Translations under genes and position numbers: made by a program
Source: a virus
IMG/VR virus record: IMGVR_UViG_3300045988_066923
Coordinates: 1-37,845 of that record
DNA: 37,845 bases
Reading direction: 5' to 3' (one strand)
Shown here: one piece after another, positions 1 to 37,845 of the stretch
Numbering within the stretch: position 1 is the stretch's first letter
How the letters are laid out: each line of letters starts with the position of its first letter
Notes under the pieces: generated by a model
What the model saw: the letters and a program-made list of their open reading frames with translations, nothing else
Databases searched by the model: none
Told to the model about the DNA's origin: nothing

Positions 1-27
1 GGGTTCGATTCCCCTCAGCTCCACCAT
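1..27 (+). tRNA. 3' fragment of a tRNA gene: T-stem GGG, T-loop TTCGATT, T-stem CCCCT, acceptor 3' strand CAGCTCC, discriminator A, encoded CCA. The 5' part lies outside the window.
   Basis: GGGTTCGATTCCCCTCAGCTCCACCA fits the 5+7+5 T-arm, then 7-nt acceptor strand, 1 discriminator and CCA. Isotype cannot be called from this fragment. Confidence 0.6.
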
Positions 28-55
28 GTAAAACCAAAACCCGCAGTTGATAAAA
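1..55. repeat. Left copy of the 55-bp terminal direct repeat (att core / attL)
   Basis: Exact identity to 37791-37845. It lies adjacent to the integrase gene. Confidence 0.9.
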
Positions 56-70
56 CTGCGGGTTTTGGTT
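32..70 (+). terminator. Rho-independent terminator-like hairpin downstream of the tRNA 3' end
   Basis: 15-bp perfect stem, AACCAAAACCCGCAG (32-46) with CTGCGGGTTTTGGTT (56-70), and a 9-nt loop. T-rich 3' arm. Confidence 0.6.
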
Positions 71-172
71 GCGTATCAATAGATTTTCTGATTTCTTACG
101 ATTTTTAACAGAAATAAAATCATAACATTTTATTGCAAAAAATAAGAGTTTATCAAAATCTATAAAGTCGTA

Positions 173-193
173 TGCTAATGGATTTGCTAATGG
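173..193. repeat. Tandem TGCTAATGG x2 (173-181, 185-193; 12-bp phasing); candidate integrase arm-type sites
   Basis: Exact 9-bp direct repeat in the AT-rich arm between the att core and the int stop codon. A GCTAAC pair with the same 12-bp phasing sits in the other arm (37726-37743). Confidence 0.35.
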
Positions 194-1275
194 GTTTCGC
201 CCTCTGGCTGCGGGGCAAACAGGCTGCGCATACGACGCAGATCATCCGTCTCGTCGGCCTCTGCGATGTGCGTGTAGATCTTGTGCATGGTCTGATTGTC
301 GGCCCAGCCGCCCCAGGCCATACACTGTAACTCGCTGACGCCGGCATGGTGGCAGAGGGATGCGAAGGAGTGCCGCAGGCCGTGGATAGAGATATCCGTC
401 ACACCGGCCTCGATGCAGTCCATGTGCAGGTGCTTTTGCAGATACGACGGATTGATTCCGGCTGCCGTCTCGCCGGTCAGATCTTCGGCCAACTCCCGGA
501 CGCGGTCGATCATGATCGGGATATTCCGCTGGCTGCTTTCGTTTTTGTTTTCGTCCTTTCGGGTCCAGCCATCTGACCCCATGACGACTGCACCGGATAC
601 GCGAATCAGCCCGTGCTGCAGGTCAATGTCCTGCGGGCGCACGGCGAAGATCTCCGAACTGCGCAGCGAGTGCAGACCCAGCAGGATCGCCAGTTCCTCC
701 GGGCGGCCCTTGATGGTTTGCAGCAGCGGCGGTATTTCATTGTACCGCAGGAACGGCGTAGGCTTTTTGATGATCTGCGGGATCTTGATCTCCGGGACAG
801 TCAGCTTTGCGTACCGCAGCGAGGCCGCAACGAGCCCCCATGCGTTCTTGACGGTCTTTGCGGTGACGTGCTGCAACTCCTCGTCAATGACTTCCTGCCA
901 GTCCTTTACCTGCTGCGGCTTCTGCTCCATAAGCCCGGCAAAGCGGTCTTTCCGGTATCGCTTGTATCCGAGGATCGTCGACGGCGAGGTTTTGGCCGGG
1001 CGCGCCGCAATGTAAGCGTCCACCAACTGGCCGACAGTCATGTCGGATTTCGACTTGACCTGCCGGCCGGCCAGATACGCCGCTTTTGCTTCGATTGCGG
1101 CCAGCGTACATTCGCGGGCCGAAGCGCGCGTGATCGGGATGCTTTCCCCGCCGAGGCGGAGCTGGACGAAGTAGCTGCCGGATTTCAGCTTGCGGGGCTT
1201 TGGTGTTTTCAAGCGGGCCACACCTCCATATGCGACGTAAAGGCTGCGCGGATCCAGCCGACATTCGGATTGCAC
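187..1275 (-). CDS. int: Tyrosine recombinase / phage integrase
   Basis: C-terminal catalytic signature: LRSSE (Arg), HGLRHSFAS (H-x-x-R), GGWAD, KIYTH (Tyr). Adjacent to the att core. The start is uncertain: the ATG at 1275 overlaps the upstream gene, and a TTG near 1209 has a GGAGG upstream. Confidence 0.93.
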   Translation of the reverse strand: MQSECRLDPRSLYVAYGGVARLKTPKPRKLKSGSYFVQLRLGGESIPITRASARECTLAAIEAKAAYLAGRQVKSKSDMTVGQLVDAYIAARPAKTSPSTILGYKRYRKDRFAGLMEQKPQQVKDWQEVIDEELQHVTAKTVKNAWGLVAASLRYAKLTVPEIKIPQIIKKPTPFLRYNEIPPLLQTIKGRPEELAILLGLHSLRSSEIFAVRPQDIDLQHGLIRVSGAVVMGSDGWTRKDENKNESSQRNIPIMIDRVRELAEDLTGETAAGINPSYLQKHLHMDCIEAGVTDISIHGLRHSFASLCHHAGVSELQCMAWGGWADNQTMHKIYTHIAEADETDDLRRMRSLFAPQPEGETH

Positions 1276-1607
1276 AGGTCGACCAGCAGGGCAAGCAGCA
1301 CAATCAGGACAATGGCCGATAATACCCAGAACTGCACATTCTTGCGCTTGAGACCCTTTTCATAGAGCGCGTTCACGCGCTCTGCATTCTCCAGCTGGAG
1401 CCGCAGGCGTTCGACCTCTGATGTATCGTCCTCCGCTGGAGCCTCCACCCCGAAATGCTCATCCATGGATACACCGAGTGCCGCACAGATCGGCCCGGCC
1501 GTATCGACGGACGGGCTTTTTGTTTCGCCGCGCAGAAACTGTCCGACGGCGTTGACGGACAGCCCTGATTCATCGGCGATATCCTGATTCGTTTTTCGCG
1601 GCTGCAT
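1209..1607 (-). CDS. Membrane-anchored XRE-family HTH protein (HTH, then coiled-coil-like segment, then one TM helix)
   Basis: Start trimmed to the ATG at 1607 (MQPRKTNQDIADESGLSVNAVGQFLRG), preceded by AAGGA. Hydrophobic segment FWVLSAIVLIVLLALLV near the C-terminus. Confidence 0.7.
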   Translation of the reverse strand: MQPRKTNQDIADESGLSVNAVGQFLRGETKSPSVDTAGPICAALGVSMDEHFGVEAPAEDDTSEVERLRLQLENAERVNALYEKGLKRKNVQFWVLSAIVLIVLLALLVDLCNPNVGWIRAAFTSHMEVWPA

Positions 1608-1782
1608 CGTATCCTTTGCTTTTCGACACGTTTCCCACAAATTTTCCGACAAAAACCATCCCTCCATATGTAAAAACCACGCGCATGGTGGAAAATTTTT
1701 GCGCAAAACCCATTCCAAGGGCTTTACAAAACCATCCTGTATTTACCATGATGGAATCACAGACGGCTCCCAGTCGCCTGCG

Positions 1783-1823
1783 CAAACAAAAGCCCGTGCC
1801 GGTGTTCGGCAACCGGCACGGGC
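1783..1823 (-). terminator. Rho-independent terminator (minus strand) after the 1841-2176 gene
   Basis: 11-bp stem, GCCCGTGCCGG (1792-1802) with CCGGCACGGGC (1813-1823). Read on the minus strand it is followed by TTTTGTTTG. Confidence 0.8.
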
Positions 1824-1840
1824 AACCCCCAAACAGGCGA

Positions 1841-2176
1841 TTAGCTAACCAAGCCGGGGAACAAATTGACGATGATATAAAAGATAATACATATGACTGC
1901 AACTGCGATCAGAATGTTGCGGCGGGTACGCCGACCATTTTCCTTGATCTCCTGGCATCGCGCAGCTTCCTCTGGCGTAGGCGCTTGGGGTTTGGATGCT
2001 GCGGAGGCGGCAGCACCAAATGCAACCGCTGTCCAAAGTGAGCTTTGCAGTTTGCGCTTGCGGCCCTGCTTTGTCGTCGGGATACCGGTTGCGCGTGCGA
2101 TCTTCTGCTTTGCCGATGTGATACCAAGCGCCCGGTTCCAGCTGAAACCGGGGATGATCGACTTTCGTTTTGCCAT
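1841..2176 (-). CDS. Small basic protein with a C-terminal TM anchor; unknown function (lysogeny-side accessory)
   Basis: GGAGG SD 6 nt upstream of the ATG. C-terminal hydrophobic helix ILIAVAVICIIFYIIVNLF. Confidence 0.6.
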   Translation of the reverse strand: MAKRKSIIPGFSWNRALGITSAKQKIARATGIPTTKQGRKRKLQSSLWTAVAFGAAASAASKPQAPTPEEAARCQEIKENGRRTRRNILIAVAVICIIFYIIVNLFPGLVS

Positions 2177-2185
2177 AGCAGCCTC

Positions 2186-2707
2186 CTACGGATTACAATC
2201 CTTGCACGGTGTATACAGAGCGGCTGCCTCGGCGCGGATGCCGGTGTAGCTGCTGCGGTTTGCATAGTCCATCTGGCGGATGTGGTAGCAGCTGGCCAGA
2301 TGGAAAACGCCGCTGGATGTATTTACGATAAATGTCTGCACGTTTTCGCTCGTCGAGGCGGAGATCTGCGGAGCCTCGGCGGGCAGCGTGCCGGGGATAT
2401 AGGATACAAATTTACCGATGATCGGCTCCAGCGGTTCTACGGCGAGCGGATCGCCGCCGATGCTGGCATAATAGCGTTCCGCAGCCTCGGCCTGCTCCAC
2501 CTCGGTGTATTCATCGCTCCCGGTAAAGGGCGGATCTGCGGCGGGCAGAACAGCTACATCCGCAGCGGCCCGGATCTCCGCGGGCGAGGCCTGATAGGAG
2601 CGGACGGCGGATATCGTTCCGGCGAGGGACAGCGCTCCAAACCATGCGACGGCAGCAAATACGCAGCATACCAGCACCAGCAGCACCCTGCGCCATATGC
2701 GGGTCAT
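2186..2707 (-). CDS. N-terminally anchored or secreted protein with a C-terminal Ada-like Cys/His zinc-binding motif
   Basis: GGAGGGG SD. N-terminal TM/signal VLLVLVCCVFAAVAWFGAL. C-terminus FHLASCYHIRQM...YTPCKDCNP resembles the FH-x-x-x-C ... G-Y-x-P-C-K-x-C Ada-type Zn motif. Confidence 0.65.
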   Translation of the reverse strand: MTRIWRRVLLVLVCCVFAAVAWFGALSLAGTISAVRSYQASPAEIRAAADVAVLPAADPPFTGSDEYTEVEQAEAAERYYASIGGDPLAVEPLEPIIGKFVSYIPGTLPAEAPQISASTSENVQTFIVNTSSGVFHLASCYHIRQMDYANRSSYTGIRAEAAALYTPCKDCNP

Positions 2708-2763
2708 GTCAACCCCTCCAATTTATCGACAAATTTTTGTTAATTTCTTCTCTTGCATAATAC

Positions 2764-2775
2764 GAACAGCTGTTC
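2764..2775. promoter_or_regulatory. Perfect 12-bp palindrome GAACAGCTGTTC upstream of the 2707 gene; operator candidate
   Basis: Lies in AT-rich intergenic DNA. Read on the minus strand it sits immediately upstream of a TATTAT -10-like hexamer. Confidence 0.35.
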
Positions 2776-2873
2776 TAAAATATAAGAGTGCTAGATAAAG
2801 AAAGGACGGACGCCAATGGAAGACTTGCTTGATCGCTTATGCAACCTATCGGACGCCGATCTCGACCGGCTGA

Positions 2874-3206
2874 TTACTTACCTTGCTGCTCTAAAAACTC
2901 AAGATAGCGAAGCGCCTCAGTCTGCCTGTCCTCCGGCAGTGAGCGAATAATGTTATATGCCTTTTGGGCCTTGTCGGCGTGAAGCTCGGCAGGGCCTTTT
3001 TTTATTTGCACATCTAGCAATTCGTCTGCCGACACGTTGAGGATTGAAGCCAGCTGCATAATTGCATCTGGGCCGGGCGTAGCGTCTCCACGTTCCCATT
3101 TGCCAACAGCTTGTGCCGAGACATACAGCTTTTCGGCAATTTCGCGCTGGCTAAAGCCAGCTTTTTTTCGTGCAGCACGAAGGTTATCACAAAACATAAG
3201 CATCAC
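2874..3206 (-). CDS. CI-like phage repressor (XRE-family HTH)
   Basis: GFSQREIAEKLYVSAQAVGKWERG HTH. Divergent from the cro-like gene across the operator region. No SD; start codons lie 2-11 nt from the predicted transcription start (leaderless-like). Confidence 0.85.
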   Translation of the reverse strand: MMLMFCDNLRAARKKAGFSQREIAEKLYVSAQAVGKWERGDATPGPDAIMQLASILNVSADELLDVQIKKGPAELHADKAQKAYNIIRSLPEDRQTEALRYLEFLEQQGK

Positions 3207-3214
3207 CTATGAAA

Positions 3215-3243
3215 ATATTACAACTAATAGTTGCAGCTTGCAA
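3215..3243 (-). promoter_or_regulatory. Leftward (repressor) promoter: TTGCAA - 17 nt - TAATAT
   Basis: -35 at 3238-3243 and -10 at 3215-3220, read on the minus strand. Operator 3221-3233 fills the spacer. Confidence 0.6.
3221..3233. promoter_or_regulatory. Operator candidate O1, CAACTAATAGTTG (perfect 6-1-6 palindrome)
   Basis: Seen directly in the sequence. Lies in the spacer of the leftward promoter. Confidence 0.6.
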
Positions 3244-3254
3244 TAAAAAAGGGC

Positions 3255-3283
3255 TTGACAGCAACTAAAAGTAGCGTTATAAT
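3255..3283 (+). promoter_or_regulatory. Rightward (early lytic) promoter: consensus TTGACA - 17 nt - TATAAT
   Basis: TTGACA at 3255-3260 and TATAAT at 3278-3283, with exactly 17-nt spacing. Confidence 0.75.
3262..3274. promoter_or_regulatory. Operator candidate O2, CAACTAAAAGTAG (one mismatch to the palindrome)
   Basis: Same CAAC-N5-GTTG family as O1 and O3. Lies in the spacer of the rightward promoter. Confidence 0.5.
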
Positions 3284-3290
3284 GCAAATA

Positions 3291-3303
3291 CAACCTAAGG
3301 TTG
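3291..3303. promoter_or_regulatory. Operator candidate O3, CAACCTAAGGTTG (perfect 6-1-6 palindrome)
   Basis: Located at the predicted start site of the rightward transcript. Confidence 0.6.
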
Positions 3304-3552
3304 CGAACGGAGGTGAGAACAACGAGAGGTTTAAGACGTAGACGTGTGAGTGCAGGCCTGTCGCAAAACGAACTCGCTGCGCGTGTAGGCGTAAGCTATC
3401 AGGCCGTTGGCAAATGGGAGCGCGGAGACGGCTATCCGGCCGCAGCATTGCTTCCTCTGCTGGCCAATGCCTTAGACTGCACGATCGACGATTTGTACAG
3501 AGAGGAGGATGCACCAGATGGGCAAGGACAGCAAGCCCCGCCTGCATGTTGA
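3301..3552 (+). CDS. Cro-like XRE-family HTH regulator
   Basis: GLSQNELAARVGVSYQAVGKWERG HTH. First gene of the rightward operon. The start is ambiguous (TTG 3301 or GTG 3313; no ATG), and GGAGG at 3309-3313 overlaps the candidate starts. Confidence 0.75.
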   Translation: MRTEVRTTRGLRRRRVSAGLSQNELAARVGVSYQAVGKWERGDGYPAAALLPLLANALDCTIDDLYREEDAPDGQGQQAPPAC

Positions 3553-3766
3553 GATCGGCATTGACGGCGTATCAAACAGCGTTGTGGACCTACATGGCAG
3601 CTATATGGATCTGCTGATCGCAGCGACTTATATCATCAATGTTTTTTACCGGACGATGTGCAAGCACGGCAACGGCGAGAAATTCAAGCGCGACATTTGC
3701 AGGTACTTGAATGATGGCGACAGCGTGGTTTGGCGCTCGGGAGGGCCGGAACATGGCAAAGGCTAA
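3518..3766 (+). CDS. Hypothetical protein
   Basis: ORF trimmed to the ATG at 3518, 9 nt after AGGAGG. Confidence 0.55.
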   Translation: MGKDSKPRLHVEIGIDGVSNSVVDLHGSYMDLLIAATYIINVFYRTMCKHGNGEKFKRDICRYLNDGDSVVWRSGGPEHGKG

Positions 3767-3992
3767 GGTCGACCGGAATACCGATTATCTGCTCCGGATG
3801 CGTATCCGCGGCGAAATGTCCGCGCAGCACGTGTCGATCGAGCAGGCCTGCACCTATGCGATGGTCAGCCAGGCGACGCTTTACCGGCTGATGGATTCGC
3901 CGACGCGGTACATGGATAAGACGCTGCGGCTTCTGCGGTGCCTGACGGTGCCGATTGAAGATGTGCGCGAGGCGATCACGTATCCATGGTGA
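3753..3992 (+). CDS. Small putative DNA-binding protein (HTH-like; possible excisionase or regulator)
   Basis: ORF trimmed to the ATG at 3753 after GGGAGG. The segment SIEQACTYAMVSQATLYRLM looks like a helix-turn-helix. Confidence 0.5.
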   Translation: MAKAKVDRNTDYLLRMRIRGEMSAQHVSIEQACTYAMVSQATLYRLMDSPTRYMDKTLRLLRCLTVPIEDVREAITYPW

Positions 3993-4082
3993 CATGGTAT
4001 CAGGTTTGACCGGCACGGGCAAGGCCGAGACGGCCCCGGTGCCGGGTGTATGGCGGCGGAAGTGCTGCCGATGGAGGTATGG

Positions 4083-4517
4083 ATGCAGCAGAATATTTAC
4101 CGGGCGGCAAGGATCTCCCGCGGACTGACGCAGGAAGCCGCCGCAGCAAAGATCCCGATCAACGTGCGCAGCCTGCGCGAATACGAATCCGGCGAGCGTG
4201 TGCCCAATTCTGACACCGTCGTCCGTATGTCGGAGATCTACGATGCGCAGTATCTGTGTTATCAGCACCTGCGGCAGACCAGTGAGATCGCGCAGCGTCT
4301 GATCCCGGACACCGGTGATCTGGCTCTGCCAGAAGCGGTTTTGCAGCTGCTGGACGCGGTCTATGCGTTCGCAGACAACAAGACGGACCGGCGCTTGATC
4401 GCAATCGCCAGAGACGGCGTGATCGATGAGCAGGAGCGGCCGGAGTATGACCGGATCGTGGAGGAGCTGCAGGACATTATCAAGTACGCAATGGCTGTCA
4501 CATACCGCCAGCGTTAA
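4083..4517 (+). CDS. XRE-family HTH regulator with a C-terminal helical domain
   Basis: ATG at 4083 after GGAGG. HTH reads ISRGLTQEAAAAKIPINVRSLREYESGERVP. Confidence 0.8.
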   Translation: MQQNIYRAARISRGLTQEAAAAKIPINVRSLREYESGERVPNSDTVVRMSEIYDAQYLCYQHLRQTSEIAQRLIPDTGDLALPEAVLQLLDAVYAFADNKTDRRLIAIARDGVIDEQERPEYDRIVEELQDIIKYAMAVTYRQR

Positions 4518-4553
4518 GCGTTCCGTCCTATCTCGCAGGAGGGAGGTATGGAC

Positions 4554-4646
4554 ATGTTCCGAGCATTCAACAACGCGCTGATCCTGGGCGGGATTGCGTT
4601 TGTCGCAATCGTGTTCCCGGTTTTGGCCAATTACAGTATGATCTGA
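4554..4646 (+). CDS. 30-aa hydrophobic peptide (single TM), absent from the ORF track
   Basis: GGAGGGAGG SD 8 nt upstream. Translation MFRAFNNALILGGIAFVAIVFPVLANYSMI. Confidence 0.4.
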   Translation: MFRAFNNALILGGIAFVAIVFPVLANYSMI

Positions 4647-4656
4647 GGTATTTTTT

Positions 4657-4902
4657 ATGGTTCCCAACAAATTCGACGGATATGACATCCTGTTACAGTC
4701 CAAGGTATCGCCGGGCCGGTATATCGTCCTCGGTACGCGCAGCAAGCTCGATCACGCGACTTTTATCTACGACGAAAAGACGGCGCAGTTTACAAAGGGC
4801 TGCTATTTCGGCACGATCAAGCGGGCCTGCAACAACTACACCACGCGCAAGGAGGGAGAAATCCGTGCCTATCAGAACAAGCTCCAGAAAGCAAAAAAAT
4901 GA
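4657..4902 (+). CDS. Hypothetical protein
   Basis: ORF with a GAGG SD, co-oriented in the early operon. Confidence 0.6.
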   Translation: MVPNKFDGYDILLQSKVSPGRYIVLGTRSKLDHATFIYDEKTAQFTKGCYFGTIKRACNNYTTRKEGEIRAYQNKLQKAKK

Positions 4903-5016
4903 CCGCACAGCTGCTGGAACAGCTGCACGGTCACTGTCGTCCGAAATGGACAACATGAAAGCATTTATATCTTACCATGAGTTTCCCTAAAATGCAAGGG
5001 GCGGAGGTGATGATTT

Positions 5017-5778
5017 TTGGCAGAAAAACAGGTGCGGGCCTACTGGGCCAATATCCCGGCCCCGGTGCTCTATGACGATGCGCTGAGCGCGAACGCGAAG
5101 CTGCTCTATGGCGAGATCACGACGCTCATGCACTTCGTCGGGAAAGAGGGTTACTGCGACGCCAGTAATCAGGAATTGGCCGAGGGGCACAAGTGGAACG
5201 CGAAGTCGGTCAGCCGTCTGGTGGCCGCGCTGGCAGACGCCGGATACATCGTGATCCAGCTGTCCAACGATCCCAAAACAGGGGCTACCATGCGGAGAAT
5301 CTATCAGACTTTGCCGCTACCCCCCTCCGCAGAATTGCGGAGACCCCCCTCCACCGAAAAGTCCACCCCCCCTCCGCAAAAAAGTGGAGGTATATATAAT
5401 GATTTAGATAATATACAAGATAAACCCCCTAAAGCCCCCCAAGGGGGCCAGCGCCCGAAAAAGCGCAAAACGGAGCCGAAGGCGACGGCCGACTGGAAGC
5501 CGGAGCGCTTTGAGGGCTTCTGGAAATTCTATCCCCGCGGGGAGGGACGGCAGGCCGCGATCCGGGCTTGGGATAAGCTCCAGCCGGACGACGCGCTGAT
5601 CGACCACATTGCCGTCTGCCTTGTGCAGCAGATGGCGTCCGAGGAGTGGCAGAGGGGCATCGGCATCCCACACGCTTCGACGTATCTCAACCAGCAGCGC
5701 TGGACGGATGAGGAGCGGAAGCCGGTTCCGGCCGCGCCTTCGCGCACGGTCGACACGGAGGGGACGCGATGGCTGTAG
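5017..5778 (+). CDS. Replication initiator / replisome organiser (N-terminal winged-HTH, Pro-rich linker, C-terminal domain)
   Basis: TTG start after GGAGGTGA. N-terminus LSANAKLLYGEITTLM...ASNQELAEGHKWNAKSVSRLVAALADAGYI is typical of phage replication HTH proteins. Sits directly upstream of, and overlaps, the DnaB gene. Confidence 0.7.
   Translation: MAEKQVRAYWANIPAPVLYDDALSANAKLLYGEITTLMHFVGKEGYCDASNQELAEGHKWNAKSVSRLVAALADAGYIVIQLSNDPKTGATMRRIYQTLPLPPSAELRRPPSTEKSTPPPQKSGGIYNDLDNIQDKPPKAPQGGQRPKKRKTEPKATADWKPERFEGFWKFYPRGEGRQAAIRAWDKLQPDDALIDHIAVCLVQQMASEEWQRGIGIPHASTYLNQQRWTDEERKPVPAAPSRTVDTEGTRWL
5315..5450. other. Candidate origin of replication inside the organiser gene
   Basis: Three direct CCCCCCTCC repeats (5320, 5344, 5367; 23-24 bp phasing). 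Inverted repeat CTCCGCA-GAAT-TGCGGAG (5325-5342). A 35-bp AT-rich block at 5390-5424. A GC hairpin at 5434-5448. Confidence 0.5.
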
Positions 5779-7154
5779 ACAGATCCGCGCTGGATCAGCA
5801 GAACCTGCTGGACGCGCAGGCGTCCGTGCTTGGCTCCATGCTGATCGACAGCCGCTGTGTTGGCGCGGTGCTGGCCGAGGTCCGGCCGGAGTACATCACG
5901 CAGCCGACATACCGCATGATCTTCGACGCGATCACGCACCTGTATGCCGACAACCGCAAGATCGACGCGGTCACGGTGCTGGCCGAGGTCACGGGCGGCG
6001 GGAAGAACACGGCCATGTATGATCTTGTGTCCAAGCTGATGCAGACCACGCCGACGGCGGCCAATGTCGGCGAGTATGTGCGGATCTTAAAGCAGCGGGC
6101 GCGGCTCATGTCGCTCAAGGATCTCGCGTCAGAAATTCTCGGTGCGGAATCCGAGGACGATATTGCGCAGCTGCTCGACCGGGCAAACGCGATCATGGTC
6201 AGCCGCCCCGGCGTCCGGACAGCGACGATGGCCGAGGCCTATCAGGACTTTTTCTCCCGGCATGATCCGGACGTCAAGAAGGAGTATCTGCGCTGGGGCA
6301 TTCAGGAGCTGGACGACGCGATTTATGCAGGGCCGGGCGATATGGTCGTCATCGGCGGTTATCCCTCGGACGGCAAAACCACCTTTGCCCTCAGCACGGC
6401 CTTTCGCATGGCCGAGAAAAAGAAAGTCGGCTTTTTCAGTTACGAAACCGACAAAGACAAGCTCTATGACCGCATTGTCGCATCGGTCGCGCAGATCGGG
6501 CTGGCAAAGCTCAAGCTGAACACGCTCAACAAAAGCGATTGGGAGACGATGGCGGCAATCAGTGAGCGGCTTGCCGGGCCGAAGCTCCAGTTGATTGAGG
6601 CCAGCGGCATGACCGTACAGGACATTCGCAGCTGGGCGCTGTCGCGGCATTTTGACCTGATCGTGGTCGATTATCTGCAAAAGATCAAGCCGGTCAGATC
6701 CTCGCGCTACGCCAGCGATTACGAAAACGTCTCGCAGATCTCCAGCGACCTGCAGCAGCTTGGCAGGCAGACCGGCATTCCCATCATTGCGCTGTCGCAG
6801 CTGTCGCGCCCGGAGCGCGGCAAAAGCGGCAAGATCCCGCCGCCGACGCTGTCGTCGCTTCGCTCATCCGGCCAGATCGAGCAGGACGCGGACGTGGTCA
6901 TGCTCCTGTACCGCGAAGACCAGGACGCACCCAACAGCCGCCGCCTGCTGCGCGTGGCAAAGAACAAGGAGGGCGAGAGCAACATCGGCGTCAAGCTGGA
7001 CTTCGACGGCCAGACACAGACCTTCCGCCGCAGCTCCAGTCAGCCGCAGCATGGCTCCCTGCCGCAGCCCACGAAGCCGCGGTATCAGCAGGCGTCCATG
7101 AAGCCGGGCGAATGGGGGCCTATCGATATCCCGGATTCGGAAATTCCATTTTGA
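5769..7154 (+). CDS. dnaB: Replicative DNA helicase, DnaB family
   Basis: N-terminal domain LLDAQASVLGSMLID, Walker A GGYPSDGKTTFAL, and DYLQKI, SQLSRPERG, SGQIEQDADVVMLLYRED motifs. Confidence 0.93.
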   Translation: MAVDRSALDQQNLLDAQASVLGSMLIDSRCVGAVLAEVRPEYITQPTYRMIFDAITHLYADNRKIDAVTVLAEVTGGGKNTAMYDLVSKLMQTTPTAANVGEYVRILKQRARLMSLKDLASEILGAESEDDIAQLLDRANAIMVSRPGVRTATMAEAYQDFFSRHDPDVKKEYLRWGIQELDDAIYAGPGDMVVIGGYPSDGKTTFALSTAFRMAEKKKVGFFSYETDKDKLYDRIVASVAQIGLAKLKLNTLNKSDWETMAAISERLAGPKLQLIEASGMTVQDIRSWALSRHFDLIVVDYLQKIKPVRSSRYASDYENVSQISSDLQQLGRQTGIPIIALSQLSRPERGKSGKIPPPTLSSLRSSGQIEQDADVVMLLYREDQDAPNSRRLLRVAKNKEGESNIGVKLDFDGQTQTFRRSSSQPQHGSLPQPTKPRYQQASMKPGEWGPIDIPDSEIPF

Positions 7155-7169
7155 AAAACGGAGGACAAC

Positions 7170-7964
7170 ATGAAAGCAATTTGTATTATGAACCTGAAAG
7201 GCGGCGTCGGAAAGACGATCACCGCCGCAAACATGGCTGCGATCCTCGCGCGTGACCACGGCAAAAAGGTGCTGCTGGTCGACTGTGACAGCCAGTGCAA
7301 TCTGACGTGGTTCGTCGGCTCGGAAGAGGAGTGCTGCACCCTGTCGGAACTGCTGACTGATCCGGTCTATCCGGAGTACGAGAGTTACATATCATGGACA
7401 GCCATGTCCGCAGGCGTCGACATTCTGCCGGCGGATGCGTCCCTGATGGCCCTCGATGCGTCGCAGCTGCTGGCTGCGCCCGGCGAAGGGCGTGTTCACG
7501 CGCGGGCGCTGTCCGATCTGGTCGACGCGGTCCGCGAAGACAAAGCGTATGATTTTGTGATCTTCGACTGCCCGCCGGCATTCAACGCAGCGGCGGCCTG
7601 CGCACTTCGCGCGGCGGATGAAGTCATCATCCCGATCAAGCTGGACGCCTTTGCCCTGCTCGGCATGGACAACCTGCTCGCGCAGATCAAGAATATGCAG
7701 CGCATCAATCCCAAGCTCCGGCTGGCCGGTGCGCTCATCACCATGCGGACGCGGGCGGACGGCGTTGACGCCGCAGAGCAGCAGCTGCGCAGTGTGCAGG
7801 GCTTGCCGGTGTTCCAGCGCGTGATCCGCCGCAGCGGCAAGGTTGACGGCTCAACCTTCGACCGGTCTCCGATTACGGTTTTCTCCCCCAAGTCTGCGAC
7901 CGGCATCGATTACCGCCGCTTCGTCCGCGAGTATCTGTCGCAGGAGGGATTGATCGATGGCTAA
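7170..7964 (+). CDS. parA: ParA/Soj-family partition ATPase
   Basis: Deviant Walker A, MNLKGGVGKTITAANMAA...LLVDCDSQCNLT. Confidence 0.9.
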   Translation: MKAICIMNLKGGVGKTITAANMAAILARDHGKKVLLVDCDSQCNLTWFVGSEEECCTLSELLTDPVYPEYESYISWTAMSAGVDILPADASLMALDASQLLAAPGEGRVHARALSDLVDAVREDKAYDFVIFDCPPAFNAAAACALRAADEVIIPIKLDAFALLGMDNLLAQIKNMQRINPKLRLAGALITMRTRADGVDAAEQQLRSVQGLPVFQRVIRRSGKVDGSTFDRSPITVFSPKSATGIDYRRFVREYLSQEGLIDG

Positions 7965-9453
7965 GGGCTTTGATATCACCTCGCTGTTCGGAGACGCCGC
8001 AGCCGTGTCCAAATCGGACACCGACCGAACGGTCACAATGATTGACATTGACCAGCTGCAGGCCAACGAAAAAAACTTTTACAAGGTCGGCAAAAAGGAT
8101 CTTGACGATCTCAAGAGCAGCATCGAGATTTCCGGCATTCTCGACCCGCCGAGCGTCTGCAAGGCGGACGGCGATAAATACCGCATTATCTCCGGGCATC
8201 GCCGATGCGAAGCGGTGCGGCAGCTGGTCAAGGAGGGTCGCAAGGATCTGCGCATGGTTCCCTGTTTCATCCGCAGCCCGCAGAGCGCGGAAATGGAGGA
8301 ACTGGAACTGATCTGGGCGAACGCCACATCGCGCGTTCTGTCCTCGCCGGAGCTGGCCCAGCAGGCCGCCCGCGTGGAGGAGCTTTTGTATCAGCTCAAG
8401 GAGCAGGGCGTGGAATTCCCCGGCCGGATGCGCGACCACGTCGCGCAGGCCTGCAAGATCAGCCGGACGAAGCTGGCGAATCTGCATGCCATTCAGACAA
8501 ACCTCCGGGCGCCGCTGCTCGATATGTGGCGCAAGGGAACGCTCAACGATGCGCAGGCGCTGGAGCTGAGCCGGCTCGACGGCGGGCTACAGGACCGGCT
8601 GGCAGGCCTGTTCCCTCGCATGAGCAAGGACGATCTTCCGGCATCCGCAGCTGTCCAAAGAATTGGAGAGCGCGCAAAAACCGGGGCGAAGTGGCTGCCC
8701 TGTGGTGTGTGCCCGGCCGGCGATGGCCTTACCTGCCCGTCTGCTCGCGGAGACGCATTCCTGCGGCACGATTTGGGCAATTACTACGATATGTGCCAAG
8801 GCTCAAAATGCTGCTGGACCTGCCGCAATGGTAGAACGGCTAGCGGATACAACGCCTGCGACAGTATGTGCAGCCGTGCGAAAGCGGCCCGCACTGCCGC
8901 CAACCAGCAGAGAAAAGACAAGGAAGAAGCAGCAGCCAAAAAGGCCGCGGATAAGGTCAAACAGGCGTTTATTGCGGAGGCGAGGCGCTGGCTTGCTGCC
9001 GCCGATGCCGCCGGGCTGTCGGACAAAACGAAAATCGATATTTCGTCCTATTCTTCGGTGTCGGTCGAGGAACTGCGCAGCTGGGCGGCAGGGAAGGATC
9101 TTGACCATCGCAGTTTTTACCGCAACGATCTGGAACCCCGCTTTGTCGACGTGGCCAAGGTATCCAAGCAGCTGCAGTGCTCCGCGGATTATATCGTCGG
9201 CAACATCGACCAGCCGTGGCCGGTCGTCCCGCTGTCGGAACTGCTGGAATCCGACCAGCCGCCGAAGTGGCGCACCGGTACACCGCCCGCGTCCGGCCAC
9301 TACTGGTGCAGCTTTGACTGTGGCAGTACTGCAATACATAGCGACGCAGTCTATGACGCCGTATTGGACGCGTGGTATTTTCCACGCCACGGCGCGAAAA
9401 TTGATGCAGTCTGCACCGGCTGGGTGCGGCTGCCGGAGGAGGACGACGCATGA
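7957..9453 (+). CDS. ParB/Srx-domain protein with a Cys-rich middle region and a DUF551-like C-terminus
   Basis: N-terminal ParB box SGILDPPSV...YRIISGHRRCEAVRQL. Cys cluster CGVCPAGDGLTCPS...CQGSKCCWTC. C-terminus ...GHYWCSF...VCTGWVRLPEE. Overlaps the ParA gene by 8 nt. Confidence 0.8.
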   Translation: MAKGFDITSLFGDAAAVSKSDTDRTVTMIDIDQLQANEKNFYKVGKKDLDDLKSSIEISGILDPPSVCKADGDKYRIISGHRRCEAVRQLVKEGRKDLRMVPCFIRSPQSAEMEELELIWANATSRVLSSPELAQQAARVEELLYQLKEQGVEFPGRMRDHVAQACKISRTKLANLHAIQTNLRAPLLDMWRKGTLNDAQALELSRLDGGLQDRLAGLFPRMSKDDLPASAAVQRIGERAKTGAKWLPCGVCPAGDGLTCPSARGDAFLRHDLGNYYDMCQGSKCCWTCRNGRTASGYNACDSMCSRAKAARTAANQQRKDKEEAAAKKAADKVKQAFIAEARRWLAAADAAGLSDKTKIDISSYSSVSVEELRSWAAGKDLDHRSFYRNDLEPRFVDVAKVSKQLQCSADYIVGNIDQPWPVVPLSELLESDQPPKWRTGTPPASGHYWCSFDCGSTAIHSDAVYDAVLDAWYFPRHGAKIDAVCTGWVRLPEEDDA

Positions 9454-9782
9454 TAAAAGATCGAAACGACATGGTCGATCTTATGGTCGAGCTGCTGGAA
9501 AACGAACTCTCCGAACCAGATTATATCCCGACTGCCCGCGGGCGTGAAATCATCAACGAGATCGCCGACTACGCTGAGGGCACAAAGCTTTTTGCGGCAA
9601 GCGGATCTCGCGGCACGTACATACAGGGTAACTGCGGCATTCACGGCTGCGCGATCATTCGCGCAGCAGGAACAACAATCAGAGAGTTGATCGCCGAAAA
9701 AGGGCGGCTGAAGCGACGGATCCGCTTCCTTCAGGCAATGTCGGTTCCTGGCACGCTGCCGGAAAGGAGAGATGATCCATGA
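9450..9782 (+). CDS. Hypothetical protein
   Basis: ATGA overlap with the upstream gene; same operon. Confidence 0.55.
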   Translation: MIKDRNDMVDLMVELLENELSEPDYIPTARGREIINEIADYAEGTKLFAASGSRGTYIQGNCGIHGCAIIRAAGTTIRELIAEKGRLKRRIRFLQAMSVPGTLPERRDDP

Positions 9783-9967
9783 GCGACGCATATATCCGCC
9801 GCTCGGCGGCAATTGGTCTGATCCGACGACACATTGGAGACTTGCAGACATCTCGGGAGGAAAGTCTGATTGCATGGGTTATCAGCACTCTACGCACCAT
9901 GCCCGCCGCCGACGTTGCGCCTTTTGCAGCCGAGGCGAACGGAAAGGAGAAGATGGATGACACGTAA
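9779..9967 (+). CDS. Hypothetical small protein
   Basis: ATGA coupling to the upstream gene. Confidence 0.55.
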   Translation: MSDAYIRRSAAIGLIRRHIGDLQTSREESLIAWVISTLRTMPAADVAPFAAEANGKEKMDDT

Positions 9968-10202
9968 ACGGTTTATCAAGCTATGTATGGGACGGCTACA
10001 TTTGTCACGCAATCAGGCAGCGGCAGCCGCAGAATCCAGAGGGCTTACGTATCATATGCTGCGAATGGCCATATCGATGCAAGAGTGTGCGCAGGCCTTT
10101 GCTCGAATGTCCTGCTTGGTGGCGCATGTGGACTCCGGCACGGAAATTCGCTACCGGCACGTCAAGAGCGTCCGCGATGGAGTGATCGAGTATGATGAGT
10201 AA
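9957..10202 (+). CDS. Hypothetical small protein with N-terminal motif RKRFIKLCMGRLHLSRNQAA
   Basis: Trimmed to the ATG at 9957, 7 nt after AAGGAG. A paralogous motif occurs in the 10759 ORF. Confidence 0.55.
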   Translation: MTRKRFIKLCMGRLHLSRNQAAAAAESRGLTYHMLRMAISMQECAQAFARMSCLVAHVDSGTEIRYRHVKSVRDGVIEYDE

Positions 10203-10461
10203 GCGAGCCGCAAAGGTAGCATCCATGGGCGACGCAAGATTTGCAGTTGAGTGGGAAAGTAGGTCTTGTACAGTCGGCCAAAGGAATGGATATTTCCATT
10301 GCTGGGAGCGCCGCATCTGCGGCGATCAAATCCAAGTTGTCGGAATTGTTGAGTTTTCTGACTGCGTCAAACGAGTTGACCCGGAGAGCATTGCTTTTCG
10401 TGATGAGACAAACGCACTTCTGTGTACCTTTGATCGCTTCGGGGTTCCGCATGATGGGTGA
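10192..10461 (+). CDS. Hypothetical protein
   Basis: ORF overlapping its neighbours in the operon. Confidence 0.5.
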   Translation: MMSKRAAKVASMGDARFAVEWESRSCTVGQRNGYFHCWERRICGDQIQVVGIVEFSDCVKRVDPESIAFRDETNALLCTFDRFGVPHDG

Positions 10462-10762
10462 CGATACAAAGCGCGTCGTGATCCGCATCAAGCGGCACAT
10501 TCCCATCTACCCGCATCTGGCTCCCGCGGTCGGTGAGATCGTTGTGGCAGACAGGCTGAATGACCCGTACAGCAACAGATACTTTTATGTCCTCCAGCGG
10601 GCCGGCAAGCGCGTAATCATCCGGCCGGACGAATGCGTGGAGATCTCACCGGCGGAAGCGTGGCCGGAGCTGTCCGTTTCCGGTCGTTGGGCGAAACTGC
10701 ACCGGGAGCAATCACGGGAGGCTGCGCGGCGAAGCTATTACAGGAGGAAACAGAAAAAATGA
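10451..10762 (+). CDS. Hypothetical protein with a basic C-terminus
   Basis: Trimmed to the ATG at 10451, which overlaps the upstream stop. Confidence 0.5.
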   Translation: MMGDDTKRVVIRIKRHIPIYPHLAPAVGEIVVADRLNDPYSNRYFYVLQRAGKRVIIRPDECVEISPAEAWPELSVSGRWAKLHREQSREAARRSYYRRKQKK

Positions 10763-10881
10763 GACGACGGTACATCAAGCGGCTCATGGCGCTCGGCATC
10801 CAGCGCAATGAGGCGGCAGATCTGTGGATGCGGTATGGCAGGCAGCTCTGGCCGCCGAGGCTGGCGCTGCCCGGACGGTAA
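10759..10881 (+). CDS. 40-aa protein, MRRRYIKRLMALGIQRNEAADL...
   Basis: AGGAGG SD and ATGA overlap with the upstream gene. Shares an R-x-x-IK-x-LM-x-LG-x-x-RN-x-A motif with the 9957 ORF. Confidence 0.5.
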   Translation: MRRRYIKRLMALGIQRNEAADLWMRYGRQLWPPRLALPGR

Positions 10882-10893
10882 AGGAGGAACGGC

Positions 10894-11049
10894 ATGATTA
10901 TTGAGATTCTGACACTGGCGGCGCTGATCGAGTGGATCGTGATCGGGCTGCTGCTGATTAGAAGCATTCGCGCCACGTGCAAAAAGATCTGCGCCGTGGA
11001 GGATGCGATGCTTGGCACGATTCAGTCATGGGGCGCGGACAATGGCTGA
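10894..11049 (+). CDS. 51-aa membrane peptide, absent from the ORF track
   Basis: AAGGAGG SD 6 nt upstream. TM segment ILTLAALIEWIVIGLLLI. Confidence 0.5.
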   Translation: MIIEILTLAALIEWIVIGLLLIRSIRATCKKICAVEDAMLGTIQSWGADNG

Positions 11050-11389
11050 TTTTATGACGCGCATGGATGAGGTCAGGCGCAACGGCATGGCCAATGCGTT
11101 TGACGCCGGAGTGCAGAAGGGCGCGGATCTGATCCTGTGTGCGCTGGCGCTCGAATTCGGATTCGGGCCTGAACGAATGCGGCGGCTTGCGGCCAAGGTT
11201 GCAGAACTTGACGATGCGCACCGGGCCGCATGGAACGGCAGCGAAGAGGCGGACTTCCACAAGGAGCGGATCGATTCTGTCCTTCGGATCGCCTGCGGCG
11301 ACGCCTTCGTCCCCTTTGATCTGCGCAACGAGTTTATTTTGCCGACGCACTATAGCAAACCGGCGCGGCAGCATAAACGCAGACGCTGA
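11042..11389 (+). CDS. Hypothetical protein
   Basis: Trimmed to the ATG at 11042, overlapping the upstream stop. Confidence 0.55.
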   Translation: MADFMTRMDEVRRNGMANAFDAGVQKGADLILCALALEFGFGPERMRRLAAKVAELDDAHRAAWNGSEEADFHKERIDSVLRIACGDAFVPFDLRNEFILPTHYSKPARQHKRRR

Positions 11390-11483
11390 CGATCTGATAT
11401 CAACCGGCTGCTATATTTCATGGACTTATGGCAACAGCTGCTTGCCATGGCAGCTGCTGCGGGGAACGGGCCGGTTTGATATA

Positions 11484-11513
11484 GGCTCGCCGCGTCCCCC
11501 TACGCGGCGAGCC
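11484..11513. other. 11-bp perfect GC-rich hairpin with an 8-nt loop (TCCCCCTA), 16 nt upstream of the Rep-like gene
   Basis: GGCTCGCCGCG (11484-11494) pairs with CGCGGCGAGCC (11503-11513). No U-tract on either strand. Confidence 0.6.
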
Positions 11514-11528
11514 AACACAAAACAGGAG

Positions 11529-12392
11529 GTGATCGCGATCCCTTATTCGCGCACGATCAAGGAGATCTATGCAGGGCCGTGCTACCGCGCGATTGACAGC
11601 GCTTCGATCCGGCCGCCGACCGGACGGCGCTCCGGCCGCGCCGATGAAACGGCACCGTACCAGCAGTATCTCAACGACAAGTCATCCGTGCAAAAGCTGG
11701 AGCATCTGATTGAGGCAAACTTCACGCTGGACGATCTGTTCGTTACCACGACCTATGCGGACGATTTCCTGCCGCCGAACTATGATATCGCCGCCCGGCG
11801 GCTGCGCGCATTCTTCGCGCGGTATCGCCCGGCGCGCAAAGCGCGCGGTCTGCCCTATGATTATGTGTATGTCATAGAGGGCGAGCACGGCGACAAGCGT
11901 ATCCATCATCACATGATCCTGCCAGCAGACGGCGGCAATGCGGAACTGATCCGTGAGCTGTGGCTATACGGCAGCATGGACATTGAGACGATCCGCCAGT
12001 TTGGCCTGCGGCCGATCCGGGGCAGTCCTTCGCTGCAACTGTCCGAGTATATAGAAATGTTCGGTCCGGACAAAGGGCCGGGGCATTACGAGATCGACTG
12101 CTATCATAAGGTCGCGATGTACATGACAAAGGAGCCGCGCAAGACTGGCCGGGCCAGATGGCAGGCGCGGATGTACACACCATCAAAGGGACTTGCGCAG
12201 CCCGTCGTGCTGGAGCGGACGCTGGAGCCAGGCGAACGATATGAGCCGCCGGATAATGTTGTGCAGCTGTCAGCCGAACGCAAGGACAACCGGTACGGCG
12301 ACTTTGGGTATACCTTCGGCTGGGTCAAAAATCAAACCGGGATAAACATTTTCGGCTCGAAACAATCAATAAATAACGGAAAGGGTGGATAA
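11529..12392 (+). CDS. HUH-superfamily rolling-circle replication initiator-like protein
   Basis: Three ordered motifs: FVTTTYADDF (motif I), RIHHHMILPA (HUH), and VAMYMTKEPRK (catalytic Y-x-x-K). There is no in-frame ATG: GTG 11529 abuts the SD, and ATC 11538 has ideal spacing to AGGAGG. Confidence 0.65.
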   Translation: MIAIPYSRTIKEIYAGPCYRAIDSASIRPPTGRRSGRADETAPYQQYLNDKSSVQKLEHLIEANFTLDDLFVTTTYADDFLPPNYDIAARRLRAFFARYRPARKARGLPYDYVYVIEGEHGDKRIHHHMILPADGGNAELIRELWLYGSMDIETIRQFGLRPIRGSPSLQLSEYIEMFGPDKGPGHYEIDCYHKVAMYMTKEPRKTGRARWQARMYTPSKGLAQPVVLERTLEPGERYEPPDNVVQLSAERKDNRYGDFGYTFGWVKNQTGINIFGSKQSINNGKGG

Positions 12393-12397
12393 AAGTC

Positions 12398-12610
12398 TTG
12401 CAAAACAAAACTGTGCGTGATATACTGTTGGTGTCAGCGGATGACAAGCTGATCTGCCCACTATGCGGCAGGCCGACGCAGCAGCGAGTGCTGCCGACAT
12501 CCAGGCTGATCGACTTCCCGCTTTACTGCAAGCACTGCAAAAAAGCGACAGTCGTAAACGTGAATACGAGCCAGAGCCAAAGCCAACGTGCTAGTGCCAG
12601 CGCCAAATGA
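12398..12610 (+). CDS. Cysteine-rich KTR-type zinc-ribbon protein
   Basis: LICPLCGRPTQQRV...LIDFPLYCKHCKKATVVNV matches the C-P-x-C-G ... FPLYC-x-x-C-K pattern of the Cys_rich_KTR family. TTG start. Confidence 0.7.
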   Translation: MQNKTVRDILLVSADDKLICPLCGRPTQQRVLPTSRLIDFPLYCKHCKKATVVNVNTSQSQSQRASASAK

Positions 12611-12645
12611 TTTGACCATGATGGTCGGATCGTTTGGCGCTTTTG
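12599..12645 (+). terminator. Structured hairpin with T-run after the KTR gene (end of the early/middle operon)
   Basis: Outer 9-bp stem AGCGCCAAA / TTTGGCGCT, with an inner palindrome GACCAT-G-ATGGTC, followed by TTTTGTT. Confidence 0.5.
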
Positions 12646-12658
12646 TTATGCAGCCGAG

Positions 12659-13072
12659 GTGATAGCCGGCTGGCAGATGCGCCGCGATCCGTTCAGGGTC
12701 ACGGCGCTTTTCTTTTTGCCGATGGATTACAAGAGCAAACGATGGCTGGCGCTACGGGCGCGGATCCTTCGCCGGGACAAAGGCCTGTGCCGTGAGGCGC
12801 TGCGGTATGGCCGGCGCGTCGAGGCAACGACAGTGCATCACGTCTACCCGGTCGAGGATTACCCGGAGCTGCAGTGGGCCGAGTGGAATCTGATCTCGAT
12901 CAGCCAGCAGGCGCACAACAGCTTCCACGATCGGTCGACCGGGAAGCTGACGCCGACCGGGTTGGCCTGGCAGAAACGAGTATCCCCCCCTCGAAAGTCA
13001 AAAACGGAAAGGACCCAGATCACCGGGCTGGGGGACTCTTTCCGACGGACGGAAAATAGCGGGAGGGGGTAA
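12659..13072 (+). CDS. Phage HNH endonuclease (packaging-associated)
   Basis: YKSKRWLALRARILRRDKGLC ... VHHVYP ... NLISISQQAHNSFH. Sits immediately upstream of the terminase. Start uncertain (GTG 12659 or ATG 12722). Confidence 0.85.
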   Translation: MIAGWQMRRDPFRVTALFFLPMDYKSKRWLALRARILRRDKGLCREALRYGRRVEATTVHHVYPVEDYPELQWAEWNLISISQQAHNSFHDRSTGKLTPTGLAWQKRVSPPRKSKTERTQITGLGDSFRRTENSGRG

Positions 13073-13092
13073 GCGACAAGAAAATACGCGAG

Positions 13093-13129
13093 CAGGACGC
13101 GCGCGCAAACGACGCGGGCGCGCGTCCTG
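13093..13129. repeat. 12-bp perfect GC inverted repeat CAGGACGCGCGC / GCGCGCGTCCTG with a 13-nt loop
   Basis: Arms at 13093-13104 and 13118-13129, between the HNH and terminase genes. Confidence 0.7.
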
Positions 13130-13142
13130 GGCCGACCGGTTT

Positions 13143-13221
13143 CTCCAGGCGCGGAGGTTTGTCCTCTTTCCTCCGGCCCTCGTGTGGGAACGCTGGGCGC
13201 GGTTCATCGCCGCGCCTGGAG
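13143..13221. repeat. 12-bp perfect inverted repeat CTCCAGGCGCGG / CCGCGCCTGGAG separated by 55 nt
   Basis: Arms at 13143-13154 and 13210-13221, upstream of the likely terminase start. Confidence 0.7.
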
Positions 13222-13252
13222 AAGCCGGCCGGAGAATACCCGAGGTGATGAA

Positions 13253-15388
13253 TTGGCCAAAGAGGATATGATCCGCGCCGATATGCAGGCCGTCGGCACC
13301 TACAACCAGATTTTCGAGCCGACGATCAAGCAGCTGGCCAAGACGGAGCGCGAGCTCAGCCGCGCGGAGAAGGCGTGGAAGAAAGCGGGCGGCCTGATGG
13401 TTGCGACCCTGACCAACAAGACCGGCAGCGAGTACACGGCGAAGGACCCAAATTGGACGGTCGTTGAAAACCTCCGTGCGACGGTCACGGGCCTGCGCAA
13501 TCAGCTGGGTCTGACGCCGACCGGCCTGAATAAGGCCCGCAGCAAGCAGAGCGTGAGCCAGGACAAAGCAAAGATTGAGCAGCTGCTTGACGATGCGCAC
13601 GATTACGCCGTCGAGCACGCGGCAGAGTATCAGCGCGACGTTGACGCATACGTCGACAAGGTGCTCAGCGGTGAGATCGTCGCCTGTGAGTGGATCGTGC
13701 TGGCCTGCCGCCGATATCTCAACGATCTGGCGTCCTGCCGGTGGGACTTCCGGCCGGAACCGGCCTGTGAGATCATCGCGATCATCGAGACGACGCTTTG
13801 CCACCAGCAGGGTGAGTTCCTGGACGCGCGGCCGCTGCGCGGCACACCGTTTTATCTGCTTCCCTATCACAAGTTTATTTGCTTCAATGTCATGGGCTTT
13901 TATCTCAAGGGCACCAGTGAGCGCCGATTTAAAGAAGCCCTTGACTTTATCCCCCGAAAAAACGTCAAGACCACATTTGCTGCATCGCTGGCGTGGGCGC
14001 TGGCCCTGTATGAGCGCAGATCCGGCTCCAAGGTCTATGAGGTCGGCGGCGCGCTCAAGCAGGCGCTCGAAGGCTTCGATTTTTTGAAGTATAACGTCAA
14101 CCGGCTGGGCGTGACCGTCAAGGAGGATGCGGAACGCGGCCTGCGCATCACGGACAACAATATGGAGCACTCCATTGTCGGCGATATCGGCGACGGCTTT
14201 ATCTCCATCAACGCGCTGGCCGCGAACCCCGACAAGCAGGACTCCTTTAATGCCAACATCGTCATTTGTGACGAGGCGCACGTGTATAAGTCGCCGAAGC
14301 AGTTCCAGAAGCTTCGCGACGCGACGAAGGCCTACACCAACAAGCTCGTTATCATCATCTCTTCCGGTGGCGCGAACGCACTCGGCTTTCTGGCGAAGCG
14401 CGTGGAGTTTTGCAAGAAGATCCTCGACGGGACGATCAAGGACCCATATGCGGATGAGATTTTTATCTTTATCGCGCAGGCCCCGACCAACGAGAATGGC
14501 GACGTTGACCTGCTGGACCCGAAGGCGCTGGAGGCCGCAAGCCCCGGCTGGGGCTACAGCATCCGCCCGCAGGCGATGATCAACGACGCCGCGCAGGCCG
14601 AAGCAGATCCGCAGCTACGTCCTGAGTTTTTGAATACCTCGCTTAATATCTTCACGGCCGCGCTGCGCGCCTGGTTCGATATTACCGAGTGGCGCAAGTC
14701 CGACGCGAAATACAACTGGACGCTGGCACAGCTCGCACGCCTGCCAATCAAATGGTATGGCGGCGCTGACCTTTCCAAGATGCACGACCTGACAGCCTGC
14801 TGCCTGTTCGGCCATTACAAGGGCGTCGATATCATCATCCCGCATTGCTGGTTCCCGCGGCCAGCGGCGGAGATCAAGGCCAACAAGGATCAAATCCCGC
14901 TGTTTGGCTGGAAAGACGATGGCTGGCTGGATATGACCAACGACAAAGTCACGAATTACAGTGACATTGTCCGCTGGTTCAAGAAGCGCCGCGCCGAAGG
15001 CTTCAGGCTTCGCCGCATCGGACACGATCCGAAATTCTGCCGCGAGTATTTCGTCGAGATGAAAAAGGAGCATTTCCCGGTCAAGGCGCAAATGCAAACC
15101 TTTATCCTCAAATCCGAGGGGTTCCGCTATCTCGAAAAGTCCGCGAAGCAAGGCACACTCTACTATATGCACGCTGAACCGATGGAGTATTGCGTGCAGA
15201 ACGTCGCCGGTGTTGAAAAAGCTGACGACATGGTGCAGTACCAGAAAATCGAGCCGAACTTGCGCATTGACGTGTTTGACTGCGCGGTCTTCGCGGCCTG
15301 CGCCTATCTGAATGATCTGAGCGAGAGCAGCAAGGGCGCTGGCTGGTACAGCAGTGCCCAGCATGAAACGGAGGCTGATGCCGATTGA
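13253..15388 (+). CDS. Terminase: a P27-type small-subunit-like N-terminal region fused in frame to a large subunit (Terminase_1-type)
   Basis: N-terminal ~130 aa (YNQIFEPTIKQLAKTEREL...LRNQLGLTPTGLNKA) looks like TerS. From ...VDKVLSGEIVACEWIVLACRRYLNDL onward it looks like TerL. No stop codon separates the two. The frame is open from 13184; TTG 13253 follows GAGGTGA. Confidence 0.85.
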   Translation: MAKEDMIRADMQAVGTYNQIFEPTIKQLAKTERELSRAEKAWKKAGGLMVATLTNKTGSEYTAKDPNWTVVENLRATVTGLRNQLGLTPTGLNKARSKQSVSQDKAKIEQLLDDAHDYAVEHAAEYQRDVDAYVDKVLSGEIVACEWIVLACRRYLNDLASCRWDFRPEPACEIIAIIETTLCHQQGEFLDARPLRGTPFYLLPYHKFICFNVMGFYLKGTSERRFKEALDFIPRKNVKTTFAASLAWALALYERRSGSKVYEVGGALKQALEGFDFLKYNVNRLGVTVKEDAERGLRITDNNMEHSIVGDIGDGFISINALAANPDKQDSFNANIVICDEAHVYKSPKQFQKLRDATKAYTNKLVIIISSGGANALGFLAKRVEFCKKILDGTIKDPYADEIFIFIAQAPTNENGDVDLLDPKALEAASPGWGYSIRPQAMINDAAQAEADPQLRPEFLNTSLNIFTAALRAWFDITEWRKSDAKYNWTLAQLARLPIKWYGGADLSKMHDLTACCLFGHYKGVDIIIPHCWFPRPAAEIKANKDQIPLFGWKDDGWLDMTNDKVTNYSDIVRWFKKRRAEGFRLRRIGHDPKFCREYFVEMKKEHFPVKAQMQTFILKSEGFRYLEKSAKQGTLYYMHAEPMEYCVQNVAGVEKADDMVQYQKIEPNLRIDVFDCAVFAACAYLNDLSESSKGAGWYSSAQHETEADAD

Positions 15389-16569
15389 AAGTGAAACCGC
15401 AGCGCCGCAGCGCTGCAAGCGACCAGTCCTGCCTGCAGTGGCTGGTGTCCAATTCTGACACGCTGGCTGTGACAGGGTACCGGCGGCTGGTTGACAGCCC
15501 TGATGTTCTGGCAGCGGTCGGAGGGCTGGCGGATATCGTCAGCAACGCGACGATTCAGCTGTTCCGCAACGCAGAGAACGGCGACATTCGCGTCCGCAAT
15601 GAACTCAGCCGGTTCGTCGATATTCATCCATGGCGGTACGGCGGCCGAAAGGACTGGGTTGAATGGATCGTTGAAACAATGCTTCTTTCCCCGTGCGGCA
15701 GCGCGTTCGTCCTGCCGCAGACGCAGGGCGGCCTACTGGTCGACCTGACCCCGATGCCGGGCGCGACAGTGGCCAGCGCGGACGGCGGCCTGACCTACTT
15801 TGTGACGTGGCGCGGAAAGGTGTACGACCCTGCTGATGTGCTGCACTTTAAGTACAGGCCCGACCCGGATCAGCCGTGGCTTGGGCTTGGCCTCCGGGCA
15901 AGCCTGCGGGACGTGACCGGCAACCTCCGGCAAGCGTCCGCCACGAAAAAAGGCTTTATGTCCGACAAATGGAAGCCGTCCGTCATCGTCAAGGTCGACG
16001 GCCTTTCCGACGAATTTTCGGACGAAGCGGGCCGCAAGCGGCTGATGTCCGAGTATCTGCAAAACTCCGAGGCCGGCGCGCCGTGGATCATTCCGGCGGA
16101 ACTTATGGATATCCAGCAGGTAAAACCGCTGAGCCTTTCGGATCTTGCGCTCAAGGACGGCGTCGAACTGGACAAACGGGAGGTCGCAGCAATCGTCGGT
16201 GTGACGCCGTATATGCTGGGCGTCGGCAACTACTCCGACGCCGACCACAACCACATGATCCGGACAACGGCGACGTCCATCGCGAACATTATCTGCTCGG
16301 AGCTGACGCGCAAGCTGCTGCTGTCTCCGGACTGGTATTTTAAGATGTCCGTCCGCCGCCTGTACAGTTACACGCTCAAGGATCTGGCTGATGTCTCCAG
16401 CGGGCTGTATGTGCAAGGTATCATGAGCGGCAACGAGTGCCGCGATTGGCTGGATATGTCCCCTGTTGACGGACTAGACGAACGCGTCATCCTTGAGAAC
16501 TACATCCCAGCCAAGATGATCAGTAAACAGAAAAAATTGGAGCAAGGAGGCGATGACAATGCCGAATGA
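15385..16569 (+). CDS. Portal protein (HK97 family)
   Basis: Size and position after the terminase, with portal-like sequence. TTG start overlaps the terminase stop. Confidence 0.9.
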   Translation: MKVKPQRRSAASDQSCLQWLVSNSDTLAVTGYRRLVDSPDVLAAVGGLADIVSNATIQLFRNAENGDIRVRNELSRFVDIHPWRYGGRKDWVEWIVETMLLSPCGSAFVLPQTQGGLLVDLTPMPGATVASADGGLTYFVTWRGKVYDPADVLHFKYRPDPDQPWLGLGLRASLRDVTGNLRQASATKKGFMSDKWKPSVIVKVDGLSDEFSDEAGRKRLMSEYLQNSEAGAPWIIPAELMDIQQVKPLSLSDLALKDGVELDKREVAAIVGVTPYMLGVGNYSDADHNHMIRTTATSIANIICSELTRKLLLSPDWYFKMSVRRLYSYTLKDLADVSSGLYVQGIMSGNECRDWLDMSPVDGLDERVILENYIPAKMISKQKKLEQGGDDNAE

Positions 16570-17149
16570 GCGCACTGCGCGCCAGATTCGCAGCTGCTCA
16601 CAGCAGTTTACCACCCGCGAAGCGGCTGACGATCTATACATCGAGGGCTACTTTGCCGTCTTTAACTCGGAGTATCCGCTCTGGGACGGCGCGAGCGAGA
16701 TCGTCAAGCCCGGCGCGTTTGACAACAGCGTTGCCGGCGACGTCCGCGCCCTTATCAACCACGACACGACGCTTGTGCTTGGCCGCACAAAGTCCGGCAC
16801 ACTGACGCTGCGGCAGGATGCCCGCGGCCTGTGGGGATCCGTCAAGATCAACCGGCAGGACAGCGCGGCGATGGATCTGTACGCGCGGGTCCAGCGCGGC
16901 GACGTCGATCAGTGCAGCTTCGGCTTTGAGATCAAGCGTGAGACCTTTGTTGATCTTGGCAGCGGCAAGTATCGCTGGGAAATCGAGGAGGTAGACCCGC
17001 TGTATGAGGTGAGCGTCTGCACATTCCCAGCGTACACCGAAACGAGCGTATCGGCCAGAAAGCAGGATCTGGAGGAAATCAACCGGCGCCGCTGCGAAGC
17101 ATGGCGCGCGTCGGCAAGAAAGAAACTTGGAGGTAACAATGGCACTTAA
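16553..17149 (+). CDS. Prohead maturation protease (HK97/S78 family)
   Basis: YIEGYFAVFN...GAFDNS...ALINHD...VLGRT...QCSFGF, positioned between the portal and capsid genes. Confidence 0.9.
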   Translation: MTMPNERTARQIRSCSQQFTTREAADDLYIEGYFAVFNSEYPLWDGASEIVKPGAFDNSVAGDVRALINHDTTLVLGRTKSGTLTLRQDARGLWGSVKINRQDSAAMDLYARVQRGDVDQCSFGFEIKRETFVDLGSGKYRWEIEEVDPLYEVSVCTFPAYTETSVSARKQDLEEINRRRCEAWRASARKKLGGNNGT

Positions 17150-18809
17150 AATCTTGAGACGCCAGCAGGATCTGCGCAGTATGCAGGCGCAGATGGAAAC
17201 ACTGGTCAGCGAACGCGACGCCTTCGCGGCCCGCGAGCATGAGCTTGAGGCGGATATTGCTGCCGCGCAGACCGAAGAGGATCGCGCCGCTGTCGATGCC
17301 GCCATCGACGAATTTGAGCAGCAGCGCAACGCAAACGTCGTGGCCATCGCAGAGCTGCAGACCCGCATTGACGCAACGACCGAAGAAATCCGCAGCCTTG
17401 AGGCTGCCCAGACGCCGCCTCCGGCGGCAGGCCAGCCGGCAGCACCGGCAGCAGAAAGGAGTAATAACACCATGCCCATGACCAACCCCGAGCGCCGTTG
17501 GCTCGGCCTGACCTACCAGGAGCGCGACGCTCTGCTGCAGGCCCCCGAAACCCGCGATTTCCTGTCCAACATCCGCGCCCTTCGCACGTCGCAGCGCAGC
17601 GCCAGCGGCGCAGAGCTCGGTATCCCCGACAATCTGCTGCCGCTCCTGCGCGATCTGACCTATCAGTCGTCCCGCGTCCTGCCGCACATTTCCGTGATGG
17701 CCGTTGGCGGCACCAGCCGCCAGAACATTGCAGGCGTCGCGCCGGAAGCAATCTGGACGGAAATGGACGCCGCCATGAATGAGCTTGATATCAATTTCTA
17801 TCAGCTGACTATGGACGGCTTTATGGTCGGCGGCTACATTGCTCTGCCGAACTATGTGCTGTCCGACGACACGGATCTCGCCCTCCTGACCACGGTTATG
17901 CAGTATCTGGCCGCGTCCATCGCAAAGAGCCTGGATAAGGCTGGTATCTACGGCACCGGTACCAAGATGCCCGTCGGTATCATCACTCGTCTGGCCGCGA
18001 CGTCCAAGCCGGAATGGTGGGGCGCAAATCAGGGCACGTTTAGCGATCTGCACGAGAGCCATATCCTCAAGCTGGATCTCGGCGCAAAGTACGGCGAGGA
18101 GTTTTTCCAGAAACTCTGCGAGGCAACCGGCGTCCCGTCCCCGAACTACTCGGACGGCCGCGCAGTGTGGTTCTGCAACCGTAAAACGCACCTCGATATC
18201 GTGGCACGCAGCCTGAACTTCAACTCGGCTGCAGCTCTGGTCGCCGGTGTCAGCGACACGATGCCCGTCATCGGCGGCACGTTTGTCGAACTCGACTTTA
18301 TGCAGGACTACGATGTCTGCGGCGGCTTCGGTTCTCTGTACAGTCTGGCAGAGCGCGAAGGCATGGTCATTGAGGCCAATACGAGCGTCAAGTGGCTGCA
18401 GAACATGACCTGCTTCAAGGGCCTTGCCCGCTACGACGGCAAGCCGGCAATCGGCGAGGCGTTTGTGCTGTTCAACTACAAAAATACCGCGCCGAAGACG
18501 ACCATTACGTTCGGTGCCGACTACGTAAACGAAGGCCTCGGCGCTCTGATCGTCACGACGGCGGCCGGTGCGTCCGGCAAGACTACCGTTACGGTCGCAG
18601 GCAATGCCAGCGCGAACAAGCTCCGTTATAAGCTCGCCGGTGCTCCGCTGTCGGTCGAAGCCGGTGAGAAGCTGGACGCCAGCTGGACGGCGATGACCTC
18701 CGGGGCTGCGGTCGCAGCCGCGACCGGGAATGTCATCACGGTCGTGGAGATCGACAGTGCTGGCAAGGCTGTCAAGCTCGGCTCTGCGACCTGCACGGCC
18801 GGCGCGTAA
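17139..18809 (+). CDS. Major capsid protein (HK97 fold) with an N-terminal coiled-coil delta domain and a C-terminal Ig-like extension
   Basis: ATG at 17139 after GGAGG. Helical, Ala/Glu-rich first ~110 aa, then the capsid core. The last ~110 aa are a Thr/Ala/Gly/Val-rich beta-like region (TTVTVAGNASANKLRYKL...VITVVEIDSAGKAV). Confidence 0.9.
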   Translation: MALKILRRQQDLRSMQAQMETLVSERDAFAAREHELEADIAAAQTEEDRAAVDAAIDEFEQQRNANVVAIAELQTRIDATTEEIRSLEAAQTPPPAAGQPAAPAAERSNNTMPMTNPERRWLGLTYQERDALLQAPETRDFLSNIRALRTSQRSASGAELGIPDNLLPLLRDLTYQSSRVLPHISVMAVGGTSRQNIAGVAPEAIWTEMDAAMNELDINFYQLTMDGFMVGGYIALPNYVLSDDTDLALLTTVMQYLAASIAKSLDKAGIYGTGTKMPVGIITRLAATSKPEWWGANQGTFSDLHESHILKLDLGAKYGEEFFQKLCEATGVPSPNYSDGRAVWFCNRKTHLDIVARSLNFNSAAALVAGVSDTMPVIGGTFVELDFMQDYDVCGGFGSLYSLAEREGMVIEANTSVKWLQNMTCFKGLARYDGKPAIGEAFVLFNYKNTAPKTTITFGADYVNEGLGALIVTTAAGASGKTTVTVAGNASANKLRYKLAGAPLSVEAGEKLDASWTAMTSGAAVAAATGNVITVVEIDSAGKAVKLGSATCTAGA

Positions 18810-18826
18810 GAAAGGAGGCGGCCTGA

Positions 18827-19135
18827 TTGTCTGAGCCTTGTGTGAACACGTCGAGGCAAATCGACCTGCTTTGCGTGGATCTCGGCCTGATGCGGATCAG
18901 CGACGATCAGGCCGCGTATCTGGGCAACCTGCTTGCGCAGGCTGCCCGGTATATCGAAACCAAGGGTATTACGCTTGATTCCGCGAGCGATGAGGATAAC
19001 GGCCTCGTCGCCCGCGTCGCCGCATGGATGTATCGCAGCCGCGCCACGACCGCGGACAATCCGCTGCCGTCCGGCCTCAGATCGTATTTGCACGATAAGC
19101 TGCTGCAGCAGAAGATGCGGGAGGTATCACCATGA
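18827..19135 (+). CDS. Head-tail connector (gp6-like)
   Basis: TTG start 8 nt after AGGAGG. Size and position follow the capsid gene. Confidence 0.7.
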   Translation: MSEPCVNTSRQIDLLCVDLGLMRISDDQAAYLGNLLAQAARYIETKGITLDSASDEDNGLVARVAAWMYRSRATTADNPLPSGLRSYLHDKLLQQKMREVSP

Positions 19136-19482
19136 TCTACGATCAGATTCTCGATGTCCATGATCTTCGCCCCGGCTCCTCGCCGCTGCTGGCCAAGCTC
19201 GGCCCCGGTACATCGTACTATTACGCCGAGGAGGAGGTCTATGCCTCGCGCTACTACGCGGGCAAACAGGCCAACAGCAAGATCGTCAAGCTCGTCTGCG
19301 TCCCGCGCGGCATGGATGAGCCGCCGATCACGTCCGATCAGTATGTCAGCCTGACGGGCTATGAGGGCCGCCACATCTACAAGATCGATCAGGCGCAGTA
19401 CGGGCACGACGACAATGGCCTGCCATGTACGACGCTGAGCCTGACCGAGCCGGAGGGCAAATATGAGCTACTCGAAGATTGA
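19132..19482 (+). CDS. Head closure / head-tail adaptor protein
   Basis: ATGA coupling to the upstream gene; called from position and size. Confidence 0.55.
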   Translation: MIYDQILDVHDLRPGSSPLLAKLGPGTSYYYAEEEVYASRYYAGKQANSKIVKLVCVPRGMDEPPITSDQYVSLTGYEGRHIYKIDQAQYGHDDNGLPCTTLSLTEPEGKYELLED

Positions 19483-19786
19483 GTCCATTTTGGACACCGT
19501 CGTTCCGGAGGCCGTCAGCGTTTACAAGGTGCAGGCGAGCCCGAGCGAGGAGCGCTATGTCGTCTGGACGCCGACCGGGACGCGGTCGGAACGGGCGGAG
19601 GGCGCGCCGATCTGCACGGTCAATTTGGGCGTTGTCACAGTGGCCACGCAGACGGAAAACGATCCGCTGTCGGCGCAGATCATCGCCGCGCTCATTGCCG
19701 GCCGCGTCGCGGTCGGGCAGGATGAGCAGAGCTTCGATGAGCAGACCATGACGTATTACACGGATATCCCGTTTGAGGTGATCTGA
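19463..19786 (+). CDS. Head-tail joining / tail completion protein
   Basis: Called from position in the connector block. Confidence 0.5.
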   Translation: MSYSKIESILDTVVPEAVSVYKVQASPSEERYVVWTPTGTRSERAEGAPICTVNLGVVTVATQTENDPLSAQIIAALIAGRVAVGQDEQSFDEQTMTYYTDIPFEVI

Positions 19787-19787
19787 C

Positions 19788-20234
19788 ATGGCGGAATTTG
19801 AAGCCGAGGTAAAGGCGCAGGATATCATCAAGGAATTGAAAGCTGATCGGCTTTTTACCGATACGAACCTGAAGACGATTTTGTCTGCCGGCGCGGACGT
19901 TCTGCTGGACAGCGTAAAATCCGCCTATGTGGCCGCTGGCCACAACCGCCGCACTGGTGAGACATACCGGCACATTGTCCGCCCGAATACCGTCAAGCGC
20001 GACAAGCAGGATGTCCCGTATATGGTCGTCACGCTGCGCGGCAAGGACGCGCGGCAGCAGCCCTATAATATCAAGGGCTTTGTCCTCAACTATGGCCGAA
20101 AAGCACGAAAGCTCTGGAAGCGAAGCGGCGGCGCGATCAAAGCTGACCATTATTGGAACCAGGCCATAAAGGCCGCGCGTGCGGCGTCAAATGAAGCCAT
20201 GCGCAAAGAAGCAATTAACATTTTGAACAGATAG
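19788..20234 (+). CDS. HK97 gp10-like tail attachment protein
   Basis: Called from position and size; basic C-terminal half. Confidence 0.65.
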   Translation: MAEFEAEVKAQDIIKELKADRLFTDTNLKTILSAGADVLLDSVKSAYVAAGHNRRTGETYRHIVRPNTVKRDKQDVPYMVVTLRGKDARQQPYNIKGFVLNYGRKARKLWKRSGGAIKADHYWNQAIKAARAASNEAMRKEAINILNR

Positions 20235-20243
20235 GAGGAGCCT

Positions 20244-20825
20244 ATGCCTGCATATGATCTGCGGTACATTCAGGCCGCAAAATACACGAAATCCGATTCC
20301 GGCAATACTGTGACCTACAGTGACGTCACAAAGGTCGGCGACGCCATGACGGCAAACTTCGAGCTGCGCAACGCCGAAGGCCGTCTGTATGCCGAAAGCT
20401 CCCTTGCCGAGTATATGCGCAAGGCGACCGGCGGCACGATCTCGCTCGGCGTCAAGTATATCACCGAGGCGGCGCAAGTGCTGCTGTATAAGGCCATCAA
20501 GACGACCAGATCCGTCAAGACGAAATCCATCAGCGTAGTCCGGTACGGCAAGACATCCACCAGCCAGTATGTCGGCGTCTCGTTCTACGCGCCTGACATG
20601 ATCGACGGCGTGGAGAAATTCACCTGCATTTTCATTGGCCGTGCGCTCTTCGGGCCGCCCAGCCACACCTATCAGACCCTCGGCGAGAACATCACATTCA
20701 ACACGCCGGTGACGTCTGGTGAATTCCTCGTTGACGCCCTCGACAACCTCGTCGAGATCGCTACCTGTGATTCCGAGGAGGATGCAAAAGCATACTGCGA
20801 CGCCGTTCTCGGCAAGACTGCGTAA
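20244..20825 (+). CDS. Major tail protein (non-contractile tail)
   Basis: About 190 aa, immediately upstream of the chaperone and tape-measure genes. No sheath gene is present. Confidence 0.7.
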   Translation: MPAYDLRYIQAAKYTKSDSGNTVTYSDVTKVGDAMTANFELRNAEGRLYAESSLAEYMRKATGGTISLGVKYITEAAQVLLYKAIKTTRSVKTKSISVVRYGKTSTSQYVGVSFYAPDMIDGVEKFTCIFIGRALFGPPSHTYQTLGENITFNTPVTSGEFLVDALDNLVEIATCDSEEDAKAYCDAVLGKTA

Positions 20826-20836
20826 GGAGGCTGGAT

Positions 20837-21247
20837 ATGTATTTACAGCCGAAACCCCTGCCGTTTGAGCACGGCGGGAAAACCTATCAGCTTTACGTCA
20901 ACATGAACGTCCTGGCAGACCTACAGGAGCTGCACGGCGGTACGCTTGAGCCGCTGCTGTCCCGGAAGCGCACCATGAAAAACATTCTTGAGACAGTGGC
21001 CGCCGCTATGAATGAGTACGCCTACGACCAGGGCTGGCCGGAACGCTTTACGAGCCGCGATGTCGGCAAGATGATGACGGTCAAGCGCTTCGGTGAGATC
21101 GCTGACAGAATCATTGAAATGATCTTTCAGGCGGTCTACGAGCCGGACACAGAGCGTCCGGCCGAAAATCAGTCGGAGGAATCCGGCGAAAAAAAAGAAC
21201 AGACCACGCAGCCGAACCCTACAGCATCCGATTCGCGTGGTACCTAA
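20837..21247 (+). CDS. Tail assembly chaperone (G-like, zero-frame product)
   Basis: Positioned between the major tail and tape-measure genes. Acidic C-terminus. Contains the A-run slippery site. Confidence 0.7.
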   Translation: MYLQPKPLPFEHGGKTYQLYVNMNVLADLQELHGGTLEPLLSRKRTMKNILETVAAAMNEYAYDQGWPERFTSRDVGKMMTVKRFGEIADRIIEMIFQAVYEPDTERPAENQSEESGEKKEQTTQPNPTASDSRGT

Positions 21248-21456
21248 ACATTTGGATCAACGTCCTGCACAACGATGAGGCTGTATTTTGGAGGACGATG
21301 ACGCCGGCGCGGTGCATGGCAATCTATCGGGAATACTTTTCCCTTGCCACGCCGCGCCGGTCTGCATCTCAGGCAATGCCAGACGGCAGATATGTTGATC
21401 TGGATAAGCCGTCCGGCTTATCGTTGCACGATTATCTTGTATCGGGGGGACTTTAA
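20837..21456 (+). CDS. Tail assembly chaperone GT-like product made by a -1 frameshift at 21190-21196
   Basis: The -1 frame entered at A AAA AAA stays open for 86 codons. It ends at TAA 21454-21456, immediately before the tape-measure ATG at 21457. Confidence 0.6.
21190..21196 (+). promoter_or_regulatory. Slippery heptamer A AAA AAA (within the A8 run 21189-21196)
   Basis: Zero-frame codons are GAA AAA AAA GAA. The run sits near the 3' end of the chaperone gene. Confidence 0.6.
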
Positions 21457-23346
21457 ATGGCTGACGCCACCATTAGCACAAAAATCAAACTGGACGGCGA
21501 GGCCGAGTATAAACAGCGGATCTCCGAGATCAATGCCGCGCTCGGAACGCTGGACAGCAAGCTCAAACTGCTTAACACGACCTATGCCGGGAACGAAAAC
21601 AGCATCAAGGGCCTGACAGAGATCAACGAGGTTCTAAACCAGAAGATCCTGACGCAGCGTGATAAGGTTGAGCAGCTGCAGGAGATGCTGCAGAAGTCAG
21701 CAGCGGCTTACGGCGAATCCGACGCAACGACCCAAAAGTACCAGCAGCAGTTAAATAATGCTGAGGCCGCTCTGGTCAAAATGGAGAAGGCTCTGGCCGA
21801 GAATACTGCCAAGCTGCAGGAAGCAGGAGGCGCAGCGGATAACTTTTCTGACGGCTTGAGCGATCTGTCAGAGCGGACCGGTGAAACGGAAGAGGCACTT
21901 GTCGATTCAAATAAGGAGATGGGCAACCTCGGCGACGTGGTGAATGGCCTGACGTCCAAGCTCGGCATTCAGCTGCCGGACGGCATGAAGTCCTCCATGA
22001 ACGCCATGGGGAGCCTCGATACACAGTCGCTGGCGCTGGCGGGCGGCTTCGCTGCCGTCGCAGCGGCGATCATCAAGGCAGAAAAAGCCATGATCTCCAT
22101 GACGAAGGAGTCCGCCGCCTTTGCCGATAACATCATCACGCTTTCCATGCAGACGGGGCAATCGACACAGCAGCTGCAGGAGTTTGCCTATGCGTCCGAG
22201 CTGATCGACGTATCCGTCGACACCCTGCAGGGAAGCCTGACAAAGTTGACCAACAACATGCAGGACACGATGAACGGCACGGGCAATGCGAAGGCATCCT
22301 TTGATAAGTTGGGCGTTTCCGTCATCAATGCCGTTGACGGAAGCATGCGCAGCGCGAACGACGTTTTCTACGAAACGATTGATGCGCTCGGGCAGGTAAA
22401 AAACGAAACCGAGCGGGATGCAATGTCCATGGACATTTTTGGCCGCTCGGCGCAGGATTTAAATCCTCTGATTATTCAGGGCTCGAAAACTCTAAAGGAA
22501 TACGCAGACGAGGCGCACAACGTCGGGTATGTGCTCGACGACGAGGCGCTTTCTGCCCTCGGCGCGGTAGACGACGCATACCAGCGCCTGCAAAAGACGC
22601 AGGAAGGCGTCAAAAACCAGCTGTCCGCCGAATTCGCCCCGTACCTCGAAGAATTCTACGGCGACGTGACCACCATGGTAAAGGACGGCGGCAAGGCGCT
22701 CAAGGACTCCGGCATTGTCGACTCGTTCGGCATGCTGCTGGATACCGTAGGAGATATCCTGAACCCTATGTCCGATCTTTCCAATAACCGCGTCCCGGCG
22801 CTGACCAAGGCATTGCAGCCACTCGCAAAGGTAATGGCGCTCATGGCCGACGCGGCGGAGCTTTTAAAAGGCGTTATCAACTTCAGCACCGGCCACATCA
22901 GCGAGGGCTGGGGACAGATGACGCACGCGCTCGGTTTCGGCTACTCCAGCGGAAACGGAAACAACTACCAAAATCTGCTCGACAGCTACACAGAGCAGCA
23001 GTGGGGGCAAAGCGCGGCAGACCTCTCCAAAGCCTACGAGGACGCAATCGCCCGCGGCGATCCGTCCACCATCGGCATCACAGAGGACGAATGGGTTCGC
23101 CGCTATCTGGGCGGCAACGCCGCCGGCACGGACAACTGGAGAGGCGGCTGGACGCGGGTGAACGAAAACGGGCTTGAGCGGATCTTCCTGCCGTCCGGAT
23201 CGCGCATCCAGACAGCAAGCGAAACGCGCTACACATCCGGCGATACCTACAACACCACCGTCTATGTGGACCACGTCGAAGACCTCGACACCATCCTCCG
23301 CATCGCCAAAAACGCACGCATCACAGCCAGAATGGGGGCGAAGTAA
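21457..23346 (+). CDS. Tail tape measure protein
   Basis: 629 aa, helical and Ala/Gln/Leu-rich, in the canonical position. Confidence 0.9.
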   Translation: MADATISTKIKLDGEAEYKQRISEINAALGTLDSKLKLLNTTYAGNENSIKGLTEINEVLNQKILTQRDKVEQLQEMLQKSAAAYGESDATTQKYQQQLNNAEAALVKMEKALAENTAKLQEAGGAADNFSDGLSDLSERTGETEEALVDSNKEMGNLGDVVNGLTSKLGIQLPDGMKSSMNAMGSLDTQSLALAGGFAAVAAAIIKAEKAMISMTKESAAFADNIITLSMQTGQSTQQLQEFAYASELIDVSVDTLQGSLTKLTNNMQDTMNGTGNAKASFDKLGVSVINAVDGSMRSANDVFYETIDALGQVKNETERDAMSMDIFGRSAQDLNPLIIQGSKTLKEYADEAHNVGYVLDDEALSALGAVDDAYQRLQKTQEGVKNQLSAEFAPYLEEFYGDVTTMVKDGGKALKDSGIVDSFGMLLDTVGDILNPMSDLSNNRVPALTKALQPLAKVMALMADAAELLKGVINFSTGHISEGWGQMTHALGFGYSSGNGNNYQNLLDSYTEQQWGQSAADLSKAYEDAIARGDPSTIGITEDEWVRRYLGGNAAGTDNWRGGWTRVNENGLERIFLPSGSRIQTASETRYTSGDTYNTTVYVDHVEDLDTILRIAKNARITARMGAK

Positions 23347-25431
23347 ATGCCGATCTTTACAGTACAGGCGAGTGGGTCGACAGCAGTTGCAAAGAACCAC
23401 CCGAATACAAACTACTCAAATCTTGCACAGTACAAGTTGTTTGCGGACCCGTTTACGGGGGAAGCAGGAAACGTCAAACAAGGGGATAACATATATATCA
23501 AATTCCCTGTGCCGGGAGATGCGTACAAGTTTAAGCGGGTAAGCAAAGTAACTCTTTCGTTTTACGCACAGCCGACAGAAGATAGCGGAAATGGGAACAA
23601 GCAAATCTGGACGTATGTAAATGCGGTGGAAAGCCAATTTGATACGAGCGTGATAACGTATGCAACGCGACCGGAAATCAGCCAAACATATACCGGGATT
23701 TCAGAGCATGCAGATGGAAAGTGGACTGCGTTAAACGAAATTGTGCAGCTGAACGCGGTTTTTGATCTGGCACAATACAGGGTCAAGAAGGAAGAAGTAA
23801 AAAAAGGGATAGAAAACGGGTTTGTCGTTGCGTTTCGTGGCGCTGTATCAGGAACAAGCGAAGCTGTTTTTTACGGAGAAAAGTCAACACGCAAGCCATT
23901 CCTGACGTGTGAATACTCGAATGATAATGTCGGCATAAAAGCAGACAATTTATCACCATCGGCAGGGGCATTCGTAAATCGAGCGCAAAAAAACACATTT
24001 ACATGGGACGCCGAGGATGACACAGATCTCACGCAGGTTTGCTTCGCAGAGGTGAAACAAACCGCTGCTGTTTTTGAGTGGCGCGTAAAAAACGCAAGCA
24101 CATCAAAAACGATAAGCGTATCTGGCTCGACGACCGCTTGCACGGTACCGGCAAACACATTCCCGTCCGGGACGCTCGAATGGCGCGTAAAGGTGACGGC
24201 AAACAGCGGCACGACAACGACGTCCGCATGGCAGGAGATCACGACAACAGACGTTACCCCGACGGCCAAGCCCGTCTCCCCTTCCGGCATCGTCATCGAC
24301 GCGACAATCGCCAACCGCTTCTCGTGGAAGCACATCATTTCCACCGGCACGCCGCAGAGTAAAGCGGATCTGCAATGGTCCGCCGACGGTACGACGTGGA
24401 ACACCCTCGCGACCGTCACGGGAGAAAACCAGTATTACGACGTTCCGGCGAACAAATTCACAAGCGGAACAAAATACTGGCGCGTGCGCACCTACAACAC
24501 AGACGGCACGCCGTCGGAATGGAGCGACAAGGCAGAGTTTATCGCCATCAACGCTCCGTCCGCACCGTCCATCGTGATCCAGTCCACCGGCCCGCGACCG
24601 CGCATCACCTGGCAGACCACCGAGCAGGAAGCCTATCAGCTGACGCTCTCCAACGGCTACGCCTCCGGAACGGTCTACGGAACAGAAAAGGCATGGCGCT
24701 CCCCTGTTTACCTCGCCGACGGCAGCTATACCATTCGCGTGCGCGTGCAGAACAAGTACGGCATGTGGTCCGAGTGGAGCGCAGCCGCGCTCCCCGTTTC
24801 GCACACCGAGGGCGAGGCGATCACGCTGTCGGTCGACGCGGCCCATGAGGCCGCGCTGACCTGGCAGACCGCAGGCAGCTATGATTTTTATCTGATCGAG
24901 CGGGACGGCGTCGCCATCGCCCGCACCACGCAAAAGCAGTACGTCGACCACACCAGCATCGGCGGCGTGACCTACCGCGTGCGCGGCTGCTATGCAGACG
25001 GCGACAACTATAGCGTGTCCAATTCCGACACTGTCGAAGTGCTGCCCGAGACCAACATGATCTGCGACCTCGAGACCGGCGTCTGGCTCGAGATGCGCCT
25101 GTCCGAAACGCAGCTGCGCACCAACCGCACCAGCTTCTCGGCCGGTGTCTCGACCGTCCATCTGGCGGGCCTTGCCTACCCCGTCGAGGAGCGCAGCGAG
25201 CAGCGCGACCGCGCCCTGTCCGTCGCCTGCGCCTGGCCGCACGCGCAGCGGGCCGCCGCCCTCGCGCTGGAAGCCCTTGTCGGCCGCCTCGTCTGCCTAA
25301 AAGACCGATACGGAAACATGGCCATCGGCTCGCTCCCGTCGCTCGAGAGCAACTGCGACGAGTTCATGCGCCGCTATTCCTTCACCATCTCGCACACGAA
25401 CCGGGAGGAGGCGATCACCCTTGACCCGTGA
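23347..25431 (+). CDS. Distal tail protein (Dit-like C-terminus) with an N-terminal DNRLRE-like domain and several FN3/Ig-like repeats
   Basis: Immediately follows the tape-measure gene. N-terminus HPNTNYS...IYIKFPVP...VTLSFYA. Repeated ~90-aa W-containing beta modules (FTWDAEDD.., EWRVKV.., FSWKHI.., YWRVRTYN.., ITWQT.., LTWQT..). Confidence 0.7.
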   Translation: MPIFTVQASGSTAVAKNHPNTNYSNLAQYKLFADPFTGEAGNVKQGDNIYIKFPVPGDAYKFKRVSKVTLSFYAQPTEDSGNGNKQIWTYVNAVESQFDTSVITYATRPEISQTYTGISEHADGKWTALNEIVQLNAVFDLAQYRVKKEEVKKGIENGFVVAFRGAVSGTSEAVFYGEKSTRKPFLTCEYSNDNVGIKADNLSPSAGAFVNRAQKNTFTWDAEDDTDLTQVCFAEVKQTAAVFEWRVKNASTSKTISVSGSTTACTVPANTFPSGTLEWRVKVTANSGTTTTSAWQEITTTDVTPTAKPVSPSGIVIDATIANRFSWKHIISTGTPQSKADLQWSADGTTWNTLATVTGENQYYDVPANKFTSGTKYWRVRTYNTDGTPSEWSDKAEFIAINAPSAPSIVIQSTGPRPRITWQTTEQEAYQLTLSNGYASGTVYGTEKAWRSPVYLADGSYTIRVRVQNKYGMWSEWSAAALPVSHTEGEAITLSVDAAHEAALTWQTAGSYDFYLIERDGVAIARTTQKQYVDHTSIGGVTYRVRGCYADGDNYSVSNSDTVEVLPETNMICDLETGVWLEMRLSETQLRTNRTSFSAGVSTVHLAGLAYPVEERSEQRDRALSVACAWPHAQRAAALALEALVGRLVCLKDRYGNMAIGSLPSLESNCDEFMRRYSFTISHTNREEAITLDP

Positions 25432-26467
25432 CGTCCGCTTCCGCGTCGACGTGCTCCGAAACGGCGCGCCCATCACGCAACTGCAATGGGACACAGGCAG
25501 CCCACCGCAGATCATGAGCGACCGCGCCGCGAACATCCACGGCACGCTCAAGGGCAGTTTTCTTCCCAATGCCGTAGCGGCGTGGGAATCGGACGAGCTG
25601 CGGCCATGGATCATCGTAAATGGGACGGAGCACTCTCTCGGCATCTATCAGGCTGCGACCGTCAGCCAAAAAGGAAGCGCGGGCAGCACGCGCATAGAGA
25701 TCGAAGCCTACGACCGCTGCTGGCGCGTGTATACGCAAAAAACCGAGACGATCCTGCATCTTGCCGCTGGCTCGTCGTACATCACCGAGATCCGCAAGCT
25801 GCTGACAGACTGCGGCATCTCGCTCGTGATCGCAACGCCAAACGCCGCTGTGCTGGCGACAGACCGCGAAGACTGGCCGATTGGAACAAGCTATCTGACA
25901 ATCGTGAACGCGCTGCTGTCCGAGATCAATTACGAAAGCCTCTGGTTTGACGCGGACGGCGTGTGCCGCCTCGAACCGTATCAGGAGCCATCCGCCGCCA
26001 TCATCGACTGGCGCTACGGCGTGACGGACCTGTTTCTCCCGGAGAAACATCCGGGCCCGGACTGGTCGGACGAAACGGACATTTTTGATGCGCCGAACGT
26101 TTTCGTCGTGACCTGCAACAACCCGGATATGGACGCAGCAATGGTGGCAACCGCCGTCAACGACAATCCGGCGTCCAAAAAATCCACCTTCAAGCGCGGC
26201 ATGCGCATTACCTCCGTCGAGCGGGTAGACAATATCGCCTCGCAGGACGAATTGCAGGCCTACGCCGACAAGCGCCGCAACGAGTCGCTGCTTGCTACGC
26301 GCGCCATTACATTTTACACGCTCAATGAGCCGGGGCACGGCGTCGGCGATATCCTCGCCCTGACGCACGACGACCTCGGAGGCATCTACCTTGAGACCGG
26401 CTGGTCGATCACGATGCAGGCCGGCAGCCTCATGACACACTCTGCAAAAAGGACGGTGATCGCATAA
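25421..26467 (+). CDS. Tail-tip / baseplate hub-like protein (Tal-like)
   Basis: Called from its position after the Dit gene. TTG start overlaps the upstream gene. Confidence 0.6.
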   Translation: MTRDVRFRVDVLRNGAPITQLQWDTGSPPQIMSDRAANIHGTLKGSFLPNAVAAWESDELRPWIIVNGTEHSLGIYQAATVSQKGSAGSTRIEIEAYDRCWRVYTQKTETILHLAAGSSYITEIRKLLTDCGISLVIATPNAAVLATDREDWPIGTSYLTIVNALLSEINYESLWFDADGVCRLEPYQEPSAAIIDWRYGVTDLFLPEKHPGPDWSDETDIFDAPNVFVVTCNNPDMDAAMVATAVNDNPASKKSTFKRGMRITSVERVDNIASQDELQAYADKRRNESLLATRAITFYTLNEPGHGVGDILALTHDDLGGIYLETGWSITMQAGSLMTHSAKRTVIA

Positions 26468-26949
26468 TGGAGGGAATCGACAGCCTGTTTGTGACGAATA
26501 TCGAGATGCCGGACGAAAATCTGCCGGAGAACTTTCTGGCGACCGTCGGCGCGGTCTACGAAGACGGCCTGTCCCTCATTTTGGAGGGGCAAATCGAGGC
26601 CACGACGAAGCATTACAAATGCAACACGTCGGCCACCTTCGCCGCAGGCGACCGCGTCAAGGTCGCGCGGATCTCCGGCAGCTATATCGTCGAGTACGTC
26701 GTAGGCCCGCCGGGCAGCGGGGGAAGTGGAGAGTATCAAGACAGGATTGTAAAAGACGGATACGGCATCTGGATGAGCGGGAGATTTGTAACACCATTAT
26801 CCAGAAACGAATCAGTCGGAGCAACAAACAACTGGTTTAGAGGAATGTCGGCGGCGGGGTTCTATGTTTGTTACAACACAAATATTCGGGCCGTGCTGGA
26901 GTGCAACAGCGCCGGAAAGCTGCTCGTGAACGGCTCAGTGATTGCATAG
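26467..26949 (+). CDS. Tail-tip associated structural protein
   Basis: ATG overlaps the upstream stop; called from position. Confidence 0.55.
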   Translation: MEGIDSLFVTNIEMPDENLPENFLATVGAVYEDGLSLILEGQIEATTKHYKCNTSATFAAGDRVKVARISGSYIVEYVVGPPGSGGSGEYQDRIVKDGYGIWMSGRFVTPLSRNESVGATNNWFRGMSAAGFYVCYNTNIRAVLECNSAGKLLVNGSVIA

Positions 26950-26962
26950 GAGGCGAAATAAC

Positions 26963-27538
26963 ATGATCCAGATCCACATCACAAAAGCCTGCGCGCATCT
27001 GTGCTCGCCGCCGGAGCTTCTGACGGCGGGCATGGCGAAGGCCGTCGGCGTCGAATTCGCGTTTTCATCCGACTGGGACGGCCTGACGAAGACGGCAGTC
27101 TTTACAAACAGGAAGAAAACTGTAGACGTGCTGGAATCCGAGTGGGACGGAAACCGTCTGATCGTACCGTATGAGATCCTTGCTGACGCCGGGCTGATCG
27201 CCCGCGTCGGTGTGTACGGATCCAACGCCTCCGGCGTCGTGCTCCCGACGGTATGGGTGACGCTTGGCAAGGTGCAGCCTGCGGCGGAGCCGTCCGGCGA
27301 CCCGGCTGCGGAGCCGACGCTCCCGATCTGGGCGCAGCTGCAGAAGCAGATCGGCGACCTGGACGATCTCAGGACCTACAACAAGGACAACCTCGTCGCC
27401 GCCATCAACGAAGCCCGCCAGTCGGGCGGCGGAGGCATTGCATCGGCGCAGATCGATGAGATCCGCGTGCTGACAAAATCGGACTATGCCGCGCTGGACA
27501 AAAAGGACGCGCGGACACTGTATCTGTTGGAGGGATAA
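26963..27538 (+). CDS. Tail fibre-associated protein
   Basis: ATG at 26963 after AGGAGG. The motif IGDLDDLRTYNKDNLVAAINEA is of the kind seen in Firmicute phage fibre proteins. Confidence 0.6.
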   Translation: MIQIHITKACAHLCSPPELLTAGMAKAVGVEFAFSSDWDGLTKTAVFTNRKKTVDVLESEWDGNRLIVPYEILADAGLIARVGVYGSNASGVVLPTVWVTLGKVQPAAEPSGDPAAEPTLPIWAQLQKQIGDLDDLRTYNKDNLVAAINEARQSGGGGIASAQIDEIRVLTKSDYAALDKKDARTLYLLEG

Positions 27539-27539
27539 C

Positions 27540-27683
27540 ATGCTGGCAGTTGGAATCAAACGCATTCTGGCGCTGTTCATCGGCTCCATGGGCATCAAGT
27601 CCGCCCATCTGGGCGGGGAAACCATCTATGAAAGGCCGGGCGGCTTTTTGTACATCGAACTCACAAGCGAAGAAAGGGGATAA
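27540..27683 (+). CDS. Small hypothetical protein (47 aa)
   Basis: ATG follows the upstream stop directly; lies within the fibre block. Confidence 0.45.
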   Translation: MLAVGIKRILALFIGSMGIKSAHLGGETIYERPGGFLYIELTSEERG

Positions 27684-27689
27684 AACAGA

Positions 27690-28352
27690 ATGGCAAGCTT
27701 TTTTAATTTAACGCTGGATACGCTGGCCCCTGCCGGGCTATCGATCACACTGAACGACGGCGCACAGTACGCGACCAGCGCGACCGTCACAGCGAAGATC
27801 TCCGTCACAGACGCGGCGACGACCGGCTACCAGATGAAGATCTGGGGCACAAAGGCGGCGGCAAAGGAAGCAGATGCGTCGTGGGAGACGTTCGCCGCAA
27901 CAAAATCCATTACGCTCCCGGACGGCGACGGCCTGAAGACGATCTATGTAAAGGTGCGCGACGACGTCGGCAACGAATCGACTGCGGCCAGCGACTCCAT
28001 CACGCTCAACACCTCGATCCCCGCCGTGACCATCACCGGCCCCGACAAGAGCCGCATTTCCAAGGTAACGGGCTACGACGCAGCGGCGTTCTCCTTCGTC
28101 TGCGATGTGGACTTTGAGGAATACACCGTCCGCGTCGTCCCGGCGACGAGCAGCCTGCACACGGCGGGCACGCAGATCCCGGCGACGGGCGGCTCCACCA
28201 ACGTCAGCGGCACGGCAGGCGGCTACAAGAAGAACACCGCTATCAACGTCACCGTCAAGGGCGCAGACCTCGAATCGGCGTCTTCCGGCGACGGCGTGAA
28301 GATCGTGAAGGTCTTCGTCAAGAACGCCGCCGGGACGTGGAGCGCAGCCTAA
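27690..28352 (+). CDS. Tail fibre/baseplate structural protein with Ig-like beta-rich sequence
   Basis: Called from position. Thr/Ser/Ala/Val-rich. Confidence 0.6.
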   Translation: MASFFNLTLDTLAPAGLSITLNDGAQYATSATVTAKISVTDAATTGYQMKIWGTKAAAKEADASWETFAATKSITLPDGDGLKTIYVKVRDDVGNESTAASDSITLNTSIPAVTITGPDKSRISKVTGYDAAAFSFVCDVDFEEYTVRVVPATSSLHTAGTQIPATGGSTNVSGTAGGYKKNTAINVTVKGADLESASSGDGVKIVKVFVKNAAGTWSAA

Positions 28353-28729
28353 TGGCCGCGCCGGAGTTGACCTTCTCCATCACCGGAAACAAGATATCGG
28401 CAGTCTCGGGATTCGACTCGATCACCGTCACATTCTCATCGGACATCGCCTATACAGCTTTTGAGTGCCGCGCGACGAAGTCCGGCGAGGATTGGGGCCG
28501 CGGGAAGGGCGCTTTGATCGCGTCCTTCTCCCAGACCCCCGCGGGGACGCAGCGCACCTTTGAGGTATACGACGATTTCCTGCTTTCCGGAGACGGAGAA
28601 TACAGAATTTCGCTGTTCGCGCAGGGCGCGGACGGCAGCTGGAATGACAATTATGGATTTATCCCGTCCGGACAGTCGCAGACCATGAAAACGGCTGACG
28701 GCGAGGATTTTCTGTGCATGAAGGAGTGA
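28352..28729 (+). CDS. Structural protein, unknown role
   Basis: TAATG overlap with the upstream gene. Confidence 0.55.
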   Translation: MAAPELTFSITGNKISAVSGFDSITVTFSSDIAYTAFECRATKSGEDWGRGKGALIASFSQTPAGTQRTFEVYDDFLLSGDGEYRISLFAQGADGSWNDNYGFIPSGQSQTMKTADGEDFLCMKE

Positions 28730-28733
28730 TCGC

Positions 28734-29096
28734 ATGGCGTACAACAGCCAGTATACCGGCGCGCAGATCGACGAGGCCATCGGCGACGTGCACGGAAACA
28801 AAGCCGCATGGAGCGGCAAGCAGGACGTCCTTCTCGCCTCCGGTGCTTCCGTCGGGGACCTGATCAAGGTCAAGGCGGTGGACGCCAGCGGGAAGCCGAC
28901 AGCGTGGACGGTGGCCGTCGCAGGCACGGACTACCTCAAAGCCGCCCCTGTAACATCGATCAACGGCAAGACCGGAGCTGTCACGGTTCGCGAAGTGCCG
29001 TCTGTCACGGCTTCTGACAACGGCAAATTTCTGCGGGTCGTAAGCGGTGCGTGGGCGGCTGTGACGATTTCTGATGCGAATGGAGGTAGCTTCTGA
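28734..29096 (+). CDS. Tail fibre-associated protein
   Basis: Called from position. YTGAQIDEAIG motif. Confidence 0.55.
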   Translation: MAYNSQYTGAQIDEAIGDVHGNKAAWSGKQDVLLASGASVGDLIKVKAVDASGKPTAWTVAVAGTDYLKAAPVTSINGKTGAVTVREVPSVTASDNGKFLRVVSGAWAAVTISDANGGSF

Positions 29097-30229
29097 TGGC
29101 GGAATATCTGACGAATACGGCTGACCTGACGGCGGTCGCCGACGCGATCCGCGCGAAGGGTGGCACGTCTGCGCAGCTGGTGTACCCAGCAGGATTCGTG
29201 TCGGCCATTCAGGCAATCCAGACCGGCATAGCCCCGCAACTGGTCGTAACAGTATCTGCCGGTGCGACGGTCACGGCGACGAACGGCTCAAAAACGATCA
29301 GAGGAACATCTGACAGCACCGGAGTCTGTACACTTATCGTTCCGGAGATCGGCACATGGAGCGTATCCGCGACGCTGGACGGGAAAACATCTGACACAAA
29401 AGCCGTAACTATCACGGACAGTTACGCGGTGTCGCTTAATTTTGTATATCCGACACTGAATAAAAATACTTGGGAAACAATAAAAGATATATCCGACGCG
29501 GGACAGGGCGCGAACTATTGGAGCATTGGCGACCGAAAGGCGGTAACGCTAAACGGCACGGTTGGACATCTTACACTATCTAATTACACAATATACGCAT
29601 TTGTCATTGGATTCAACCATAATGCGAGCCTAGAAGGGGAAAACCGTATTCATTTCCAGTTAGGCAAAACGGCGCTCTCCGGCGGTACGGACGTGTGTTT
29701 CTGCGACAGTTACTATACCTCGCCCGTTTCGACAACCGGCTATTTCTCTATGAACAGTAGTGCAACGAACTCCGGCGGATGGGCGAGCTCGCAAATGCGT
29801 ACAAATATTTGCGGGACAAGCCTCTCGAGCTATTCCGGAACGATTATCGCAGTCATTCCGGCGGCGCTCCGTGCAGTCCTAAAGTCCGTTACCAAGTACA
29901 CGGACAATACGGGAAATAATAGCACATCCGCGAGTGCGGTCACGGCGACAAAGGATTACTTTTTCCTCCTCTCGGAGTTTGAGGTTTTCGGGAGCATTTC
30001 GAGAGCAAACTCGAACGAGGCGAGTAAGCAAGCGCAGTACGCCTATTATTCCGCTGGAAACAGCAAGGTAAAGTACAAGCACAACGGAACGAGCGCCGCC
30101 GCTCGTTGGTGGCTCCGTTCTCCGCTTGCGAGCAGCTCCGACGGTTTCGAGAATGTGAACACCAACGGGACAGTCGAAGACCGCACCGCGCGCGCTTCCT
30201 TCGGCTTCCCACCCGGCTTTTGCGTATGA
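29096..30229 (+). CDS. Receptor-binding tail fibre candidate with a DUF6273-like C-terminal domain
   Basis: N-terminus LTAVADAIRAKGGTS..YPAGFVSAIQAI. C-terminus ...DYFFLLSEFEVFG...RWWLRSP.... Confidence 0.65.
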   Translation: MAEYLTNTADLTAVADAIRAKGGTSAQLVYPAGFVSAIQAIQTGIAPQLVVTVSAGATVTATNGSKTIRGTSDSTGVCTLIVPEIGTWSVSATLDGKTSDTKAVTITDSYAVSLNFVYPTLNKNTWETIKDISDAGQGANYWSIGDRKAVTLNGTVGHLTLSNYTIYAFVIGFNHNASLEGENRIHFQLGKTALSGGTDVCFCDSYYTSPVSTTGYFSMNSSATNSGGWASSQMRTNICGTSLSSYSGTIIAVIPAALRAVLKSVTKYTDNTGNNSTSASAVTATKDYFFLLSEFEVFGSISRANSNEASKQAQYAYYSAGNSKVKYKHNGTSAAARWWLRSPLASSSDGFENVNTNGTVEDRTARASFGFPPGFCV

Positions 30230-30612
30230 GGGAAAAGCGCATGGAGTATATCGTGTATAAGCGTTTCCGCGGGAATGGCATCGATGGAGAATTTAATCTC
30301 CGATATGGAACTGCGGTATCGGAGATTGAAGGGTTCCTGTTTGCAGCAGATGGCAGGCGGATATGCGCTGCGACGTCCGAAAACGGGTGGGAGCATTTCA
30401 GGCCGAACACGCAGGAAGGTGCCGAGCGGCAGAAAATGCTGAACGATCTGTACCGATGGTACAGAAAAAACGGCTGCGGTGAAGACTTTACGGATGAAAA
30501 ATGGCCGGAGCAGGAAAACGGCTACTGGAAAAATCGGTTGAGAACCGCAAGTACAGAGCGATTGGAGAAAATCTATCAAGAGAAATTTGGAGGGACGCCA
30601 TGTATGCAGTAA
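30226..30612 (+). CDS. Hypothetical protein
   Basis: ATGA overlap with the upstream gene; an alternative ATG at 30241 has a GAGGGA SD. Confidence 0.55.
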   Translation: MREKRMEYIVYKRFRGNGIDGEFNLRYGTAVSEIEGFLFAADGRRICAATSENGWEHFRPNTQEGAERQKMLNDLYRWYRKNGCGEDFTDEKWPEQENGYWKNRLRTASTERLEKIYQEKFGGTPCMQ

Positions 30613-30911
30613 AACAGGACGGCGCGTTTGCCGGGTATGCGGACAGTATTGTGCCCATCCGACTGCACGGCAACGGTTGTTATGTCCCGTGCAAGGAAGA
30701 TCAGGCAGAAGGATTTTGCGCTAAGATGGCTGTGACTATTACAGATGAAGAAGGGACTGAGCATCAGGTGCTTTCTGACAGGGTGTTTCATCTCCCCGGT
30801 TACACGTTGAAAGGTACGGAGCCGGAGGGCAGCTATGAGGAAATGGGTGCGGCACTGCCACTCACAGATGCAGAGAACGCGGCGAAAATTTTACTTGGGG
30901 AGGCGGAATAA
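30600..30911 (+). CDS. Hypothetical protein
   Basis: ATG at 30600 after GGAGGG. Confidence 0.55.
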   Translation: MYAVKQDGAFAGYADSIVPIRLHGNGCYVPCKEDQAEGFCAKMAVTITDEEGTEHQVLSDRVFHLPGYTLKGTEPEGSYEEMGAALPLTDAENAAKILLGEAE

Positions 30912-30912
30912 C

Positions 30913-31332
30913 ATGAGCACCTACACCGAGCGGGCGCGGGCGCTGCGCCCCTATATCGTCAAAAGCGCCGCCAGTCTCACTGACGCCGACGCGAGTCTCG
31001 CGCCGGAGCTTTTCACCCGCCTGACCGGCTCCGGCAGCCTCGTCAAAGCCGGCACGCGCATCAACTGGGGCGGCACCATCAAGCGCGCCGCCTCCGACCT
31101 CTGGGACACGGCCCAGAACACCCCGGACGCCGCCCCGGCCCTCTGGGAAGACATCGCCTACAAGCAGGGCTTCCGCATCATTCCCGAGACCATCACCGCC
31201 GGCCTTGCATTCTCCAAAGGCGAAAAAGGCTGGTGGCAGGACGAGCTCTACGAATCCCTGCTCGCCGCCAACGTCTGGAACCCATCCATTAACCCGGACG
31301 GGTGGAAGAAGATCACGGAAGAAGGTACATAG
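30913..31332 (+). CDS. Hypothetical protein
   Basis: ATG at 30913 after GGAGG. Confidence 0.55.
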   Translation: MSTYTERARALRPYIVKSAASLTDADASLAPELFTRLTGSGSLVKAGTRINWGGTIKRAASDLWDTAQNTPDAAPALWEDIAYKQGFRIIPETITAGLAFSKGEKGWWQDELYESLLAANVWNPSINPDGWKKITEEGT

Positions 31333-31334
31333 CC

Positions 31335-31682
31335 ATGGACGATGCAACTATCATCGTTACCCTCGTCTGCGCCGTGCTCGGCTCGTCTGCGCTGACGGCG
31401 GTAGTAAACGCCGTCGTCGGCGCGATACAGAAAAAGCGCGGCAAGGCCACGACGCAGGAAACGCATCTTGCAGAGATCGACAAAAAGCTCGGGAAAATGC
31501 AGGAGCATCAGGGCGAGCAGTATCTGGCAATCCTCCGGCTCACGATCATGAGCGAGGAAATGCCAATGGCTGAACGTCTGATTGCCGGGCAGAAATACGT
31601 CACACTCGGCGGGAACGGCGACGTGAAGAAGTTTTTACACCAGCTGGAGGCGCAATGCGGGCATAGCAATGGAATTCAGTAA
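31335..31682 (+). CDS. N-terminally membrane-anchored protein (lysis-cassette associated)
   Basis: TM segment IIVTLVCAVLGSSALTAVVNAVVGAI; sits upstream of the holin-like genes. Confidence 0.55.
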   Translation: MDDATIIVTLVCAVLGSSALTAVVNAVVGAIQKKRGKATTQETHLAEIDKKLGKMQEHQGEQYLAILRLTIMSEEMPMAERLIAGQKYVTLGGNGDVKKFLHQLEAQCGHSNGIQ

Positions 31683-31926
31683 AAAGTGGCTGATTTGCAG
31701 CGCGCTCGTCAGCCTTGCGCTCATCATCGCCTGCGCGGCAGGCGCAGACCTGACGGAGATCACGCTTGCGGTGCTGGCTGAAACGACGGCTTCCAGCGGC
31801 TTTTACCTCTGGAAAGCCAAAAATGAGAACCGCGCGAAGTACGCGCAGAAGTACATGGATAAATGGGCCGCAAAATACGGCCCGGAAGCGGCAGCACGCA
31901 TCGCAGAGATCGTGCTGAAGGACTGA
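31669..31926 (+). CDS. Holin-like small membrane protein (two TM segments, charged C-terminus)
   Basis: TM1 WLICSALVSLALIIACAAG and TM2 ITLAVLAETTASSGFYLW, followed by a Lys-rich tail. Confidence 0.5.
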   Translation: MEFSKKWLICSALVSLALIIACAAGADLTEITLAVLAETTASSGFYLWKAKNENRAKYAQKYMDKWAAKYGPEAAARIAEIVLKD

Positions 31927-31940
31927 AAGGAGTATACTTA

Positions 31941-32240
31941 ATGAAAAAACTGTTTATCTCTCAGCCTATGAAGGAAAAGACCAACGAGGAAATTCGGAAA
32001 GAACGTGAAGATGCGATCTTCTGCGCAAAGGAGCTGATGGGCGATGAAATCGAAGTGATTGACAGCTTCTTTGAAAACGCTCCGGCGGAGGCAAGGCCAC
32101 TGTGGTATCTTGGCGAATCGCTGAAACTGCTGTCTACGGCTGACGTTGCGTACTTCGCCTCCGGTTGGAAGAACGCCCGCGGCTGCAAGATCGAGCATAT
32201 CTGCGCGGAGCAGTACGGCATCAACATCGTGGAAGCGTGA
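31941..32240 (+). CDS. DUF4406 / nucleoside deoxyribosyltransferase-like small protein embedded in the lysis cassette
   Basis: AAGGAG SD. MKKLFISQPM ... LLSTADVAYFASGWKNARGCKIEHICAEQYGINIV matches the ISGPM ... gWe-S-x-G-x-x-x-E pattern. Visibly AT-richer than its flanks. Confidence 0.6.
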   Translation: MKKLFISQPMKEKTNEEIRKEREDAIFCAKELMGDEIEVIDSFFENAPAEARPLWYLGESLKLLSTADVAYFASGWKNARGCKIEHICAEQYGINIVEA

Positions 32241-32252
32241 AAGGAGTAAGCT

Positions 32253-32561
32253 ATGGACTACACACAAATCATCTCGGCAGTGATCGCGCTCATCAGCGCG
32301 CTCGTTTCGGCATTTCTGATCCCGTGGCTCAAAACCAAGATCGACGCGGATAAGCTGCAAACGATCCGCACTTACGTCGAGATCGGCGTCAAGGCGGCGG
32401 AGCAGCTGTACACCGCGACGGACGGCGCGGCGAAAAAGGCGTATGTTGTGAACTTCCTCGCCGAGAAGGGCATTCAATTTGATGTGGAAACGATCGACAA
32501 GCTGATCGAGGCCGCCGTGCTGCAGCTGCATCACGAGTTGTACGGGAGTGAGCGGGCATGA
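32253..32561 (+). CDS. Holin, LL-H family-like
   Basis: N-terminal TM IISAVIALISALVSAFLIPWL, then VEIGVKAAEQL...GAAKKAYVVNFLAEKGI...LIEAAVLQL. Immediately upstream of the endolysin. Confidence 0.8.
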   Translation: MDYTQIISAVIALISALVSAFLIPWLKTKIDADKLQTIRTYVEIGVKAAEQLYTATDGAAKKAYVVNFLAEKGIQFDVETIDKLIEAAVLQLHHELYGSERA

Positions 32562-33268
32562 GCATCAAAATCGGACAGGCCAGCCTTGGAGAAACCGGAG
32601 GACGCAACCAGCAGCCCGGCAACCAGACCGGGCGGGAGCTGAATCTCTCCAGCTGGTACAATGGCCGCTGGCTCGGCATCTTGCGCTACAAGAGCCGCAA
32701 AAAGGCCGAGCGGGCCGCGCAGACGTGCGAGGCGGCCATTAAGAACCCGAGCATCGGCTACGACATGGACGGCCGGAACACGGCATACGAGGCCGCCAGA
32801 GCCGTCAGGTGGGACGTGAGCAGGATCGCAAAGCCTGTGGAGACGGACTGCTCCGCGCTCATGATGCTCTGCGCCGTGGCCGCAGGCTGCGAGGCCGTCG
32901 CCGCGCTCTACAAAAAGCAGGGCAACAGCTGCACGACATACTGCATGCTGCACGATTGGCCTGCAACGGGAGACTTCGAGCTGCTGACTGGCAGCAAGTA
33001 TCTGACGACGGACGCCAATCTCCTGCGCGGCGACGTACTGGTAAGCTCGGGCCATACCGTGATGGCCCTCGAAGATGGAAAAAATGCAGAGGAGGAAACC
33101 GAAATGGTAGAAAAGAGCAAGATCATCGTGGACGGCAAGGAAGTCGCCGTCGAGCGGATCCTGAAAAACGGTACGAACTACGTCAAGGTGCGCGATCTGG
33201 CCGCCGCACTGGATCTCGAAGTCAGCAACAAGGGCAATATCGCCGTGCTGACGCACAAAGAAAAGTAA
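32558..33268 (+). CDS. Endolysin: Cys/His peptidase-type catalytic domain plus a C-terminal copper-amine-oxidase-N-like wall-binding domain
   Basis: Candidate catalytic Cys (VETDCSALMM) and His (VSSGHTVMAL). C-terminus IIVDGKEVAVERILKNGTNYVKVRDLAAALDLEV. Confidence 0.85.
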   Translation: MSIKIGQASLGETGGRNQQPGNQTGRELNLSSWYNGRWLGILRYKSRKKAERAAQTCEAAIKNPSIGYDMDGRNTAYEAARAVRWDVSRIAKPVETDCSALMMLCAVAAGCEAVAALYKKQGNSCTTYCMLHDWPATGDFELLTGSKYLTTDANLLRGDVLVSSGHTVMALEDGKNAEEETEMVEKSKIIVDGKEVAVERILKNGTNYVKVRDLAAALDLEVSNKGNIAVLTHKEK

Positions 33269-33388
33269 GCCCCCGCCAGGCGGCGGGCCGAAGGGAGTGA
33301 CGAAAGCATAACTGCGCGGCTGGCTCTGCCGAAGGAGCTGGAATACCTCACGCGCAGCGACTGGGAGCGCGTCGCTGACGAGGGCTTA

Positions 33389-33541
33389 TTGGATGAAATC
33401 GATCAGAAGATCGTGAATCTTTATATCGTGCGCAGGCTCCCGCAGATGGACGCTGCCGGTGAAATCGGCATCGACCGCAAAACCATCTCCCGCCGCCTGC
33501 CGCACATCTACAACACCGCCCGTCGCCTGACAGGAGCATAA
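33389..33541 (+). CDS. Sigma-70 region-4-like small HTH ORF (start uncertain)
   Basis: Core IDQKIVNLYIVRRLPQMDAAGEIGIDRKTISRRL. TTG 33389 follows GAGGG. The frame is open back to 33269 with no ATG or GTG; ATA 33308 sits 10 nt after GAAGGGAG. Confidence 0.35.
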   Translation: MDEIDQKIVNLYIVRRLPQMDAAGEIGIDRKTISRRLPHIYNTARRLTGA

Positions 33542-33547
33542 CGAAGG

Positions 33548-33581
33548 AGCACCCCGAGCATCACGCTCGGGGTGCTTTTTT
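33548..33581 (+). terminator. Rho-independent terminator of the late operon, shared with the convergent minus-strand cassette
   Basis: 12-bp stem AGCACCCCGAGC / GCTCGGGGTGCT, loop ATCAC, then T6. An A-run lies on the other side. Confidence 0.9.
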
Positions 33582-33590
33582 GCTTAGCGG

Positions 33591-33782
33591 TTATTCGGAA
33601 GGTTCATTTTTCTGCATATACGCGTCAATCCACCCACGTATCAAAGCACTGGGCGTTGTGCCATTTGCTTTTGCGGCAGACTTAAAATCATCGGCAAGGT
33701 CGCGCCGCATCTTGCAGCTTACCAGCGTCATGTTTGTGGCGTCCCACTTGTCGCGGGCGCGCTTTTGGGCCTCACTCGGCAT
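33591..33782 (-). CDS. Ribbon-helix-helix (CopG/Arc-like) DNA-binding protein, 63 aa
   Basis: Trimmed to the ATG at 33782, 6 nt after GGGAGG. MPSEAQKRARDKWDATNMTLVSCKMRRDLADDFKSAAKANGTTPSALIRGWIDAYM has a beta-strand/helix/helix layout. Last gene of the cassette. Confidence 0.7.
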   Translation of the reverse strand: MPSEAQKRARDKWDATNMTLVSCKMRRDLADDFKSAAKANGTTPSALIRGWIDAYMQKNEPSE

Positions 33783-34011
33783 CGGCGACCTCCCAATTTG
33801 CGCGGCTACGCAGGATGTCAATCTCAAAAACATCCGCGTGTGCAGGAATCGACTCAAATTCCTGCGTGAGAAGGTTGAAGGCGTTTCCTCCATCATTCCA
33901 GCCCTCCGCCCCAACGGGCAGATAGAGCTGACTATCATCCGGCCCATTGAGCGTGAAAAGGCCGTCATGCTTCAACGCGCCGCGGACTGTCCATTCTCCA
34001 GCGTATTTCAT
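33772..34011 (-). CDS. Small strongly acidic protein, unknown function
   Basis: GGGGAGG SD. 14 D/E against 5 K/R in 79 aa. Overlaps the RHH gene by 11 nt. Confidence 0.65.
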   Translation of the reverse strand: MKYAGEWTVRGALKHDGLFTLNGPDDSQLYLPVGAEGWNDGGNAFNLLTQEFESIPAHADVFEIDILRSRANWEVADAE

Positions 34012-34032
34012 CTAGAAAAACCTCCCCTGTTC

Positions 34033-34338
34033 TCATCGCCACATGGCGACGCACTTCGCAAGCATACGTCCGCTTGCGCTGCGGATGCTCACCGTTCCCT
34101 TAATTGCGTCGCCGTCCAAGCGCTCCGCAGTTTCGATGTAAACTTTCGTGATAGTTTCATCTTGCGTGAACAGGAAGCCGTCACCGTCCTCGGTTTCAGC
34201 TACGCGAATAAAATCCGGCAGTTCAATTTCTGCGTGAAGCCACGATCCGGGATAATTCTCCTTCTGGGTGGCTTTGATGAAAATCTTATCCGGGATATTC
34301 CTAAAATCAGAACGGATGCGGTAAAGATGTGCAGTCAT
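34033..34338 (-). CDS. Small protein, unknown function
   Basis: GAGGAGGA SD; 101 aa. Confidence 0.65.
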   Translation of the reverse strand: MTAHLYRIRSDFRNIPDKIFIKATQKENYPGSWLHAEIELPDFIRVAETEDGDGFLFTQDETITKVYIETAERLDGDAIKGTVSIRSASGRMLAKCVAMWR

Positions 34339-34341
34339 TTT

Positions 34342-34695
34342 TTATTCCTCCTCTAAATCTGCTTGCAGCTTGTCGAACCATGCTTCTGTTTCCGCCCGGC
34401 AGTGGGCTGCGTACTCTTCGTATGTTTCGAAATCCCCGATAATGTATCGGATATTGGTAAGTCTATAGATTTCGAATGTGTGGATATCCGCGAAGCGTTC
34501 CGCAATCTTATGCCCTTGCAGGTTCTTGCCGTAAGGTTCGTCTCCTACTGGAGCCATAACCTTCGCCAGAATTTCCGTTTGTTCCTCATACCATGCGTTG
34601 CGTTCCTCCTGCGTCTCAAACCGCATCGGTTCCTGCGCGCGACCGGCGGCGCTTCCGGCCTTCATGATTCTGGTGATTTCCTCTACGTTTTCCAT
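34342..34695 (-). CDS. Acidic protein, unknown function
   Basis: Trimmed to the ATG at 34695 after AAGGAGGA. 117 aa, Glu-rich, with a C-terminal DLEEE. Confidence 0.65.
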   Translation of the reverse strand: MENVEEITRIMKAGSAAGRAQEPMRFETQEERNAWYEEQTEILAKVMAPVGDEPYGKNLQGHKIAERFADIHTFEIYRLTNIRYIIGDFETYEEYAAHCRAETEAWFDKLQADLEEE

Positions 34696-34711
34696 TGTTG
34701 TTTCCTCCTTC

Positions 34712-35266
34712 TCAGCCCAACGCGTCAATGAGCTTCGACGCGTTGGACTCCGTTACGATCAGCTCAAGCTTTTTTACAACATCGACGATTGTAATCTTGG
34801 AAGTGCGGGCTACGATTGCCGGGCGGTTTTTCGTGAACCATGCTTCGACGGACAGGCCCTCCGATTCCGCCCGCTTCTCTGCTGCGGCGTGCCATTCTTC
34901 ACTCATGTTTTCGAGCCGGACTTTATCTTCCACCGCGAAGAATCTGGCGAGCTTTACGTGGCAGCCCGCAAGATCACGAGAGATGAATTCGTCGCGCAGG
35001 GCCTCTGCATAGGAAATCTGCTTTTCGGAAACGCCGGTGATCTTGGGAAGCGGATGCTCGGTGCCGAACTCGGCGGCAATGTATGCGTCTAGTTTAGCCT
35101 TTGCTTCTGCTTTTTTCGCTGCGGCGTAGCAGGACGGGCAGACAGTAACGTGTTCCGCCGCCCACTCTTCGTAGGAAGCAGCGGCGCTGCTATTGGCGCA
35201 AGTGCGGACGTGCTCGAACGTGCCCCCACAGATTTCGCATTTGCAAGTAATCTTCGCCTTTGCCAT
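34712..35266 (-). CDS. Zinc-ribbon protein, unknown function
   Basis: GGAGGG SD. N-terminus CKCEIC...17 aa...C...CPSC. Central LPKITGVSEKQISYAEALRDEF. First gene of the cassette. Confidence 0.7.
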   Translation of the reverse strand: MAKAKITCKCEICGGTFEHVRTCANSSAAASYEEWAAEHVTVCPSCYAAAKKAEAKAKLDAYIAAEFGTEHPLPKITGVSEKQISYAEALRDEFISRDLAGCHVKLARFFAVEDKVRLENMSEEWHAAAEKRAESEGLSVEAWFTKNRPAIVARTSKITIVDVVKKLELIVTESNASKLIDALG

Positions 35267-35311
35267 TGTCGTTGCCCTCCATAATTTGTTTTTGTTTTAT
35301 CTTATGGCTTT

Positions 35312-35340
35312 ATTATATACCGTAATACCGTATATGTCAA
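35312..35340 (-). promoter_or_regulatory. Consensus sigma-70 promoter TTGACA - 17 nt - TATAAT (minus strand) with the tandem repeat TACGGTA-T-TACGGTA in the spacer
   Basis: -35 at 35335-35340 and -10 at 35312-35317. The spacer at 35318-35334 reads TATACGGTATTACGGTA on the minus strand. Confidence 0.8.
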
Positions 35341-35388
35341 GCACTTTTCAAAAAAATTTTTAAAAAGTATCGAGAATGACAGGTGGTA

Positions 35389-35426
35389 CACAAATGCCCC
35401 GGAAGTGTCCCACAAATGTCCCCCGG
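35389..35426 (+). repeat. Direct repeat CACAAATG(C/T)CCCC(C)GG x2 with 22-bp phasing, upstream of the plus-strand cassette
   Basis: Copies at 35389-35402 and 35411-35426. The second runs into the hairpin CCCCGG-CGAAA-CCGGGG (35421-35437). Confidence 0.5.
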
Positions 35427-35473
35427 CGAAACCGGGGAGCTACTAAAATGGTATCAGAAAGGGGCGATACCGC

Positions 35474-35974
35474 ATGGCATACAACCCGTATACGGGCCGT
35501 TGGGAAATGGATCCCGCACAGCAGATCCAGATGCAGCCCATGCCGCGGCCGCAGATGCCGCAAATGCCGCAGCAGCCGCCGAAGCTCGGCGTTCTGACCG
35601 TGGCCAGCGAAGCCAGCATCAACAATCTGCAGATGCAGCCGAACGACAACGCGCTTGCGCTGCATGAGACAGAGAATCTGCTGTACTACATCCGCACCGA
35701 CAGCATGGCAGCAAAGACCATTGCACGGTTCCGGATCTTCCCGGAGCCGACGGAAGAGGAAAAGGCGGCGAACCAGCTGCAGGAGCAGCTGAGGCAGATC
35801 ACAGACGGCCTGCAGAGCATGGCCGGAAAAATTGAGGAAATGGAGGGAAAACTCAATGCAAAATCCGATTATGGCCCTGATGGGCGGAAACGGCGGGGGA
35901 AGCAAACTGCTGAACGGCCTGCTGCAGACGGCGAAGACGACGCTGCAGGGGCAAAGCCCGCAGATGGTGCTTAG
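35474..35974 (+). CDS. Gln/Pro/Met-rich N-terminus protein, unknown function
   Basis: MAYNPYTGRWEMDPAQQIQMQPMPRPQMPQMPQQPP..., then a globular segment and a coiled-coil-like segment. The last ~40 codons overlap the next gene. Confidence 0.6.
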   Translation: MAYNPYTGRWEMDPAQQIQMQPMPRPQMPQMPQQPPKLGVLTVASEASINNLQMQPNDNALALHETENLLYYIRTDSMAAKTIARFRIFPEPTEEEKAANQLQEQLRQITDGLQSMAGKIEEMEGKLNAKSDYGPDGRKRRGKQTAERPAADGEDDAAGAKPADGA

Positions 35975-36065
35975 TTTCCTGGCTTCGCAGCCCGGCTTTG
36001 AGGCGTGGTTCGAGGTGAACAAAAACAAGACGGTCGGCGAGCTCGTCGGCCAGATCGGCAAGTGA
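35856..36065 (+). CDS. Small protein (69 aa), unknown function
   Basis: ATG at 35856, 8 nt after GGAGGG. MQNPIMALMGGNGGGSKLLNGLLQ... Confidence 0.5.
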   Translation: MQNPIMALMGGNGGGSKLLNGLLQTAKTTLQGQSPQMVLSFLASQPGFEAWFEVNKNKTVGELVGQIGK

Positions 36066-36119
36066 TACCGCGCGCAAGCGCCTATCAAAATTCATTCCAC
36101 CCAGAAAGGAGGGAAAACC

Positions 36120-36686
36120 ATGGATAAGGATTATGGCTTCGGCGGATGGGGCATTGTCATCCTGATCGCGCTGTTCTTCCTGCTCTTCGCGGGCAGAGGC
36201 TTCGGCGGAAACGGCAGCGGCGAGAGCGCACCGGCTACGCAGGCCGACGTGCAGCGCGCGACGGACTTTGCGGCCCTTGAACGCCAGAACAACGAGGGTG
36301 TCGCGGCAACGCGCCAGGGCGCGTATGACGTCACCAGCGCCGTCAAGGACAACGCCTACAACATCCTCGGCGAGCTGCGCGATCTGCAGTCAGTCACGGA
36401 GGCGGGCTTCTCCAGCCAGCAGAAATGCTGCTGCGAGATCCTGCGTGCGATCGACGGCGTTAACTACAACGCCAGCATCAACGCATGCGAGATCAAGACG
36501 GCGATCCACACCGAGGGCGAGGCGACCCGGACGCTCCTGCAGCAGCAGGAGAACCAGCGTCTGCGCGATGAGCTTGCACAGAGCAGAGCCGCGAACAACG
36601 ACTATATGCAGTCGCAGTACATCCTCGGCCAGCTGGGACGGTACTACCAGAACCCGCCCTGCAATCCGTGCGGCTGCGGCGGCTGA
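36120..36686 (+). CDS. Gly-rich N-terminal TM protein with a CCC motif and a C-terminal CNPCGCGG
   Basis: AAAGGAGGG SD. N-terminus GFGGWGIVILIALFFLLFAGRGFGGNGSG, mid-protein QQKCCCEIL, and C-terminus YYQNPPCNPCGCGG. Confidence 0.7.
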   Translation: MDKDYGFGGWGIVILIALFFLLFAGRGFGGNGSGESAPATQADVQRATDFAALERQNNEGVAATRQGAYDVTSAVKDNAYNILGELRDLQSVTEAGFSSQQKCCCEILRAIDGVNYNASINACEIKTAIHTEGEATRTLLQQQENQRLRDELAQSRAANNDYMQSQYILGQLGRYYQNPPCNPCGCGG

Positions 36687-36761
36687 CACGGGTACACCCT
36701 GATATAGCTATCCGGGGCATAATGCCCCTTGAAATAAAGCCAAAAGAAAGGAGCTTTAAAA

Positions 36762-37220
36762 ATGGCTTGCAATAGCGGAAATGGAAACCGGGCGTATCAG
36801 AAATCCTGCGTCCGATATTTTAATAACTCGCCCCAGCTGCTCGCGGCTGACAGCGCAAACGTGCTGACTCTGGCCGGGGCAAAGGTCGTCAACTCCGGAT
36901 CGTCCATCCAGGTCGAGCCGCAGAGCTATGATACGGTCAAGATCGGCCTGTACCATCTGGCCGCGGACGCGGTCATCGCGGCGACGGCCGCGGGCGTCCT
37001 GACCCTGCAGTGGTACATGGACGGCGTCGCACTGCCCTGCACACTCAAACGGATCACACTGCCGGCCTCTGGCAATGCGGAAATCCACACGGAGACGGAC
37101 TTGGAACTCTCCGGGTGCTGCTGCTGCGTCAACCACACATTCACGCTCGTGGCGACAACCGACAGCACGGCGGCAGGCTCCGTGATCGAGCTCTGCACGG
37201 GCCTGCTGAAACTCGCGTGA
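36762..37220 (+). CDS. BclA-C-terminal-like (TNF/C1q-type jelly-roll) protein with a CCCC run
   Basis: AAAGGAG SD. Beta-rich pattern GLYHLAADAVIAATAAGVLTLQWYMDGVALP...FTLVATT...LLKLA resembles BclA_C-type domains. Contains SGCCCCVNH. Confidence 0.6.
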   Translation: MACNSGNGNRAYQKSCVRYFNNSPQLLAADSANVLTLAGAKVVNSGSSIQVEPQSYDTVKIGLYHLAADAVIAATAAGVLTLQWYMDGVALPCTLKRITLPASGNAEIHTETDLELSGCCCCVNHTFTLVATTDSTAAGSVIELCTGLLKLA

Positions 37221-37229
37221 GGTGCTGAC

Positions 37230-37718
37230 ATGGATGAGATTGCAGCGTACAAGAGCAAGCTGCACGAAGCGCTCAAAAAGGAGATGGCCGCGCCCATCTC
37301 CTGCAGAAGCGTCAGTAACTGCACAATGCTGATGGACGCGATCTGCGCAGCTGACAAGCTGAGCGATAAGCCGAGCACTTACGCACAACACTTCGATCGC
37401 GAAGAGGCCATGCAGTGGGCGGACAGGATGCAGAACGCAGACGGATCGACCGGCCCGCATTGGACGATGGAGCAGACAACGGCCATTGCGGACAGCATGG
37501 GCATCCAAGAGCATGAAATCCCGCACTGGGCGTGGGGCGTGACCATGAACATGATGTACTCGGATTACTACCCCGTCGCGGTAGAATTCGGCCTCAACCG
37601 CCCGGAATTCTACGCAGCCCTCGCCAAAGCGTTTTTGCTCGACAAAGACGGCCCCGGCCCGGAGCGGAAGCTGATGGAGTATTATGAGCATATTGCAAAG
37701 CGCAGTGTCCAATCCTGA
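37230..37718 (+). CDS. Conserved-looking protein of unknown function (HWTMEQT ... NMMYSDYY motifs)
   Basis: GAGGTG SD. Last gene before the right att repeat. Confidence 0.7.
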   Translation: MDEIAAYKSKLHEALKKEMAAPISCRSVSNCTMLMDAICAADKLSDKPSTYAQHFDREEAMQWADRMQNADGSTGPHWTMEQTTAIADSMGIQEHEIPHWAWGVTMNMMYSDYYPVAVEFGLNRPEFYAALAKAFLLDKDGPGPERKLMEYYEHIAKRSVQS

Positions 37719-37725
37719 CACGAAT

Positions 37726-37743
37726 GCTAACAGCTTCGCTAAC
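37726..37743. repeat. GCTAAC x2 with 12-bp phasing; candidate arm-type integrase sites in the right arm
   Basis: Copies at 37726-37731 and 37738-37743. Followed by GAATATG x2 (37751-37757, 37762-37768). Confidence 0.35.
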
Positions 37744-37790
37744 TTGCATTGAATATGACTGGAATATGGTCATTTTGCGTACATAACAGT

Positions 37791-37845
37791 GGGTTCGATT
37801 CCCCTCAGCTCCACCATGTAAAACCAAAACCCGCAGTTGATAAAA
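37791..37845. repeat. Right copy of the 55-bp terminal direct repeat (att core / attR)
   Basis: Exact identity to 1-55. The bases just upstream (..acagt) give a T-C mismatch in the would-be T-stem, so tRNA identity starts at the repeat edge. The window ends here, so the repeat could be longer. Confidence 0.9.

Follow-up and report, generated by a model that had tools for sequence, protein, structure and literature searches.

A predicted HUH nicking endonuclease beside a DnaB replication module in gut Clostridia temperate phages, with a possible role in late rolling-circle replication

The window analysed here is the whole 37,845-nucleotide stretch of IMG/VR virus record IMGVR_UViG_3300045988_066923. 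A predicted HUH endonuclease gene, referred to below as Rep, lies at the far end of its early region, 4-8 kb from an organiser-like initiator and a DnaB-like helicase, and is followed by a small zinc-ribbon gene (Cys_rich_KTR, hereafter KTR) and the first late gene. The features considered are as follows.

5017-5778, + strand: DnaD/organiser-like initiator (phrog_270, 9e-34)
5769-7154, + strand: DnaB-like helicase (phrog_19, 6e-84)
11398-11513, + strand: conserved structured element of 115 nt (per-sequence folds and IMG/VR pattern scan)
11484-11513, + strand: GC hairpin, terminal helix of the structured element, with a perfect stem and no T-run
11524-11534, + strand: extended Shine-Dalgarno sequence AGGAGGTGATC, with 11-nt complementarity to the 16S rRNA 3' end
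11538-12392, + strand: HUH Rep gene read from an ATC start, 284 aa plus stop (Pfam and PHROG profile matches)
12398-12426, + strand: conserved sigma-70-type promoter, TTGCAA-17-TGaTATACT, adjoining the Rep stop
12449-12610, + strand: Cys_rich_KTR zinc-ribbon gene (PF14205, E = 4e-12)
12568-12604, + strand: GAGCC-type pentamer repeats in the 3' tail of KTR, kept whatever residues they encode
12599-12648, + strand: long-stem intrinsic terminator with T-run (20-pair stem at 12599-12641)
12655-12667, + strand: near-invariant 13-mer (C/G)GAGGTGATAGCC, an SD-like core before the first late gene
12659-13072, + strand: HNH endonuclease (phrog_144, 2e-19)

Read from GTG 11529, the Rep frame spans 287 aa before its stop at 12390-12392 and includes LFVTTTYA, RIHHHMIL and YMTKEPRK, in which the initial annotation had recognised the three ordered motifs of an HUH endonuclease, naming a profile search and conservation of the His and Tyr residues in homologues as the tests of that reading. 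A Pfam profile search returned PF23343 (REP_ORF2-G2P) at 37.2 bits, above its cut-off of 27.8, and a PHROG profile search returned phrog_3584 at 7e-39, while an NCBIfam search with Rep gave no match. With ATC 11538 numbered as residue 1, the key residues are the FVTTTY motif I (Y73), E114, the histidines at 123-125 and Y195-x-x-K198; Y73, E114, H123-125, Y195 and K198 were unchanged across 29 lineages. The HUH motif itself reads R-x-H-H-H, its central residue being His instead of hydrophobic, and becomes N-H-H in two distant Latilactobacillus homologues. Both the FVTxTY motif I upstream of it and the tyrosine motif YxxK downstream are invariant. An AF2 model of Rep (pLDDT 84, pTM 0.82) matched a Siphoviridae 'Replication associated protein' (Caudovirales) at 5e-16 and a microvirus Rep at 6e-8 in BFVD; its top PDB matches, all weak (E = 0.016-0.08), were all HUH nuclease domains (AAV Rep, WDV Rep and NS1). 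Both tests thus upheld the initial reading, and the profile matches and catalytic residues place the ORF, which is intact, among the single-tyrosine HUH nicking endonucleases of the microvirus-Rep-like REP_ORF2/G2P family, its activity being predicted from the sequence.

The start of Rep is unusual. AGGAGG occupies 11524-11529 and is overlapped by GTG 11529, the next canonical start in the Rep frame lies 50 codons downstream, and ATC 11538, also in frame, follows AGGAGG by 8 nt. The Shine-Dalgarno sequence can pair over its 11 nt with the conserved 3' end of 16S rRNA. In sister lineages ATC is either the sole in-frame option or alternates with ATG at the same codon. ATC 11538, initially put forward for its ideal spacing, is favoured by this recurrence and is, on sequence grounds, the best candidate start codon, behind an unusually long Shine-Dalgarno sequence.

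The intergenic region upstream of Rep is strongly folded (z = -5.2). Within it, the element at 11398-11513 is closed by the stem TATCAACCGG.../...CCGGTTTGATA and contains a small hairpin with TGGACT and another with a TGCCAT loop, followed in order by a GGGGA junction, a GATATAG linker and the terminal GC hairpin. As MAFFT alignments were out of register within the stems of the element and of the terminator, and RNAalifold recovered stem bases only, per-sequence folds were used to assess covariation in both. Six sequence variants of the element differed in their stems and shared the same architecture, with z from -2.9 to -5.3. The inner stem contains G·T intermediates, so that the stems covary via G·U pairs, which are tolerated on the + strand only. 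A pattern scan of IMG/VR recovered 48 full copies, and Rep lay downstream on the same strand in all 46 with room to check, at a distance of 66-364 nt. Neither the window nor the leader at 11398-11513 matched any Rfam family at the gathering score; a permissive search of the leader gave CC1840 as the best hit, at 28 bits versus 50.

The terminal hairpin had been described initially as a perfect GC hairpin lacking a U-tract, and had been proposed to present the nick site of a rolling-circle origin. Its perfect stem (12 bp with a 6-nt loop or, equally, 11 bp with an 8-nt loop), ending 15 nt before GTG 11529, is one of seven perfect hairpins of at least 10 bp in the whole window, against 0.33 in shuffled sequence. 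There is no T-run beside it on either strand and it was absent from the terminator scan list; with no U-tract on either strand, it was rejected as an intrinsic terminator. That description holds, but the hairpin does not stand alone, being the 3' helix of the larger structure. The nick-site proposal was not supported. The loop is not conserved across lineages, the stem is replaced by a wholly different sequence at the same position in Rep lineages of 43% and 40% identity, and Rep lineages of 72% identity have neither hairpin nor element, Rep there abutting the upstream gene. A comparison of the upstream regions of 30 lineages found the hairpin missing in two (L016 and L018) and, at its position in distant lineages, ordinary GC-stem and T-run terminators; on these grounds it was rejected as an origin. 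Several lineages carry terminator-like hairpins immediately 5' of the Rep Shine-Dalgarno sequence. The absence of the element from close relatives of Rep, together with the G·U-mediated covariation in its stems, makes a role as an RNA leader likelier than one as a nick site.

Upstream k-mers, intragenic conservation and known motifs all failed to reveal a nick site or double-strand origin for Rep. A k-mer census of upstream regions across the Rep family yielded nothing conserved family-wide, and synonymous sites within Rep showed no excess conservation, third-codon-position conservation peaking at 0.60, versus a mean of 0.44, at the catalytic motifs only. A phiX-like CTTGATA site was absent, and TTGATA motifs of the phiX/pC194 type occupied no consistent position.

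The KTR gene and structured terminator that had been noted after Rep were both confirmed and form a conserved unit with a promoter. The promoter stands at a fixed 53-56 nt 5' of the first KTR Cys codon in about 25 lineages, and its -10 element retains T-A-n-A-n-T although the encoded residues vary. TTG 12398, the KTR start given by the ORF finder, is the -35 box of this promoter. Translation of KTR probably begins one codon ahead of the first Cys, at ATC 12452, or two ahead, at CTG 12449, where the corresponding codon of sister lineages is TTG or GTG. KTR follows Rep in 81 of 86 loci. One lineage (L099) has no KTR ORF yet keeps the promoter, the repeats and the terminator. The GAGCC repeats run on into the 5' arm of the terminator, which has a stem of 21-31 bp with 2-7 G·U pairs in 26 of 26 lineages and a mean energy of -38.0 kcal/mol on the + strand against -28.5 on the - strand. 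Past it, 75 of 86 Rep loci carry the 13-mer with at most one mismatch; all 37 Rep-less loci (L144-L180), which came from a terminase search and of which many begin only a few hundred nucleotides upstream of the terminase, lack it. In the HNH ORF, homology begins at MDYKSKRW (ATG 12722), and a second hairpin with T-run occupies 12679-12717. The 13-mer with its hairpin was also considered as a relaxase-like oriT or origin; this was down-weighted because of the G·U pairs, the much weaker - strand and the T-run, and is further disfavoured by variant lineages in which the 13-mer is reduced to GGAGGTG and a start codon. Promoter, terminator and Shine-Dalgarno sequence adequately explain the strongly conserved block downstream of Rep.

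The same order of genes is found well beyond this phage. Comparison of the segment 11390-12645 with related phages, as proposed initially, showed that Rep, KTR and packaging genes recur in a fixed order across about 86 phage loci, whose Rep proteins are as little as 30% identical. In 81 of 86 loci Rep and KTR precede a terminase, including that of a myovirus and of phages with a TerL about 21% identical, and the cassette stands before unrelated terminase types, some of them lacking an HNH gene. This genome has one copy of it, similar in G+C to the flanking sequence. Rep was present in 37 of 37 DnaB relatives of at least 34% identity with enough downstream sequence; it was absent from all 20 more distant DnaB relatives whose downstream sequence reached 8 kb or more. 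Such co-inheritance could stem from common descent instead of functional partnership. From these comparisons, Rep is best described as a fixed part of a replication and regulation supermodule shared by a large clade of temperate phages of gut Clostridia. The two replication systems noted initially are thus both present, the organiser and DnaB at 5017-7154 and Rep beyond them. Rep is not the sole initiator, as it would be in a rolling-circle replicon, and phrog_270, matched by the organiser-like protein, comprises origin-binding 'replication initiation protein' families. PHROG profiles detected no recombinase, exonuclease or resolvase in the early region, where several small ORFs are unannotated. 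We found no paper on this Rep family or on an HUH Rep paired with DnaB in tailed phages, and none on the function of Cys_rich_KTR.

A late-replication nickase, one of the alternatives offered initially, remains the most plausible role for Rep, and we tentatively propose that it switches theta replication to rolling-circle replication. Organiser and DnaB would start theta replication at an origin in the organiser gene. Rep would be made late and in small amounts; we infer this from the recurrent, weak ATC start and the structured leader or terminator-like hairpins ahead of the Shine-Dalgarno sequence, the upstream hairpin thus serving as part of an RNA-level leader that controls Rep expression and not as the nick site. 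Rep would then nick one strand and the 3'-OH would be extended with the phage DnaB as helicase, converting circles into rolling-circle (sigma) templates and so into the concatemers required for HNH/terminase cos packaging. In its favour, PHROG profiles showed no competing means of making concatemers in the early region. The SPP1-type or Sak-type route is supplied by proteins of the recombinase, exonuclease and resolvase kinds (PMC3561973, PMC5499656).

An alternative, which we consider unlikely, is a single system of the P2 type, with Rep as lytic initiator throughout and the organiser-like protein and DnaB acting as loader and helicase at the Rep nick. The strict co-occurrence of Rep and this DnaB lineage would fit, as would the distant family members of two Latilactobacillus phages and phiSM101, which lie in early regions lacking an annotated DnaB in the vicinity and may initiate alone. 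Against this, the organiser-like protein belongs with origin-binding initiators, and a gene set 4-8 kb away behind terminator-like hairpins, with a weak start, would be odd for the first-acting initiator.

It is distinctly improbable that Rep, with or without KTR, is instead an early-to-late transcription switch, binding or nicking near the promoter-KTR-GAGCC-terminator unit and so enabling late read-through, with replication at most coupled to it. Rep does always adjoin the promoter, zinc-ribbon ORF, repeats and terminator that abut the first late Shine-Dalgarno sequence, and the 13-mer past the terminator tracks Rep and KTR, not the type of terminase. Moreover, this phage showed no late regulator of the sigma or ArpU type, and a Rep-less terminase relative (L149) has one in the equivalent slot. 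The invariant catalytic Tyr, His and Glu residues, however, indicate enzymatic nicking and joining over mere binding, and we know of no HUH protein that acts as an antiterminator. The promoter separates Rep from KTR, so that joint action is unnecessary, and the lineage without a KTR ORF retains the rest of the unit.

We find it very doubtful that the nickase serves some other purpose, such as DNA processing for packaging, superinfection exclusion or anti-defence. Rep does lie near the HNH gene, cos region and terminase, and many linear contigs stop 500-700 bp past it, compatible with cos ends; yet these ends fall outside the cassette, which precedes unrelated terminases and tracks DnaB, not packaging.

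Least credible of all is the nested or captured small rolling-circle replicon, or HUH rolling-circle transposon, raised initially: the compact unit of Rep and a small gene, with flanking hairpins each followed by a similar GGAGGTGAT, would suit it, but the segment is single-copy, keeps its position in about 86 loci despite the divergence of Rep, is inherited with DnaB and resembles its surroundings in G+C, the bracketing hairpins are lineage-specific or ordinary terminators and are not paired in their conservation as expected for IS200/IS605, IS91 or Helitron-like elements, and neither copies at varied sites nor a free 1.2-kb circle were seen. Because the pairing of Rep with an initiator and DnaB is the rule in a large clade, a late rolling-circle role is the plausible one and a captured plasmid is not.

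The theta to rolling-circle transition in tailed phages is still unsettled, even in lambda. A whole clade of abundant human-gut phages has its own HUH nickase alongside an origin-binding initiator and DnaB, and no recombinase was detected in the early region of this member. If the late nickase is real, a programmed nick would be a simple alternative to the recombination-dependent switch of SPP1 and Staphylococcus phages. If Rep were merely another phage initiator, the result would be a useful annotation and little more. More speculatively, and in our view quite unlikely, the leader and nickase, promoter-KTR-GAGCC unit and terminator with 13-mer could together form a portable early-to-late switch that can be placed before any packaging module, the nick being coupled to late-operon antitermination; this would be a replication-transcription coupling device of a kind not known from tailed phages. 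Three conserved or recurrent parts, all uncharacterised, can be tested with reporters: the 115-nt leader, 5' of Rep in every copy checked; the recurrent ATC start, presumably regulatory; and the promoter, zinc-ribbon gene and terminator unit ahead of the late genes.

In lambda, the pR'-6S RNA-tR' arrangement places a promoter, short transcript and strong terminator directly before the late genes, which are expressed by antitermination. The unit downstream of Rep is laid out in the same way immediately ahead of the late genes, with a promoter that looks constitutive, and this implies antitermination. In contrast to lambda, its short transcript bears GAGCC repeats and codes for a zinc-ribbon protein, and no Q-like protein was identified.

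Among phages with the same phrog_3584 match are phiSM101 (CPR_C0031) and Latilactobacillus phages TMW 1.1381 P1 and TMW 1.46 P2 ('replication protein'), temperate tailed phages of Firmicutes whose homologues share 25-29% identity and the same motifs with Rep. There the gene lies in the middle of the early region, with no KTR nearby and no 13-mer, and the 6 kb to each side of it contain no annotated DnaB or primase gene. In phiSM101 a separate gene annotated 'plasmid replication protein' lies about 3.4 kb upstream. The family may therefore be able to initiate by itself.

The initiators of Microviridae (phiX174 gpA, gokushovirus VP4) and of inoviruses and plectroviruses (G2P/ORF2) share the PF23343 domain above cut-off and the same order of motif I, HUH-type motif and YxxK, and microvirus Rep models are the best named structural neighbours of Rep outside Caudovirales. 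Those nickases are sole initiators of small ssDNA phages, with a defined origin adjoining or inside the gene, whereas Rep sits in a 38-kb tailed dsDNA phage beside an organiser and DnaB, and its origin was not found.

In P2 and 186, tailed temperate phages, the HUH nickase gpA initiates rolling-circle replication, served by gpB and the host DnaB, and the zinc-finger protein Ogr activates the late genes. Rep differs from P2 gpA in giving no Pfam Phage_GPA match and in having a single Tyr in YxxK, not a Tyr pair, and P2, unlike this phage, has no separate origin-binding initiator; the equivalence of KTR and Ogr is positional only. What this phage has in common with P2 and 186 is the combination of HUH nickase, DnaB helicase and small zinc-binding protein in a tailed temperate phage.

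The open reading frame at 11538-12392 on the plus strand (Rep), initially annotated as an HUH rolling-circle Rep-like gene, scored above the cut-off of Pfam PF23343 (REP_ORF2-G2P; 37.2 bits against 27.8) and its match to phrog_3584 ('replication initiation protein') reached 7e-39. Among 1.84 billion representative proteins searched, 1,207 clusters matched at E ≤1e-3, indicating that the Rep family is large. The motif I tyrosine (FVTxTY), one glutamate, R-x-HHH and Y-x-x-K-E-P were invariant in 29 diverse phage lineages. An AlphaFold model made from the 29-lineage alignment (pLDDT 84) found its top matches among predicted viral structures in 'Replication associated protein' entries of uncultured Caudovirales (E 5e-16), followed by microvirus replication initiators (6e-8). 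The list of solved structures was headed only by HUH nuclease domains, those of AAV Rep, wheat dwarf virus Rep and parvovirus NS1, all weakly matched (E from 0.016). Rep is an intact HUH Rep without a close solved relative.

The window is a complete IMG/VR virus record of 37,845 bp with direct terminal repeats, and the phage is temperate and siphovirus-like, with the following genes.

187-1275, minus strand: integrase
HTH regulators
5017-5778: organiser/DnaD-like initiator (phrog_270, 9e-34)
5769-7154: DnaB-like helicase (phrog_19, 6e-84)
ParA and ParB_N protein genes
Small unannotated ORFs
11538-12392, plus strand: Rep, then in order the Cys_rich_KTR zinc-ribbon gene (KTR, PF14205), an HNH endonuclease and a fused TerS-TerL terminase

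All sequence features listed in the initial annotation were present, and its proposal of two replication modules in one phage was upheld by the PHROG matches of the organiser/DnaD-like and DnaB-like genes besides the HUH Rep. Seven ORFs scanned in 9450-11390 had no family match, and 11003-11389 gave only weak matches to families of unknown function. A single ORF (13184-15388) matched phrog_361 (small terminase) over residues 29-130 and large-terminase PHROGs over residues 135-718, in agreement with fusion of TerS and TerL. Many linear contigs of ~36-38 kb stop 500-700 bp past Rep, within or beyond HNH, and start 50-240 bp ahead of the terminase start (for example L022/L105, L027/L110 and L031/L141; window equivalent about 12900-13130), which places cos, the physical ends of the genome, in the HNH-terminase interval, close to a 12-bp inverted repeat at 13093-13129.

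Comparison with relatives supported ATC 11538, rather than GTG 11529, as the Rep start. Homologues start about five residues past the window's GTG; a sister group at 96% identity has this codon out of frame (AGGAGGTGATCCT ATC), leaving only the ATC in frame, 7 nt after the Shine-Dalgarno sequence (SD), and in a subgroup a 20-nt duplication shifts any upstream frame. The homologous codon is polymorphic in a 43%-identical lineage (ATG in 7 loci, ATC in 14), and ATC recurs in three further lineages. The next canonical in-frame start in the window lies 50 codons downstream, and its use would cost Rep two invariant residues as well as two beta strands that are modelled with confidence. From these sister-group frames, the ATG/ATC polymorphism and the costly alternative, ATC 11538 is the predicted start. 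It is preceded by AGGAGGTGATC, which is complementary to the 16S rRNA 3' end over 11 nt, and so strong an SD combined with a weak start codon suggests that Rep synthesis may be tightly limited. In the 96% sisters L025, L026-L029 and L031, a 20-nt tandem duplication, CCCGCCAAAAGAACCAGGAG, lies just 5' of the Rep start and places two SD copies before the ATC.

The hairpin upstream of Rep (11484-11513), which had been proposed to present the nick site, has a perfect 12-bp stem and is one of seven perfect hairpins of at least 10 bp in the window, against 0.33 expected from shuffles. A 115-nt element (11398-11513) ends in this hairpin; in order, it comprises a closing stem, a small UGGACU hairpin, a UGCCAU-loop hairpin, a junction (GGGGA), a linker (GAUAU(A/G)) and the GC hairpin itself. 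Four Rep lineages supplied six variants of the sequence that share this architecture with wholly different stems (folding z -2.9 to -5.3), stem intermediates such as CGCGG/CCGTG being G·U on the plus strand. Neither element nor window matched Rfam. Scanning IMG/VR with the element's pattern yielded 59 matches, including 48 full elements; in 46/46 full elements with enough sequence Rep followed on the same strand at a distance of 66-364 nt, which ties the element to Rep, and it followed none of the 11 incomplete matches. An origin role is argued against by its absence in L016 and L018, which are nearest among the remaining Rep lineages (72% identity) and in which the Rep gene overlaps the one before it, by an extra ORF separating element and Rep in one sublineage, and by the ordinary GC-stem and T-run terminator that precedes the Rep SD in distant lineages. 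Together with the plus-strand G·U pairs, these observations make a leader or attenuator acting as RNA more likely than a structure that presents the nick site, although the element may act as single-strand DNA. At positions 1-118 of L023 the gene upstream of Rep is inverted and joined exactly at the hairpin 3' edge, probably through a fold-back misassembly at this palindrome.

A k-mer census of both sides of Rep in 30 lineages found nothing conserved upstream and a conserved block downstream (window 12398-12667; homologous stretch in L012-L143), whose nucleotide conservation is far above that of the flanking proteins. It has five parts.

Directly 3' of the Rep stop: promoter, TTGCAA-17-(TG)nTAnAnT, a constant 53-56 nt ahead of the first KTR Cys codon
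KTR ORF
KTR 3' tail: GAGCC-type repeats
Terminator: stem of 21-31 bp including 2-7 G·U pairs, in 26/26 lineages, then a T-run
12655-12667, plus strand: 13-mer, GGAGGTGATAGCC

The promoter -10 is retained although the encoded residues vary, and the terminator is weaker on the minus strand by about 9.6 kcal/mol. Allowing at most one mismatch, the 13-mer occurred in 75/86 Rep loci against 0/37 Rep-less loci from the terminase search, many of which start a few hundred nt 5' of terminase and are unable to show it. Lineages lacking the exact 13-mer retain GGAGGTG and a start codon, which makes its core the first late gene's SD; the invariance extends past this core, beyond what an SD explains. The space after the terminator is too short for a promoter, and late genes would have to be reached by read-through. 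This layout resembles the promoter-terminator arrangement of lambda pR'-tR' before late genes and would imply antitermination of the late operon. The block was also considered as the Rep origin and given less weight, an RNA-level reading explaining more of it.

The KTR start called by ORF finders (TTG, 12398) is the -35 box of this promoter; KTR transcribed from it would have to start at CTG 12449 (aligned with TTG or GTG in sister lineages) or ATC 12452, giving a ~51-aa protein behind a very short leader. In L034-type loci (43% lineage) a mini-ORF of 5 codons, MARAP*, comes just after the 13-mer (window equivalent 12667-12717, with CTG in place of ATG), and its stop falls within the 5' arm of another hairpin, the second, which with its T-run stands ahead of HNH, an arrangement that looks like a leader-peptide attenuator.

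Loci with Rep relatives were taken from IMG/VR and from assemblies. KTR lay 3' of Rep in 81/86, with a gap of about 10-440 nt (usually <200 nt), and wherever contigs extend far enough, terminase lies 1-3.5 kb downstream and DnaB 4-8 kb upstream of Rep. The Rep-KTR-terminase layout is kept at 30-37% Rep identity, in the myovirus L013, and with terminases only ~21% identical. Searching from DnaB, Rep was found in 37/37 relatives at least 34% identical with enough downstream sequence and in 0/20 more distant ones with at least 8 kb of it; searching from terminase, it was found in every relative at least 66% identical with enough upstream sequence and, at 53-56%, in L143 only. Rep thus travels with replication genes, not packaging genes. 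Cys_rich_KTR genes also occur in Firmicutes conjugative or mobilisable elements (plasmid pMD5057, L101; a Monoglobus plasmid, L102), one 3' of tet(M) within a Tn916-like segment and a second one before sigma-factor-like HTH genes; KTR is thus a small regulator-like gene found in mobile elements generally and not Rep-specific.

The most economical reading, to which we would give slightly less than an even chance, is a two-stage scheme in which organiser and DnaB would start theta replication and a Rep nick would then convert circles into rolling-circle templates ahead of HNH/terminase packaging. A P2-like single replication system is unlikely. In phiSM101 and two Latilactobacillus phages, distant phrog_3584 members (25-29% identity) lie in the early region and no DnaB is annotated near them, so that the family may be capable of initiating replication unaided; phiSM101 also has a separate 'plasmid replication protein' gene ~3.4 kb upstream of its Rep. 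It is improbable that Rep is part of a late transcription switch. Two observations speak for that reading: L149, the one Rep-less terminase relative inspected, has a sigma/ArpU-like regulator in the Rep slot together with a primase-type replication gene, and PHROG scans of window 3200-11400 detected no sigma/ArpU/RinA-type late regulator. Another nicking function for the nuclease is slightly less probable than the late switch. In the search for the site of Rep action, third-position conservation inside the Rep gene was at most 0.60 (mean 0.44), peaking only at the catalytic motifs, and no phiX or pC194-type site was consistently placed among the Rep loci compared. The captured replicon or transposon raised initially is hardly credible given the fixed synteny and the co-inheritance with DnaB, and judged from these comparisons Rep is a clade-wide fixture.

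For the two-stage scheme, PHROG scans of 3200-11400 detected no recombinase, exonuclease, resolvase or SSB. Other Firmicutes siphoviruses reach concatemeric replication through proteins of these kinds, as reported for SPP1 (PMC3561973) and for Sak/Sak4 (PMC5499656).

Follow-up and report, generated by a model that had tools for sequence, protein, structure and literature searches.

What is the function of a cassette of five small genes which a temperate phage of the human gut carries under a promoter of its own, and can it be inferred from the company that this promoter keeps in related phages? The window, i.e. the whole analysed stretch of 37,845 nt (IMGVR_UViG_3300045988_066923), is a complete phage genome, circularly assembled with a 55-nt terminal overlap, and encodes an integrase on the minus strand (187-1275). 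A preliminary description had reported five co-oriented ORFs of 184, 117, 101, 79 and 63 aa (hereafter G1 to G5), each with a strong Shine-Dalgarno sequence, the last two overlapping by 11 nt; we confirmed the coordinates, the minus-strand location and the overlap, and read a GGAGG-type sequence upstream of all five. All of them are real genes, since their dN/dS of 0.03-0.35, with dS up to 0.87, indicates purifying selection on each. The impression that the region is AT-richer than the backbone is borne out by computation: its GC content is 0.524 versus 0.581 for the rest of the genome, which makes it the lowest-GC 1.8-kb stretch, about 2.5 sd under the mean. Its placement, on the other hand, has to be revised. 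The cassette lies in a moron zone, with the lysis genes on one side and attP on the other, and not at the right end of the genome, because four plus-strand genes (35474-37718) intervene before attP; "next to att" holds only roughly, at a distance of about 2.4 kb. The antiparallel arrangement relative to neighbouring genes, seen here, is not conserved: with the same 29-nt promoter/operator and unrelated upstream sequence, the cassette can lie in either direction with respect to the lysis genes, and in most relatives it is co-oriented with them. A 13-bp GC-rich hairpin beyond G5 (33548..33576, not assigned to a strand) is shared with the convergent lysis/HTH operon and carries a run of T only when read on the plus strand, which makes it mainly the terminator of the late operon; judging from the homology between the two arrangements, which stops a few nucleotides past the G5 stop codon, it is outside the mobile module.

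The exact TTGACA-17-TATAAT promoter noticed earlier is indeed a perfect sigma-70 consensus promoter (35312..35340, minus strand; -35 box at 35340-35335, -10 box at 35317-35312, 12/12 matches), of which only about 0.01 would be expected by chance per window. The tandem TACGGTA-T-TACGGTA in its spacer is likewise present (35332..35318) and is a unique site in the genome. We regard it as a putative RHH operator (35318..35332, minus strand), composed of two tandem 7-bp TAC-N-GTA palindromes (35332-35326 and 35324-35318) with one linker base, i.e. in an 8-bp register, which fills the promoter spacer. An A/T-rich, UP-element-like tract upstream of the -35 box (35341..35365, minus strand) forms the left boundary of the mobile module, as homology between the two genomic arrangements begins about 12-20 nt upstream of the -35 box and gives way to unrelated sequence beyond. 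On the other side lies an A-rich 5' leader (35267..35311, minus strand) with a conserved CATAAGATAAA (35306-35296) and the GGAGGG Shine-Dalgarno sequence of G1; the CATAAGATAA element has been also identified in cassettes with HTH regulators and beside a host-encoded orphan RHH gene, discussed below. The promoter core is almost invariant over about 80 related gut phages, while its flanks and the genes diverge. In 24 haplotypes the 29-nt core has only four variable columns and a minor-allele fraction of 0.006, while the flanks show fractions of 0.39 and 0.25; 79 promoters among 80 further loci have the same core, and adjacent genes are at dS 0.6-0.87. Variation of the operator among relatives is almost confined to the heptad centre (G/A/C) and the linker base (T/A/C), as expected if a symmetric dimer reads each TAC-N-GTA palindrome. 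The promoter repeats are unique, strongly constrained and variable at symmetry-neutral positions, although no binding or repression data exist for them.

The presumed reader of this site is G5 (33591..33782, minus strand), a 63-aa protein with a basic N-terminal arm, for which we propose the role of an Aca-like autorepressor. Its previous identification as a terminal ribbon-helix-helix (RHH) protein is supported, but with modest significance: it matches PHROG repressor families with E=1e-4 and the Pfam family RHH_10 (PF23807) with E=6e-4, where its 20.4 bits do not reach the gathering threshold of 27 bits, so that membership in RHH_10 is not established. Its best PDB profile matches are all RHH domains (PutA, AvtR, CopG), and its dN/dS is 0.03-0.09. 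To our knowledge, Aca14 is the only RHH Aca described. No relationship between it and G5 is detectable at the sequence level, as BLASTP gave no alignment and hhalign a probability of 20% with 15% identity over 46 columns in register (the Aca14 query is a translation of the supplementary gBlock PF10050, in which one base is apparently missing).

The products encoded between the promoter and G5 are small and without similarity to proteins of known function. None of G1-G4 gave a significant match in Pfam, PHROGs, PADLOC (best E=0.01, 12.9 bits) or NCBIfam, and none resembles in sequence the known Acr families in Pfam, NCBIfam and the PDB, including AcrIC5 and AcrVA2. PDB sequence and profile searches with all five proteins returned only the weak RHH matches of G5 and a TPR-like match of G4, the cassette DNA has no match in the GenBank phage collection, and no transmembrane segments were found in G1-G5. 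G1 (34712..35266, minus strand) comprises an N-terminal four-Cys hairpin, probably Zn-binding, followed by a helical domain. Four invariant Cys (C10, C13, C43 and C46) are consistent with Zn binding and with the earlier label of a Zn-ribbon protein, but the Pfam zinc-ribbon match is not significant (E=0.37); a resemblance to the Zn hairpin of HPV E7 CR3 was also not significant and was dismissed. Two further motifs are invariant, ITGVSEKQ..YA..LR and ESNASK(L/I)ID. The G1 family is small (24 clusters, lowest identity 34%, dN/dS about 0.16), with a single homologue in GTDB representative genomes (Yeguia hominis) and one weak, N-terminal match in the GenBank phage collection, to a lemur-gut virus. 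G2 (34342..34695, minus strand) is acidic (net charge -13, pI 4.6), has homologues in 13 clusters only, shows dN/dS of about 0.1-0.2 and matches nothing in Pfam, PHROG, PADLOC, NCBIfam or the PDB. G3 (34033..34338, minus strand; dN/dS about 0.1) is predicted to be all-beta and has 21 representative clusters of homologues by exhaustive search. Both G1 and G3 yielded confident AF2 models (pLDDT 92.6 and 85.8, respectively). The structural comparison that the preliminary description had proposed was nevertheless unproductive: Foldseek found no fold match in the PDB for G3 and nothing informative in the PDB or BFVD for G1, only uncharacterized gut-phage proteins. A search for anti-defence homologues of G1-G4 by sequence in Pfam, PHROGs, NCBIfam and the PDB fared no better. 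G4 (33772..34011, minus strand; dN/dS about 0.3) is acidic as previously counted (14 D/E versus 5 K/R, net charge -9) and optional, since only about one relative in four has it; its sole match, the TPR-like one, is weak and inflated by repeats and was discounted. G1, G2 and G3 can be regarded as candidate anti-defence cargo and G4 as optional cargo on the grounds that follow.

Comparison of the loci from related gut Oscillospiraceae phages establishes as far as sequences can that the promoter, the putative operator and the RHH gene constitute a portable regulatory unit whose cargo is exchanged by recombination. Homologues of G5 with 60-78% identity and the same promoter are combined at this hotspot with other cargo. 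In a set of 80 IMG/VR loci, the promoter is followed by a 128-aa gene and the RHH gene in 27, by G1, G2, G3 and RHH in 24, by the complete set G1 to G4 plus RHH, as in the window, in 10, by a 77-aa gene, a 255-aa G1-like gene, a 260-aa AcrVA2-like gene and RHH in six, by G1, a 66-aa gene (X66), G2, G3 and RHH in four, and by an AcrIC5 homologue, RHH and genes for 177 and 123 aa in another four. Eleven different cargo architectures occur under the unit, and three further cargo sets were found beyond the 80-locus list; in one locus (L080) G1 and G2 are lost. Other cargo includes about a dozen further small unknown proteins, often acidic, and many cargo proteins of the relatives are strongly acidic, like G2 and G4. 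At least five different genes precede members of the G5 family, and the start of the RHH gene overlaps three unrelated ones, the AcrVA2-like and 128-aa cargo genes included, by the same 11 nt. G3 accompanies G1 in four diverged lineages and is found together with G1 homologues in L053, L059 and L070. The regulator and operator are swapped together: where G1 homologues occur with HTH or distant RHH regulators, equally strong promoters contain different palindromes. A neighbouring operon in L067 has an identical promoter of its own, and L217 also has two promoters. A scan of IMG/VR with the operator 17-mer added five matches, all attributable to chance and located inside coding sequences of unrelated phages, and a metagenome scan with the 29-mer recovered known architectures only, without new cargo.

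Two of the cargo families are what gives the unit its functional colour. The AcrIC5 homologue of the sister phages is a full-length match to Pfam PF22147 (E=6.7e-25, 87 bits versus a cut-off of 27) and aligns with PDB 7yhr (E=6.6e-9); AcrIC5 itself was validated by experiment (PMC7913775). The AcrVA2-family proteins, whose genes adjoin G1 homologues, were assigned to PF26125 by precomputed annotation and match PDB 7ci1 (E=1.4e-7); the match covers the RPHxRRGHWH motif, of which the His and Arg residues are needed for AcrVA2 function (bioRxiv 10.1101/2022.11.29.518452). The same study places FinQ, a plasmid fertility inhibitor, among the relatives of AcrVA2; as these usually occur without Cas12a, the family marks conflict between mobile elements and not anti-CRISPR activity specifically. 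In 24 bacterial contigs, the trailer end of a type I-E CRISPR array is occupied by an orphan RHH homologue (78% identical to G5), which has the same direction as the array and is followed by a decayed promoter copy. One spacer of the array matches relatives of the window phage at 29/32 positions; these relatives carry a different replication module, and no spacer of the arrays in L117 and L119 matches the window itself. A second apparent spacer match has seven mismatches and was discounted.

We therefore favour the interpretation, already suggested in the preliminary description, that the cassette is an acr-aca-type anti-defence operon, and assign it a probability of roughly 0.7. A small DNA-binding regulator, expected in such operons, is encoded in the cassette (G5), and adjacency of the regulator family to validated Acr families is met in relatives, by the AcrIC5 homologue and the AcrVA2-family genes. 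As the same promoter and RHH gene serve known acr genes in sister phages, we consider G1-G4 strong candidates for hitherto unknown inhibitors of bacterial immunity, and the orphan RHH gene beside a CRISPR-Cas system targeting the phage family lends support of the same kind. All of this is guilt by association, drawn from genomic neighbourhoods alone; inhibition of any defence by G1-G4 is unproven. According to the model we infer, the host-recognized consensus promoter would fire on entry of the phage DNA, and the four small soluble proteins would neutralize host immunity, most likely type I CRISPR-Cas, with G1 and G3 as the conserved core and G2 and G4 as accessories. Two dimers of G5 would then bind the two TAC-N-GTA palindromes in the 17-bp spacer, shutting off the promoter once the product accumulates and keeping expression low in the lysogen; this part is inferred from conservation, as binding has not been shown. 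What counts against the acr-aca interpretation is that G1-G4 match no anti-defence family in the databases searched, and G1 and G3 no known fold, that the AcrIC5 and AcrVA2 homologues are confined to sister phages and absent from the window, that the RHH assignment is statistically weak, that AcrVA2 relatives are not specifically anti-CRISPR, and that the co-occurrence of G1 and G3 across lineages would also fit another two-component system.

The last point leads to the possibility that G1-G4 are made in the lysogen and block other phages or plasmids, as a prophage defence, superinfection-exclusion or inter-element competition module with RHH autoregulation. The moron-zone position described above, the cassette's own host-type promoter, the kinship of AcrVA2 with FinQ and the pairing of G1 with G3 in the manner of a two-gene system all suit it. 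We nonetheless find it unlikely, because there is no significant PADLOC match, no transmembrane segment and no enzymatic domain in G1-G5, because a homologue of AcrIC5, a family validated against host CRISPR, stands under the same regulator and promoter, and because an orphan regulator at a CRISPR array is better explained as a host response to counter-defence. Nor can the cassette be dismissed easily as ordinary morons that share a strong regulated promoter and serve some unrelated host-fitness function: G1-G4 lack an assignable function and the region has a GC content below the backbone, but this reading, which is highly improbable, would leave unexplained both the repeated association with two anti-CRISPR families and the orphan copy of the regulator gene next to a CRISPR array.

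Two further alternatives concern the regulator and its partners. In the immI region of P22 (Pant-arc-ant), a strong promoter outside the early region is controlled by an RHH autorepressor, and the cassette has a similar architecture; G1, a Zn-binding helical protein without known function, or G3 could accordingly be an antirepressor that influences the choice between lysis and lysogeny in this or other prophages. We rejected this very unlikely scheme, as Pfam reveals no ANT, AntA, KilAC or Bro domain in G1-G4, and a core switch would tolerate neither eleven cargo architectures, the loss of G1 and G2 among them, nor AcrIC5 and AcrVA2 homologues as cargo in sister phages. The RHH fold is also common among antitoxins, which, with the 11-nt overlap, had suggested a reverse-order toxin-antitoxin pair of G4 (toxin) and G5 (antitoxin). 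However, G4 is missing from about 65 of the 80 loci, all of which keep G5, and the same overlap joins G5 to AcrVA2-like and 128-aa cargo genes. With G4 optional and the RHH gene constant, conserved together with the promoter operator and not with G4, and with G4 an acidic protein that matches no toxin family, this pair is barely conceivable.

The promoter-operator-RHH unit provides an easily searched sequence tag. In phages of human-gut Firmicutes, most anti-CRISPR and other counter-defence genes have yet to be recognized, because searches that start from Aca proteins have depended on HTH regulators of Proteobacteria. About 18 families of cargo genes are already tagged by the unit in about 100 phage contigs; besides the two known anti-CRISPR families these lack functional data, and they include G1 and G3. 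G5 would putatively represent a second, independent RHH Aca family, and the orphan repressor gene embedded in a CRISPR array a possible, testable countermeasure of the host. A bolder, doubtful version of this proposal, which we offer only tentatively, is that G5 is the founder of a new Aca family, of the RHH type, in Clostridia phages of the human gut, that type I CRISPR-Cas is inhibited by G1 and G3 together as a new two-component system, and that a host captured the regulator into the trailer of its type I-E array, where it is co-transcribed with the pre-crRNA and acts as an "anti-anti-CRISPR" by silencing the phage acr promoter.

Several known systems resemble the cassette in part. RHH dimers of MetJ bind short palindromic boxes that lie side by side and repeat every 8 bp, and the Arc operator at Pant overlaps a strong phage promoter; the short boxes in an 8-bp register resemble the former and their overlap with a strong promoter resembles Arc/Mnt, with the difference that the stoichiometry is here only inferred. 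The classical acr-aca1 and acr-aca2 operons of Pseudomonas and Pectobacterium phages share the strong early promoter (early only by inference in our case), the small unrelated genes, the terminal autorepressor (putative in our case) and the argument from guilt by association, but they have HTH regulators and come from Proteobacteria, and the cargo of the window is without functional data. In sister phages, homologues of AcrIC5 (PF22147, 7yhr) and AcrVA2 (PF26125, 7ci1) stand where the promoter-RHH unit has its cargo; neither family is present in the window, and G1-G4 are not similar to them. Aca14 of Pasteurella multocida, an RHH protein, controls its own and a neighbouring operon via repeated promoter sites (bioRxiv 10.64898/2026.07.27.740549). 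Like it, G5 stands in the aca position and has an N-terminal extension before the RHH core, and a second operon under an identical promoter is known from relatives; unlike the putative site described here, which fills the spacer, the inverted repeat of Aca14 overlaps the -10 box, and the two come from Proteobacteria and gut Clostridia, respectively, without BLASTP similarity. In the AcrIIA1-NTD locus of Listeria prophages, the acr promoter has a palindrome between the -35 and -10 boxes (Osuna et al., bioRxiv 10.1101/787200). The regulator there is an HTH domain fused to an Acr, whereas here it is a free-standing RHH protein with two tandem 7-bp palindromes, the cargo is unrelated, and the orphan lies in the trailer of a type I-E array. 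The two systems have in common a strong promoter with a palindromic operator (putative here) between its boxes, a regulator encoded in the operon, variable small cargo in temperate phages of Firmicutes, and orphan regulators kept by the hosts beside CRISPR-Cas, for which the host-encoded "anti-anti-CRISPR" AcrIIA1-NTD provides a parallel (bioRxiv 10.1101/787200).

The five minus-strand genes G1-G5 (33591-35340) had been proposed in the preliminary description to form an acr-aca-like operon, i.e. anti-CRISPR genes accompanied by a gene for their regulator (Aca), and this reading is supported by guilt-by-association, at the level that is normal for nominating Aca families and candidate Acrs. An acr-aca-type operon, with the functions of G1-G4 unknown, is what the comparison of sequences supports.

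The closely packed ORFs G1 (35266..34712, 184 aa), G2 (34695..34342, 117 aa), G3 (34338..34033, 101 aa), G4 (34011..33772, 79 aa) and G5 (33782..33591, 63 aa), the last of which encodes a ribbon-helix-helix (RHH) protein, have the sizes originally assigned to them; each is preceded by a GGAGG-type ribosome-binding site, and the 11-nt overlap of G4 and G5 was also found as described. The promoter TTGACA-17-TATAAT (35340..35312) indeed matches the consensus at 12/12 positions and is the sole promoter-like site in a scan of 32500-36500. The tandem repeat TACGGTA-T-TACGGTA reported in its spacer is present at 35332..35318; each heptad is palindromic about its central base, and the complete site occurs only once in the genome. 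The suspected AT-richness was confirmed, as the cassette is the 1.8-kb stretch with the lowest GC content in the genome (0.524 vs 0.581 elsewhere); G2 and G4 are acidic (net charges -13 and -9, respectively). No transmembrane segments were found in G1-G5, and comparison with relatives indicates purifying selection on each gene (dN/dS 0.03-0.35, dS up to 0.87). Just 3' of the -10 hexamer lies a leader element, CATAAGATAAA (35296-35306), which is kept in RHH-regulated cassettes and has close variants in an HTH-regulated cassette (L059, ~4395, GTAAGATAAA), at the insertion of a gene X (L018, ~4630) and beside a host orphan RHH gene (L117, ~3852); this element could act at the start site or regulate at the RNA level.

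The window comprises the complete genome of a temperate phage (~37.8 kb), whose circular assembly follows from a 55-nt terminal direct overlap (1-55 and 37791-37845). The overlap begins with the tRNA 3'-end-like GGGTTCGATTCCCCTCAGCTCCACCA, probably the attP core, which has the DUF7841 gene on one side and the integrase gene (187-1275, minus strand) on the other. The phage was not found among GenBank phage records; it is common in metagenomes of the human gut, and its relatives were placed in Oscillospiraceae, with one G1 homologue in a MAG named Oscillospiraceae bacterium and another in Yeguia hominis. Along the sequence, the holin gene (32253-32561) and the ELLD endolysin gene (32558-33268) are followed by a small HTH gene (33281-33541, plus strand; HTH_28, E=0.002), a hairpin (33548-33576), the cassette, four plus-strand genes (35474-37718) and attP. 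The location at the right end, next to att, inferred earlier therefore holds only in part: the cassette is in the moron zone, but it stops ~2.4 kb short of attP. The small HTH gene shows a faint sigma-70 region-4 match in relatives and is swapped for a 42-50% identical version in phages with an oppositely oriented cassette. The four-gene cluster encodes proteins of 166 aa (Q/P-rich), 188 aa (with a membrane segment at the N-terminus and a C-terminus rich in Cys), 152 aa and 162 aa (DUF7841). All relatives have kept this cluster, in diverged versions where the cassette is arranged the other way, and it may be a lysogenic-conversion set of unknown function. In the divergent intergenic region 5' of this cluster, CACAAATG occurs at 35389-35396 and 35411-35418, 22 nt apart (only three copies in the genome, both strands counted), and the similar GGCATTTGTGT repeats take the same position in two of the compared loci (L064 and L067); these repeats may be where another regulator binds.

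The cassette forms a portable module. It had been regarded as antiparallel to its neighbours, and it is convergent with the lysis genes here and in part of the relatives, but co-oriented in most of them. Homology of the two arrangements extends from 12-20 nt 5' of the -35 hexamer to a few nt past the G5 stop codon. The 29-nt core of the promoter varies in 4 columns among 24 distinct haplotypes (mean minor-allele fraction 0.006), and its flanks are more variable (0.39 in the 40 nt upstream, 0.25 in the 45 nt downstream). Co-oriented relatives encode 3' of the RHH gene a 130-aa protein of unknown function (L024:7762-8154; phrog_3754, E=1.6e-29), which may be expressed by read-through from the cassette promoter, as there is no obvious terminator between the two genes.

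The cargo genes are swapped across loci, with the regulator retained. Among 80 IMG/VR loci collected with the RHH profile, the promoter is followed by a 128-aa gene and RHH in 27, by G1-G2-G3-RHH in 24 and by the G1-G2-G3-G4-RHH set of the window in 10; six loci carry a 77-aa gene, a G1-like 255-aa gene, an AcrVA2-like 260-aa gene and RHH, four carry G1-X66-G2-G3-RHH, and another four an AcrIC5 homologue, RHH, and 177-aa and 123-aa genes. Five other architectures are represented by one locus each, among them G3-G4-RHH behind the promoter and a two-promoter locus. ENA and Logan contigs yielded three extra cargo sets: a 91-aa gene, an AcrVA2-like 347-aa gene and RHH, with a second identical promoter behind them that drives 122-aa and 101-aa genes; a 97-aa gene, a gene for a 211-aa multi-zinc-ribbon protein and RHH; and a 65-aa gene, RHH, and 177-aa and 123-aa genes. 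The RHH start overlaps by the same 11 nt with three unrelated upstream genes (G4, AcrVA2-like and the 128-aa cargo). The 66-aa gene between G1 and G2 at L018:4600-4957 (also in L019, L037, L038 and L051) encodes a very acidic product (net charge -14) and is accompanied by half of a different promoter, of the L059 type (ATGGGCGTATAAT plus leader), which suggests cargo shuffling by recombination at promoters and leaders.

Known anti-CRISPR families were identified in sister cassettes. The 66-aa product of the first gene in L212-type cassettes matches the AcrIC5 Pfam family over its full length (E=6.7e-25, 87.4 bits at a cut-off of 27) and the solved AcrIC5 chain 7yhr (E=6.6e-9); experiments have validated AcrIC5 as an inhibitor of type I-C systems, with activity against that of a gut Eggerthella, and orthologues of it exist in Firmicutes (PMC7913775). 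A precomputed AcrVA2-like domain is present in a 347-aa (L067) and a 345-aa protein (L058), and AcrVA2 chain 7ci1 matches the former (E=1.4e-7) across the C-terminal RPHxRRGHWH segment, whose His and Arg residues are needed for AcrVA2 function; this family, to which FinQ belongs, is widespread on mobile elements (bioRxiv 10.1101/2022.11.29.518452). G1 homologues are direct neighbours of AcrVA2-like genes in L058 and in the L190 type, two contexts that are independent of each other. The 255-aa protein of L190:1938-2705 combines the N-terminal 4-Cys domain of G1 with a different C-terminal domain, and its gene is directly 5' of the 260-aa AcrVA2-like gene, whose product is devoid of the C-terminal RPHxRRGHWH segment.

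The families of G1, G2 and G3 are tiny (24, 13 and 21 clusters, respectively). The model of G1 (pLDDT 92.6) comprises a hairpin-helix with four invariant Cys and, after it, a helical domain, and its fold has no match in the PDB and resembles only uncharacterised gut-phage proteins; that of G3 (pLDDT 85.8) is all-beta, also without a match in the PDB. G1 and G3 occur together in four diverged lineages, but the pairing is not strict, as G3 is found without G1 in L080, and G1 without G3 in L056 and L058. A defence or exclusion role of G1-G4 themselves cannot be fully excluded, and neither can one resembling the immI (arc-ant) module of P22. The toxin-antitoxin reading, in which G4 would be paired with G5, was rejected, because G4 is optional and the RHH gene is constant.

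Twenty-four bacterial contigs carry an orphan homologue of the RHH gene (78% identity to G5), directly after a CRISPR array (29-nt repeats, 32-nt spacers) and the genes cas5-cas6e-cas1-cas2(DnaQ). In L117:2767-3900 (also L118-L120) it is located at the trailer end of a type I-E array, between the last full and the degenerate terminal repeat, co-directional with the array, and behind it are a decayed version of the cassette promoter and the CATAAGATAA leader; the same insertion is present in two strains with entirely different spacers (7 and 9). One array spacer (L119:923-954) matches the PcfJ-like gene of sister phages (L001:657-688, L003:1012-1043, L097:1914-1945) at 29/32 positions, with an estimated chance expectation of ~3e-7. 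The 5' flank at this match, AAC, differs from the PAM of the E. coli type I-E system, and no array spacer matches the window itself. In Lactobacillus delbrueckii, a host homologue of AcrIIA1-NTD is always found beside CRISPR-Cas and was proposed to be an 'anti-anti-CRISPR' (bioRxiv 10.1101/787200); by analogy, we hypothesize that the orphan RHH protein might play such a role.

In 79 promoters of the cassette type, the -35 and -10 hexamers rarely deviate from the consensus, and the spacer reads TACGGTA-T-TACGGTA in 37, TACGGTA-T-TACAGTA in 32 and TACGGTA-A-TACCGTA in three, variants with an A or C linker being singletons. The TAC/GTA arms are fixed (one exception), and variation is found at the central base of the heptads and at the linker, positions that a symmetric dimer need not read. 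That G5 binds the heptad operator is inferred from the sequences, the binding not having been shown. G1 homologues with HTH regulators or a distant RHH protein have equally good promoters with different palindromes (CGCCCA-A-TGGGCG, CCACC-N5-GGTGG, or a 25-bp palindrome over the -35 hexamer), hence regulator and operator change together. The Listeria acr promoter is organized alike, with the palindrome bound by AcrIIA1 between -35 and -10 (bioRxiv 10.1101/787200), and Aca14 is likewise an RHH Aca, which acts as a repressor of a neighbouring operon as well as its own (bioRxiv 10.64898/2026.07.27.740549). Since G5 has no detectable homology to Aca14, it would represent a further RHH family of Aca proteins.

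Follow-up and report, generated by a model that had tools for sequence, protein, structure and literature searches.

Judged by gene content and synteny, the five co-oriented genes at positions 35474-37718 of a 37845-nt prophage (IMG/VR record IMGVR_UViG_3300045988_066923; the whole stretch was analysed and is called the window below) are part of a conserved phage module of the order (sigma-region-4-like gene)-P1-P2-P3-slot 4-P5, which recurs at more than 60 divergent loci. The preferred reading, given a probability of roughly 40%, is that the cassette is a phage-autonomous late module in which P3, anchored in the membrane, would form a coiled-coil stalk that faces the cytoplasm and is thiol-joined to an exchangeable head. 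The initial annotation had proposed a lysogenic conversion of the spore or envelope. The comparative evidence does not support a device by which the lysogen's spore or cell surface would be remodelled: many gut phages carry the cassette, including integrase-less phages and phages of non-spore-forming hosts, and it therefore looks like a conserved phage module, not a spore-coat kit.

The prophage and its terminal cassette

The first and last 55 nt of the window are a perfect direct repeat (attL/attR), and the window is thus one whole prophage. The repeat resembles a tRNA gene at its 3' end (…GGTTCGATTCC…CCA); no tRNA was called by ARAGORN within the window. The host is probably a member of the Oscillospiraceae, as a near-identical MAG contig (L012) suggests. 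In Firmicutes prophages, conversion genes are often carried between the lysis genes and attR. The features of the window discussed here are as follows.

1-55, no strand: attL
187-1275, minus strand: integrase gene of the prophage
32253-33268: holin/endolysin, the canonical lysis pair of the window
33389-33541, plus strand: SIG4, small sigma-70 region-4-like helix-turn-helix (HTH) gene (NCBIfam sigma70-ECF, E 0.001)
33548-33576, no strand: bidirectional hairpin terminator, 13-bp stem with 9 G-C pairs and a T run on the plus strand
33591-35266, minus strand: variable insert of four genes, outside the module
35389-35449, plus strand: cassette promoter-like region, two exact direct repeats and a -10-like box
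35474-35974, plus strand: P1, 166 aa, Q/P/M-rich low-complexity N-terminus (QIQMQPMPRPQMPQMPQQPP)
35856-36065, plus strand: P2, ~69 aa from ATG, Gly/Met-rich N-terminus
36120-36686, plus strand: P3, 188 aa, phrog_16490 (E 6e-17)
36762-37220, plus strand: P4, 152 aa, predicted stand-alone BclA_C/TNF/C1q-like beta-sandwich
37230-37718, plus strand: P5, 162 aa, DUF7841 protein (Pfam PF25223, E 8.8e-27)
37791-37845, no strand: attR, identical to attL

The sequence features that the initial annotation had ascribed to the five genes are all present where it had placed them. The cassette reads toward the att site and ends 72 nt before attR; in related circularly permuted contigs it comes first and is followed by the integrase on the opposite strand. 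The ribosome-binding sites described as good are also there, as SD-like sequences 7-9 nt before each of the five starts (GAAAGGGG, GGAGGG, AAAGGAGGG, AAAGGAG and GAGGTG in the order P1 to P5).

P3, a cysteine-rich putative membrane protein

P3 is laid out as an acidic N-terminal peptide, a hydrophobic core, a long helix, a CCC run and a Cys/Gly-rich C-terminal tail. The 13-residue core, IVILIALFFLLFA (nt 36153-36191), lies between GFGGWG and GRGFGGNG and is the only hydrophobic segment among the cassette proteins. The CCC run (nt 36426-36434) sits within QQKCCCEIL and the protein ends in PPCNPCGCGG, as had been described. The AF2 model, of low confidence (pLDDT 53), has helices at residues 10-24 and 41-177. 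In the family, the core has a mean length of 13.8 residues and is bordered by Gly-rich stretches, of which the N-terminal one is acidic (3.0 D/E vs 1.0 K/R) and the C-terminal one more positive (1.5 K/R vs 2.0 D/E). From this modest charge bias, and the expectation that Cys-rich domains stay cytoplasmic, an N-out/C-in orientation is predicted.

Runs of consecutive cysteines had been called unusual, and the background bears this out. The 19 other prophage genes (6768 residues) contain 1.39% Cys and no CCC, and at that frequency 5e-4 CCC runs are expected per 188 aa. Searches found 328 P3 homologues (alignment A3). CCC occurs in 210 (89%) of the 237 full-length ones, which came from pattern-independent protein searches, and 204 of these 237 have at least two Cys in the last 30 residues. 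Given the low background of Cys, the low expectation for CCC, its retention in P3 homologues and the conserved position of the Cys cluster in P4, these runs are not due to chance.

The P3 family amounts to 1952 clusters at 50% identity (E<=1e-3) with lengths of 180-240 aa, and no fusions occur among the 150 family matches listed. No Pfam holin or spanin family matched P3; the best PHROG in this respect was the Rz-like spanin phrog_1026 (E 0.085). Other annotators have labelled P3-like genes "spike protein/glycoprotein" or "outer capsid protein/viral fiber", labels that are unverified.

P4 and the exchangeable slot 4

The proposed likeness of P4 to the BclA C-terminal domain and the TNF/C1q-like proteins was borne out by structure prediction. 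The AF2 model is all-beta (pLDDT 88.2, pTM 0.82), and its top Foldseek matches in the PDB are the BclA C-terminal domain, ExsFA/BxpB, TNF ligands (BAFF, EDA) and C1q-like proteins (E 6e-8 to 2e-5, TM 0.6-0.7). Judged by the model, P4 belongs to this superfamily, whose mark is a ten-stranded jelly-roll beta-sandwich that superposes on BclA (C-terminal domain), TNF or C1q; it is presumably a homotrimer. The Pfam BclA_C profile recognises distant members of the family but not the protein of the window, for which there is no Pfam match at E<=1. Two divergent members, P0174 (41.7 bits) and P0179 (38.5 bits), lie above the gathering cut-off of 38 for BclA_C (PF18573), while five other database members (23.6-33.6 bits) and the orthologue at locus L009 (22.9 bits) lie below it; the orthologues at L084 and L085 have a precomputed BclA_C match.

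P4 contains eight Cys in total, with an N-terminal MACN…KSC motif and a CCCC run at nt 37116-37127 (SGCCCCVNH). The position of this cluster is kept across the family, with one to four Cys (alignment A4). Slot 4 is filled in 68 of 75 P3 loci, by a BclA_C-like P4 in 41 and by P4', a Cys-rich beta protein unrelated to P4, in 27; none of the 75 has both. Members of either family commonly start with a Cys motif (MxC… or MxCxxC). Neither P4 nor ten P4' proteins had any Pfam match at E<=1, Ena (DUF3992) and F-ENA (DUF4183) included; DUF4183 defines the F-ENA subunits (PMC12357932).

P1, P2 and P5

In P1, a low-complexity N-terminus, whose Q/P/M-richness had been noted before, is followed by a short conserved domain (~60 aa) and then by a coiled coil plus charged tail. 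Its family (alignment A6) matches phrog_21718 in 36 of 51 members, and P1 has no Pfam family and no PDB relative. P2 starts inside the 3' tail of P1, with an overlap of 119 nt (35856-35974); the P1-P3 gap holds a gene of 70-96 aa in loci L009, L056, L077 and L083-L085. P5 carries the motifs GPHWTMEQT and NMMYSDYY, which had been picked out from the last product as distinctive. It is far more divergent than P1-P4 between sister cassettes (alignment A7): between the window and L004, P5 is 36% and P3 95% identical. P5 adjoins P3-like genes in crAss-like phages, and a full-text literature search found no paper on DUF7841. Read by eye, the N-termini of P1, P2, P4 and P5 show no hydrophobic, signal-like stretch.

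The upstream region

The SIG4 reading frame is open back to 33269, with ATA at 33308, common to L012, as its likely start. Homologues of SIG4 (74-120 aa) with Pfam Sigma70_r4 are found upstream of P1 in 21 of the 75 loci, mostly immediately upstream. By its position in these relatives SIG4 is a putative sixth gene, belonging to the module there as its first gene; in the window it is parted from P1 by an inserted minus-strand block. The hairpin at 33548-33576, present also after SIG4 in L012, terminates both the late operon and the converging minus-strand block. This insert, with a perfect TTGACA-17-TATAAT promoter at 35340-35312 to drive it, is missing from L012, a locus of 97-100% identity, and ToxN or other genes take its place in L004-L008.

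In the cassette promoter-like region, CACAAATGYCCC occurs at 35389-35400 and again at 35411-35422, exact repeats found nowhere else in the window, followed by a -10-like TAAAAT at 35444-35449; the region has no -35 hexamer. It is kept upstream of P1 in L012, L004, L013 and L014. Judged by eye, the -10 box is of the sigma-A type, and no sporulation-sigma boxes (sigma-E/sigma-K) are obvious in this conserved region. With a terminator after SIG4 and a conserved promoter-like region with unique repeats before P1, the cassette looks like a transcription unit of its own. A moron would have its own promoter and terminator and be expressed from the repressed prophage; what the sequence shows on this point is the terminator and, behind it, the promoter-like stretch, in which the -10 box is accompanied by repeats that resemble operators.

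Distribution and position of the module

Among the 75 P3 loci, P1 is upstream in 67 and P5 is found in 33; P4 and P5 are absent at some loci. The carriers are temperate Clostridia phages with tyrosine or serine recombinases, C. perfringens phages without an annotated integrase or repressor, a prophage of a Dialister isolate, crAss-like Bacteroidota phages, viruses assigned to Methanomassiliicoccales, and Mailhella loci and Treponema bins. Dialister is non-sporulating. The surroundings in locus L042 are those of a myovirus, a baseplate wedge gene being located upstream of the module. Many of these hosts were assigned by the binning of MAGs, a step prone to error; Alloprevotella and an unclassified "bacterium" bin both received near-identical copies, and Bacteroides and E. 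coli bins received more divergent homologues. Phages with ~40% identity in their integrases have P3 proteins that are 95-97% identical, and the P3 family extends across bacterial phyla. The module appears restricted to anaerobic habitats, and the feature common to all of its hosts would be the cytoplasmic membrane.

A lysogenic-conversion moron is patchy and confined to temperate phages; the more than 60 divergent loci found here include integrase-less C. perfringens phages and crAss-like phages. Where flanks are readable, the module closes a stretch of tail, lysis or polyvalent-protein genes at its distal end. In nine loci, lysis genes are 0-3.5 kb from it, and it is downstream of tail-fibre genes in the Dialister, crAss cr53_1, vir215, vir335 and Mailhella loci. 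In the C. perfringens phages its neighbours are an antirepressor gene on one side and recombination genes on the other, away from the lysis genes. Synteny across related prophages and non-phage loci went against the conversion proposal: the module occurs across divergent phages, and none of the loci scanned on large contigs was a non-phage or chromosomal copy, the flanks being tail or polyvalent-protein genes. No description was found that links phrog_16490, phrog_21718 and DUF7841 with a BclA_C-like or alternative Cys-rich head.

Proposed function and alternatives

A self-contained accessory operon of this kind would serve the phage late in infection, at the host cytoplasmic membrane. P3 would enter the membrane via its short Gly-flanked core, with the small acidic N-terminal peptide outside, and its 135-residue helix would oligomerise as a coiled-coil stalk on the cytoplasmic side. 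Thiols or a metal may link the CCC and the Cys/Gly-rich tail of P3 to the Cys motif at the N-terminus of the slot-4 protein. This head would be the BclA_C/TNF-like P4 here, presumably as a trimer, and an unrelated Cys-rich beta protein elsewhere. P1 and P2, with their low-complexity N-termini and small domains, and P5 (DUF7841) would be cytoplasmic partners. An activator-dependent promoter of its own, made of the -10 box and the two CACAAATGYCCC repeats, would transcribe the cassette, and SIG4, the sigma-region-4-like product of the last gene in the late operon, may act as the activator. The preferred output is the last membrane step, i.e., the control or execution of lysis/egress timing, or membrane disruption. 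Since a canonical holin-endolysin pair is already present in the window, a part in lysis would be accessory. The location by antirepressor and recombination genes in the C. perfringens phages counts against a late membrane module.

It is possible, though doubtful, that the same proteins build an accessory fibre of the virion. P3 would then be a trimeric coiled-coil stalk, joined by a Cys knot to an exchangeable receptor-binding knob in slot 4, with P1, P2 and P5 as adaptors or chaperones. The hydrophobic start of P3 would lie hidden inside the virion or serve to pierce the host membrane at infection. TNF/C1q-like knobs of phages are typically distal domains of virion fibres, which favours such a fibre. 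The BclA_C/TNF/C1q fold is common at phage fibre tips (BFVD collagen-repeat, C1q and peptidase-S74 proteins) and recurs in PDB tail structures of cyanophage A-1(L) and phi812. Receptor-binding proteins typically swap unrelated heads, as slot 4 does, the position after tail-fibre genes in the loci named above fits, and the missing signal peptides are compatible with cytoplasmic assembly. The fibre and spike labels given to P3-like genes point the same way but are unverified. No proteome of a carrier phage came up in the searches made. However, P1-P3 are kept across sipho-, myo- and crAss-type virions, which have no common attachment site, and the cassette of the window lineage stands behind a terminator with its own promoter-like region. 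The antirepressor and recombination genes beside it in C. perfringens phages do not fit a fibre, and a strongly hydrophobic, Gly-flanked N-terminus would be unusual in a soluble one. The phages closest by capsid in INPHARED, namely S. suis Javan phages, Bacillus phage 1 and GBSV1, are absent among the P3 matches.

Superinfection exclusion, or phage-encoded defence, is improbable. A membrane complex of P3, made from the prophage or early in the lytic cycle, would block the entry of rival DNA or abort infection, with the slot-4 head giving specificity. A place beside attP and the integrase with its own promoter-like region, a membrane protein combined with variable recognition-type domains, and the early-gene neighbours in C. 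perfringens phages would suit this, as would ToxN in the adjacent variable block of relatives, a sign that defence cargo is tolerated here. Among related phages, genes for defence and exclusion usually have a patchy distribution and change fast, whereas P3 keeps its near-identity between phages with widely diverged integrases, across a family that spans phyla; real variability is found next to the cassette, in the minus-strand block, and the best PADLOC defence-model matches are insignificant (13.2 bits, E 0.006-0.008). Very unlikely indeed is lysogenic conversion that alters the exosporium, the spore coat or the cell surface, with P3 in the mother-cell or forespore membrane and the Cys-rich P3 and P4 cross-linked into a BclA/ExsFA-like layer. 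P4 has the BclA_C/ExsFA fold, with a Pfam BclA_C signature at the family level; the cassette position is typical of conversion genes, and the host is probably one of the Oscillospiraceae. Exosporium proteins lack signal peptides and are assembled in the mother-cell cytoplasm, which an N-out/C-in P3 would face. Against this stand the integrase-less phages and the Dialister, Bacteroides/crAss, Mailhella, Treponema-bin and Methanomassiliicoccales carriers, the lack of a chromosomal non-phage copy among the scanned loci, the lack of an Ena or F-ENA match and of a collagen-like region, and the sigma-A-type -10 box with no sigma-E/sigma-K boxes seen by eye.

Significance

P3 and its partners are among the more widespread uncharacterised modules of gut phages, from Clostridial prophages to crAss-like viruses, and are currently annotated as "hypothetical" or, misleadingly, as "spike glycoprotein" and "sigma factor/ubiquitin-like". 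Culturable carriers include the C. perfringens phages vB_CpeS-17DYC and HMD-PC1 and Bacteroides phage C3_41T2LP. A lysis/egress or exclusion device would be a new component of phage-host membrane biology in anaerobes; a fibre would be a new modular receptor-binding system. A bolder claim, put forward with low confidence, is that gut phages of bacteria, and possibly archaea, have a new late-stage apparatus. In it a membrane-anchored coiled-coil stalk with a nearly invariant CCC would stand on the cytoplasmic face; Cys-rich heads that can replace one another, among them a class homologous to BclA/ExsFA, would cap it via thiols or a metal. The apparatus would act in egress, in exclusion or as an assembly platform. 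If so, phage proteins would be evolutionarily tied to spore-surface architecture. The use of the BclA_C fold by phages independently of spores calls for caution in taking "exosporium-like" prophage domains as signs of spore conversion.

Comparison with known systems

The families to which the module proteins belong, phrog_16490 (P3), phrog_21718 (P1 relatives) and DUF7841 (P5), are without functional annotation. Among membrane proteins of lysis, P3 resembles the class III holin T4 gpT and the i-spanin lambda Rz in its predicted bitopic form and a length of ~200 aa, with an N-terminal TM-like segment, a coiled-coil-type helix and conserved Cys; Rz itself has an N-terminal TM segment and a coiled coil held by intermolecular disulfides. 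P3 genes also frequently adjoin holin or endolysin genes. However, the predicted topology of P3 is opposite to that of Rz and gpT, there is no sequence relationship, P3 occurs in monoderm hosts, which need no spanin, and it is accompanied by P1 and P2 and usually a slot-4 protein.

P4 is of the same fold class as the phage fibre knobs, such as the A-1(L) short-fibre CBD (8ke9), the phi812 central spike knob (9eul) and BFVD collagen-repeat fibres (TM 0.56-0.75), and shares with them a gene downstream of tail genes and an apparently exchangeable head. It differs in being a separate polypeptide without a shaft, encoded in a putative separate transcription unit, with a partner, P3, that has a membrane-type segment. 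To the Ena/F-ENA appendage subunits only the N-terminal Cys motif of P4 and P4' is reminiscent. The model superposes on the BclA C-terminal domain (3twi, 1wck, 2z5w) and on ExsFA (7r1m, 9h3d) with TM 0.60-0.70 and E 6e-8 to 4e-7. Unlike BclA, P4 has ~14 residues before the first strand, and neither GXX collagen repeats nor an N-terminal exosporium-targeting region. Like ExsFA/BxpB, it consists of one free-standing domain (~150 aa), extended slightly at the N-terminus and lacking a signal peptide. It is set apart from both BclA and ExsFA by occurring in phages of hosts without an exosporium, by its CCCC run and eight Cys, and by being encoded by a phage and paired with a membrane protein.

Gene order and side features of the prophage

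The cassette of five plus-strand genes (P1 to P5) at the right end of the window is a widespread, uncharacterised gut-phage module with conserved poly-cysteine chemistry and an exchangeable head. Positions 1-55 and 37791-37845 form a perfect 55-nt direct repeat resembling a tRNA 3' end (GGGTTCGATTCCCC…CCACCA). These end repeats are attL and attR, so the window is exactly one integrated, complete prophage.

Gene order in the window
1-55 and 37791-37845: attL and attR
187-1275, minus strand: tyrosine integrase, where the gene order starts
After the integrase, in order: DnaB-like helicase, ParB-like protein, terminase, portal, protease, major capsid protein, tape measure, tail genes
32253-32561: holin, after the tail genes
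32558-33268: endolysin-position gene, after the holin
33389-33541: tiny sigma-region-4-like ORF (SIG4), downstream of the lysis genes
33548-33576: strong bidirectional hairpin terminator
33591-35266, minus strand: four genes
35474-35974, plus strand: P1
35856-36065, plus strand: P2
36120-36686, plus strand: P3
36762-37220, plus strand: P4
37230-37718, plus strand: P5

In the 734-aa terminase ORF (13184-15388), residues 29-130 match a small-subunit family and the part from residue 135 on matches large-subunit families; TerS and TerL may be fused here, or the ORF may be over-extended. A nucleoside 2-deoxyribosyltransferase-like gene (31863-32240; phrog_355, E 1e-17) lies directly upstream of the holin. 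The 17-nt palindromic motif GTGTCCAATTCTGACAC occurs five times in the window with at most 3 mismatches, against 0.03 copies expected, at 4200, 8005, 15445, 25015 and 37705 (plus strand); the one at 37705 overlaps the stop codon of P5. The motif may serve as a binding site, e.g., for the ParB-like protein (gene 7957-9453).

The cassette proteins

The five genes, their Shine-Dalgarno (SD)-like sequences 7-9 nt upstream and every motif quoted in the initial annotation were found in the window. In its alignment, P1 starts with a low-complexity stretch rich in Y/N/P/Q/M, followed by a conserved ~60-residue domain and a tail of coiled-coil type. Its low-complexity 3' tail overlaps the 5' part of P2 by 119 nt in a different frame (35856-35974; 0-44 nt in relatives). 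This overlap is probably real, since by eye the P2 N-terminus resembles its Clostridium perfringens counterpart (NPxxxLMGGN versus NPMQLIQMMQGGN). Three of the products fall in families of unknown function: P1 relatives in phrog_21718 (36 of 51 members match), P3 in phrog_16490 (E 6e-17) and P5 in Pfam DUF7841 (E 9e-27). Scans of P1-P4 with Pfam, NCBIfam and PADLOC, a Pfam scan of the 51 P1-family members, and PDB sequence searches with the single P5 sequence and with profiles of P3, P1, P5 and P4' (an alternative fourth protein, described below) gave nothing significant.

The P3 alignment shows a conserved N-terminal peptide, a hydrophobic core with poly-Gly flanks, a strongly conserved helical region with the motif Q-x-CCC-E-x-LRAID, and a tail rich in Cys and Gly. 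Its AlphaFold2 (AF2) model, with a helix at residues 10-24 and a long helix at 41-177, is poor (pLDDT 53), too poor for a fold search. The cysteine runs, which had been flagged as unusual, are not due to chance: CCC is present in 210 of 237 full-length P3 homologues versus none in the 6768 residues of 19 other prophage genes, where Cys makes up 1.39%. At least 2 Cys lie within the last 30 residues in 204 of the 237. These counts come from pattern-independent protein searches; counts from the genome-scan loci were biased, as one search pattern itself contained CCC.

P4 was confidently modeled with AF2 from 17 homologues as an all-beta protein (pLDDT 88.2, pTM 0.82). Foldseek matched it in the PDB to the BclA C-terminal domain, ExsFA/BxpB, TNF-family ligands and C1q-like proteins, and further to Chlamydia Pgp3 and some phage tail-fiber tips (E 6e-8 to 2e-5, TM ~0.6-0.7), which bears out the BclA-C/TNF/C1q-like fold proposed from the sequence. 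In BFVD it is best matched by stand-alone proteins (~135-153 aa) encoded in phage MAGs of the human gut, some of which already bear the name "BclA protein"; the C-terminal ends of phage fibers of the collagen-repeat or C1q kind, as domains, come second. When a profile was built from 30 divergent P4-like proteins, it recovered members that match Pfam BclA_C, two of them above the gathering score. The P4 orthologues of two loci (L084 and L085) have a BclA_C match; the window's own P4 is below Pfam detection.

Alternative proteins in the fourth slot

The gene position right after P3 (slot 4) is not always occupied by P4. Where the BclA_C-like protein is absent, a small (108-135 aa) Cys-rich beta protein, P4', directly follows P3. 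The two are mutually exclusive: 41 loci have P4, 27 have P4', none has both and 7 have neither. P4' belongs to no Pfam family and has no PDB sequence relative, and its profile shows no similarity to that of P4 (hhalign probability 0.9%). A TNF-like fold is not claimed for all slot-4 proteins, as hhalign detected no relationship of the P4 profile to crAss gp65, to a C. perfringens 119-aa protein or to the P4' profile. An N-terminal Cys motif (MxC… or MxCxxC) is common in P4', many members of which also have a C-terminal CC or CxC, and MxC also starts many P4 proteins. The Cys/Gly tail of P3 immediately precedes slot 4; with the N-terminal Cys motifs there, it points to a thiol- or metal-mediated junction.

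Distribution of the module

A genome scan with P3 patterns found 65 loci, and all ORFs of 75 loci with P3 were analyzed by iterative profile searches. P1 is upstream of P3 in 67 of the 75. The cassette is a conserved module and not peculiar to this prophage. P4 lies downstream of P3 in 41 loci, P5 is present in 33, and a small Sigma70_r4 gene is found upstream of P1 in 21, immediately adjoining in most. A gene for an integrase or a serine recombinase was found in about 27 of the 75, in most cases downstream and on the other strand. In exact or near-exact cassette copies, the integrase directly follows the cassette on the opposite strand; these contigs are circularly permuted phage genomes with attP between cassette and integrase. 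An exhaustive HMM search gave 1952 P3 clusters at 50% identity, nearly all of 180-240 aa. Every P3 match comes from gut or anaerobe material, and the nearest capsid relatives in INPHARED (Streptococcus, Bacillus and Geobacillus hosts) are absent from the matches. Many host names derive from MAG binning and some bins are clearly wrong; the isolates and crAss-like genomes are independent of binning.

P3 occurs with P1 and P2 in isolated C. perfringens phages (vB_CpeS-17DYC, HMD-PC1 and others) that have no annotated integrase or repressor and whose genes are all co-oriented; here the module has an antirepressor gene on one side and recombination genes on the other. P3, P1 and P2 also occur in a prophage of a Dialister isolate (2.5-Mb sequence), in the order tail fiber, P1-P2-P3, holin-like gene, endolysin, terminase, without P4 or P5. 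Culturable carriers make the module testable, the main reason for interest in it. Many crAss-like phages carry the module. For example, cr53_1 (L079, NC_055889) has a tail protein, RT, holin, "LysB/FtsL-like" gene, DUF7841 gene and P3-like gene, then two more small genes and the virion structural genes. Its DUF7841 gene is mislabeled "RNA polymerase sigma factor/ubiquitin-like", and its P3-like (phrog_16490) protein is labeled "spike protein/glycoprotein". The late genes around this module have in-frame stops under table 11, presumably TAG read as Gln; no such stop interrupts the DUF7841 homologue. The module is also present in Bacteroides phage C3_41T2LP and in Caudoviricetes assigned to Methanomassiliicoccales, there beside a DGR tail protein and RT.

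No non-phage copy, which the initial annotation had proposed to look for, was seen when the flanks of large-contig loci were scanned; they consist of tape-measure, baseplate, tail-fiber or giant polyvalent-protein genes. L041 has a host ABC transporter ~350 nt past P5. In many related phages (L009, L081, L083-L085 and L041), the next gene upstream of the module, ahead of SIG4, encodes a giant polyvalent protein of 1800-3150 aa in which LPD38 and ART-PolyVal domains occur; C3_41T2LP (L080) instead has a gene with a PolyVal metallopeptidase domain, ~1.9 kb downstream of its P3-like gene. A 125-kb Faecalibacterium MAG contig (CAKTGQ010000006.1) has two module copies ~39 kb apart (L028 and L029), suggesting two related prophages, tandem or nearby. 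Matches to 4.7-6.7 kb "Bacteriophage sp." sequences were considered as a small independent element and rejected; they are linear, unverified virome scaffolds, i.e., fragments. The module was not found described in literature on DUF7841, BclA in prophages, glycine zippers in lysis cassettes or virion proteomes of C. perfringens phages, and a Crassvirales review mentions only generic spanins and holins.

Transcription of the cassette

The minus-strand block (33591-35340) has a perfect TTGACA-17-TATAAT promoter (35340-35312) and ends at the shared hairpin (33548-33576). In L012, which is 97-100% identical, holin, lysin and SIG4 are followed directly by P1-P5. Since the block is missing there between SIG4 and P1, it is an insertion into the module. 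ToxN or other genes occupy its position in L004-L008, and the site is a variable cargo hotspot inside a conserved module.

The sigma-region-4-like reading frame (33269-33541) has no canonical start far enough upstream for the full domain. An in-frame ATA at 33308 lies downstream of a ribosome binding site, GAAGGGAG; the same is found in L012, and TTG at that place in L013. The gene either starts at a non-canonical codon or is decaying. The conserved region upstream of P1 has a -10-like TAnAAT and no -35 hexamer. Two exact CACAAATGYCCC direct repeats, 22 nt apart, lie upstream of P1 and nowhere else in the window. This promoter-like region with repeats comes after the terminator closing the late operon, which suggests an activator-dependent transcription unit; the SIG4 protein would be the obvious candidate activator. 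No sigma-E or sigma-K type boxes were seen by eye upstream of P1.

Topology and possible function

The hydrophobic core is on average 13.8 residues long in 66 distinct P3 sequences, and its N-flank is acidic (3.0 D/E versus 1.0 K/R). Of the two flanks, the C-flank is the more positive (1.5 K/R versus 2.0 D/E), and by eye the first charge past the core is usually R or K. By the positive-inside rule, these flank charges predict an N-out/C-in orientation. This is consistent with the Cys-rich large domain and with P1, P2, P4 and P5, which are without signal-like N-termini, and for the same reasons a complex that assembles at the membrane on its cytoplasmic side is favored. In it, the P3 tail would be joined to the N-terminus of the slot-4 head through the thiol or metal junction. 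The cytoplasmic membrane would be common to all host types (monoderm, diderm and possibly archaeal) and all virion types. At the end of the late region, the module usually has genes for tail, lysis or polyvalent proteins as neighbors. From this position and the common membrane, we would guess first that it serves egress or lysis control, as a late membrane step. We give this reading a probability of about 0.4.

TNF-like knobs and head swapping would fit well with a virion accessory fiber in which P3 is the stalk and the slot-4 protein a swappable knob, but a fiber is hard to square with P1-P3 being conserved across morphotypes and with the cassette being a transcription unit of its own; we consider it possible, though doubtful. 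A role in superinfection exclusion or defense is unlikely. The initial annotation saw in the cassette a possible spore- or envelope-surface module for lysogenic conversion. Its presence in integrase-less C. perfringens phages, Dialister, crAss-like phages and Methanomassiliicoccales-assigned viruses, a distribution across lifestyles and hosts, contradicts a spore-specific or lysogeny-specific role and leaves spore or surface conversion very improbable.

Comparison with known systems

By fold and, at the family level, by profile, P4 is a member of the BclA_C/TNF/C1q superfamily. Unlike a BclA-type glycoprotein, it is without collagen repeats and targeting region. Identity with Ena/F-ENA subunits (PMC12357932) was rejected, there being no DUF3992 or DUF4183 matches. 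P3 is like i-spanins and class III holins in gross architecture only; there is no sequence relationship, and its topology is predicted to be the reverse of theirs. We found no described system matching the whole module; it is an undescribed combination of known kinds of parts.
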